In this document: piece by piece, positions 1-64,000 of the stretch
Numbering within the stretch: the stretch's first letter is position 1
Layout of the letters: each line of letters starts with the position of its first letter
Assembly (NCBI GenBank): GCA_949358305.1
Contig: OX442314.1
Span: 29,202,001 to 29,266,000, forward strand
Direction of reading: 5' to 3'
DNA from: Strigamia acuminata
Lineage: Eukaryota
Length of the DNA stretch: 64,000 nt
Made by a program: the position numbers and the translations under genes
Notes under the pieces: model-generated
The model's database searches: none
Seen by the model: the letters and a program-made list of their open reading frames with translations, nothing else
Told to the model about the DNA's origin: nothing

Positions 1-3000
1 CTTTTGGTCACGTTCGCCGATCAAAATCCCGGGCTTACGAAAGTGAGATTAATTTAAATTTAAATGTCGTCGCTAAAACTGTACCAGATTCGTAATAAAT
101 CGTAGTTTTGGTGACAGATCGAGCAGAGTTTGGACGAATTGGCCGTGCGGACGCAGAAGGAGTTGGTGCTGTTGCATAAAGACGCGTCGAACAAACCGCG
201 CAACACGATGTATTGGTTGTCGGTGCGCAATTGGTGTTGTTTTCACCATCACCTGAGGTGTCCGGCGCACATGTTCTTCAGCGATCACGAGAAAGAAGTA
301 GTGGAATTTATTTGTGTATTTTTTAATTTGTTTTAATTTATTTTTTTGTTTTTTTTTAGACTGAAATGTATTTGAGGATGTACGAAATAACTCCGAATGT
401 TAATTCGGATTTTTCTCGGCTGGCGAGGTTTTTGACGGGGACTTCGGTTGGTTTGGTGCTGGGGGGCGGCGGAGCTAGGTAATGTTTGTGGGAGTTGAGG
501 AGTTGGTGATTGATGTGGTTTGATTGCAGAGGGTCTGCGCATGTTGGTATTATACAAGCGATGCGCGAGTACAATGTGCCGATTGATATGGTTTGTGGGG
601 TCAGTATCGGGGCTTTGGTCGGTGCGATGTGGTGTATGGAACATAATGATATTCAGATGATGTTGTATAAGGCACGCCAATGGGCGAAGGTAATTTTTGA
701 ATTTTATTTTGTCAGAAATTGCAGCAGTTGCATGATTTTGATGAGAATTGAACATTTTTGTAAGAGGTTCTGAAAATTGCAACAAAATTGCACATACTAG
801 TTTAAAAATTGCACAAATTTGCTTAAAAATTGCATAAACATGCTTAAAAATTGCATAAACATGCTTAAAAATTGCATAAACATGCTTAAAAATTGCATAA
901 ACATGCTTAAAAACTGCATAAATTTGTTTAAAAAATGCACACGACGTAAATTTGTTTAAAAAATGCACACGACGTAAATTTGTTTAAAAAATGCACAAAT
1001 TTGCTTAAAAATTGCGTAAACATGCTTAAAAATTGCGTAAACATGCTTAAAAATTGCGTAAACATGCTTAAAAATTGCACTAATTTGTATAAAAATTGCA
1101 CAAATATGCTTAAAAATTGCAACAAATATGTTAAAAATTGCAATGCACATGCTTACAAATTGCACAAGTTTGCAACAAACGTGCAATAAAATTACAACCA
1201 CTTGCAACAAAATTTGCAACAATATTCAACAAAATCTGCAACAATTTGCAACAAAATACCGCAAATCTGCAACTAAATTAAAAAATTCCATCAAACGCAG
1301 ACATTATCACCATGGTTCTGGCAAATCTTCGACGTCACTTTCCCCGCCGTGGCTCTCTTGACCGGCCGAAGCTTCAACGCGACAATCCGCGAAGCATTCC
1401 ACGACACCCAAATCGAAGACCTCTGGCTGCCCTACTTTTGCGTATCTACCGACATAACCGACAGCACGTACCGTGTTCACAACCGCGGTTCCTTATGGCG
1501 ATACGTTCGCGCCAGCATGACACTAGCCGGATACCTACCCCCAATGTGCGACCCCATAGACGGCCACATGCTTCTAGACGGCGGGTACACCAACATTCTT
1601 CCAGGTGAACAAAATCCAAAGAATTACCGTCAAATTAACTCGAAATTTCGTTCCAGCCGACGTGATGCAGCACCGGGGCCGCGTACAGACAATTTTGGCC
1701 GTGGATGTGAGCAAGCACGACGAGCCGGAATTTACGAATTTTGGGGATTCGCTGTCGGGGTTTCGAGTGCTTTTTAGCTGGATAAATCCGTGGGGAAAGG
1801 AATTAAAAGTTGGTTTGTTGGTGGTGTTGGTTTTGAGTTGTTGATGATGGGATGAATTAGGTTCCGAGTCTTCCGGATCTGCAGTCTCGGCTGTCGTTGG
1901 CGAGCGGCGTGCGCATGCTGGAGAAGGTTCGGCAGGATGAGAGTTTCCATTATATTCGGCCTCCGGTTAATAATTTTGAGACTTTGGAGTTTGGGAGTTT
2001 TGAAGAGATTAAGGTTAGATGTTGTGTTGAAGATGTCTTTTTGGTAACATTAGGTGCGTTTAATCATCGAAAGACAAAATAGGTGCGTTCAATCTGCTTG
2101 TAGAAAGTCACTTAATTGCCTTAACTGCTTTTCAGAGGGCGGAAGTGACGATAATTGACCAAGTAAATTCACATAAGTGACTTTCAGGAAAATAACTGGA
2201 AAGTTCCTTTTCCACCTTTTAGAAGTCACTTACATATGCGTGCGTGTGCACATTGCGCATTGCGCATTTAACACAGCTATAGTGGCAGCCATTTTGTTCT
2301 CGATCTGACTGGCTATGAGTTTGTCACCACCAAGAAAACGAACTCGAAGTCTGGTGGTAAGTAAATGTATTCAATGAAAAGTGACTTTAAGGAAAGGAAG
2401 GAAAGTGAAAGCCACTTCTACCACAGATTGAATGCACCTATTACCTTCTCCTTAAAGAAGTGACTTAAATAAGTGATCCCGGTATTGAAATTTTTCCCAT
2501 TTTAAATTCCGCGGCTATTCATTCCGCGATTATTCAGTTTATGATATCCGGTTCAACAAGTGCTGATTGCTATTTCAACAAGTGCTGATTGGAAAAGTAA
2601 TGACCTATTGAAAAACCGTCTGTACGATCTGGTTAGGGCTGGTAACCAGGAGTTTTAGCCACAGTGAAGCAGAGATACTGTATTACTAACCCCCCCCATT
2701 TAGTCTCAAAATGTATCAAAATGGGACTTTGGCCCTTCTGGGCTGGTGGCCCTCCTGGGCCACGGCTTTACAAAAATTTTAAGTTAATTTGCCCTCCCGG
2801 TCCGACGGCCCTTTTGGGCCATGTTTAATTTTTTCAACTTTTGCAAAAATTACAATGGCCCTCCTGGGCCACCACACTTTGCCATTTATTTCCGCGGTTA
2901 TTATTTCTGCGGTTATTATGGAAACCCCGTCGTATCTTGTTTGGAGAAGTCATTTCAGACGAATAAGTCAATTTGTCTTTTGACGATTGAATACACCTCA

Positions 3001-3505
3001 TGTTAAAAATATTATGTTGCCGTTTGGTTACAATGTTGGAAATATAAGGTGTCCCATGAAATTGGCCTGGGATTATCGTTTCACTGACTTAAAGACTAAA
3101 AATGTCCATTAATCTGTTTTGACAAAACGTGTTTGAGAATGAAAAGAATGTTTACGTAATCGATCAAAAGTGCAGGTGGACTGTCAAAAGATTATTGGGC
3201 CATTATCTTTTGGTGGGATCCGTCTTGGTAAACTGTAGACTTATCATCGAACTTGGAAGGAGTTCTTTCAGAGTTCATTGATGAACTGTCTTTGTCTGAA
3301 TTAGTTCGCCAAGATGGAGGTTCATCGAAATTTGAAAAGATCGTGTTTTGTGGGGACACCGTGTGAGTTGTGTTTTGGTTATGATTTTGAGAAATTGTTT
3401 GTTTTTTAGGATATTGGATATTCATTCGCACGTGACTTGTTAATAACGATGCGAGTACAGGGCAAACTACCAGGTCCTTATTTTAAACACAAGAAAAAGG
3501 ATTGA
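1..3505 (+). CDS. sws: Swiss cheese / neuropathy target esterase (PNPLA6/7-like patatin phospholipase), 3' exons: <1-42, 118-~300, 360-478, 530-689, 1301-1604, 1657-1808, 1861-2013, 3410-3505
   Basis: Spliced translation gives NTE hallmark strings: [26 protein letters not shown], nucleophile elbow [53 protein letters not shown], and a final exon DIGYSF...KKKD-stop. Introns have GT-AG ends with consistent phases. The 5' part lies outside the window. Confidence 0.95.
770..1140. repeat. 21-bp minisatellite (AAAAATTGCATAAACATGCTT-like) in sws intron
   Basis: Tandem imperfect 21-mers visible directly; they produce the spurious repetitive ORFs at 333-1222. Confidence 0.9.
2053..2997. mobile_element. 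Non-autonomous TIR element (MITE) in last sws intron
   Basis: GGTGCGTTTAATCATCGAAAGACAAA at 2053 pairs with TTTGTCTTTTGACGATTGAATACACC ending at 2997. Confidence 0.65.
2082..2438. mobile_element. Related MITE nested inside the 2053-2997 element
   Basis: TA|GGTGCGTTCAATCTG ... CAGATTGAATGCACC|TA: inverted termini with TA flanks. Confidence 0.75.
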
Positions 3506-4044
3506 AACAAGAAATGATTTCAACTGTATCAACCATAGAGAATAATGTTTTTATTTTAAATTTATTGTAAATAAATTTTTAAAATAAAATTCAAAATAAT
3601 GTGCTAAAATATCGCCCTATTCCAATTGATTAGAACATCTGAAAGCAGAAAAATAATACGGAGTAATAGATTGTCGTAAAACGTTGGGAAATTGGGAAAG
3701 CAAATAGAATCTGCGCTTTATGCATCACTCGTTTTAGTAATGGCGTCAAGTAGAGTATTGCATGGCAGGGAAGCCAACCGCTGTTCCAGGCGGAACATTT
3801 CATCTATAAAGCGTGCCTGCACTATATAATTAGCGACTGTGTTTGTGACAAAATTAAAACATGAGCTTTAACGTATAATTATTATTTTCAACTTTTCTGA
3901 CAGAAAAAAAATTTATTAAAATTCATAAACAACTGATCACTGAGTAAATTATACGTCTCTAATGCACGCTGTATTGTACATGATATACACACTATAATTA
4001 ATAAAATTGTGTTTTTCACTTTGTAGTGACCATGAGGAGGGTCT

Positions 4045-4474
4045 TTCAAAAATGTAATATTTTCTTTCAAAAATGTACTATTTTTATTCAAAAATGTAAT
4101 ATTTTTATTCAAAAATCTAATATTTTTATTCAAAAATGTACTATTTTTATTCAAAAATGTACTATTTTTATTCAAAAATGTACTATTTTTATTCAAAAAT
4201 GTACTATTTTTATTCAAAAATGTACTATTTTTATTCAAAAATGTACTATTTTTATTCAAAAATGTACTATTTTTATTCAAAAATGTACTATTTTTATTCA
4301 AAAATGTACTATTTTTATTCAAAAATGTACTATTTTTATTCAAAAATGTACTATTTTTATTCAAAAATGTACTATTTTTATTCAAAAATGTACTATTTTT
4401 ATTCAAAAAATGTACTATTTTTATTCAAAAAATGTACTATTTTTATTCAAAAATCTAATATTTTCTTTCAAAAA
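4045..4474. repeat. 21-bp minisatellite (TTCAAAAATGTACTATTTTTA)n, about 20 units
   Basis: Directly visible near-perfect tandem array. Confidence 0.95.
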
Positions 4475-4968
4475 TAGATGCACGGGCTCAGCATACTCTC
4501 AATTGAACTTGGGATTACATTATGACACGGGTCTGAGCTGATCAAAACAACTTACTGGTAATTGAATATCTATATTAACCAAAATGACAAAACGCGTATT
4601 GAACAAACCTGTCTAAATTGATTAAATTGATTAAATTGACTAAAATGGTCGTGGGTGGGATGACCTTACCTATTGGGCAGTGTATGGTAGTGATGCAGGT
4701 CATCCTTGGGTGGCCAAGTGGTCACAAACTCAATATTATTTAAATTTATTTTCATATCGTGCTGCACTATAATTATCATCACCAATGTTTGTGAGAACTG
4801 ACAAGTGCACTTGCGCTTTTTATTTATTATTTATTTTCATAGAAAATGAATATTAAAATTAATGTATATTGATTGAATTTTTAATTTAAGTTTTTCATAA
4901 ACAACCGGAGACACGAGTTAAGCTAGGTGTCGAAGGTCTGTCATTACCACGGTAGAATTTGATGCAAA

Positions 4969-7900
4969 ATGACTGTGGTGAAAGCTCTCAGGCTTCGCCG
5001 AAGCCATATTCGTCGTTTTGTACGGCAAGAAATGCAAACTTCACTGTCGGGCAATGATAGTTTGAAGTTTATTGATAATGTTTTCAACAAAGAAAAGAGT
5101 AGTTTAGTCCGGGCAGTTTGGTTCGTTGTTTTGATCGTTTGTGGCACCATTTGTTGTTACCAGACAATAGAAAGAATCCAATTCTACATTGATGGACATA
5201 TCAAAGTTGAAATTGAATACGTTCCAATAGCTGAAATGACATACCCAGAATTGAGGTTCTTTGGTCTCGATACCGGATCTTTGTCCGAATACTGGGAAAA
5301 AATGCCAGAAGTTTCTTTAATGCAAGACAAACTCAAAAGATTACGTGAATGTATTTTGCCAGTGAGAAGCATGATGTCTGTAGCAGTGAAAATTGAAAAT
5401 TATGCAGATTTTTGGTTAAAAAGCAACATTTCAAGCAATTTACAGCACATCAAGATAAGACAGGTATTTAATCCTATTATTTTCGTAATACTGGATGGGA
5501 AATTATGTTGATATTATGTATTGTGACCATGAAATTGTTAGTTTTTAATGATATAAGTTGGTTTGTCTTGCTACCAATAAAATTACTGATGTCGTCATGC
5601 AGCTTTCATATTTTTCCCTTAGCAACGGTTGGCCAGGGAAAAGGGACAATAAAGAGTTGCTTCTTTGTTAGAGAGTAGCCACAAATGACCTTTCTTGTGT
5701 AAAATAAGAAGTGAAGTTAGACACTAAATCATAAGCTCTGTCTGAATTATTCCATCTTCAGGGCAAGGATGGGATGCCAAGGAATTGTTCACTGATGCTG
5801 AAGCTCAGCATCCTACAATTGTCATCATAAGTATTCAGACAATGGTAAAAATCAATGCTAAAGAAGTGTTCGTAGGACCAGAATTTTTCAATTTTATTCA
5901 TGGACATGATAGTAAATGACAATAAATTCATGGATGGACGTGATGCCATAATTTGTTTATAGTATGGGGAATGAAAATTATTCACACCCCTGCTCTTGTC
6001 CACAACTGGACTCCCACAACTGCACTACTCATACTCAACCCTCTCCTCTTCCTTACTGGGTCGGATCATCCCATGGTAGGATAGGGCTTATCTCAGGGCC
6101 ATTGGTCTGTTTATATCTGACTTGTATGATAAATTCATTAAAAGTTATAAGTCATATGTCCATACATTTAGTGAAAGCATTTTAATAAAGGGACATATAA
6201 CATGAAAGCCAAGTTCCGATCGTATCTCGGCACAAGTACCCTCTACTTGATTAGCGGCGTCAAATATGTGTAGTGTGCATTTTATTTGTATCCAGTAATC
6301 TGCTGAATTACATCTATAATCGTATAACTTTTCAGGGCAAAACTGTATTGCATGAAACAACAATTAAAGAAGGAATTTCTAGAAAGGATAACACAGAAAC
6401 TTCACTAAGCTATCGAAATGATGTAACTGGACGATCTTTGGTTTTTACTTCTGGTTAGAATTAAAAACAAAATAAAATAATTTTGAAGTTTTAATATTTT
6501 TGACTAAATCTATAGATCGAAAATTAGCACTAAATATGAAAGGAAACATAATCTTTAAAACGAATTCAACCAACTGCCAAATACCACAGATTTCGGTAAG
6601 AATCTCATCTTTTACTATTTTATTAGAGTTTGTAACTTATACTTTTATTTTTACACTCTTGAATATTAGATGAGTACGATAGTTAGCGTCATGTCTTACC
6701 AATACACTTTTTCGGTGGCGTCAGGAATTGAATCAGATATTCAATTTTTTATTCGAAGTGTAAGCTCAATTAAGTTAAAGATATTGAGAAATTTGTAGTG
6801 CATCACAAAAGTGTATAAATTAGAATATATCAGATATCAGCTTTTCCATCTTGTTTATTGTAACGGATCACCAAAAATAGTAATGCTGCATTTGTTTTTT
6901 GGTAGTATCAATTTTTAGCTTCGAGACATCCCTATTGTGAACCGGATAAGAAAAAGGAAACCCAATGCTACGAAGATTGTGTGAGGAAAAAAACTCCTCA
7001 ACGATGCAGGTCTAATTGCATGCAACATCTAAATATTGATAAACTCATAGATTTTTGGCTTACCAGGTTGCCTTTTATGTCCAACAAAAATTTGATGGAT
7101 TGCAGTTTAGAGTCAAACAAATCAATTGTGGCTGAAATGTATGAAGAAGCATTTTTCCATGAAACAACTACACTGCCATCGTTTGAATGTGGTTGCTTGA
7201 GATCTTGTGAACGGAATGTTTATTTGTTTGCATTATATTCTGATACAGGTTAAACTATAATATCTTCTATTTTTATGCATAATTCTCAAAATTATTATGT
7301 TTTAAGTTAGATTTTCAAGATGAACCAAATGGCAAAGATCTAATAAGTCTCAATTTTAAAGTATTGGAAGAATTGTTTGTCAGAATGACAGAAACCTACA
7401 TTTACACCATTCCAAACTTATTGATCGATTTTGGGGGCAATTTGGGATTCTCCTTGGGACTTTCTCTTCTGTCTTTAATTGAAATTGCACAAATGTTTCT
7501 TCTCATTTTGTCTAAATATATCAGACCTGCTCAACTTAAAGGGAGCATAAAAAAGAAAACTACCAAGTTAATGCATTTGGTCATTGACAAAAAGAAAGAT
7601 GTTTCTCAAAGTGTGATGCAGCAGCCACAAAAAAAACTTCTACTGCAATCTACATTGAATTTAATTCTAATATTTACTTCTGCAATATTGGCAGTTTATG
7701 TGAGCAAAGAAAGAATCACATTATATATGAGTGAGCCGACAAGATATGTGGTAATTATTCAAGAAAATCACACATTGTATTTACCCAATTTAATTGCGTG
7801 TAAGGATGGACCATTAATGACTAAATACAGGCGAACATATGCTAAAGAAATAGGCATGAATGAATGCAAGATTCATTTTATCAATTTAATGAACATGACT

Positions 7901-10900
7901 AAAAATCATAAAAAACCATCAATAGAAGATGTGTGGCGATTCCAAACGCCTCAGATGAATAAAGGAGCAATGGACAATGCCTATTTTGTAAGTATTCCTC
8001 TAAAGATGGGTTCACATCTGCATATACATCGCGGATATTTGCCTCAAAATTGCGATGTTACGCATGTGTGGACCCATCTTGATACACATAACGTATCGTC
8101 AACTTTCAAAAGGTTTATAAACCAAATAAAATTTTGAGCACTAACGACAAATATTAGTCAAAAGTGAATTTAGTTGTTATTGTATGGCAATAAAGGGCGC
8201 CAATATCAAGGATTGAGTACGAATGCACCCAGTATTCTGCATTCAATCACGTGATTGCGAGATTATGCATATACATTTTTACAGCAGGTCCTCAACTTTT
8301 GAACTACCGTAGTACAGTTACAAGAACTTGTTCTTCTGTCAAGGATGTACACAGTGAAAAAATTGTTCACCCAGTAATTAAGGAAAACATTTGTGAATCC
8401 TATTTTTTTTGTATGATTTTTTATCTATTATAAATTAATAAACAACAATAAGAGCGTGGGTTTTGCGCTTATCCTAGTGCCAACCACGTAAACTAATTTG
8501 TAATTGGTATCTTTGAAATTTGGATGTTCGTAACCAGGGCTGGACTGGGTACAATTTGCGGCGATCGGGGTCTTACTACTCAATATTTTGAAAAAATATC
8601 AAGTAATCACTGTTGAGATGCCGTATAGGACTTCTACTCAGCGGCCAAGTTTGTCTAGGGGAAATGATTTAACACATGAAATATAATAAAAGAAAATCGA
8701 TTTAATTGTTCTAACATACAATAAAATTATAAAGCAATGAAACGGGCAAAATGTCTTCTCGAATATACACTCACGGTTGCTCAGCTCCAAAGATGGCGTC
8801 GATGGCGTTGCGTGAGCGCGGATTTTGGCAGAGCAAGCTCAACGCCAAAATCTACCTCAAAATTTACCCTAATTTCTGTGGATCACGCTCAACACAGAAA
8901 TCACTTCTCGAGCACACAGCTTATTTTTGTGGAGCACGCTCAACACAAAGATCATCCTTGATTAACAGAGCAAGCTCAATGTTAATCCACACAGTAAATG
9001 ATGGCTTTGATCACACTTACAAGTAGACCACAGGAGTGTGTCCCTCATCACAATTGTTAGAATTATTGTTAAATGAAGTATTCATATGACCTGAGCAATG
9101 TTTCTTTCAAATGTTTAAATGCACCTCTCTCTCACATTGTTACAAACTGTTATTTATTTATGTTTTGAGTAAAAAGGTCAAGTTTAGCATTTCACTTGGT
9201 GATTAGCCTGTTCAAACCTTACTCTGGAACCCAAGTAATTTGATATCACATGACATCACAACTTTGTTCACCAACATGACTGCCTGCATGAAGACAACAA
9301 TAGTTTGTAGTGATGGTCCAGTCGTTAAGGCAATGGACCAGGAATCTTTCCACACAGGTTCAAATCCTGTTTTCTGTGAAATTTTTTACTTTTATTTTTT
9401 ATTTATTTTTAGCAGTAATGTTAATGTTTGTTATTTTATATTTGTTTTTAGAAAGTTTTAATTTAATTAATTTTAATTTTTTAACAAATATAAAATTACA
9501 AACATTAACATTACTGCTAAAAATTTTACAAAAAAATAAAAGTAAAAATTTTCACAGACAACAGGATTTGAATCTGAGTAGAAAGATTCCTGGTCCATTG
9601 CCTTAACCACTGGACCACCACGACAAACTATTGTTGGTTTCATGCAGGCAGTGATGTTGGTGAACAAAGTTGTGATGTCATATGTCATGTGATATCAAAT
9701 TACTTGGGTTCCTGAGTAAGGTTTGAACAGGCTAATCACCAAGTGTAGTGCTACACTTGACCTTTTTACTCAAAAAATCAAAAAATAGTCTTTCAACACA
9801 CAATAAAGAATCCTGTGTGTTGTAACTGTTTGTGACAATGTGAGAGAGAGGTGCATTTAAATATTTGAAAGAAACATTGCTCAGGTCATGTGAATACTTT
9901 ATTTAACAATAATTTTAACAATTGTGAGGGACACACTCCTGCGGTCTCCTTGTTAGTAATCAAAGCAAGAGGTGCTATTCTTTACAGTTGGCACATTCCA
10001 GCAATGACACTCCTCAGGAGAATAAGGTTCTGCAGAATTCTGCATATTCTGCAGAAAAATTTTCTGCAGAAAAAATTACCAAATTCTGCAGAATTCTGCA
10101 GAAAAATGTTAACCTCTTCTGCAGAATATTTTCGGCTGGCAATTTTTCTGCAGAATATTTTCAGCTGGCAATTTTTCTGCAGAATATTTTCAGCTGGCAA
10201 TTTTTCTGCAGACTTCTGCAGAGAAAAAAAATTTTCTGCAGAATTTTTTTTGCAGGCAAATTTTCTGCAGAATTCTGCAGATTTTTTTTATCTGGGTCAA
10301 TTTCTCCAAGTTATCACAGATTACACTTAGCAATTGGGCATAAGTTTGACACAGTTGTGAAGTTGTTGGAAACAGAATCAAGAGTGATTCCAAATGTGCC
10401 AAAATATCTTGGCTTACACCGAATTCTGCGCAGAAAAGCTGAGCAGAACACCAAAATACGAAGATCACACGCTGCCGCCTTTGGGTCGTGTGCAGACCGT
10501 CAGTTAGGCGCGCCCAGGTAAAAAAAATCTGCAGAATTCTGCAGAAAAATTGCCAGCCAAAAATATTCTGCAGAAAAGGTTAACATTATTCTGCAGAATT
10601 CTTCAGAATTTGGAAATTTTTTCTGCAGAAACTTTTTCTGCTGAGAATGCAGAATTCTGCAGAACCTTTTTCTCCTGGGCGTGCAGCTGGTGCAACATCA
10701 AAAAGATGCGCCTTGCACCGTGATTAGTTGAGTTTGTTGCCAAGCCACAATTTGGCATAAATTATTATTTAAGCTAAATAATACTGTGTTGGCTCTATGG
10801 TTATGTGGAATATATTCTATTCCAACTTTAAATGAAATAAAACAAGAAGTAAGTTATAGCTTTATTTATTAAACTATTTGGAAATATGGTGCTCACTCAA

Positions 10901-13759
10901 ATGTGTATATTTGAGGTCACCACAAAATTTAGTACCGAGATATCTGGATGGGTCGAGCCATGGTGGGCCCGCCGCGGGCCACCGGGCCACCGGAAAATTT
11001 CATACTAATGAAGTAGATTGTCTAGGCAGAGTGTAGAATAGAAAATAATAATAGCATAATTAAGGTAAATTCTGTTTTTTTAGGATGTTATTTTCATAGT
11101 GGGTATGGTGATCTTGATTTATTTCTGTGTTTTTGTTGTAAATAAATATCACCACTTAAAAGATAATTGTGTTATTTTATCTCACAATAGTCTGGCGTGT
11201 GCCAGACTCAGTCATGTGACTTGGGGGAGAAAACTCTCCAAGCACATTTCACCCCAAATTGATTGGGGCTTGCAGCTAATTAACCGTTTTGGTGCAACAG
11301 AATCCTTTGTTGCGCCAAACTGAGCTAATGGCGCAAGTTTACTGTGCAACTCGGAAGTGTGCCAGGCTTGGAACCCCAATTTTGACACACTATTGAATAC
11401 ACACTGAAACAACACACACCTTTCTGGTGTTCTGGCGTGTAACAGTCGTTACACGCTTTTATCTTTGTTTCCGTGACAGAGTCGCACTTTCCATTATTGT
11501 AATTCCCTTTCATTATTTATATTCATTTCATTTGTATAATTACACCCGATTAAAATACTGTTCATTTGATTTAAACCTTACTTGTGTTTGTTTCCCCAAA
11601 ACCCCTAGACAACCCACATTTGATTATAAGTCCTATAAACGGCATTCACATGCGAGTTAACTGAGCTTATTGATTTTAAGTTAGTTGAAATACCCGGATC
11701 GCAACATTAGTTACAGTTTGTGTTCTATGAACAGAACTGATTTTTAGAGAGGGTTTCAAACCCAGGTTGCACCATTTAATAAACAGAGCGAGGGTACGGT
11801 ACATACAATTGTTTAATCTACAAACGTATGTTAATTAACTGAAAGTTGATCATAAATGTTTTTGCAGGCTACTGGAGTAAGAACTAATGTAACATGGAGT
11901 AAAATAGCTATGCCAACTGGAACATGCTTTCAATCTGACATAGGTACACATCTAGACATTTTATATAAATTGTACAAGTACATAAAATATTAATGCGAGA
12001 ATTATCTTGTTGCAGCACCACGGAAATTTGCCTGAACTGCGTCACTAATATTTTTTAGTCTACAACCAGTGAAAGATCAAATATGTAATCAGCATGAGTA
12101 TGAAGTAATGTACAACTCCTTGCCTAATAAATGGAATATTGGTCAAAACAAAGTTCATGTCATGACCAATTTTCATACAATTTTTAAAAGATAACAAAAT
12201 AAAGGAATGAATCATGGTGTTAAGATATGATTCTACATTCGATCATTATTTAGCTACAATTCAGTTAAAAGAGAACTGGAAAATGTTGTTGCAATTTTAA
12301 GTAATCCGTATGGTAAAAATGACAATATAAAGATGGAATATTCAATTCAAAAAATCTGGTAGAATAGTAGCTACCAATATCTGCAATTCCAGATCTTAAT
12401 CAAACTGACTACAAGATTAAACAGATCAGTGTGCCAACTTTTCTGGCGTCATGTACGATGTCTTGATCAATTGTCTAATAGTCCTTCAGTACACATTGGT
12501 TATGGTGACTGTTCTTTATATAATTTTCACCACTGAGAGTATGTGGAAAACGTAACGTAATATACGTTTTAGGAAAAGTCATAGTTAACGGTAAACTGCT
12601 TAGATAAATGGGTTCAATGGTGTAAATAGCCCAGCATTTCTACTGTGGTTATGTTTAGTTACATGTGTAAATGTAGAAGTTGTTTGTAATTGTAATTTCT
12701 TTTGTAGATATACTTTCGACAAAATGATGCTGAATTACCATCAATACTCAGAAGTAGAAGAATTGTTGTAGATAACACCTTAGTCGTTATTACATTTAAA
12801 ATGATTAAAGTAATACATCAGATTATTACATATACACTCTTGAAACATTTGCTCTATTTTAGACCGTTCGATTAAACTTACGAGCACAACTTTGTCTTGA
12901 CCATGTCAAATACAAACGATGCCAGGAAGATTGTTACAAAAAAATGATTTATAATTTTGTTCGATGCAAGTGAGTCATAATTCTTTACAATTGAATGTGA
13001 GCATGTTGTTGCTTGGGCCCTCAAAAATCCAGGAGTTCTAGAGTTAGAAATAAAAATTCTCTACCAGAGTTCAGGGAGTGCGGACTGCACTGGCTTACAC
13101 CATCAATCAGAGTGACATTACAATGCAAAATAAGACTGTCGTGTGTCTATCTCAAATTCTATTGTTATTATTTTAGTCCTTTGTAAATTTAGAATCTAAA
13201 TTTACAAACATTACTAAAGTTTCTGTATGGGCTGGTACAAGAGGACTCGGAGGAGGTCCATGGGGAAAGTCGAAGGGGGTGACACCATGAGTTACTGCAC
13301 CGGGTTGTAATAAGTCTTTATAATTTTAGGCTACCATTTTTGCATAATGCAACAAATAATACCTGTTCAAATGCTGAGGAAGCAATTTCTTCATTACAAC
13401 TATTCATGAAGAATTCCATAAAAGTTGACGGAACGAAAGACTGTGGATGTCATCCACCTTGCGAAGAACAAATATTTGACACTTACGTTTACTTGCAACA
13501 TCCTAAAGCATTTCCACTCAAAGTTCTTGCTATAAGTCCAATCAATAATATAATTGAACAGATTACTCAAATATTATCCTACACTGCAGTTGCATTGTGT
13601 TGCGATATTGGAAATTCTTTTGCACTAATGCTCGGTCTTTCAATTCTTGCAATTCCAGAATTCTTGCAAAAGATAGTAAATCAGTTTACGGTACTTAGAA
13701 TAGATATAAAAGAACACCTCTCATCATATTCTCGAGTTAAAAAAGCCAATTATTATTAA
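4969..13759 (+). CDS. DEG/ENaC (pickpocket-like) gene copy 1 encoding two fused channel units. Probable exons: 4969-5463, 6336-6453, 6516-6595, 6670-~6759, ~6919-7009, 7067-7248, 7311-7987, 11868-11943, 12016-~12105, 12708-12809, 12863-12969, 13330-13759
   Basis: Unit 1: TM1 (RAVWFVVLIVCGTICCYQ...YPEL), thumb Cys pattern C..CYEDC..RC|RLPF..C..CGCLRSCE, TM2 DFGGNLGFSLGLSLLSLIE. Unit 2: TM1 (LILIFTSAILAVYVS...LPNLIAC), TGTCF, C..CQEDC..RC|KLPF..C..CGCHPPCE, TM2 DIGNSFALMLGLSILAIPE. The 6759/6919 junction is not phase-resolved, and an in-frame TGA at 12033 may disable unit 2. Confidence 0.8.
9004..9966. repeat. Long fold-back inverted repeat (~460 bp arms) containing two convergent tRNA-like heads
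   Basis: The arm starting GACCACAGGAGTGTGTCCCTC... is the reverse complement of ...GAGGGACACACTCCTGCGGTC; centre at ~9460-9480. Each arm has A-box-like TGGTCCAGT(C/G)GTTAAGG and B-box-like G(G/A)TTCAAATCC. Confidence 0.85.
10013..10679. mobile_element. CCCAG/CTGGG-terminated non-autonomous elements rich in TTCTGCAGAA palindromes (two inverted units, ~10013-10296 and 10513-10679)
   Basis: CAGGAGAATAAGGTTCTGCAGAATTCTGC mirrors GCAGAATTCTGCAGAACCTTTTTCTCCTGGG; inner ends TTTTTTTATCTGGG and CCCAGGTAAAAAAAATCTGCAG. Confidence 0.65.
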
Positions 13760-13790
13760 TTATCAATTACTGTACTTGCACAGTGTTTAT

Positions 13791-13969
13791 CTAAACTCTA
13801 TTCCAAAAAGTATTACAAATACTCCCATTGGTTGGGAGATTCACAGTTCAGTTGTGTCTTGAATATGATGCTGTTTTCAGATTCCAGTAGACTTGTGCGA
13901 AGATTTTTAAAGTGTCTCAACCAACCAACCAATGGGAGTATTTGTAATACTTTTTGGAATAGAGTTTAG
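13791..13969. mobile_element. Small MITE / hairpin with ~45 bp perfect inverted repeats just 3' of the DEG/ENaC stop codon
   Basis: CTAAACTCTATTCCAAAAAGTATTACAAATACTCCCATTGGTTGG ... CCAACCAATGGGAGTATTTGTAATACTTTTTGGAATAGAGTTTAG. Confidence 0.8.
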
Positions 13970-15394
13970 TTTCAGTGACTAAAACAATCTGTAGGTAAAA
14001 AATAGCTACAGTTTTTTAGTACAGCACCCTACTTTTTGGTGTTTAACGCTTCTCCATGCATTGCCTCTAGAAAAACTAGAATAGTTTTAACTGTTTAATA
14101 TGTAGGGAAATCGTTAGAATTTTAATGCCTGTCGAATCATTTAAAGTTTAACTAGGTGCGTTTAGAAAAATCTGCTCGACTATGTATTTTTGCACATGAC
14201 GTAATTTACGTCGTATTTTACTTAAGTTAGTCCATTTATTTTGATTAACTTTAAAGCAAGGGGGTTGTGTCAGTTCTTTAACTTACCTTTTTCTTCATAA
14301 AAGCAAACTTCAAGTATTTGCCTAACCAATTTGAATGCTCCTTGTAATTCCCTATTGAATGATCTTAAACACATAATTACTCACTTGTATAATTCTATAT
14401 TTCTTCATCTTTTGATAGATTTTTCTTCTTCTGTTAATTGACTCAAAAACGTTGTTTACTTCATCAATTTTGACTTGCTGAATGTTTGTTTAGAGTCACA
14501 TTATATTTATGCTAATCTTAAACTACTTATTGAATTTATTTACTCTTTCATTTTGAAAAATTCACTATTGTTGATAATTAAAATGAGTTTTTAAAAATTG
14601 TTAACATTTAAGTTCGAATTAAATTTATCTTTGAAAACTTGAACATTGTCGGCACCTCGGTAAAATTACTATTGTAATCACTTTCTTTTAATTATTCTAA
14701 ATAACACAATAATGACACTTATGGGACACAAATAATTCATAAGCTAAAATACATTTTATTCATAGGCTCTATAGGCACACTGAAAAAAATTAAGAAGAAA
14801 TAAAGAAAGAAATAATTCTCACTAGATGGCGGAATACCAATGCGCGCATGTGTAATTTTATTTGTTTCACTTTCTGTATTCCGTAATATGATGAATATGT
14901 ATCCTGTTGTTATCCCAAGCATTAAAACACGAATTCAAGTGTTATTCAGACTATTATTTGACTGAAAATTTACCACTAGCTTTGTCTAAAAATAGCCGCG
15001 AATGAGATTAGGGCTAACAAAACGACAATCGGTCGCCCGACCAATCCCAACGCAGGCAACAAAACCGCTTTTATCGTCTCATTGGTTATTACCGGGAAAA
15101 ATTTCCTCTCGCCATGCATTTTTCCCGGGAACATTTTCTCTTGCTTTGTGCCCCCCGGTGGGGCCTTTACGAACCAAGAATCAAATGTCAAATGCCTTGG
15201 GATTGTTGTTTTGTTAGGCCTAATCTCAAGGTATAAATTACATTACATTATTTTCTATCGGTGAATTCTCGTATCAAATACACCTCGCGCTTGAGTAATT
15301 GTCGGGATTAGGTCAGCACTCATCTTCTTGTCAGATAAGATTCGTGCTGACCTAATTATCCCGACAATTACACGTCGCGCTTATTGCCTATGAT

Positions 15395-16473
15395 TAAGCT
15401 TGTTAATCCGATCCGACCCATCCGCCAATCCGCGGATCGGATCGGATCGGATCGGATGCGGATCGTATCGAAATATCCGGCCGCCATTTTTTTGCGGATC
15501 GGTTCGGCGGTCCATCCGCACGGTCAATCCGCGGATGAGAATCCGCTGATCCGCGGATTGATCCGAGCCATCTGCACGTGCGACGTTTTCTTCGTTTTTT
15601 GATTAAAAACGAAGAAAGCGTTGATTCGTGAAGAAAACGTCGGACGTTTTCTTAGTTTTTTGATTAAAAACGAAGAAAGCGTTTTCACCAAATTTGCAGA
15701 TTCACCAAATTTGCCCCGAATTCAATAGTTTTGAATTCGGGGCAAATTTGGTGAATCTGCACGTGGGACAAGATCAAGAATCTTTTATTTTATAACAATA
15801 AATAACAGTATTAGGAATTTAGGATTCCTAATACTGTTATAAAATTCAAAAGGATTTTTATCCATTTCATTTTTTGCAATGAAATGAATAAAATTATATT
15901 GTTCTTTATTGATTGTTTTAAATCGTATAAGTTTTAATTGTATTTTTTTTTACAATCGTGTGTCGTGTCTCGTGTGTTCGTGTCGTATCCAAGATTCTTT
16001 CTACCCAAATCGCCGCAAACTCGAATGAATGATCGTGATTCGATTCGTGAAGAAAACGTCTCACATTTTCTTGGTTTTAAAAAAAAAATGTGAGACGTTT
16101 TCTTCACGTATCACGAATATTATTCGTGAATCATGATACGTGAAGAAAACATCGCACGTTTTCTTCGTTTTGATTAAAAACGAAGAAAGCGTTTTCACCA
16201 AATTTGCCCCGAATTCAAAACTATTGAATTCGGGGCAAATTTGGTGAATCTGAATTGAATTAAAGTCTGGAAAAAATAAAAGCAAAAAAAGAATTAAATC
16301 CGCAAATCGATCCGACCTATCCGCGGATCGGATCGGATTGGACGAAGATTGATCCGGATTGTGCGGTTCATCCGCACGGATCGGATCGGATTGCTTTTTC
16401 GGCAATCCGCGAGATTCGGATCGGATGCGGATTACCCGTGGATCCGCACCGATCCGATCCGTTAACAAGCTTA
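15395..16473. mobile_element. hAT-type MITE
   Basis: TIR TAAGCTTGTTAA...TTAACAAGCTTA, 8-bp TSD CCTATGAT (15387-15394 and 16474-16481), subterminal GATCCG/CGGATC repeats, no transposase. Confidence 0.9.
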
Positions 16474-16709
16474 CCTATGATAACACCACAATATGGTAGC
16501 AGGAAGTTGGTTCAACTTTAACCATTAACTTAAAACGAAATAACGAGCCACGTACGTGCAAAACAACGACAAGACGAGTAATAGACTAATTAAAGTAATC
16601 AAAGTAATAAACTAATCGTTCATTTAATGAAACCCCTTAATGTAGTGACACTAATATTGAGTCACTGAACGATAAAAACTATTTATTTTGGTCAACAAAG
16701 ATTGAGGCC

Positions 16710-17070
16710 AAATTAAAAGGCCTAAAACTGTGGAAAACTATCATTCTGGCAACAGAGCCACCCCGTGGTGTTCATGATAAGCAGATCATGATGCAAAAGA
16801 ACTAAAGTGGAATGAATGGGATGACAACAACTCATCAGCATATGACACTGTGATCATAGGGAATTTGTCAGGATGACAAGTGCTTAAATATAGAGTTGAA
16901 AAAGATACAAAAACTCTGTGTAATGTCATAAAAGCTAACATGGTGGGCCAAACCAAACAATTATAAGTGTGTGAGATTAGCACACATTACAATGGAAAAA
17001 GGAGAAACAACTGATCAATACCTCAATAGAGTGAAAGCAACTGCAAATGAATGTGAAGAACTTGTGACAA
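16710..17070 (+). pseudogene. Decayed copia-like gag fragment
   Basis: Frameshifted/stop-containing translation LKLWKTII...KWNEWDDNNSSAYDTV...MEKGETTDQYLNRVKATANECEEL resembles the N-terminal Gag of copia elements (compare 18539 ORF: WEKAETATKFLQRVESTVNQL). Confidence 0.5.
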
Positions 17071-18386
17071 TCATGCAGTTTTACTCAATATGATGAAGAA
17101 TTTCGTCAGTAGATGTTGCTGTTAGTATTTAGCGGCAAATTCAACTATTTGAATAGGAATTCAAACTTGACATTAAAATCACATAAAAGTTGTGTTTTAT
17201 GTGAATTTATAGAAAGGATAAGATTTTGATATATTTATTCAAGTAAATACCGGTAAGCTTATATCTCTTTGGGTTGTTACGATAATTTTCTGAGAAATTA
17301 TCATAAACTATACTCTAACCAACTATCGATAGTGTGAGTTGAGAGTGCAGTTTTGTTGTTGTTTGTATTTGCTGTGAGTATTGGTTTGTGATTCCAGAAT
17401 TATGAGATACTCTATGTTGTGGGAACATAGATTCCAACTGCCAAAAAGTTTACTGAAATATGAATATACAAGTACTGCTATTACTTCTATGTTGCTGTTG
17501 TGGTTTTTATAACTTAATATTAATATTTTATGTGTGTACACTTTCAAACCAAAATTATAAATTCGATTTGGAAGAAACCTGTCAGGATAAAATAATAACA
17601 CGGAAAATGAGGCATCATTTTGACAAGCTAGAATTAAAAAACACAACTGTCAGAGCTAAGATCAGAAACATACCGTAATCGTTATTTCTCTGGCAACTGT
17701 ATGAGAAAACATTAGACATTAGAACGTTTGAGGCTTCAGGTACGATACTTATTAGGTATTTGGTCCACAAATACATGAGTCAGTTTGCCGAGCTGTGCAT
17801 TAAGGTAAGTGCGGTACAATATAATTTCTTCTTAACAAAATTTCTACCTACCTAATATTCACTAAATTTGGGTCATAGTTTCTCTGAATTATTTCTTACA
17901 GTTAAACAAAGTATACATTCTGACCGAAATTGGTTAAGAAAGACTTAAAAATACAAGAAAACGATACAAAAAGACAATTTAGCGCGCAATTCAAAATAGT
18001 TGGAAATACAGTACTTTAATAACAGTAATGAAGGAAGTTTATTATATTAAATAAACTCAACAATTATTATGTAAGATATTAGGTGCATTCAATTCTAAAG
18101 AGTTTTCCTCGTTTTCCCCGTTTTCGCCGTTTTCCCAGACCGGAAGTAGATGCATTTTGTTATATTTGTATGTCACCAGGCCCAATGTGCCTAAAATCCC
18201 GAATGAGGGTCTCCTACCACTAGGGGGAGTTGGGTGTATTTTTGCCGCTTGTGACCAATGACGTAACGTGAACGTACTTCCGGTCACTTGTTATTCATGA
18301 GACGGCGTGCGCTTAATCTCGTATGCGAATAAAACCTCTCATATCTTATCATCCACGGGAATCCAGTCTTTTCCAAATACAACAAA

Positions 18387-18404
18387 GGGTTATGGGTCAC
18401 AGCA
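18387..18404 (+). promoter_or_regulatory. Copia primer-binding site, imperfect complement of the anticodon-arm region of initiator tRNA-Met (half-tRNA priming type)
   Basis: GGGTTATGGGTCACAGCA versus the classic copia PBS GGTTATGGGCCCAG, immediately after the 5' LTR. Confidence 0.75.
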
Positions 18405-18538
18405 TCTAACACTGCGTGAGTTTTTGCATCTCGTATCGACTTTTCCGGGCGTTTTGACGAAGGAGTGACCACTGACCGGACCACGAGACGTTAGGCCTAA
18501 TTTCCAACGCGTGGTAGATCGCCAATCAACCTTCAAAA

Positions 18539-21500
18539 ATGGCGGACAGAGATGCGATGAGGATCGAAAAGCTGGAGGATGAAAACTACGCCACGTGGGC
18601 GTTCAAAATGCGAGTATTCCTGAAGAAGTCGGAATGGTGGACGGTCATCGTCGACGAGGCACCTGTAAACGGACCTGCGGCGGCGAGAAACGCGTGGCGT
18701 GGCAAGGACGAAAAGGCCATAAACGCGATCGTCCAGGCCTTGTCGCCAGCGCAGACAGTGTACGTGATAAACAAAGACACGGCACGCGAATGCTGGGAGA
18801 AACTGGAGGAAATCCACCGAGGGCGAGCGCGCCAAAGACAGACTATTTTGCGTCGAGAGCTGACCAAAACGAGGTGGGAAAAAGCTGAGACGGCCACGAA
18901 GTTCCTGCAACGTGTGGAGTCGACGGTGAACCAGTTACGAGCTGTTGGCGGCGAAATTTCGGAGCAAGAGGTGGGAACTTTAATAATACAAAACCTGCCA
19001 AAAGCATACCACAGCATCCAGAGAGCGTTTGACATGTGCGACGAAGATGAGGTGACGATGGTCAAGCTGCGGCACATGATCATACAGGAGGAATCGCGAC
19101 AAACTGGAGACGATGAAGTGGTCGAGAAACTGCATAAAGTGAACCTGTCCAGCCGCACGAAGAACAACTATCGGGGCGGCGAACGAAACGGTGACCACGA
19201 CGGAAAACGAGACCTAAAACACGTGAAGTGTTTCAATTGCCAAAAATTCGGGCACATGGCCAGAGATTGTCGCGGCCAGAAGGAGAACGACGGAAGACGC
19301 CAAAATAATTCCAAGCAGACGAAAACAAACGCGAGGAGGGACCAGCAGCCAGACGCCAACGCCAAAGCTGTGAAAGCCCGACCAGAATTTGCTTTTCAGG
19401 TCAGAATCGACCAAACGGAAGGACGGCAATGGAACCTCGACTCTGGGGCGACGAGACACATGACGGCGAACAGGGACTTTTTCGAATCGTTCGTGGCAGA
19501 TGACGGAAGTCGAAAGGTGACGCTGGCAGATGGGCGCCAAATCCCAATCATGGGCTGCGGGAACGTGAAATTCATTACGAACGACGCTGACTTGGTCGCG
19601 AAGGAGGTACTGTACATTCCTGATTTAAATGACAATTTAATTTCGGTGCCAAAACTCGACGACGCGGGTTTACTCGTTGCTTTCGGAAGCGGGAAGTGTA
19701 CGATATCGAGCGGGGACCGAATGATAATGACTGCTACGAAGATCGGGGACGTGTATAGACTGAACGTGGAGACCGTGGTGACCGCGCAAGCTAACACGTG
19801 CCAACAGTCGACCGAGATCGATGTGTGGCACAACCGAATGTGCCATTTGAACACGGCAACACTGGCGAAAATGCACGAAACGGGTGCAGTTTACGGTTTG
19901 GGGCCAATACAGAAGGACGGGCGGGCATGCGACGAGTGTGCAGCCGGGAAAATGGCCAGAAAACCATTCAAAACGATCGTGAGCGACCAATCGACCAAAA
20001 TATTGGAACTCATGCACATGGATCTGTGCGGGCCGCTGACAGAGACGATTGGGGACAGTCGATATTTGTTTTTGCTAATAGACGACTTCAGTCGCAAGAT
20101 GTTTGTCTATTTTATTAGGTCGAAGTCGGACGTTTTCGAGAACTTTAAAGAGTTTGTGGCGGCTGTGGAACGCGAAACCGACACGAAACTTAAACGTATC
20201 CGGTCCGACAACGGGGGCGAGTTCGTCAACCACGAAATGGACGAGTTCATGAAATCAAACGGCGTCCACCACGAGCTTACGGTGCCATTCTCACCTGCCC
20301 AAAACGGCATCGCTGAACGCGGCAACAGAACGCTGATGGAGGCAGCACGCACGATGCTGACGGCGGCGGCTTTGCCTTCCAAATTCTGGGCGGAGGCAGT
20401 CGCGACGGCCGCACACGTGCGCAACAGATGCTCGACAAGAGGAAACGGGGACAAGATTCCACAAGAACTTTGGAGCGGACGGAAGCAGCAAGTTGGCTAT
20501 TTTCGAATATTTGGCTGTGCTGCGCAGATGTGGATCCATAATTCCAAACGAAAGAAATTGGACGCAAAGTCGAAACCTGTCATTTCTATGGGTTACTGCG
20601 TCAACAGAAAGGGCTACCGAGTCTACGACCCGAAAACTGAGAAGCTAGAGCCGACACGCGACTTGAAATTCAACGAGGCGAGATGGGGCGGAGAAATGCT
20701 GACTTCGCCTCAAGGTTCGAATTTCGTATCGCCGTACGACGCCGAGCAAGAGACCGGGGAGCAGACAACAGACAATTCAGAGCCCAACGAAACGGACAAC
20801 GGTGCCACCGAAGACGAGGAGTCCACCACTGGAAACGGTGACGGAGACGACGAAGAAGCTAACGAAAACACGACAACACGCAAATCAAAGCGCATCAAGA
20901 AGAAGCCAGACCGACTGGTGGTGCAGCCAAGAGGCGCCACATACTGCAAGAGCGTGAAGCACGTCGAGCCAAACACCGTGGTCCAAGCGCAGGACTCCCC
21001 GGAACACAAGAAGTGGGAAAGCGCGATCCAGGAGGAACTGAAATCTCACGAGGAATTCAAGACGTGGAGACTGGTAAAAAAAACCGTTGCAACAAATGTG
21101 CTGAAGTCAAGATGGGTCTTTAAAATCAAGAAGAACCAGCAGGGCGAGATCGAGCGTTACAAAGCCAGATTGGTGGCCGTCGGATGCGGACAACGGCCGG
21201 GACTGGATTACGAGGACACACACTCACCTGTAATGCGACTTGCGAGCCTGCGACTACTTCTAGCCATTGCTGTCCAACAAAACTGGCGCGTACGACAATA
21301 CGACGTGAAAACGGCGTACCTGCACGGGAAACTGCTTGAGAAGGTGTACATGGAACAACCACCCGGGAACGAGGAACGAGACCGAGAAGAGTGGGTGTGC
21401 GAGCTTCTAAAAGCCATCTACGGACTCAAGCAAGCCGGGCGCACGTGGTATCTGACACTCGACAAAATACTTCGAAAGAATGGATTCCGACGACTGTACG

Positions 21501-22504
21501 CGGATGAAGGCGTGTACGTGCTCAACAACGCAAGCGGGACAACAATATTGGGGATTTTCGTCGACGACATGTTGAATGTGACGTCAAATATCGGGATCGA
21601 AGATTGGACGGCGGACTTGCTGAGAAAATCGGTCGAAATCAAGGATTTGGGCACACCAACAAGAATTTTGGGACTTGATGTGGAATGCGACGTTGCAAAT
21701 GGATCGATTACTGTGTCGCAGGAAGCCTACATCGAGGAGGTGCTAGAAAGTTTCCAGATGGGACCATGCAAGCCAGTGTCGACGCCAATGGTCAAGCACG
21801 ACCAACCGAAGCCCGAGGACGACATAAATCCAGACGAGGTGCCGTACCAGAGCCTGATGGGGTCGCTAATGTACCTCGTGCAGGGAACGAGGCCCGACAT
21901 CGCTTACGCGACACACTACCTTTGCCGGTATAATCACAACCACGGGTTGTCCCACTGGAAGATGGGGAAAAGAATTCTACGCTACCTAAAAGGGACGAAA
22001 GGAAAGAAATTGCGATTCGTACGAAACGAAGATCAGATGACAGGATACGTGGACGCGAGCTGGAACTGCAACACCGAGGACGCTAAATCGACTACCGGAT
22101 TTATTTTTCTACTTGCAGGGGCCGGCGTAGTATGGAAGTCATCGAAGCAGACGTGTGTCGGGATGTCGAGCTGCGAGTCAGCATTCATCGCCATTAGCGA
22201 GGCGGTGAAAGAGGGACTTTGGCTCAAGAAATTTCTGGAGGAGCTGGGACTGAGCGAACTGATGGGCGACGCCGCGAGACTATACACCGACAGCGAATCG
22301 GCCGAGATGTTGGCGCGAGGACTGGCGCAGCATCAGCGATCGAAACACATTAATTTGCGTTATTGTTTTATAAAGGACGAGGTCGAGAACGGAGAAGTGG
22401 AGTTGCTGCACGCGGGAACCGACAAGATGGTCGCGGATATGCTGACGAAGGCGGTGACCTTGCAGAAGCAGTGCTGGTGTTCAAAGATGTGTGGACTGGA
22501 TTAA
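18539..22504 (+). CDS. Copia Gag-Pol polyprotein (Gag, CCHC knuckle, PR, IN, RT, RNase H)
   Basis: CFNCQKFGHMARDC; WNLDSGATRHM; WHNRMCH..CDEC; HMDLCGP/RSDNGGEF/QNGIAER; FVDDML; GYVDASW; IN precedes RT. Confidence 0.97.
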   Translation: MADRDAMRIEKLEDENYATWAFKMRVFLKKSEWWTVIVDEAPVNGPAAARNAWRGKDEKAINAIVQALSPAQTVYVINKDTARECWEKLEEIHRGRARQRQTILRRELTKTRWEKAETATKFLQRVESTVNQLRAVGGEISEQEVGTLIIQNLPKAYHSIQRAFDMCDEDEVTMVKLRHMIIQEESRQTGDDEVVEKLHKVNLSSRTKNNYRGGERNGDHDGKRDLKHVKCFNCQKFGHMARDCRGQKENDGRRQNNSKQTKTNARRDQQPDANAKAVKARPEFAFQVRIDQTEGRQWNLDSGATRHMTANRDFFESFVADDGSRKVTLADGRQIPIMGCGNVKFITNDADLVAKEVLYIPDLNDNLISVPKLDDAGLLVAFGSGKCTISSGDRMIMTATKIGDVYRLNVETVVTAQANTCQQSTEIDVWHNRMCHLNTATLAKMHETGAVYGLGPIQKDGRACDECAAGKMARKPFKTIVSDQSTKILELMHMDLCGPLTETIGDSRYLFLLIDDFSRKMFVYFIRSKSDVFENFKEFVAAVERETDTKLKRIRSDNGGEFVNHEMDEFMKSNGVHHELTVPFSPAQNGIAERGNRTLMEAARTMLTAAALPSKFWAEAVATAAHVRNRCSTRGNGDKIPQELWSGRKQQVGYFRIFGCAAQMWIHNSKRKKLDAKSKPVISMGYCVNRKGYRVYDPKTEKLEPTRDLKFNEARWGGEMLTSPQGSNFVSPYDAEQETGEQTTDNSEPNETDNGATEDEESTTGNGDGDDEEANENTTTRKSKRIKKKPDRLVVQPRGATYCKSVKHVEPNTVVQAQDSPEHKKWESAIQEELKSHEEFKTWRLVKKTVATNVLKSRWVFKIKKNQQGEIERYKARLVAVGCGQRPGLDYEDTHSPVMRLASLRLLLAIAVQQNWRVRQYDVKTAYLHGKLLEKVYMEQPPGNEERDREEWVCELLKAIYGLKQAGRTWYLTLDKILRKNGFRRLYADEGVYVLNNASGTTILGIFVDDMLNVTSNIGIEDWTADLLRKSVEIKDLGTPTRILGLDVECDVANGSITVSQEAYIEEVLESFQMGPCKPVSTPMVKHDQPKPEDDINPDEVPYQSLMGSLMYLVQGTRPDIAYATHYLCRYNHNHGLSHWKMGKRILRYLKGTKGKKLRFVRNEDQMTGYVDASWNCNTEDAKSTTGFIFLLAGAGVVWKSSKQTCVGMSSCESAFIAISEAVKEGLWLKKFLEELGLSELMGDAARLYTDSESAEMLARGLAQHQRSKHINLRYCFIKDEVENGEVELLHAGTDKMVADMLTKAVTLQKQCWCSKMCGLD

Positions 22505-23024
22505 TGTTTTTCGAATTTCATATGTCTTGCATCAATGTTATATTTCTTGATCTTTTATTGTTCGATTGTATCAGTGTATTTCTGTTATTACTTGCCCATT
22601 TTTAGTTTTTAGTAATGTCATTTATGGATTTTGTATTTCTTTGTTTTTACACATTGACCAGGTGAAGAAGGTGTATGTTATATTTGTATGTCACCAGGCC
22701 CAATGTGCCTAAAATCCCGAATGAGGGTCTCCTACCACTAGGGGGAGTTGGGTGTATTTTTGCCGCTTGTGACCAATGACGTAACGTGAACGTACTTCCG
22801 GTCACTTGTTATTCATGAGACGGCGTGCGCTTAATCTCGTATGCGAATAAAACCTCTCATATCTTATCATCCACGTGAATCCAGTCTTTTCCAAATACAA
22901 CACATTTGACATCACATTTCGAAAATCGGTTTTCCTGAAAACCGTTTTCATGAAAATTAGAAAATCGTGGTTTTCGTGGTTTTCAAATCGTTTTCCCGGG
23001 CCGCCATTTTGAATTCGAATAGAT

Positions 23025-23190
23025 CGGCCAATTTTCGGGCGCATTTGCGCGTCGATTGCGGCCAATTTTCGGGCGCATTTGCGCGTCGAATGCGGCCAAT
23101 TTTCGGGCGCATTTGCGCGTCAAATGCGGCCATTTTTCGGCCGCATTTGCGCGTCGAATGCGGCCAAATTTTCGGCCGCAATTGCGCGAT
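23025..23190. repeat. ~33-bp GC-rich tandem repeat (CGGCCAATTTTCGGGCGCATTTGCGCGTCGAATG) x ~5, internal to the host TIR element
   Basis: Directly visible. Confidence 0.85.
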
Positions 23191-24935
23191 CGAAAGCTGC
23201 CGGATCTGTGCTCAATGTTGAAAACCGTTTTCATCGTTTTCGGAAAACGATGTATGACGGTTACGTCATAATGACTAAATTCACCGATAGATGGCGTTTT
23301 CTACTTTTAGCGGCAGATTTAACCAGAATAGAAGATTTAGTGCTAAGACTACATAAAACTGAGTTTTATGTGGAGCTAACATTATATCCTTGTATATTTA
23401 TTAGTTTAGAGGCTTATTGGACCGTTTATGACATTATTCAGAGAATATATCATAAACCCAAGTTGAAAGGTTACTCACCTTTGCGCACCTGCACCAATTA
23501 TGGACACCCTGTGGATTTGAGTCAAAGACTTAATCCAAAGTGTGTCCCCGCTATCCAGTTCCTGTCCTGACCTAGGAGAGAGCTAAGTCCTGGGTATCCA
23601 GTTCCTGTTGAGCATCTGGAAGTCATCTAATTGAGCAAGTGGCCTCAGAATCCGACCTCTCACTCAGTGATTGGAGGGATTCCGAGGACTCATGTCCCCA
23701 TTGGAGCATTGGAAGTTCCATTGTGCTCTAAGAGCATATATTCCCTTACAACCGGAAATACAACGCTCTTGTCATGATATTTGTTGAACACTTACTTACT
23801 TGAGCCCGCATATATATTTATATGCATTCCCCGCCTTAAATGGTGCTGCTTACCATGACCTGTGGTGAAATGCGGATTGTTGCAAGACAATCTTTGGGTG
23901 CTATCGAAACGATGGCGCATCACCAGCCTTTGACTGAGGTTGACGCTACGGATAATGTTGTGTTCCGTGAGTACGACCCTGGATGAGGAAACCTCCATCC
24001 TTGTCTGTGGTCATGACCATCCGGACTGGCGAGGAATTAGGCCTGGACGGGCATTTAGTACTCGCTAGGCTAGGTGACGCCGCGGGATTGGGCGATGGAT
24101 GATGTTTGCCGCCAAATCCTGTGAGGCAGACGGCGACTGTGTGATCGCGAGGATACCGGGCTGAGCGATGGATGACGTTTACCGTTCGGACCCGGTAGGA
24201 TTTCATATTTGTACTTTTACAGCTTGGATTTAGCCAACTCAGTTGTATAAATCATTTCATCGTATCATGATGTAAAACGAAGTTTTACTCACGATAAAGA
24301 ACTCGATTGACACAGAACCGGAAGTAAACATTACAGCAAAACAAATGATAACCAAATTTGCTTGTTGTAATCCAGATGACAACATAATGACCTTTGGCTC
24401 ACGACATATACTCATCGAGTTATGTGTGACGCCGGAATATCATTAATTCCCACATGATGAATTATTTACGTCATACTTGATAACAAAAGTATGCGTAATC
24501 CAAACAGCATAACAGCAATACTCTATGCAAATATCTTAGATATTTACATGAGATTGTGACAATGTGGAATAAGTCAACCGCACAGCCTCGGATACCGCCA
24601 TTACAGAACCGAACCAGAGACCAGTCAGCCCGACGATAGATGACATCTTTTCTCCATGCAAATACGATGTATTGACCCATCTATTTCGGAGCCAAGGACA
24701 CCAATCGTATTCTCATTTGGCCAGCTTTGTAGGCCATTTTATTTATATAACGGAGTTATACTAAATAAATGTTATGTGATTTGAGAAAAACCCACGACTC
24801 CATTTTATTTACACTATTGCAATAATTCACCTTCAGTAATTGTTAAACTTGTTCTCGTGAGCTTTTAGTAGTTTGACATAGCTTTTCTCGACCAGATATT
24901 GTAAAATATTTGCGCCGAAAGAACATTGTCACACG

Positions 24936-24953
24936 TGGAGGTTCTACCGAGAT
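24936..24953 (+). promoter_or_regulatory. Primer-binding site complementary to tRNA-Gln 3' end
   Basis: TGGAGGTTCTACCGAGAT is one mismatch from the reverse complement of the tRNA-Gln end ATCTCGGTGGAACCT-CCA. Confidence 0.85.
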
Positions 24954-25768
24954 AGGTTGCAAGATTTGAAAGTTGAATTTTAGTGAGTGTAAAAAATGGA
25001 AATTTTATCTGTTCATCTTTTGATATTTCTTAGAAATAATAAAAGAATTAACAAGATTGTTATGTTCGAATTGTTCCTGTCTTTTGCAAGGCTTGAATCG
25101 TTTACCATCCCTCTGCTATTTAATATTTCCAAGAAATATTAGATAAAAGAGGCAAGGGGGAAAATTCCTATTTCCTTTCTCAACACGAAGAAGGGTGAAA
25201 CCACAGGAGAGCTTCCAAGAAAGTGAATGTCCAGTTAGGAATGCACAGGTGACTAACGTCAACTGTGTCACTCCTTGTCCATCCAACCCATTCGCGGAAA
25301 AGACAATAGGCCTGGATTAGGACGATTATCGAGCTTGACGCGAGAAGTGACCATTGCTTCCTTGCAACCCAACTGACCAAGACGTCTCCAGACCGTTCCT
25401 GTGTGCCACCATCCTTTGTGACCAGTTGACCAGTTTCGAGCCGTTTTAGCTGCAAAGTTAAGTAGTATTTCGGTTATTATCAGTTTAAGCGTGTTCCTTA
25501 TAAACGCCAGTTTAAAATTTAAAAGTGTAATTTTTTTTTTATTTGATAGTAAGTTAAGTGTGTTCTTTTTACACACCTGTTTAACGTAAAGCTTTACATT
25601 CAGTGTAACGTTAGTATCAGAATCAGTTAGACGAATATATTACGATATATTCTTTCTTCCGCTAGTTGAGTTCTTTTGTAATTACATTTTTCTTAGAAAA
25701 ACGTGATTACGTTCGTGTATTTAGACAGATTAGTTAAGTCAAGGATTTCAGCGCTAGAAACGTTAGTT

Positions 25769-27820
25769 ATGTCTCGTAGTCACCCCGAAATGTTTGCTTC
25801 CATGAACCAAGGCGCTGAAGACAATACTCATCATTCGTCGGATGATTCTGACGACGAGGGAAATCCTCGAAACGTGGCATACGGCCTGAAAACGTATTGC
25901 CGCCATTTCAAGTTAGACGCTATACGCTTCGCCACGCTGGCAGAAGCCAAGCACTACGTAGCGTTGAATCAGCCAGCTGAAAGTTCGCTGAATCACTCAG
26001 CCACTTCGCCCGATGAATTGATCTTGAATAGGGGGAAATCAAGTGGAAATGCGCCTATTACTTATGCGCAACCACGGGACTTACCCTTATCTCGAGAAAA
26101 TTTGTCATCTCAAGACAATAACCCGCTTCCGCCACGTGTTTCTACACCAATTAGACCCGTTTCACAGGCCGTTGGAGGAAACACAGACGGCGATGCAGGG
26201 TTAGATTTATCGATAAGGGGGAGCCCGACGGAACCCCCATCGATCCTACGGACAGATAACCAAAAAACGCAAGGTAGGCGCCACTCAGTGTCGCCTACTC
26301 GATATAGGATAACTGGTCCCCCAGTCACCGAAAGAGTGGTTTTCAACTCAGATCAAGACTTTTCTCGTTCAAACCCTCGTCACAGAGAGGAGCATCTCCA
26401 ACTGACTTGTCACCAAATAACCAATGGTGGTCAGGATCGCAGTGAGCGAGCTGAGGACACTCAGCAACAGCCAACTCGTCGGGAACCGCTTGGTCAGAGA
26501 CCACGACAGTTCACGGCGAACGCTACTCATCAATCTAACGGCGAAGATTTTTATAATCATGGTAACGGTTCTCAAACCAACCATGGTTATAATTCTCCGA
26601 GCCAAGGGGGACGAAGGAGTTCGACAACTCCTCCCCCCTTTGTTCGCCCTCGCCCAAATTTTCGACCTATCTCGCCACACGGAGTGAGAAGTGATAGACG
26701 TAACGACTCGGACCAAAATTCGAATTTTGTGCCAAGTCTTTCGCGGGAAAATTTGACCGCCATTATTCAGGGGTTGACGGGTCAACCCCCGAGAAATGAG
26801 TCCAATTATCGGCGCAACATCTGTAAGGGATTAGACATCCCTGCATTTGAAGGCCGGCAGGAAGATGTAGCGAGATTTTTAGAGATTACTAAATCTGTCG
26901 CTAGTTTAAAAAGAGTTCCACTTGACGAGATGATCCATGACGTAGTACCCGGCTACCTACTTGGACATGCTCAAACGTGGTACAAAAAAGAATCGCATCG
27001 CTTCTTGAGTTGGGATATTTTCGAGGATGCGTTCTTAGAACGCTTCGATCTAGTCCCTCTCACCAGAGCGCGACAGTTGCGTAACGTAATTCAACGAGCC
27101 GACGAAAGCCTTTATGACTTTCTCTTGCGGTTTTCACAAGCTCAAGGGAAAGTACCTGAAGGCAGTCAAGAGGGAGTGACCCATCTGTACGACAACATCA
27201 CCCCCGAAAGTTTCGCTCTTTTAGTTAACAAGGGGCTTTATGGAAAGAAGACGGTCGATGAAATTATTCATTTCGTCGGTCGTCATCGTTGTATGTTCGA
27301 GACGAGAGCGCAACACTCCGCGCGTCTCAAATACGACAATAGCGACAAGACTTCGGCAACTACTCCCGTAAATGCCAAAGACAGTCGTTTTCCAAATAAA
27401 GCCGCTCTTCGAGCTTCTAAGGTTGATTACTCGTCTAAGACAAGTAAGGAATCCAAAAGCGAAGATGAGCCGGAGAGTGAAGACGAAATGGAGAGACTAT
27501 TCACCACTTATACGGAAAATAAAACGGGCAAGTGTTTTTATTGCCATGAAACTGGGCATTTCAAATGTGAGTGCCCTAAGTGGTTAAATAAGAACAAGAT
27601 GGGTGATGGCGCTAAGCGCCCAAACCCTTCCAACACCTTGTCGGAAGAGAATAAACGGCCTAAACCGAATTGGGTCACCGTCGATTTACTAGACAACAAA
27701 CTAGGAGCTTTTCAGTCAAATATACAAAGCACAATGACTGAGTTGTTGTCCAAGTACTTGCTAGCACCTGCAGCCACCCCAGCTCCATCTATTGAGAAAA
27801 AGGAAACGTCAAAAAACTAG
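25769..27820 (+). CDS. Gypsy A Gag (first ATG 25769)
   Basis: Capsid-like IPAFEG..DVARFL..LLGHAQTWY..WDIFEDAFLERF..QRADESLYDF and CCHC knuckle CFYCHETGHFKCEC. Confidence 0.92.
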   Translation: MSRSHPEMFASMNQGAEDNTHHSSDDSDDEGNPRNVAYGLKTYCRHFKLDAIRFATLAEAKHYVALNQPAESSLNHSATSPDELILNRGKSSGNAPITYAQPRDLPLSRENLSSQDNNPLPPRVSTPIRPVSQAVGGNTDGDAGLDLSIRGSPTEPPSILRTDNQKTQGRRHSVSPTRYRITGPPVTERVVFNSDQDFSRSNPRHREEHLQLTCHQITNGGQDRSERAEDTQQQPTRREPLGQRPRQFTANATHQSNGEDFYNHGNGSQTNHGYNSPSQGGRRSSTTPPPFVRPRPNFRPISPHGVRSDRRNDSDQNSNFVPSLSRENLTAIIQGLTGQPPRNESNYRRNICKGLDIPAFEGRQEDVARFLEITKSVASLKRVPLDEMIHDVVPGYLLGHAQTWYKKESHRFLSWDIFEDAFLERFDLVPLTRARQLRNVIQRADESLYDFLLRFSQAQGKVPEGSQEGVTHLYDNITPESFALLVNKGLYGKKTVDEIIHFVGRHRCMFETRAQHSARLKYDNSDKTSATTPVNAKDSRFPNKAALRASKVDYSSKTSKESKSEDEPESEDEMERLFTTYTENKTGKCFYCHETGHFKCECPKWLNKNKMGDGAKRPNPSNTLSEENKRPKPNWVTVDLLDNKLGAFQSNIQSTMTELLSKYLLAPAATPAPSIEKKETSKN

Positions 27821-27852
27821 TACAGGGGGTTGTGACTTTATCCCAACCCCCC
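27811..27852 (+). promoter_or_regulatory. -1 ribosomal frameshift signal (slippery A_AAA_AAC plus downstream stem-loop)
   Basis: AAAAAAC sits immediately before the gag TAG; GGGGGTTG (27825) pairs with CAACCCCC (~27844-27851); pol is in the -1 frame and open from the slip site. Confidence 0.85.
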
Positions 27853-30800
27853 ACTAATAATTGCCTCCTTCCTTTCTCTGAGTTCACCGATGATTTGTTT
27901 TCACCTCGAAGAGTTGAAATACCAATTATGGACGAACTGGCCGAGGTATTAGGCCAACTTGAACTTTCAGATGAATTAATTCCGATCCGAGATCGCGCAA
28001 CTAGTTCCTCTGGAGGAGTTCAGGAAGGTATTGACTCTATGGCGAAACAAATGGAGCGTATGACTATCTTTAAAGGTCCGTGGAATCGTAAAAAATTCTG
28101 CAACCTCAAAAGATTACATCATGGAGACTCTGTCGAATTTGTAAATGCAGTAAATGGTCGGACTTCCGATACACCTAGGATGCGAATCGAAATCGGAGGA
28201 CTCACCTATAACGCATTAATGGACTCTGGAGCTACTCAATGTTTCATTGGGGCACAGCTTTTGTCTCAGACAAGAGCCCCCAGTGATTATATACAGGAGT
28301 GCCCCCGAGGAATGCGAGTCTGCGCAGTGGGAGTGGATCATCGACCCGTTGGACAAATCACTCTGTGTGTCAAATGGGGAGACGAGAAACAGTTTACACC
28401 CATTAACTTTGTCGTACTGAAAAAAAATGTGTGCGATCTCATAATCGGCCATAATTTCATGCGGCGAACGGGCATCAACTTAAATCCCATGCGGGCAGTA
28501 TTCACCTGCGACAGGCTGCCTGGCTGGACCGCGCCTTACGAAATCGGAGATTTCGAGAGCACACTAGTCGGGTTACATACACTCGCCATTGGCAAAACAC
28601 AGACTCATACACCAGAAAACTGGGCCGATTTATTAGTCCTAGACTGTGACGGCTCAGACGAGCAAAAAGAACAACTTCGGGCTGTAATTTTAGAGGCTAG
28701 AAATGCACTTCGCGACGAAGTCGGTTGTACGCATTTGGCCACACATAGCATTACTTTTAAAAAGGATGCTAAGTGGAAAATTCAGCCATATCGTATGTAC
28801 AACCCCCAGAAGAAAGCGATCATGACTCGTTTGGTCGAGGAACTAGAGGCGGACAACCTGATTGAACCCGTGATAGGCTCCTGTCCATACGTTAGTCATC
28901 CCGTCATCGTTGCAAAACCTGGCGGGAAATACCGCCTGTGTATTGACTATCGTTGGCTGAATGCCATAACGGAGGTAGATGCAATTCAGATGCCTAGCAT
29001 CGACTTGCTCATCCATCATACCAATCACGCGAAGTATTTCTCCTCTCTGGATTTAACCAAAGGATACTACCAAATGGCGATGAATGAAACTGACAAAAAG
29101 AAAACCACTTTTTACACCCCTAAGGGGAAGTTTCAATTCAAGCGCATGCCGTTTGGTCTATGCAACGCTCCAAGCTCCTTTCAGCATTTGATGACTCAAG
29201 TGATGGGAGAAGCTCTACACGAACACGTTTTAGTTTACCTGGATGACCTGATAATTTTCTCAGAAAATTGGGAGGACCATGTTAAACATGTAAAAGACGT
29301 ATTGGAGAGATTAGATAAAGCCAATCTGACGGTCAATAAATCCAAAACCAAGTTGGGACGAACGTCACTAAAGTTTTTGGGTCACCTCATTACACCCGAA
29401 GGGTTAATGGCGGATCCAGATAAGTTAGTGTCGGTAAGGAAGTTTCCTACACCAACGTGCTCTAAAGATATCCAGCGCTTCCATGGTTTGGCAAACTTTT
29501 TTCGTAAATTTATACCAAATCATGCGGAGATTGCGTTACCTTTAACACGTATGATGCACACTAATGCCGTCTTCAACTGGGGCGAAGAGCAAGAAGCAGC
29601 TTTCAATCAAATAAAAGATATTCTGTGTGATGAGCACCAAGTGCTCCACATGCCGGATATGCTGAAACCTTTCGTAGTCATGACAGACGCGTCACATACG
29701 GGACTCGGTGCCGTGTTGTGCCAAGATGTCAATGTATTTAACGAAAGGACGCAGAAGTGGGTTCCTTCGCCAAAACCTGTTGCTTACGCAAGTAGAGTTT
29801 TGCGAGGAGCGGAAGTTCGCTATTCAACACCAGAGTTAGAATGTCTAGCTGTAGTGTGGGCTATAGATCGCTTCAGGCCTTACCTAGAGTATACTACGTT
29901 TACTCTAGAGTCAGATGCACAAGCACTTGGCTGGCTCATGTCAACGCCTGAACCATCGGGACGTTTTGGCCGTTGGGCGGTCAAAATTCAGTGCGGCGCC
30001 TTTAAAATAGTGTTCCGAAAGGGTGCTATGAATCAAGTTGCGGACGCACTGTCTAGAGCACCGCTCTCAGCCTTAGACACACCTGTTACTGACTACCTGG
30101 AACCGGAGGAAATTCATCAATTTTTCCTGACCTGGGTAGGCAACAGGAACACGAGTGTTGTCCCGGACGAGCTCCCACATCCCTTTCTCGCCAACGTTGA
30201 TGTTCGTTTTGATGATTTCTCCGAGTTCAATGAAATCGAAGATTTAATTGATCTTGGAGAAAAGGGGGAAGGAGTAGATAGAAAGGAGACTCTTTTTAGC
30301 GCCCTAACCGACGTGCTGAACGAAGTCCCGCCAACGCGTGCGGAAATCATAGCAGAACAGCTAAAAGATGCTTTTTGTAATAGAATTTTAATTTATTTAA
30401 AATCTAACGAAAAGAAACGAAAAGAATACACTGACCAAGAATGGATTATGTCCATTCAAAGTTACTGTCTTGACGAGAGCGGAGAAGATGGCAGCAGGAT
30501 GCTCATCTGTTTCCAACCAACTTTTGAGGAGGAACTCAATGACTCGGGAAACGGGTTCAAGGCGGTAGTTCCTCGATCTCTCGTGAGACGAGTGCTATTT
30601 GCTTGCCACGGACATCCACTCAGTGGACACGCGGGCATGAGCAAAACGCTTGACAGAGCGAAACAAACATATTTTTGGCCTAAGATGAGCAAAGACACGA
30701 GACATTATGTCCGGGGCTGTGTTCACTGCCAACAATATAAACCAGGGCAACATCGCCAGCGAAGGGCACCTTACACGCCTCACAATATGACGACGCCCTG

Positions 30801-31908
30801 GGAGACAATTTGCATTGACTTGATGAGCCCGAAACCCGCAGGTCGATCGCAATTACAGTGGATCTTTGTAGTGATAGATCAATGCACTAAGTGGATTGAG
30901 CTATTTGCACTAACAAAAGCTACCAGCGAGTCAATCGTAAACAGACTCAGTGAAGTGATTCATCGTTGGGGTTACCCCAAGAAAATCCTTTCTGATAACG
31001 GCAAACAGTTCGTCAGCACTATTTATAATGACTTTTGCAAAAAACATCATATAAATATTTCACACGTAAGCCCCTATCATGCTGCCGCTAATCCAACCGA
31101 AAGGGCCAATAGAAATATCAAAATGATGCTGGCTATTTATTCTGATATTCATTCTAAATGGCCAAGGTTCCTAAACGAATTTGCGTTCGCTTCGCGAACG
31201 GCAAAATCGGAATCATTAGGATTTTCACCAATGATGTTGAATACAGGAAGATCGGTTCCCTTGCCGTTTGATCCACGTGTTTTACAACACGCTATCAAAT
31301 TCGATAAACATAATCCTGAGGAATATGTTTACAGTATTCTTGATGTGCTCCGACGAGCACATCAAGAAATGCACCGGAGAATCCAACTTAATTACGAGCG
31401 TCATGATAGAATACACAGGAATAAGTTTTACATTTGTGAATTCAACATAGGCGATCTAGTTTGGAAGGCGACCCATATCCTGTCCAATAAAGAGAAGGGA
31501 ATCACGGCGGGCTTCGCCGAGAAACGCGACGGCCCTTGGGAGATCACGGCGGTATTAGGAGGTGGCGCCTACACTCTTCGAAAATTGGCGGATGATTCTA
31601 TCGAAGCATCCATTAATATTCAAGATTTGTGTCCCTATATCCCGTCTTATCCTGTAGAAAATTGGTCGGCAGATCAAATTGAAGGTACGGACGATGTACA
31701 CCCCACCCCGAGTTGGATGGAGGAACATTTTCCTAATTCTCTCGAAAAAGGAGATGTCCCCCCGATAACTACGGAAGAACGTACTCTCGCACCCAACAAA
31801 TCCGTAAAAAGAAAGAATTCGTCGCCTGTCAAAAGGTCGAAACGCGTTGCTAAACCCAACAAGAAATATGATGATTTTGTATCAAAAATCCAGATCGGTA
31901 AATTATAA
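27832..31908 (+). CDS. Gypsy A Pol (PR-RT-RH-IN)
   Basis: ALMDSGA; LDLTKGYYQ, MPFGLCNAPSSFQ, YLDDLII; MTDAS, ELECLAVVWA; HGHPLSGHAG..CVHCQ, IDLM/SDNG/TER; KRDGPW. Confidence 0.97.
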   Translation: MTLSQPPTNNCLLPFSEFTDDLFSPRRVEIPIMDELAEVLGQLELSDELIPIRDRATSSSGGVQEGIDSMAKQMERMTIFKGPWNRKKFCNLKRLHHGDSVEFVNAVNGRTSDTPRMRIEIGGLTYNALMDSGATQCFIGAQLLSQTRAPSDYIQECPRGMRVCAVGVDHRPVGQITLCVKWGDEKQFTPINFVVLKKNVCDLIIGHNFMRRTGINLNPMRAVFTCDRLPGWTAPYEIGDFESTLVGLHTLAIGKTQTHTPENWADLLVLDCDGSDEQKEQLRAVILEARNALRDEVGCTHLATHSITFKKDAKWKIQPYRMYNPQKKAIMTRLVEELEADNLIEPVIGSCPYVSHPVIVAKPGGKYRLCIDYRWLNAITEVDAIQMPSIDLLIHHTNHAKYFSSLDLTKGYYQMAMNETDKKKTTFYTPKGKFQFKRMPFGLCNAPSSFQHLMTQVMGEALHEHVLVYLDDLIIFSENWEDHVKHVKDVLERLDKANLTVNKSKTKLGRTSLKFLGHLITPEGLMADPDKLVSVRKFPTPTCSKDIQRFHGLANFFRKFIPNHAEIALPLTRMMHTNAVFNWGEEQEAAFNQIKDILCDEHQVLHMPDMLKPFVVMTDASHTGLGAVLCQDVNVFNERTQKWVPSPKPVAYASRVLRGAEVRYSTPELECLAVVWAIDRFRPYLEYTTFTLESDAQALGWLMSTPEPSGRFGRWAVKIQCGAFKIVFRKGAMNQVADALSRAPLSALDTPVTDYLEPEEIHQFFLTWVGNRNTSVVPDELPHPFLANVDVRFDDFSEFNEIEDLIDLGEKGEGVDRKETLFSALTDVLNEVPPTRAEIIAEQLKDAFCNRILIYLKSNEKKRKEYTDQEWIMSIQSYCLDESGEDGSRMLICFQPTFEEELNDSGNGFKAVVPRSLVRRVLFACHGHPLSGHAGMSKTLDRAKQTYFWPKMSKDTRHYVRGCVHCQQYKPGQHRQRRAPYTPHNMTTPWETICIDLMSPKPAGRSQLQWIFVVIDQCTKWIELFALTKATSESIVNRLSEVIHRWGYPKKILSDNGKQFVSTIYNDFCKKHHINISHVSPYHAAANPTERANRNIKMMLAIYSDIHSKWPRFLNEFAFASRTAKSESLGFSPMMLNTGRSVPLPFDPRVLQHAIKFDKHNPEEYVYSILDVLRRAHQEMHRRIQLNYERHDRIHRNKFYICEFNIGDLVWKATHILSNKEKGITAGFAEKRDGPWEITAVLGGGAYTLRKLADDSIEASINIQDLCPYIPSYPVENWSADQIEGTDDVHPTPSWMEEHFPNSLEKGDVPPITTEERTLAPNKSVKRKNSSPVKRSKRVAKPNKKYDDFVSKIQIGKL

Positions 31909-32891
31909 ATTTCTAAGAAATATATAATTTTATCGAGTTGAGCATGCAAAATAATTTACATAGATGCGCTTACTCCCTATTATTTCTTTGAAATATTTGG
32001 AGTTAAAATTAACAACCAATCAGAGTAATCGCCGATTATCGAGACACCTGTTTGGAGAGTTATGTCCAGTCACTCTCGTTTTACGAAACGGCTGAACAAA
32101 CATCTTCTTGAGCGACTTCTCGTAGATTATCATCGTCAATCTTATGTAAGATATTCGTATTATATTTCTTTCAAAGAATATAAGACAAATATTCACTTAT
32201 TTATTTAGCAAACTCAACGAATAAGGATTTTAGTCGAGTTTTCACCGACCACGACCTTCGACCCAGTTACCGTCAGCTGACTATCGGCACTTCGCTCGTT
32301 AGTCATCCACTTGGAATTTTGCCGTAAGAATAACATTGTTTTATATATATATTTCGTATTATATTCGACAATTATACTCAGACTGTTGCTTTGAAAAATA
32401 CGTAGTATTTTCCGGTAAATACGACGAGACCACTTCTTACGAAACCAACTCGTGTTCAAAAGCTTCAACGCACTTTGAACTGAATTCTTTTTGCTATCAA
32501 CGGAATCATGAGTGGTAAATATTGTTTAAATCTCAGAGTTAAATAATACATGCAAAAAATTGAATAAGGTTATGAATTCACGAACGGGAATATTTTAAAT
32601 TACGTGTCTCAGTTATTAGTGTCGAAAATCCTCACTAGAGGACGCCGACGGATAAATGAACATCTAAGATCGAGATAACCCGATTTGTTTTCTGCCACTT
32701 ATTTTCCATTTTTCGGAATAAGTTGATTATGTTGTTTTAGTCTTGGACTTATACAGAATAATCAATACACTTGCTTAGTATTTCTTTTATCTCTCGAAAT
32801 TGTATTATGCATCTTTTTAAAGAATTCATAAGGCAATTTACGACTGTCTGAATTTAATTAATAATTCTGAGAATTATTAATATTTCTTTAG

Positions 32892-34756
32892 GTAGAGATA
32901 AAGATTATCGCCAAGACGGGAGTAAGCGCAGGCGAGAGCCTTACGATCACTCACCTTCCTCAACTGACTCAAGCGAACGAAGGCGAAACGAGAGTAAAAA
33001 TCCACGAGCATCGGATTCTTCCACGGAAAGAAATCGTGCCATTATAGATTGGGCACAGAGTAATGTGCCGAAACTACCGTTGCACCTTCAGTACATAGTC
33101 AAGAAACAGGAGGAACCCAAACCGGCTAAAGCGTCGTCATCCCACGTCTCGAAACACGAAAAACCTCCGCGAGATAAGTTTTACTGGGCGCATCAATATC
33201 GATCGACTTCACGCGGGTACAACACTAAGCGGTATTACGACCAAGACAATAAGGCATCGTCATCAAAAAAGGAGAACAGGCCCAAGACTCCACCCAAGGC
33301 AGAACCTTCGCGAGCAACCACCCGTCAGCGATCCCCTGCTCGTTACGTGACTTACACAACGGACACTGTCACCGAGCCGGCTGCTGTAACTAGCAAGAGA
33401 GCGATCCACCATCATGGCGGATTTCAGGGACCAGACGCCACGGTGAAGGTGACCATCCCTAATCCCGAGTTCATCACCTTGGAGGCACCTAAAGTCGAGA
33501 ATCCTCAACACATTATTGATGTATTGACCAACGCCGCCAAGGGATTAAAGCTGGAAACGGGAAGAAAGCGCAAGCAAGAGCGTGCCAGGCAGGATATCGC
33601 TGCTGGTGTACCACAAGGACGATTGGTGACGGCAGAAAACGAAGCCTGCTGTCCCTTTTGCTCGGGAACGGGCTGGGCAGTTGGCGCCGCGATTGGAGCC
33701 CACGCCATTTTATGCCCCAACTGCGGTGGCTTTAAGAAGAGACCCAAGGATGCCATTTGGAATCCAGAAGCAATTCCTTACATTGTGCGTGGACTGAGCA
33801 CGATGACACCAAGGGTATGGGCCACTTGTGACCCATGCCAATTGGTGCACAATCAATTAGGAGAGGCCATCTTTATAGATCCTAGATTTATAGGCCTCAT
33901 GGACACGCCCGATGGTACTGCTACAGTGAAGTGGACGCGCGAGGATGTCCGTCGCTTAGCGACGGAAACCATCGCGTTAAAAAAGAAACAAGTCCAACAG
34001 CAGCAGGTTCAACCCGCCAAGAAGGAAGACCCGAGCGTCAATTTGGGAGCATCGTGCAGTCACGTCGAGACACCAGAGATGATCGACGTCACGACACTCG
34101 AAGCGTCATTCGCCGCCCAGGCTGCATTGCCAAAGGAAAACTCAACGAAGTTGATTTTCCCCCCGACATCTGCGAAGGTCAAACGACGTCCACGGACCCC
34201 CGTCGTCATTTTGGCTCCTTTCGTCAAGCCCGAAGGACTGACCAACGAGGAGGCAGCGAAATTGGAAATTTGTCACTATGTACCAACACTGTGGGAAACA
34301 GCTGCCGAGATCTCTTTCGACCTGTCCAAAGGACGACAACCGAGCTTTCAAAATGCGGTATTAATTATGCAATGGATTCTAAATCGTGAGCGTGAGGAAT
34401 CCTTCGACGTCTTATCCAATATATGGATCAGCTTAGCTAACCATATCTCGGAGAATAGAGATGAGGACATCAGGGCCGATTGGTACCAAGGTTTGCCAGA
34501 TCCCAGAACCGTGTACGACCGTTTTCCCAGGGCGGACAGAATTCCCCTAGCCAGTCTTCGCGTGGCACCGCCACCAATCACCGAGCCTTTTTTAGTCGAT
34601 CCTCCACGACTAGCTGAAGAAGAACTGAGGGCTGTATCTCCGAATTCAGTCGCATCCACCGACTTAGTCATGGATTTGACTGCCCCACCGTCAGCACCTC
34701 TGGCGGAAAGTGAGGACTCAGACGTGTCGGCGAAGGCGGGACCCGAATTACCGTAG
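32892..34756 (+). CDS. Gypsy A ORF3: unknown accessory protein, not env-like; frame open back to a splice acceptor at 32890-32891
   Basis: 563 codons from GTG 33065 plus 58 more open codons upstream to TTTCTTTAG|; CPFCSGTG...CPNCGG zinc-ribbon-like motif; basic GRKRKQER; no hydrophobic TM stretch. Confidence 0.8.
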
Positions 34757-37700
34757 ATAGGGATTCGAGTTCACCGCCAACCTCGACGACAGACGGACCG
34801 ACTTGGAATCACCCTTGCTATTTTGTTTAGCGTTCCTTTATTATTTGAAGTTAACATTTAATCAGTTCTTGTCTAACCTGGTGTTTTATAATAATTTTAG
34901 TCTAACCAATTATTGTTGTCTTTTTGATTTAAGATTTATTTTGTTTGATGTAACCTTTGGAACTTCTGTTCAATTTTCTAACCTTAAACTATTTTGTTTT
35001 TTGATGTGGATCCGCCGCTGAATTTCAGAGAAAAACAAGACGGCCACACAAGATATTTAATTGTGTTAACAGTTTGCTAATTTCTAGATTTATGTGTTTG
35101 TTTCTTGAGGAAGAATAAAGAGTTTTAGTTTTTTGTTTGAACATCCCAAAAGTGATGGCTATACTTTTTTCGTAGAAAAAATTAAAGCAGTATCTATTAA
35201 GATAATTCTTACAAATAATTAAAGGAGGGTTTAACACTCGCAGATGAAGGCCGCGCCGGAACCCCAACAACTTATAAAGCAATTAAACCGACATTTAGTC
35301 ATTTATAAAGATTGTATCAATCAGGAATTACGGAGTAGTTCCATTGATAAGGGGGACGTATGACGGTTACGTCATAATGACTAAATTCACCGATAGATGG
35401 CGTTTTCTACTTTTAGCGGCAGATTTAACCAGAATAGAAGATTTAGTGCTAAGACTACATAAAACTGAGTTTTATGTGGAGCTAACATTATATCCTTGTA
35501 TATTTATTAGTTTAGAGGCTTATTGGACCGTTTATGACATTATTCAGAGAATATATCATAAACCCAAGTTGAAAGGTTACTCACCTTTGCGCACCTGCAC
35601 CAATTATGGACACCCTGTGGATTTGAGTCAAAGACTTAATCCAAAGTGTGTCCCCGCTATCCAGTTCCTGTCCTGACCTAGGAGAGAGCTAAGTCCTGGG
35701 TATCCAGTTCCTGTTGAGCATCTGGAAGTCATCTAATTGAGCAAGTGGCCTCAGAATCCGACCTCTCACTCAGTGATTGGAGGGATTCCGAGGACTCATG
35801 TCCCCATTGGAGCATTGGAAGTTCCATTGTGCTCTAAGAGCATATATTCCCTTACAACCGGAAATACAACGCTCTTGTCATGATATTTGTTGAACACTTA
35901 CTTACTTGAGCCCGCATATATATTTATATGCATTCCCCGCCTTAAATGGTGCTGCTTACCATGACCTGTGGTGAAATGCGGATTGTTGCAAGACAATCTT
36001 TGGGTGCTATCGAAACGATGGCGCATCACCAGCCTTTGACTGAGGTTGACGCTACGGATAATGTTGTGTTCCGTGAGTACGACCCTGGATGAGGAAACCT
36101 CCATCCTTGTCTGTGGTCATGACCATCCGGACTGGCGAGGAATTAGGCCTGGACGGGCATTTAGTACTCGCTAGGCTAGGTGACGCCGCGGGATTGGGCG
36201 ATGGATGATGTTTGCCGCCAAATCCTGTGAGGCAGACGGCGACTGTGTGATCGCGAGGATACCGGGCTGAGCGATGGATGACGTTTACCGTTCGGACCCG
36301 GTAGGATTTCATATTTGTACTTTTACAGCTTGGATTTAGCCAACTCAGTTGTATAAATCATTTCATCGTATCATGATGTAAAACGAAGTTTTACTCACGA
36401 TAAAGAACTCGATTGACACAGAACCGGAAGTAAACATTACAGCAAAACAAATGATAACCAAATTTGCTTGTTGTAATCCAGATGACAACATAATGACCTT
36501 TGGCTCACGACATATACTCATCGAGTTATGTGTGACGCCGGAATATCATTAATTCCCACATGATGAATTATTTACGTCATACTTGATAACAAAAGTATGC
36601 GTAATCCAAACAGCATAACAGCAATACTCTATGCAAATATCTTAGATATTTACATGAGATTGTGACAATGTGGAATAAGTCAACCGCACAGCCTCGGATA
36701 CCGCCATTACAGAACCGAACCAGAGACCAGTCAGCCCGACGATAGATGACATCTTTTCTCCATGCGAATACGATGTATTGACCCATCTATTTCGGAGCCA
36801 AGGACACCAATCGTATTCTCATTTGGCCAGCTTTGTAGGCCATTTTATTTATATAACGGAGTTATACTAAATAAATGTTATGTGATTTGAGAAAAACCCA
36901 CGACTCCATTTTATTTACACTATTGCAATAATTCACCTTCAGTAATTGTTAAACTTGTTCTCGTGAGCTTTTAGTAGTTTGACATAGCTTTTCTCGACCA
37001 GATATTGTAAAATATTTGCGCCGAAAGAACATTGTCACAGATGAAAAACGGTTTTTGAAAGCTATTTTAGAGTTGAATGCACTTATTGATTTTATTGAAT
37101 CAATGTCCTAATAATAATCAATAAGTTATACTTATCCGCGAAGAGAACCAATTGAGCTCTTCTTAAAGATTTAGCCCTATCGTTAAAGCTGGCATCCGAT
37201 TGGCTGCTTTTAATCCTTCTGTTCTCTAGAACATATACTATAAGCTCTGGTTTTCACCGGAACTTTGCTTTTTGTTCTGTTTTGTTAGTCATGTCCATTT
37301 TATTGTTAGTTCGTATTACTTCGTATTACTTCACTTTTGCGCACATCTTAGCTTATCTCGCGTAGGTTAGTTAGGTTTATCTTTTAAGGCTAATATTATG
37401 CTAATATTTTCGGCCAATGGTAGAATTGTTACAACTTTATCTCACACACAGTTCACTATTTTTCCCTTGTCAGCCTTATCTCGAACTTAAGAAGTTTGAC
37501 TGAATGACTGAATTGGCTAACAAGTATGTATGTTAAAATACTAGCGCCACAAATTAATTAAATAAATCACGAATGACTATAAATTTCCTGTGAGTTCAAG
37601 CATGAACCAAGGTTAACATGGGCACGTATCCGTGTGTTATTTCCTATTGATTCATGTTCTGTGCGCTGATTGGATGACAGCAATTACGCGTTGCTTGCCA

Positions 37701-38338
37701 AACTAAGCATATTTCTTACCTTTTGTCATCCCAGAATACAGTGCGGCTATATATTATGTGAAGCCATCGGTGGCAAAACGCTCGGAACTTGTGGATACAT
37801 GTCCATGTTATTCTTGGTTTTATAGTTCAAGGCTATCATCATATAAATCATCACAAATTCTCTGCCAAAAAAAGAACGAGTTGGGCCTTTCGTTTGTCGA
37901 TATATTCCAAACCGATAAAACCTAGTCCAAACTCTCATTTGGTGAGTCGTTTCACTGGTGTAGTGGCACAAGAAAGTAGCCCATTACACCAGAATTGTTT
38001 CCGCCATTTTCCACGCGCAATGGTTGTTGCGTCTTCTTTTATTATTCTGTTCTTTTCAGTATTTCATTGTCATTGTTAGCTTATTATTATTCATTATTAT
38101 TATTGTGATTGTATTTATTCCATTCAACAAATTATTTTTTTGTTTTTTACTAATGTACTTACTAGTGTACTTACTTATTAACCTGTAGACATTATTAACC
38201 ATTCTATTTTAGGACTAAGACGGTTTTACTGCAACTGAACTGTGAATATAAATCCGGATCACAGCAACTAGACTGCCAATAGCACGAGTTAAGCTAGTGT
38301 TCGAAAGTTGTCATTACCGTAGTAGAATTTGATGCAAA

Positions 38339-41300
38339 ATGACTGTGGTGAAAGCTCTTAGGCTACGTCGAAGTCATATTCGTCGTTTTGTACGGCAAGA
38401 AATGCAAACTTCCCTGTCAGGCAATGATAGTTTGAAGTTTATTGATAATGTTTTCAACAAAAATAAGAGTAGTTTAGTCCGGGCAGTTTGGTTCGTTGTT
38501 TTGATCATTTGTGGCATCATTTGTTGTTACCAGACAATAGAAAGAATCCAATTCTACATTGATGGACATATCAAAGTTGAAATTGAATATGTTCCAATAG
38601 GTGAAATGACGTTCCCAGAAATGAGGTTCTTTGGTCTCGATACCGGATCTTTGTCTGAATACTGGAAAGAAATGGAAGGTTCTTCAATGAGAAACAACCT
38701 CAAAAGATTACCCGTTGTTTGTGTTTTGCCACTGAAAGGAATGATTTCTGCAGCAGTGAAAATTGAAAATTATACAGATTTTTGGTTAAAAAGCAACATT
38801 TCAAGCAATTTACAGCACATCAAGATAAGACAGGTATTTAATCCTATTATTTTCTTAATACCTGATGGGATATTATGTTGATATTATGTATTGTCACCAC
38901 ATAAAATTGTTCTAGTAATTGTTAGCTTTTAATGATAAAAGTTATGGTTGTATTGCTACCAATGCTATTGCTACTGATGTCGTCATGCAGCTTTCACATT
39001 TTCCCCTTAGCAACGGTCGGCCAGGAAAAGAAACAATAAAAAGTTGCTTCTTTTTTATGGTATGTGGAATGAAAATTATTCACACTCCTGCTCTTGTGCA
39101 CAACTGGACTCCCTGGTGTCGTATGCATACACACGTAAATCATGAGACAGGGACTACAGTGTTAGTTGTTGGCCTTTAATCCGTTGTCTAGGGTTGGAGT
39201 TTCCCATCTACCCACGTGCTAGCGAAGGCACGCTACACTAGTGACTGACCCGTCATACACCGGGTGGGAACCCCATGGATGACGTGGTCAAACATAACAT
39301 TCTGCCGTAGTCACCTGTACGACCCAGGCAACCGCTCATGGAGGCTGTAGTGGACTCATCGTCACACTACTGAGCGTTGCAGTGGTGACTGGGGAGGAGA
39401 GCAGAGTCAGCACGGGGCACGACTGCCCTTGCTGTGTTATTCAGGAACAAAGCTGTGACAGTGGTGATCAGTGTGAGGTGTAGGCAAAGAGTGAGTACCG
39501 GTAATAAACGAATTAATTACTCAAAATTTGGCCGAAAAGTTGGCCCAATACGCATGCGTTGCGTGGCGTGTGCCCGGGCACACTTCATGCCTAGCAATGG
39601 TGCAAATTAGGGCTTCGCCTTAGCAACCCCCTAGTTTGGCAATTTGGTTGCTGCAGTTGCAACTGCTTCTGTTAAACAGCCGAAAGCATAGCAGGTGCAG
39701 AATAACTACAAGCGATGTTATTACATAATTTTAAGATCAAATATATAAATTTCTCCCAAATGTTGAAGGGACATTTGGGGTCACAACAACCTCCGTCTCG
39801 ATTGGGACCCAGCTCTCTTCTCTCTCTCTCCACACCACTCAGCTCCCTCCTTCCCTATACAGTCGACTCTGCGAGGAGGGATGACCTGAGGGCCGTTGGG
39901 TGGCGTGTGGCAGTGACGCTGGTCACCTGTGGGTGGCCAAGCGGTCACAGTTCATAAAAAGTTATAAGTCATATGTTCATACGTTTGGTGAAAGAATTTT
40001 AATAAAGGGGGGACACATAACATGAAAGCCAAGTGCAGATCGTATCTCGGTACAGGTGCCCTCTACTTGATTATCAGCGTCAAATGTATGTGTAGTGTGC
40101 ATTTTATACGTATACAGTAATCTGCTGAATTACACCTATAATCGTATAACTTTTCAGGGTAAAACTGTATTGCATGAAACAACAATTAAAGAAGGAATTT
40201 CTAGAAAGGATAACACAAACATTTCACTAAGCTATCGAAATGATGTAACTGGACGATCTTTGGTCTTTACTTCTGGTTAGAATTAAAAACAAAATAAAAT
40301 AATTTTGAGGTTTTAATATTTTTGGCTAAATCTATAGATCGAAAATTATCACTCAATATGAAATTCCACATACTCTTTAAAACGAATAGAACCAACTGTG
40401 TCAACCCACAGATTACGGTAAGAATCTCATCCTTTACTATTTTATTGGAGTTTGTAACTTATACTTTTATTTTTACACTTTTGAATATTAGATGAGTAGG
40501 ATAGTTAGCGTCATGTCTTACCAATACACTTTGTCGGTGGCGTCAGGAATTGAATCAGATGTTCAATTTTTTATTCGAAGTGTAAGCTCAATTACGTTAA
40601 AGATATTGAGAAATTTGTAGTGCATCACAAAAGTGTATAAGTTTGAATATATCAGATATCAGCTTTTCAATCTTGTTTATTGTGATGGATCACCAAAAAT
40701 AGTAATGCTGCATTTGTTTTTTGGTAGTATCAATTTTTAGCTTCGAGACATCCCTATTGTGAACCAGATAAGAAAAAGGAAACCCAATGCTACGAAGATT
40801 GTGTGAGGAAAAAAACTCCTCAACGATGCAGGTCTAATTGCATGCAACATCTAAATATTGTTAAACTCATAGATTTTTGGCTTACCAGGTTGCCTTTTAT
40901 GTCCAACAAAAATTTGATGGATTGCAGTTTAGAGTCAAACAAATCAATTGTGGCTGAAATGTATGAAGAAGCATTTTTCCATGAAACAACTACACTGCCA
41001 TCGTTTGAATGTGGTTGCTTGAGATCTTGTGAACGGAATGTTTATTTGTTTGCATTATATTCTGATACAGGTTAAACTATAATATCTTATATTTTTATGC
41101 ATAATTCTCAAAATTATTATGTTTTAAGTTAGATTTTCAAGATGAACCAAATGGCAAAGATCTAATAAGTCTCAATCTAAAAGTGTTGGAAGAATTGTTT
41201 GTCAGAATGACAGAAACCTACATTTACACCATTCCAAACTTATTGATCGATTTTGGGGGCAATTTGGGATTCTCCTTGGGACTTTCTCTTCTGTCTTTAA

Positions 41301-41809
41301 TTGAAATTGCACAAATGTTTCTTCTCATTTTGTCTAAATATATCAGACCTGCTCAACTTAAAGGGAGCATAAAAAAGAAAACTACCAAGTTAATGCATTT
41401 GGTCATTGACAAAAAGAAAGATGTTTCTCAAAGTGTGATGCAGCAGCCACAAAAAAAACTTCTACTGCAATCTACATTGAATTTAATTCTAATATTTACT
41501 TCTGCAATATTGGCAGTTTATGTGAGCAAAGAAAGAATCACATTATATATGAGTGAGCCGACAAGATATGTGGTAATTATTCAAGAAAATCACACATTGT
41601 ATTTACCCAATTTAATTGCGTGTAAGGATGGACCATTAATGACTAAATACAGGCGAACATATGCTAAAGAAATAGGCATGATTGAATGCAAGATTCATTT
41701 TATCAATTTAATGAACATGACTAAAAATCATAAAAAACCATCAATAGAAGATGTGTGGCGATTCCAAACGCCTCAGATGAATAAAGGAGCAATGGACAAT
41801 GCCTATTTT
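38339..41809 (+). CDS. DEG/ENaC double-unit gene copy 2 (5' exons through the TM2-linker-TM1 exon; remainder displaced by nested insertions beyond 42253)
   Basis: Colinear near-identical paralogue of 4969-7987, introns included; homology runs from CACGAGTTAAGCTAG (4912/38283) to TTATCTAT (8428/42250). Confidence 0.85.
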
Positions 41810-42252
41810 GTAAGTATTCCTCTAAAAATGGGTTCACATCTGCATATACATCGCGGATACTTGCCTCAAAATTGCGATGTTACGCATGTGTGGACCCATC
41901 TTGATACACATAATAACGTATCGTCAACTTACAAAAGGTTTATAAACCAAATAAAATTTTGAGCACTAACGACAAATATTAGTCAAAAGTGAATTTAGTT
42001 GTTATTGTATGGCAATAAAGGGCGCCAATATCAAGGATTGAGTACGAATGCACCCAGTATTCTGCATCCAATCACATTATTGCGAGATTATGCATATACA
42101 TGTATACAGCAGGTCCTCAACTTTTGAACTACCGTAGTACAGTTACAAGAACTTGTTCTTCTGTCAAGGATGTACACAGTGAAAAAATTGTTCACCCCAG
42201 TAAGGAAAACATTTTTGAATCCTATTTTTTTTCTATGATTTTTTATCTATAA

Positions 42253-42416
42253 TGCTGGGCGCAGACATACCGCGATTTCGCGTCGCGTCGCGATCGCGTT
42301 ACCATTGCGCATGTGCAGGTGACGTTGTCGCATTCAACTCGGTCTGTCGCTAATACGTGGTATGAGTCACTCTCTAATTTCGCAATACCGCTTTACTCAA
42401 GCGGTTACCCAAATAA
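42253..42416. mobile_element. Left end of a probable TIR element (Harbinger-like, inserted after TAA)
   Basis: Homology to copy 1 stops abruptly at TAA|TGCTGGGCGCAGAC followed by CGCGA/TCGCG repeats; the other end is not in the window. Confidence 0.4.
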
Positions 42417-42920
42417 TGTAACACGGCAAGACAATGTAAAAGGTAAATATAATAAATGTATTTATTATACGGGAATATACAGTTAAAAGGGAATAAAATA
42501 TGTAAGGGAATAAAAAGGTAAAAGGAAAGGTGTGTGAAGTTGGCGGGAAACTGGTCGAGGTCGTCCTTTGTCGCTGTGGATCCAAGATGGCGTCCGCGTG
42601 GCAACGTGGTGTCGTCTTGGGCCGGCGTGGCAATGAATGGCGTCCTCGTCTCTCGTTTCTTGGTCGGTCCTTCGGGCTCACGCTGGTCGGGCGCGAGTGA
42701 ATGCCTAAAAGGTCTTACTTCTGGTCTGTTGTCTAGGTTTAGGGTTTTGTTTAGGTGTCCGGCGATCACACAGCGGCGGACGCTTGGTGGTTCCCGGCGA
42801 TACACACAGCGGCGGGAACGCTCGTCGTGGTTACTGCAATTTAGGCTTGTGCGACCGTTTGTCTGCACAACTCGCTAAATTGGAGTAGGTTTACTATTTC
42901 TAGCTGGCTTGCTAAAATAG
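42417..42920 (-). mobile_element. Part of a further LTR (element X) into which gypsy B inserted
   Basis: Abrupt TGTAACACGG terminus at 42417, minus-strand AATAAA nearby, then GC-rich sequence cut by the B LTR at 42921. No partner LTR is visible. Confidence 0.4.
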
Positions 42921-43359
42921 TGTGGTAATCTTATTTCGCAGGTTACTCTGCGGAGGTTAACACAAATCAATCGTACTCACGTTGGAAGTCCCTTGTCCTA
43001 GGTCACTCCTGAAGTCTTTGTACTTAGGCTTGATCGTTTTAGGACGTTTGGCTTTTACGTGTATCTTGGTTGATTTTTGTGTTGGTTCTGCCCGCTCAGT
43101 GCAAGGCAAATTCCTTTGCACAAAGCGGGGGTGACAGGTGACTAAAGCCACCCAATGGTGGAGAAGACGAATCTCCCCCACTCCCCCAGGGCAGACGCCC
43201 GTCCATTGACTGGATGTCAATGCTCTGAGGGAAGGGAGGCGCGCGTGCGACTCCCCCTCTTTACCCGTATGTAGGCCACGAGAGAAACTCTTCGTGCCCC
43301 ACCCCAGTCGGGTCACCACACGTCCCCCTCCCAGCTCTGACCGCGCGTGTTCGGAGCGA

Positions 43360-46128
43360 TCAATCCTTCTTGCTGGGACCCGACGCTGGATCCATCGCCT
43401 GGGCGAAACTCACTCCAGGGACGGGCGGCTCAGCGCCGGGCGGCACAACGCCGGGCGGCAAAACCAGATCTCCAACCAAGGCTGAAGACTGGTCGCGGGG
43501 GTCCTCGTGCTCGGAAATAAAGCACAATTCGTGGCCGCCGGCTGGCTCGTACGGGGCACGTCTCCTCTCATGCAGCCAAACCCGCGGAATGAACGCCGAA
43601 AACCCGGAATTGGTGTGCCGGATCGCGTTCGCCTCCGCGGCTGTTCGGGGCGCACGATGGGCCCTCAGCAAACGCTGATGGAGGATCAAATCGGTGGTCT
43701 GGCGCACCTGGTTGTGTAGCCAAACAAATACCGATTTCCCTTTGTCTCTCTGGGCGAGAATGAACTTCCGCGTCGCTGTCGTCATCGACAGCTGAGAGAA
43801 CTCGTCACATAACTTCTCATAATAGTTCGTCTGAGGTTTCGCCGCTTTCGCTGGCTTGGCGCTCTTCGGAACTACCGCCTGCTTGACCGTCTCTTCCCGT
43901 GCTTCTTGGGCTGCGGGAGGCGTCAGGCTTTGGCGAGCGGCGGACATCGTTGGCGGCGTCCGGCACAGCAGGCGTCTCGGCTTACCCGCCGCATTTGATA
44001 GGACGGGTGTCTGTGGTGCCGCCGCTGGTGGCATCGGTGGCGGCGGCGGAGGTGGAGTTGGGGCTCCACGTGAAGCAGTCGAAGAGGCGGCGTCGCTCTC
44101 CATCGGCTCTTCACTCGTGACCATCATCGCGCACGGCTGCGTCGATGGTGTCGGCGCCCACGTGGTAACGGCGTGGCGGAAGGCCATGCTCCGCAACTTG
44201 TACCCCTCCCATTCGGGGTTCACCACGTCCCGGGTCAGCTCGAATCGAGTCATCGCCGGGTTGGGGAGAATGGCGCTCCATTCCCCAACAAGTGCACGAG
44301 GTATCTGTACACCTTCTCGGTCTACGACGGACCAGCAGGCCATCGCCTGTCGCCCGACCCCAAAGAGCGAAGGGGTTAACAGCTGGACCATGATTTCGGT
44401 CAAGGCCAGCTGCAGACGACGGCGGTTTACTGGATTGCTGCGGTCGGAATCCTCAGCGAACGCACGCGAGTGATGTCGCATCATCGAAATTCCCCACTCG
44501 ATGAAATGGCGCTGAGTGACGTCGGCGCCCTGCAGAGCAGCGGCGGCGGCCCTCGGGTCCTCCATCACGAATGAGAAGGCCAAGAGCTCTTCGATCGATG
44601 GATTGGCTGCTTCTCGAGCCAGCCGTGCGTTTTCGTCACGCTGTTCATACCACATCGCGGTGCGGTCGTGTCTTGCCGTGCTCGGGTAATATTCTCCGGT
44701 CCGGGCGTTATGGCATTCCCGCGCAATACTCAGGTGCACGGGCAACATCACAGAGTCGTCGACGGCCAAGTCCGGCGTAGTGCTCGAACCTGGCATCGGC
44801 GGCGGCGGCGGCGGAGGCTGCGTCGGCGGCGGCAGCGTCAATGACTGCTGTGCCGGCAACGGCAGCGTCGCTTGCGTCTCAGTCGCCGTGACCTGAGGCG
44901 CCGGAGTGGGTGTAACGGTGCTCGTCGGCGGAACGACGGCCGTGGGTCGCGAATTCACATATTCGCTCAACCACCGTGCCACTTCGTGTGGAATCACGGT
45001 ACCATCCTCGACGATGCCCATCTTGCGGGCGAACTGCATCGCGGGGTCGAAACGCGACAATTTCTTGCGTTTCATCTGAGTGATGATCTCGCGAAGGTCC
45101 CGTGTGTCTGGCGCTAGGACGCGACGCTCTCCGGAAGATCTGCCACTCGACTTCGATCGTGCTTCTCTCGCTTCCTTCGCTTCTATTGCTTTGAGAGCGT
45201 GTTCGGGAAGGGGAATTCCCCGCGCCTCGCAGCGAGCGAAATACCGCTCTTTGCGGTCTTGTTTCCGCTGCTCACGATGAGTCAGCGGGCGTCTGCCGGC
45301 ACGGGGACGAGAGACTCGCTCTTCGTCACCCGAAATCCAGACTTCTCGAGTCTCTTTACCGTCTTTCATCTGACGGTTGACAAACACCCTTGGTCTGGTG
45401 TAATTCGCGGAGTCGCGCGGTGGCTGCGCTGACGTTCCCGCTCCATCGTTTACGGTCGAGTGCCTTTCGACGCACTGTTTCTTCGACCGGCCCGGGGAGC
45501 GCGATTCGCTGCCCCCGGTTCCCTTAGAGCGCTTGCGCTTCCGTGGGAAATTATATTTGGGACCGAGAATTCCCAAATAATGTAACTGCCACATTTCGGC
45601 TTGTGACGTGAGAATCCCCATTCTCGGTCGCCACTGTGGCGTAACTTCTCCTCGCCGAATCTGCTCGCACCACAGATGTATGTCTGCGGTACTCATGCCT
45701 TCGTCCTGCAAGATACGCTCTGCAACCGCCGGCGCAGTGTCAATTAGCTGCTGGCGGTAGTGTTGATACACTTCTTCGCGGGCCTCCTCGGTCTCGGCCG
45801 CTTGCCACGCGAACAACACATGTTCCTCCACTGGCCTGCCGGAGTATTGGCTCGACAGGGCCGAGTGGAAGATTGGCGACTTTGGGTCGTCGCTGCGAGC
45901 TAACTCTGCAGCGACAACAGCTCGAACCGGCTCCGGAAATGCATCCAGGAGAGAGCAGTCACCTACCCATCGCTTGGCGAGGGCGCGCGAAAATAATACG
46001 CGAATGCGATATGGATTGGCATCACCGCCAAAACAACGGCGGAGAAAATCGGGCAAGACGCCTCGATAAATGCCAGCCCGCACAATGCATGCGGGGCTGA
46101 GCGCTCCCCACGTGTTTCGGAGCTCCAT
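43360..46128 (-). CDS. Gypsy B accessory ORF (~920 aa, unknown function, Pro/Arg-rich, not env-like)
   Basis: Long ORF ending 40 bp before the 3' LTR, starting right after TTTTGTTTTCCATCATTGCAG|ATG; NLS-like PRKRKRSK; poly-Pro tracts; no TM segment. Confidence 0.85.
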   Translation of the reverse strand: MELRNTWGALSPACIVRAGIYRGVLPDFLRRCFGGDANPYRIRVLFSRALAKRWVGDCSLLDAFPEPVRAVVAAELARSDDPKSPIFHSALSSQYSGRPVEEHVLFAWQAAETEEAREEVYQHYRQQLIDTAPAVAERILQDEGMSTADIHLWCEQIRRGEVTPQWRPRMGILTSQAEMWQLHYLGILGPKYNFPRKRKRSKGTGGSESRSPGRSKKQCVERHSTVNDGAGTSAQPPRDSANYTRPRVFVNRQMKDGKETREVWISGDEERVSRPRAGRRPLTHREQRKQDRKERYFARCEARGIPLPEHALKAIEAKEAREARSKSSGRSSGERRVLAPDTRDLREIITQMKRKKLSRFDPAMQFARKMGIVEDGTVIPHEVARWLSEYVNSRPTAVVPPTSTVTPTPAPQVTATETQATLPLPAQQSLTLPPPTQPPPPPPPMPGSSTTPDLAVDDSVMLPVHLSIARECHNARTGEYYPSTARHDRTAMWYEQRDENARLAREAANPSIEELLAFSFVMEDPRAAAAALQGADVTQRHFIEWGISMMRHHSRAFAEDSDRSNPVNRRRLQLALTEIMVQLLTPSLFGVGRQAMACWSVVDREGVQIPRALVGEWSAILPNPAMTRFELTRDVVNPEWEGYKLRSMAFRHAVTTWAPTPSTQPCAMMVTSEEPMESDAASSTASRGAPTPPPPPPPMPPAAAPQTPVLSNAAGKPRRLLCRTPPTMSAARQSLTPPAAQEAREETVKQAVVPKSAKPAKAAKPQTNYYEKLCDEFSQLSMTTATRKFILAQRDKGKSVFVWLHNQVRQTTDLILHQRLLRAHRAPRTAAEANAIRHTNSGFSAFIPRVWLHERRRAPYEPAGGHELCFISEHEDPRDQSSALVGDLVLPPGVVPPGAEPPVPGVSFAQAMDPASGPSKKD

Positions 46129-64000: not shown

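What the first reader, a model, noticed from the sequence alone, without database searches (positions are those of the whole stretch)
4969..13759. Natural concatemer DEG/ENaC: two channel subunits fused in one reading frame
Seen: exon 7311-7987 encodes TM2 of a DEG/ENaC unit (DFGGNLGFSLGLSLLSLIE), a ~40 aa Lys-rich linker with no stop, then TM1 and the post-TM1 motif of a second unit (LILIFTSAILAVYV...YMSEPT...LPNLIAC). That unit has its own Cys-rich thumb and TM2 at 13340-13759. The same fusion exon is intact in the paralogue at ~41133-41809. Established: DEG/ENaC/ASIC/ppk subunits normally have two TM helices and assemble as trimers. Inference: a 4-TM tandem dimer would fix stoichiometry (e.g. 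dimer plus one free subunit) and may be an undescribed channel architecture.
Basis: partly seen in the sequence, partly recalled or inferred. Interest (0 to 1): 0.85.

Follow-up and report, generated by a model that had tools for sequence, protein, structure and literature searches.

The report
Two sodium-channel subunits fused in one gene
An intact 12-exon gene joins two complete DEG/ENaC (ENaC/ASIC-type) channel subunits in one reading frame, a layout shared by about twenty centipede relatives, and it is predicted to make a four-helix double subunit for a channel type that normally assembles from three separate subunits.

Summary
Exon 7311-7987 (acceptor AG, donor GTAAGT) reads without a stop through the second membrane helix (TM2) of one DEG/ENaC unit, a 39-46 codon Lys-rich linker, and the first helix (TM1) of a second unit. 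With canonical splice sites the locus gives 12 exons and 891 codons with one terminal stop. The protein has four hydrophobic helices. It aligns end to end with an 805-aa double-unit protein of the centipede Strigamia maritima.

In the representatives search, 21 of 32 hits carry the same TM2-linker-TM1 junction in one matched stretch. Of the 20 looked up, 19 are S. maritima proteins.

Related copies in genomic contigs differ mostly at synonymous sites (23 of the 40 differences shown, against about 20% expected). They show no frame-shifting indel and no stop.

In trees, first units group with first units and second units with second units. This fits one old fusion followed by gene-family expansion.

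An AlphaFold model of the S. maritima relative has two complete DEG/ENaC folds.

No RNA data were available, so translation as one chain and the channel's stoichiometry remain inferred. I found no paper describing natural tandem DEG/ENaC subunits. Verdict: real, a new variant of a known family, moderately high interest.

The parts
4969..5463 (+). Exon 1: ATG, about 44-aa cytoplasmic N-terminus, TM1 of unit 1 (model aa 45-67), start of ectodomain
   Evidence: ORF and donor CAG|gtattt. Pfam ASC positions 14-69: 21.7 bits here, 25.3 bits in copy 2. Hydropathy peak.
6336..6453 (+). Exon 2 of unit 1
   Evidence: Acceptor ttttcag|, donor CTG|gttaga. In phase with its neighbours. No indel against copy 2.
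6516..6595 (+). Exon 3 of unit 1
   Evidence: Acceptor ctatag|, donor TCG|gtaaga, phases fit.
6670..6759 (+). Exon 4 of unit 1
   Evidence: Acceptor atattag|, donor AGT|gtaagc, phases fit.
6906..7248 (+). Exon 5: Cys-rich part of the unit 1 ectodomain
   Evidence: Matches P0001 aa 1-47 at 60% identity. Donor CAG|gttaaa leaves one base, completed by exon 6.
7311..7987 (+). Exon 6, the fusion exon: end of unit 1 ectodomain, TM2 of unit 1, linker, TM1 and first ectodomain part of unit 2
7415..7522 (+). TM2 of unit 1 with pore motif DFGGNLGFSLGLS (approximate bounds)
   Evidence: Pfam ASC 401-453. Hydropathy peak at model aa 424-446. Invariant columns D, G, G, N, G in 21 relatives.
7523..7660 (+). 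Lys-rich cytoplasmic linker, 46 codons, no stop (approximate bounds)
   Evidence: 500 of 20000 shuffles stop-free. Variable in length and sequence among relatives but always open.
7661..7717 (+). Core of TM1 of unit 2 (approximate bounds)
   Evidence: Hydropathy peak at model aa 486-504. Aligned with TM1' of P0001 and P0002.
8218..8346 (+). Exon 7 of unit 2 (least certain exon: weak acceptor; donors at 8316, 8346 and 8373 are all in phase)
   Evidence: Only in-phase acceptor after 7987. Lies inside the single blastp HSP with P0001. Kept in copy 2.
11868..11943 (+). Exon 8 of unit 2
   Evidence: tblastn with P0001 aa 305-327, 57% identity. Acceptor tttttgcag|.
12076..12104 (+). Exon 9 of unit 2 (29 nt)
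   Evidence: Matches P0001 DQIC..EYE. The phase fits only with this acceptor. Donor GAA|gtaatg.
12708..12809 (+). Exon 10 of unit 2
   Evidence: Local match to P0002. Acceptor ttttgtag|, donor AAA|gtaata.
12863..12969 (+). Exon 11 of unit 2 (Cys-rich)
   Evidence: Local match to the Cys-rich part of P0002. Acceptor tattttag|, donor CAA|gtgagt.
13330..13759 (+). Exon 12: end of unit 2 ectodomain, TM2 of unit 2 (about 13598-13678, motif DIGNSFALMLGLS), stop at 13757-13759
   Evidence: Pfam ASC 331-453, 29.5 bits. tblastn with P0002 aa 677-782. Hydropathy peak at aa 839-865.
38339..42171 (+). Second copy of the 5' part of the gene. Exons: 38339-38833, 40158-40275, 40338-40417, 40492-40581, 40728-41070, 41133-41809, and the exon-7 counterpart 42043-42171. 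No counterpart of exons 8-12 lies in the window.
   Evidence: Same splice sites. 601 codons from exons 1-6 without a stop. 562 identical of 607 aligned columns. Similarity ends at 42250, where GC-rich inserted DNA begins.

Best explanation
The stretch 4969-13759 is one 12-exon gene whose 891-codon open reading frame joins two complete DEG/ENaC subunits through a single exon, and it is predicted to be translated as one four-helix chain that likely supplies two of the three subunit positions of a trimeric cation channel.

Shown here:
- The exon structure and the open frame.
- Four hydrophobic helices, in the order TM1, ectodomain, TM2, cytoplasmic linker, TM1', ectodomain', TM2'.
- The same layout in about twenty diverged relatives.
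- Coding constraint across the junction.

Inferred:
- The topology. Both ends of the linker are cytoplasmic, so the fusion needs no change of topology.
- Both units line a pore. Unit 1 keeps the family's D-x-G-G-N..G-x-S motif in TM2. Unit 2 has a one-residue-shorter variant.
- The third position is filled either by a separate single subunit (a fixed 2+1 heterotrimer) or by a unit of another tandem chain (three chains building two tethered pores).

The two halves are only about 22% identical to each other and form separate lineages. They are therefore probably non-equivalent subunit types, in the way ENaC alpha differs from beta and gamma.
For: 1. Gene model. All 12 exons have AG/GT sites and matching phases. 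The CDS is 2676 nt with its only stop at the end, and there are four Kyte-Doolittle peaks.

2. Collinearity. One blastp HSP links model aa 38-855 to aa 42-782 of P0002 (T1ITL7_STRMM, 805 aa), E 1.4e-35. The model is 54% identical to P0001 over aa 319-681.

3. Junction. It lies inside one exon. It is 63% identical to P0001 over 224 residues, with two in-frame 2-residue gaps in the linker.

4. Family. 21 of 32 hits in the representatives search match the query from TM2 through TM1' in one stretch. 20 of these 21 were looked up: 19 are S. maritima proteins and one is an unnamed ENA contig. The spacing from TM2 to post-TM1' is 79-105 residues in all 21.

5. Constraint. Genomic contigs at 80% likeness or more show 141 differences, of which 40 are listed. 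Of the 40, 23 are synonymous, 17 non-synonymous and none a stop, and 24 fall at codon position 3. The random expectation is 20% synonymous, giving binomial P = 2.4e-7. The only indels are +1 and -1, four bases apart in one contig.

6. Trees. In the careful tree the 11 first units lie on one side of a branch (ultrafast bootstrap 74, SH-aLRT 92). 6 of 7 second units form a clade (90/94). The labels need the minimum of 2 changes, which 0 of 200 shuffles reach (similar).

7. Fold. An AlphaFold2 model of P0002 has pLDDT 71 and pTM 0.66. Residues 437-794 match BRTNaC1 8ymr_A (Z 20.4, rmsd 5.8, 332 aligned). Residues 57-398 match human ASIC1a 7cft_A (Z 14.8, rmsd 6.3, 319 aligned).

8. Feasibility. 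Engineered three-subunit ASIC1a concatemers give currents in oocytes (PMC5449180, passages read).
Against: - No transcript or protein evidence exists for this gene or, as far as I could see, for its relatives. The S. maritima proteins are automatic gene models.
- The N-terminal part of unit 2 alone gets no Pfam ASC hit in the window and no PDB hit by sequence.
- Between the two in-window copies constraint is weak: dN/dS is about 0.6 for exons 2-6 and 0.5 for exon 1. The high identity around the fusion exon extends into the flanking introns.
- Exon 7 has a poor acceptor.
- The 40 differences analysed are the best-supported of 141, not a random sample. The contigs may come from the same individual as the assembly.
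- Tree supports are below 95, branches are long, and one second unit (P0009_C) is unresolved.
- In a second group of S. maritima proteins (P0003, P0004, P0010, P0012) first and second units are nearly identical and intermixed. That could reflect merged gene models of tandem genes.
- Neither unit has the pre-TM1 His-Gly motif (sequence; motif recalled).
Confidence: 0.75

Rival explanations
1. There are two transcription units. Unit 1 and unit 2 would be made as separate two-helix subunits. Unit 2 would start from an internal promoter and the ATG at 7572. Unit 1 would end through an unseen alternative splice or 3' end. The shared open frame would then be incidental, or the fused mRNA only a minor isoform.
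For: - An in-frame ATG (the Met of ..KLMHLV..) lies in the linker.
- Single-unit DEG/ENaC channels of centipedes (BRTNaC1, 431 aa; PDPNaC1, 421 aa) are homotrimers of separate subunits (PMC9974506 and PMC12714832, passages read).
- No RNA data were available to exclude this.
Against: - There is no stop codon for unit 1 anywhere between TM2 and the end of unit 2.
- The linker frame stays open in 21 diverged relatives despite length changes of up to 26 residues.
- The Met is not kept in P0001.
- No AATAAA lies on the + strand between 7311 and 7957.
- Chance openness of the linker is about 2.5% for one sequence.
Confidence: 0.12
2. The fused frame is a decaying or non-functional member of a multi-copy family lying in transposon-rich DNA. 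It would be open only because it is young.
For: - The locus sits among LTR retrotransposons, and its long intron 7 holds high-copy repeats.
- Copy 2 lacks exons 8-12 within the window, and foreign GC-rich DNA begins at 42250.
- dN/dS between the two copies is 0.5-0.6.
Against: - Copy 1 has all 12 exons in phase with a single terminal stop.
- Differences among related genomic copies are strongly biased to synonymous sites, with no stop and no net frameshift.
- Relatives down to 21% identity keep the full architecture.
Confidence: 0.08
3. The fusion is an assembly artefact: two neighbouring genes wrongly joined in the assembly.
For: The region is repeat-rich and exists in two similar copies, and such regions invite mis-assembly.
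Against: - Contigs of two public DNA runs lie across the TM2-linker part and across the TM1' part of the exon, and every bin of the exon is covered.
- The same junction is present in copy 2.
- It is also present in independently assembled S. maritima gene models and in an unnamed ENA contig.
Confidence: 0.03

Closest known systems
Strigamia maritima 'Uncharacterized proteins', for example T1ITL7 (P0002, 805 aa), T1ITA9 (P0001, 346-aa fragment), T1IPM9, T1JD34, T1JEH2
   Same: They share the TM1-ectodomain-TM2-linker-TM1'-ectodomain'-TM2' layout. They are collinear with the window's gene over both units. First and second units pair up across paralogues.
   Different: They are only 21-64% identical to the window's gene. 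They are automatic gene models with no name, no described function and, in my searches, no paper.
[quoted passage not shown]
   Same: They are the best solved relatives by sequence (P0002 against 8ymr, E 2.6e-12) and by fold (Z 20.4 for the second unit of the P0002 model). Unit size is similar, about 420-450 aa.
   Different: Each is a single two-helix subunit of 431 or 421 aa. PDPNaC1 is described as a homotrimer. There is no fusion.
Engineered ASIC1a concatemers (Lynagh et al. 2017, PMC5449180)
   Same: Subunits are linked covalently, C-terminus of one to N-terminus of the next, and still give proton-gated currents (passages read).
   Different: They are man-made, hold three identical subunits per chain and so fill a whole trimer. 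The natural chain here holds two unlike units.
Two-pore-domain K+ channels (K2P) and two-pore channels (TPC); recalled, not tested here
   Same: They are natural tandem fusions of two pore-forming units in one chain.
   Different: In those families two chains complete a four-fold pore. In a three-fold DEG/ENaC pore two units per chain cannot tile evenly, so a third partner or a higher-order assembly is needed.

Membership tests
DEG/ENaC/ASIC superfamily (Pfam ASC, PF00858) | Unit 1: match to the ASC profile above the curated cut-off (23.6 bits) | tested here: met
   The TM2 part of exon 6 scores 33.9 bits, and the whole ORF 38.5 bits. Exon 1 matches positions 14-69 at 21.7 bits in copy 1 (below the cut-off) and 25.3 bits in copy 2 (above it).
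DEG/ENaC/ASIC superfamily (Pfam ASC, PF00858) | Unit 2, C-terminal part: match to the ASC profile above the cut-off | tested here: met
   ORF 13283-13759 scores 29.5 bits at positions 331-453 of 455.
DEG/ENaC/ASIC superfamily (Pfam ASC, PF00858) | Unit 2, N-terminal part (TM1 and post-TM1): match to the ASC profile | tested here: inconclusive
   There is no hit for 7541-7987 alone, even at E 10. The equivalent part of P0001 matches positions 16-78 at 14.6 bits, below the cut-off. It is collinear with TM1' of P0002, whose model folds as a DEG/ENaC subunit.
DEG/ENaC/ASIC superfamily (Pfam ASC, PF00858) | Two membrane helices flanking a large Cys-rich ectodomain, in each unit | tested here: met
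   Four hydropathy peaks lie at model aa 45-67, 424-446, 486-504 and 839-865. Cys-rich exons 5, 11 and 12 are seen directly in the sequence.
DEG/ENaC/ASIC superfamily (Pfam ASC, PF00858) | TM2 pore motif (G-x-S 'GAS belt' after D-x-G-G; motif name recalled) | tested here: met
   Unit 1 has DFGGNLGFSLGLS, and D, G, G, N, G are invariant in 21 relatives. Unit 2 has the shorter variant DIGNSFALMLGLS. In second units of relatives the S is sometimes C or T.
DEG/ENaC/ASIC superfamily (Pfam ASC, PF00858) | Pre-TM1 His-Gly motif (recalled; not universal in the family) | tested here: not met
   No HG is found in the 44 residues before TM1 of unit 1 or in the linker before TM1 of unit 2 (sequences).
DEG/ENaC/ASIC superfamily (Pfam ASC, PF00858) | Subunit fold (palm, beta-ball, thumb, two TM helices) | tested here: met
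   Tested on the relative P0002, not on the window's spliced protein, which the folding tool does not accept. Both halves of the model match solved subunits (Z 20.4 and 14.8). The window's gene is collinear with P0002.
DEG/ENaC/ASIC superfamily (Pfam ASC, PF00858) | Trimeric assembly and cation conduction | not testable with these tools
   This needs expression, electrophysiology and structure work.
Centipede tandem double-unit DEG/ENaC proteins (T1ITL7-like; unnamed group) | TM2 of one unit, a cytoplasmic linker and TM1 of a second unit in one chain | tested here: met
Centipede tandem double-unit DEG/ENaC proteins (T1ITL7-like; unnamed group) | The first unit groups with first units and the second with second units | tested here: met
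   The window's N unit lies in the N-unit side (74/92) and its C unit in the C-unit clade (90/94). Support is moderate and branches are long.

The most novel reading that the evidence does not exclude
Centipedes evolved a covalently linked two-subunit DEG/ENaC chain with non-equivalent halves and multiplied it into a gene family. Two does not divide three. These chains must therefore either recruit a separate third subunit (a hard-wired 2+1 heterotrimer) or assemble three chains into two tethered pores. Neither quaternary architecture has been described for any trimeric ion channel.
Probability: 0.5. Interest if true: 0.8.

Novelty: new variant of a known kind. Interest (0 to 1): 0.65.

Why it matters
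DEG/ENaC, ASIC and pickpocket channels are trimers of separate two-helix subunits. Which subunits combine, and in what order, is a recurring open problem that laboratories attack with artificial concatemers.

A natural, conserved and multiplied two-subunit chain would show that evolution has fixed subunit neighbourhood in this family. It also raises a concrete structural puzzle: how does a two-unit chain fill a three-fold pore?

Centipede DEG/ENaC channels are already known as sensory receptors for heat and acid in the antenna. These genes are therefore candidates for a large, unexplored set of sensory channels.

The finding is directly testable by cDNA cloning, oocyte expression with and without single-unit partners, and cryo-EM.

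Tried and rejected
- Whole genome: none is held for this window, so paralogues and single-unit partners could not be searched in the genome itself.
- RNA evidence: no RNA holder was listed. The two runs found (X1, X2) cover the introns too and so behave as DNA. They may come from the sample behind the assembly.
- The search for homologous proteins, 'longer', with the window ORF found nothing. The 'near' search and a 'longer' search with P0001 found the relatives.
- Sequence search of the unit 2 N-terminal part against solved structures gave only a chance hit.
- The ESM Atlas gave ASC clusters only.
- Earlier findings of this scan held nothing for this genome or sequence. A word search gave unrelated protist and invertebrate DEG/ENaC notes.
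- Six literature searches found no description of natural tandem DEG/ENaC subunits. 'ASC' is ambiguous as a search term, and subscription journals are not covered. Supplements were not read.
- A candidate exon with ..LLVFND.. at 5472-5678 was rejected. The two copies differ there by indels of 14, 1, 3 and 1 nt.
- A longer version of exon 9 was rejected for lack of any in-frame donor.
- The AATAAA scan says little: the motif is common in this AT-rich DNA.
- Complex prediction was not run. A tandem chain plus a third unit exceeds 1000 residues. A two-unit job would pass by likeness to solved trimers without telling 2+1 from twin pores.
- One contig joins 7494 to 7762, skipping 267 nt (89 codons). 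I did not interpret it.

Full report
What is there

The window is AT-rich eukaryotic DNA (31-37% GC around the finding). No whole genome is held for it.

On the + strand, exon 7311-7987 is bounded by the acceptor ..gttttaagttAG| and the donor |GTAAGT. It takes one base from exon 6906-7248. From 7313 it then reads 225 codons with no stop, while the other two frames have 24 and 14 stops.

The exon encodes three things in order.
- Residues 7-59 match the last 53 positions of Pfam ASC, which is TM2 with DFGGNLGFSLGLS (33.9 bits, cut-off 23.6).
- A Lys-rich stretch follows (7523-7660). Only 500 of 20000 shuffles of its letters stay open.
- Then come a second hydrophobic helix and a post-TM1 segment.

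The paralogous exon at 41133-41809 differs at 4 nucleotides and 2 residues. Only the start of the last exon needs moving, from 13340 to 13330.

Gene model

I used two relatives as guides (below) and the second copy as a check. This gave 12 exons: 4969-5463, 6336-6453, 6516-6595, 6670-6759, 6906-7248, 7311-7987, 8218-8346, 11868-11943, 12076-12104, 12708-12809, 12863-12969 and 13330-13759.

All have AG and GT sites and the phases fit. The CDS is 2676 nt and the only stop is the last codon.

Exon 7 is the weak point. Its acceptor lacks a pyrimidine tract, and three donors (8316, 8346, 8373) are in phase.

The 891-aa product has four Kyte-Doolittle peaks, at aa 45-67, 424-446, 486-504 and 839-865. 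This is the pattern TM1, ectodomain, TM2, linker, TM1', ectodomain', TM2'. The two units are about 22% identical to each other over 151 residues, so this is not a recent internal duplication.

The second copy (38339-42171) keeps the same splice sites. It is open over the 601 codons of exons 1-6. No counterpart of exons 8-12 lies in the window, and similarity ends at 42250, where GC-rich DNA begins.

Relatives

A word-based search found one near-length relative, P0001. This is UniRef T1ITA9 of the centipede Strigamia maritima, a 346-aa fragment. It is 63% identical over 224 residues that run from the Cys-rich end of unit 1 through TM2, the linker and TM1' into unit 2. It has two in-frame 2-residue gaps in the linker.

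With P0001 as query, a longer relative appeared: P0002 (T1ITL7, 805 aa). It has four Pfam ASC stretches (E 9e-32), and its first half alone scores E 6e-20. The window's spliced model aligns with it in one HSP from aa 38 to aa 855 (E 1.4e-35).

The exhaustive phmmer search of 1.84 billion representatives gave 32 hits at E 0.001 or better.
- 21 of the 32 match the query in one stretch that runs from TM2 to beyond TM1'.
- 20 of those 21 were looked up. 19 are S. maritima proteins and one is an unnamed ENA contig. P0028 was not looked up.
- The full-length ones measure 754-936 aa. In a simple pattern scan, seven proteins show two TM2 motifs 290-430 residues apart.
- In an alignment of the 21, D, G, G, N and G of TM2 and a Pro and a Cys after TM1' are invariant. 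The stretch between them varies from 79 to 105 residues, is basic, and is poorly conserved in sequence. That is what one expects of a cytoplasmic loop kept only for length and charge.
- The other 11 hits match TM2 only. Two of them (P0024, P0027) are not ASC proteins at all.

From these hits I infer that the window comes from a centipede or a close relative. This is inference from best hits only.

Constraint

Two public runs hold the exon. They also cover the introns, so they behave as DNA.

Laid on the exon at 80% likeness or more, 163 and 116 contig pieces fit, with many variant contigs. Several related copies or alleles therefore exist in that DNA.
- Of 141 differences, the tool lists the 40 best supported. 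Of these, 23 are synonymous, 17 non-synonymous and none creates a stop. 24 lie at codon position 3.
- Random single changes in this exon would be 20% synonymous, 74.5% non-synonymous and 5.3% stops.
- The excess of synonymous changes has binomial P = 2.4e-7, or 2.7e-4 if the expectation were 30%.
- The pattern holds on both sides: 7 synonymous to 5 non-synonymous in the TM2 part and 14 to 10 in the unit 2 part. The linker has 2 and 2.
- The only indels are +1 and -1, four bases apart in one contig.

Against this, the two in-window copies give dN/dS of only 0.5-0.6. The near-identity around the fusion exon also extends into the introns, so that pair says little.

One fusion or many

I cut the double proteins into first (N) and second (C) units.

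In a quick tree of 32 rows, the window's subfamily splits into an N-unit clade (SH-aLRT 92) and a C-unit clade (93). One stray C unit, P0009_C, falls outside.

A careful tree had 23 rows. It left out most of a second group, two of the three units of P0016, and P0025. In it:
- the 11 N units lie on one side of a branch (ultrafast bootstrap 74, SH-aLRT 92; 79% of bootstrap trees);
- 6 of 7 C units form a clade (90/94);
- the labels need the minimum of 2 changes, which none of 200 shuffles reach.

This fits one old fusion, or one old gene pair, followed by duplication of the whole tandem gene. Support is moderate and branches are long.

The second S. maritima group (P0003, P0004, P0010, P0012) behaves differently. 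Its N and C units are nearly identical and intermixed. That means recent duplication, gene conversion or merged gene models, and I could not tell which without their DNA.

C units of the window's subfamily have a TM2 motif one residue shorter (D-I-G-N...) and a less conserved G-x-S position. The two halves therefore look like distinct subunit types.

Fold

The spliced window protein cannot be handed to the folding tool, so I folded P0002 with the 21-row alignment. Mean pLDDT was 71.1 and pTM 0.66.

Foldseek ranks BRTNaC1, ASIC1 and PDPNaC1 first. The second-look aligner shows that both halves are complete subunits:
- residues 437-794 against BRTNaC1 8ymr_A: Z 20.4, rmsd 5.8, 332 aligned;
- residues 446-785 against PDPNaC1 9jf7_A: Z 20.4, rmsd 3.7, 314 aligned;
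- residues 57-398 against human ASIC1a 7cft_A: Z 14.8, rmsd 6.3, 319 aligned.

How it most likely works

Shown: one open frame, two full units and four helices.

Inferred from the established topology of the family (both termini cytoplasmic): the linker is a cytoplasmic tether from TM2 to TM1'. The fusion therefore needs no change of topology.

Laboratory concatemers of ASIC1a work (PMC5449180, passages read), so covalent linkage as such is compatible with function.

A chain of two units cannot fill a three-fold pore evenly. There are two options.
- A separate third subunit joins, giving a 2+1 heterotrimer with fixed neighbours.
- Three chains build two tethered trimers.

The evidence here does not decide between them. 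I lean to 2+1 only because the two units are unlike each other.

Characterised centipede family members are sensory channels of the antenna. BRTNaC1 is heat-activated (PMC9974506) and PDPNaC1 is proton-gated and a homotrimer (PMC12714832); I read passages of both. A sensory role is a reasonable guess, not a result.

Rivals
- Separate transcripts for the two units remain possible, because no RNA could be examined. This would leave unit 1 without any stop codon. It also does not explain why the linker frame is kept open in 21 diverged relatives.
- A decaying pseudogene is unlikely for copy 1 but plausible for the truncated copy 2.
- Mis-assembly is unlikely. The junction recurs in copy 2, in public contigs and in independently assembled relatives.

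Novelty

Six full-text searches found no paper on natural tandem DEG/ENaC subunits. The two papers on centipede channels describe single-unit proteins.

The architecture is present but unremarked in UniProt. What this window adds is that the junction lies inside one exon. It therefore cannot be an artefact of gene prediction that splices neighbouring genes together.

I rate it a new variant of a known kind, with interest 0.65.

Noticed in passing
window 4045-4475: A 21-nt tandem repeat of 20.4 copies with 96% matches lies about 500 nt upstream of the gene's ATG. It is open in both strands' frames as a 7-residue repeat.
   Followed up: partly
window 18138-22902: A Ty1/copia-type LTR retrotransposon with a 1328-aa open gag-pol frame at 18518-22504. 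It carries RVT_2, rve and a copia-type gag. It is flanked by direct repeats of about 230-250 nt at 18138-18384 and 22656-22902 that are 96-99.6% identical, depending on the span compared.
   Followed up: partly
window 23249-37039: A Ty3/gypsy-type LTR element with 1685-nt LTRs that are 99.9% identical (23249-24933 and 35355-37039). It has a 1370-aa pol frame at 27796-31908. ORFs of 707 and 632 aa have no Pfam hit. It lies between the two channel-gene copies.
   Followed up: partly
window 42250-46300: A block of 52-61% GC sits inside 32%-GC DNA. It starts exactly where copy 2 of the channel gene stops resembling copy 1. It holds a 930-aa open frame on the minus strand (43360-46152) with no Pfam family at E 1e-5.
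   Followed up: partly
window 46306-58991: A pair of 1915-nt repeats, 99.8% identical (46306-48220 and 57077-58991), encloses a 3258-nt tandem duplication that is 99.9% identical (48905-52162 and 52160-55417). It looks like another LTR-bounded element with an internal duplication.
   Followed up: no
window 60187-63999 (minus strand): A gypsy-type pol frame of 1270 aa (RVT_1, RNase H, integrase) runs off the window's end.
   Followed up: no
window 1277-1777: An ORF with a weak patatin-like phospholipase match (E 1.5e-6, 29 bits). It may be an exon of a neighbouring gene.
   Followed up: no
protein P0016 (Polypedilum vanderplanki KAG5672929.1, 1460 aa) and P0015 (Halocaridina rubra KAK7028032.1, 1244 aa): Predicted proteins of a midge and a shrimp hold several ASC units. 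P0016 has six hydrophobic peaks and three full-length ASC matches (E 1.5e-178). Its three units are close paralogues. This could be a whole trimer in one chain, or three tandem genes merged by the gene predictor.
   Followed up: partly
window 7494-7762: One contig in each of the two DNA runs joins 7494 to 7762, skipping 267 nt (89 codons, in frame). That stretch is the linker and TM1 of unit 2. It may be a variant copy or an assembly-graph artefact.
   Followed up: no
window 9176-9843: This stretch of intron 7 draws summed contig depths about 50 times those of neighbouring single-copy stretches. It is therefore a very high-copy repeat of this genome.
   Followed up: no

What the first reader, a model, noticed from the sequence alone, without database searches (positions are those of the whole stretch)
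31950..34756. Gypsy A has a non-env ORF3 with a Zn-ribbon-like motif, apparently expressed by splicing
Seen: a >600-codon open frame in the env position with no early ATG, starting at an acceptor TTTCTTTAG| (32891). It has an Arg/Ser-rich N-terminus, basic GRKRKQER, CPFCSGTG-x12-CPNCGG and no TM helix. The 31950-32890 spacer has several GTAAG/GTAAA donors and AG acceptors plus a CCAAT box at ~32016; I could not resolve the upstream exon. Inference: a nuclear accessory protein (transactivator, RNA export factor or anti-silencing factor).
Basis: partly seen in the sequence, partly recalled or inferred. Interest (0 to 1): 0.7.

Follow-up and report, generated by a model that had tools for sequence, protein, structure and literature searches.

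The report
Centipede-lineage Gypsy zinc-finger accessory gene
A young jumping gene carries, where a viral coat (envelope) gene would normally sit, an extra gene whose cysteine-rich core also follows the polymerase gene in related elements of a centipede; it is likely made by splicing and is predicted to act in the nucleus to help the element's own RNA get made or exported.

Summary
A recent 13.8-kb Gypsy insertion (LTRs differ at 1 of 1680 bases) has a 632-codon open frame after pol. Its first ATG is at codon 316, and it has no signal, TM or furin features. It is a real gene: all 4 relatives among 1.84 billion proteins are Strigamia maritima (centipede) gene models, two directly behind pol of the same lineage. 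Diverged copies show 78 substitutions and no gaps in two ORF3 pieces. Splicing is predicted, not shown: a 7-nt coding exon (ATG 32508, donor 32515) fits the acceptor's phase and matches the Met-Gly-Arg start in Strigamia; a gag donor at 26274 also fits. No family or fold was found. Best reading: a trans-acting nuclear regulator, Rev/CERV-like export slightly ahead of anti-silencing. Against a strict need: one haplotype class appears to lack the first CxxC through a frameshifting deletion. A sister element in the window carries an unrelated 922-codon ORF3. Non-env ORF3s are known; this protein family appears undescribed.

The parts
23253..24933 (+). 5' LTR (1681 bp), ends TATGAC...GTCACA; target-site duplication GATG at 23249-23252 and 37040-37043
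   Evidence: 1 mismatch in 1680 compared bases against the 3' LTR
24936..24953 (+). Primer-binding site, 2 nt after the LTR; tRNA-Gln type (assignment recalled, not tested by a call)
25769..27820 (+). gag (Retrotrans_gag, one CCHC knuckle); AAAAAAC slippery site 27811-27817 just before the stop; strong phase-1 donor at 26274
27796..31908 (+). pol (PR-RT-RH-IN), -1 frame to gag, intact; closest named relative Strigamia maritima T1IZB8 at 51-52% identity
31150..31430 (+). Strongly folding RNA stretch at the 3' end of pol; weak candidate for a response element
   Evidence: z -5.6, 0 of 200 shuffles; picked as best of 173 windows; reverse strand folds equally well (z -6.0); matching place in element C z -2.5
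31909..32891 (+). AT-rich spacer with predicted short introns 32146-32208 (63 nt), 32324-32381 (58 nt), 32515-32891 (377 nt); predicted exons 32209-32323 and 32382-32514 hold no ATG before 32508
   Evidence: 111 of 5000 shuffles ATG-free; exons chosen after inspection
32508..32514 (+). Predicted 7-nt first coding exon (ATG, one more codon, one base), phase 1, fits acceptor 32891
   Evidence: only ATG-to-donor solution inside the spacer; Strigamia models P0122 and P0125 have Met-Gly-Arg at the start of their ORF3 part
32892..34756 (+). ORF3 main exon, 620 codons from 32894
33527..33928 (+). Conserved core (residues 212-345): basic helix with RKRK, AG[IV]P, CxxC 33650-33661, CxxC 33713-33724, CxxC 33827-33838
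   Evidence: 35-36% identity over 130 aa to P0121/P0122, phmmer E 1e-21 and 1e-19
34334..34543 (+). C-terminal helical bundle (residues about 481-550)
   Evidence: pLDDT 61-78; 35% over 40 aa to P0122, pairwise E 0.002; only generic helical matches, best Z 9.1
35350..37039 (+). Polypurine tract and 3' LTR (35359-37039)

Best explanation
ORF3 is a conserved accessory gene of a centipede-type Gypsy lineage, not an envelope gene; it is likely expressed from a spliced mRNA and is predicted to encode a zinc-binding nuclear protein that acts in trans on the element's own RNA, most likely helping unspliced genomic RNA leave the nucleus, as HIV Rev and nematode CERV do. Shown: intact frame, position after pol, homologues after pol in Strigamia, conserved basic helix and three CxxC pairs, no membrane features. 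Inferred: (1) splicing removes the spacer introns and a 7-nt exon supplies the start codon (about 60%; gag-exon fusion 25%; other 15%); (2) the basic helix and RKRK bring the protein into the nucleus and contact nucleic acid; (3) the Cys module binds zinc; (4) the target is the intron-containing genomic RNA. My odds: real functional gene 90%; nuclear regulator of its own element 65%; specifically export about 35%.
For: Conservation: 4 of 4 hits among 1.84 billion proteins are Strigamia models. P0121 and P0122 carry pol pieces of this lineage (37-63% identity to this pol) followed by the ORF3 core; P0125 carries pol followed by the N-terminal part of the Strigamia ORF3. All six cysteines are kept in P0121/P0122, four in P0123, two in P0124. 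Among copies, two diverged ORF3 pieces show 39 + 39 substitutions and 0 gaps, like gag-pol pieces (0 gaps), whereas the listed LTR/leader pieces show 40 gaps for 226 substitutions (my count, table 8, 32 of 1730 rows shown). Depth over ORF3 is like depth over pol. Splicing: without it translation would start behind two CxxC pairs. Export logic: the genomic RNA holds strong donors and acceptors (25249, 26274, 25666, spacer), the problem that CERV solves; CERV is also made from a spliced mRNA and has a KRKK signal and a candidate C4 finger (PMC10309623, section 9). Action in trans fits a copy class that persists with a broken ORF3.
Against: No transcript or junction was seen. No family, solved structure or fold supports any function; both models are poor (mean pLDDT 42 and 52). 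No clear conserved leucine-rich export signal (2 loose matches). A lone ATG-donor solution among four donors is not unlikely by chance, and the N-terminal likeness to Strigamia gave no BLAST segment. A haplotype at roughly a quarter to a third of depth in runs X1 and X2 (same study; absent in X3) skips 33593-33692, net 98 nt, removing the first CxxC and shifting the frame (30-nt sides only). Sister element C has no homologue of this protein, which is odd for an essential export factor. Strigamia evidence comes from automatic gene models, not from genomic sequence that I could read.
Confidence: 0.35

Rival explanations
1. ORF3 is a family-specific anti-silencing factor or transactivator: it binds the element's DNA or chromatin and keeps it transcribed despite host methylation, like VANC of VANDAL or Tas of foamy viruses.
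For: Strigamia methylates transposons (PMC6673714, passages). VANC proteins are family-specific (PMC6719617, passages), which fits unrelated ORF3s in sister elements A and C. ORF3 diverges faster than pol: about 35% core identity against 51-63% for the best pol segments, and two ORF3 haplotypes 10-13% apart sit on listed gag-pol pieces that differ by under about 4%. No CpG depletion in the element (o/e 0.9-1.1).
Against: CpG content is as high in the neighbouring Copia (1.31), so it says nothing specific. No DNA-binding family match. The CCAAT box is at chance level. No tandem target motif was looked for systematically.
Confidence: 0.3
2. ORF3 works in the cytoplasm or on the particle: a suppressor of small-RNA silencing, or an adaptor for particle transport, possibly as a Gag-N-terminus/ORF3 splice fusion.
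For: The strongest in-phase donor listed lies in gag (26274, score 9.0) and gives an open 789-aa fusion. Element B encodes repeats of the same Gag N-terminal motif on their own (E 6e-07).
Against: Strigamia models have Met right before Gly-Arg, favouring an own start. No TM segment, so not a FAST/sORF2-type fusogen (10.1101/2025.03.14.642691 passages).
Confidence: 0.2
3. ORF3 is a captured host gene fragment (for example a DnaJ-type zinc finger) that rides along, with little use to the element.
For: Weak, sub-threshold anti-TRAP/DnaJ-type CxxCxGxG matches (Pfam E 0.0065, 16.9 bits against cut-off 32; P0123 against DnaJ E 0.05). P0123 stands alone and P0124 lies behind a MULE domain. One copy class is broken.
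Against: No host-type homologue in any other organism. Kept after pol across a divergence that left pol about half identical; gap-free divergence among copies.
Confidence: 0.1
4. ORF3 is a highly diverged envelope protein.
For: Position after pol and expression by splicing are those of gypsy env (recalled).
Against: No signal-type or TM segment, no furin site, no env family in Pfam, no viral fold match with E under 0.001.
Confidence: 0.02

Closest known systems
CERV of C. elegans Cer1 (PMC10309623; abstract and sections 6 and 9 read)
   Same: Accessory protein of an invertebrate Gypsy element, from a spliced mRNA, similar size (517 aa), basic NLS (KRKK), candidate C4 zinc finger, fast-evolving, lineage-restricted.
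   Different: CERV shares exons 1-3 with gag, has a G-protein-like domain and an export signal, and has no homology outside nematodes. ORF3 lies after pol, has three CxxC pairs, and no G-like fold was seen. Homology could not be tested directly (sequence not on hand), and no nematode protein was among the hits.
Non-env ORF3s of bdelloid rotifer Juno/Vesta elements (PMC5408684; abstract and section 3.3 read)
   Same: Family-specific third ORF in the env slot, unrelated between neighbouring families.
   Different: Those are captured enzymes (GDSL esterase, DEDDy exonuclease); this ORF3 matches no enzyme family.
VANC21/VANC6 of Arabidopsis VANDAL (PMC6719617; passages read)
   Same: Transposon-encoded, family-specific accessory protein; host lineage methylates transposons.
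   Different: VANDAL are DNA transposons; no sequence link; anti-silencing untested here.
CopiaMBD of Strigamia (PMC6673714; passages read)
   Same: Centipede LTR element with an added, conserved domain linked to chromatin.
   Different: Copia, host-derived MBD inside the polyprotein; here a separate orphan gene in a Gypsy.
Errantivirus env and MDG1 sORF2 (PMC13524379, 10.1101/2025.03.14.642691; passages read)
   Same: Extra gene in a Gypsy element; env sits in the same slot.
   Different: Both are membrane fusogens; ORF3 has no TM segment.

Membership tests
Ty3/Gypsy LTR retrotransposon | LTRs, TSD, PBS, PPT, gag, pol in order PR-RT-RH-IN | tested here: met
Errantivirus / env-bearing Gypsy | ORF3 with TM anchor and furin cleavage site | tested here: not met
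   best hydropathy window 1.27, no R-x-K/R-R
Errantivirus / env-bearing Gypsy | Homology to Gypsy env or baculovirus F | tested here: not met
   no such Pfam family at E up to 1
sORF2/FAST fusogens | Small ORF with a TM helix and polybasic tail | tested here: not met
   ORF3 is 620 aa without TM; spacer ATG-ORFs of 43 and 48 aa show no TM stretch by eye
Rev/CERV-type export factor | Made from a spliced mRNA | tested here: inconclusive
   phase-compatible exons predicted; no junction read
Rev/CERV-type export factor | Basic NLS / arginine-rich helix | tested here: met
   RKRK 224-227 in a basic helix conserved in Strigamia models; motif level only
Rev/CERV-type export factor | Leucine-rich export signal | tested here: inconclusive
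   2 loose pattern matches, conservation unclear
Rev/CERV-type export factor | Structured response element in the unspliced RNA | tested here: inconclusive
   31150-31430 z -5.6 but best of 173, both strands fold alike
Rev/CERV-type export factor | Required for export of genomic RNA; oligomerises | not testable with these tools
   needs experiment
CERV family proper | H, M, G domains; shared gag exons | tested here: inconclusive
   models too poor; a gag donor in phase exists
DnaJ / anti-TRAP zinc finger | CxxCxGxG repeats above family cut-off | tested here: not met
   16.9 bits against cut-off 32; 0 NCBIfam families; only the first CxxC has the full pattern
VANC-type anti-silencing factor | Demethylates cognate copies through a repeated DNA motif | not testable with these tools
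   needs experiment

The most novel reading that the evidence does not exclude
A centipede Gypsy lineage behaves like complex retroviruses: behind pol each family has an intron-containing cassette for its own large regulatory protein (here a new three-CxxC family, in the sister element an unrelated 922-aa protein), swapped and diversified quickly, and ORF3 is a new, independently evolved Rev-like or anti-silencing factor in an arthropod that methylates its transposons.
Probability: 0.35. Interest if true: 0.78.

Novelty: new variant of a known kind. Interest (0 to 1): 0.55.

Why it matters
How invertebrate LTR elements export unspliced RNA or escape silencing is poorly known; among the papers my searches listed, CERV was the only tested export factor of an invertebrate LTR element, and the anti-silencing proteins seen were from plants. 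This gives a concrete, conserved, intact candidate with a defined core (residues 212-345), predicted junctions and a natural deletion class, plus a second unrelated ORF3 in a sister element, all open to ordinary reporter and RNA tests.

Tried and rejected
No RNA holder listed, so expression is open. Word-index search with ORF3 alone: 0 hits among 8000 candidates; profile search: 1 hit among 7995 (P0125). Atlas: no usable hit, whole or core. PDB sequences: 2 hits at E 0.77, chance. Fold searches: generic helices or coiled coil only; BFVD none at E under 0.001; the Cys module itself was barely tested because its model is poor. Viral contigs: nothing for ORF3-A, pol alignment or ORF3-C. Metagenome scan with the pol alignment gave 80 distant Gypsy loci; 0 of 80 hold an ORF3 homologue. 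Rfam: none. ORF3-A against ORF3-C: best E 0.31, profile score -1 bit; the look-alike basic helix before 'GIP' in ORF3-C is not significant. CCAAT box: chance level. SR-protein reading: rejected (4 dipeptides). A site-by-site dN/dS was not obtained; only the gap-versus-substitution count is available. No complex prediction was run, as the monomer models were too poor. Gypsy clade was not assigned by a tree. Literature: 5 searches listed no paper on this ORF3, judged from listings; PMC13524379 main text has 0 occurrences of Strigamia or centipede. No supplements were read, and Repbase/Dfam-type catalogues were not searchable, so an unnoticed annotation may exist.

Full report
Observation. The + strand has an open frame 32858-34756 of 632 codons, about 1 kb behind pol. 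Its first in-frame ATG is codon 316. An acceptor ends at 32891 and four GTAAG/GTAAA donors lie in the spacer. The protein (residue 1 = 32894) has a Ser/Arg/Lys-rich N-terminus, RKRK at 224-227, three CxxC pairs (253, 274, 312), no hydrophobic segment and no furin site.

The element. LTRs 23253-24933 and 35359-37039 differ at 1 of 1680 bases, with TSD GATG, a PBS, a PPT, gag with a slippery site before its stop, and an intact PR-RT-RH-IN pol. It is a very recent insertion. The closest named pol is a Strigamia maritima model at 51-52% identity; Strigamia is a geophilomorph centipede. The host is therefore likely a centipede (inference). In three of the four public data sets laid (X1-X3) contigs cover all 30 bins, with similar depth over ORF3 and pol, so ORF3 is a standing part of the family.

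ORF3 is a real gene. A full phmmer scan of 1.84 billion proteins gave 4 hits, all Strigamia gene models; a profile search added a fifth, P0125. P0121 and P0122 are pol pieces of this lineage followed by the ORF3 core at 35-36% identity over 130 residues, with all six cysteines kept. P0122 also matches the C-terminal helical part weakly (35% over 40 aa). P0125 has pol followed by the N-terminal part of the Strigamia ORF3 only, with no direct match to this ORF3. P0123 is a stand-alone short homologue and P0124 lies behind a MULE domain. These are automatic models; I could not read their genomic DNA. Within the host species, two diverged ORF3 contig pieces carry 39 substitutions each and no gap, like the gag-pol pieces, while listed LTR and leader pieces carry 40 gaps for 226 substitutions (my count, table 8; 32 of 1730 rows shown).

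Against. The diverged haplotype ends at 33592, where a joint of matching depth skips 33593-33692 (net 98 nt), removing the first CxxC and shifting the frame. It has about a quarter to a third of the depth in X1 and X2 (one study) and is absent in X3 (sides of only 30 nt). If real, ORF3 is dispensable in cis, as expected for a factor supplied in trans, but also as expected for a gene of modest importance.

Expression. No junction could be observed. Within the spacer exactly one ATG-to-donor solution fits the acceptor's phase: ATG 32508, donor 32515. It would put Met and Ser in front of the Gly-Arg with which the frame begins, and both Strigamia models that cover this part have Met-Gly-Arg there. 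Two upstream candidate exons are free of ATG (111 of 5000 shuffles; chosen after inspection), bounded by 58- and 63-nt introns. A stronger donor in gag (26274) also fits and would give a 789-aa fusion. Whether the mRNA starts in the LTR or at an internal promoter is open.

What it does. No Pfam or NCBIfam family passes cut-off; the best is a sub-threshold anti-TRAP/DnaJ-type match. Atlas, PDB sequence and fold searches gave nothing specific, and both models are poor. Function therefore rests on anatomy: a conserved basic helix before a Cys module, long low-complexity linkers, a helical C-terminal bundle, no membrane features. I rank a nuclear, trans-acting regulator first (65%), split between export of unspliced RNA (35%) and anti-silencing or transactivation (30%). 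Export is favoured by the many splice signals in the genomic RNA and by the CERV precedent (PMC10309623, sections read). A folding stretch at the end of pol (z -5.6) is only a weak lead. Anti-silencing is favoured by transposon methylation in Strigamia (PMC6673714, passages), by faster divergence than pol, and by family specificity (PMC6719617, passages).

Sister element. On the minus strand, element C (pol 37% identical) has the same layout with an unrelated 922-codon ORF3 and candidate spacer exons; element B has inserted into its spacer. So the slot, not the protein, is shared across the lineage. Two earlier notes of this scan on other genomes report other non-env ORF3s (unchecked), which suggests the slot is often filled.

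Comparison and verdict. Non-env ORF3s are known (PMC5408684, abstract and section 3.3), and so is a spliced export factor in a Gypsy (CERV). The element is a Gypsy, fails the env and FAST tests, and cannot be filed as CERV or VANC. Five paper searches listed nothing on this protein; supplements and repeat catalogues were not seen. Verdict: a new variant of a known kind, with an apparently undescribed protein family and an untested mechanism; interest 0.55.

Noticed in passing
window 43360-46152 (-) and 60187-63999 (-): Element C, a sister Gypsy (pol 37% identical to A), has its own intact ORF3 of 922 codons from an ATG right behind a strong acceptor (46128). It is unrelated to ORF3-A, has no Pfam or NCBIfam match, no CxxC, no TM. 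Phase-0 candidate upstream exons lie at 59708-59613 and 59439-59380, and a YY1-like motif (label recalled) at 60047-60055 (3 in window, 0.44 expected).
   Followed up: partly
window 46306-58990 (+): Element B: young LTR element (LTRs 99.8% identical, TSD CAAT) with no long pol frame, inserted into element C's pol-ORF3 spacer. It has an internal 3.26-kb duplication and a 501-codon ORF (54976-56481) with repeats of the Gag N-terminal motif of element A (E 6e-07).
   Followed up: partly
window 23253, 37039, 46306, 58990: Elements A and B both have non-canonical ends TATGAC...GTCACA (5' TA, not TG) with 4-bp TSDs and 2-nt spacers at PBS and PPT.
   Followed up: partly
window 33202-34833, runs X1 and X2: Two ORF3 haplotype classes 10-13% apart whose depths add up to the depth of near-uniform pol contigs; suggests recombination or fast turnover of ORF3.
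   Followed up: partly
window 25769-31908: gag-pol is broadly more structured than shuffles (mean z -1.2; 30 of 173 windows at or below -2.5, 24 of them starting in gag-pol).
   Followed up: partly
window 18158-22902 (+): Intact Copia element (1328-codon frame, short LTRs 99.6% identical), no MBD hit, right upstream of element A.
   Followed up: no
window 4912-8431 and 38283-42253: Duplicated host segment (88-96% identical, 33.8 kb apart) with DEG/ENaC (ASC) channel exons.
   Followed up: no
window 9048-10677, 15697-16252: Nested long inverted repeats, probably MITE or foldback elements; 21-bp tandem arrays at 710-1205 and 3961-4514.
   Followed up: no
P0124 (Strigamia T1IGT0): The third-CxxC half of the ORF3 core follows a MULE transposase domain in one gene model; probably a chimeric model from nested elements, unverified.
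   Followed up: no
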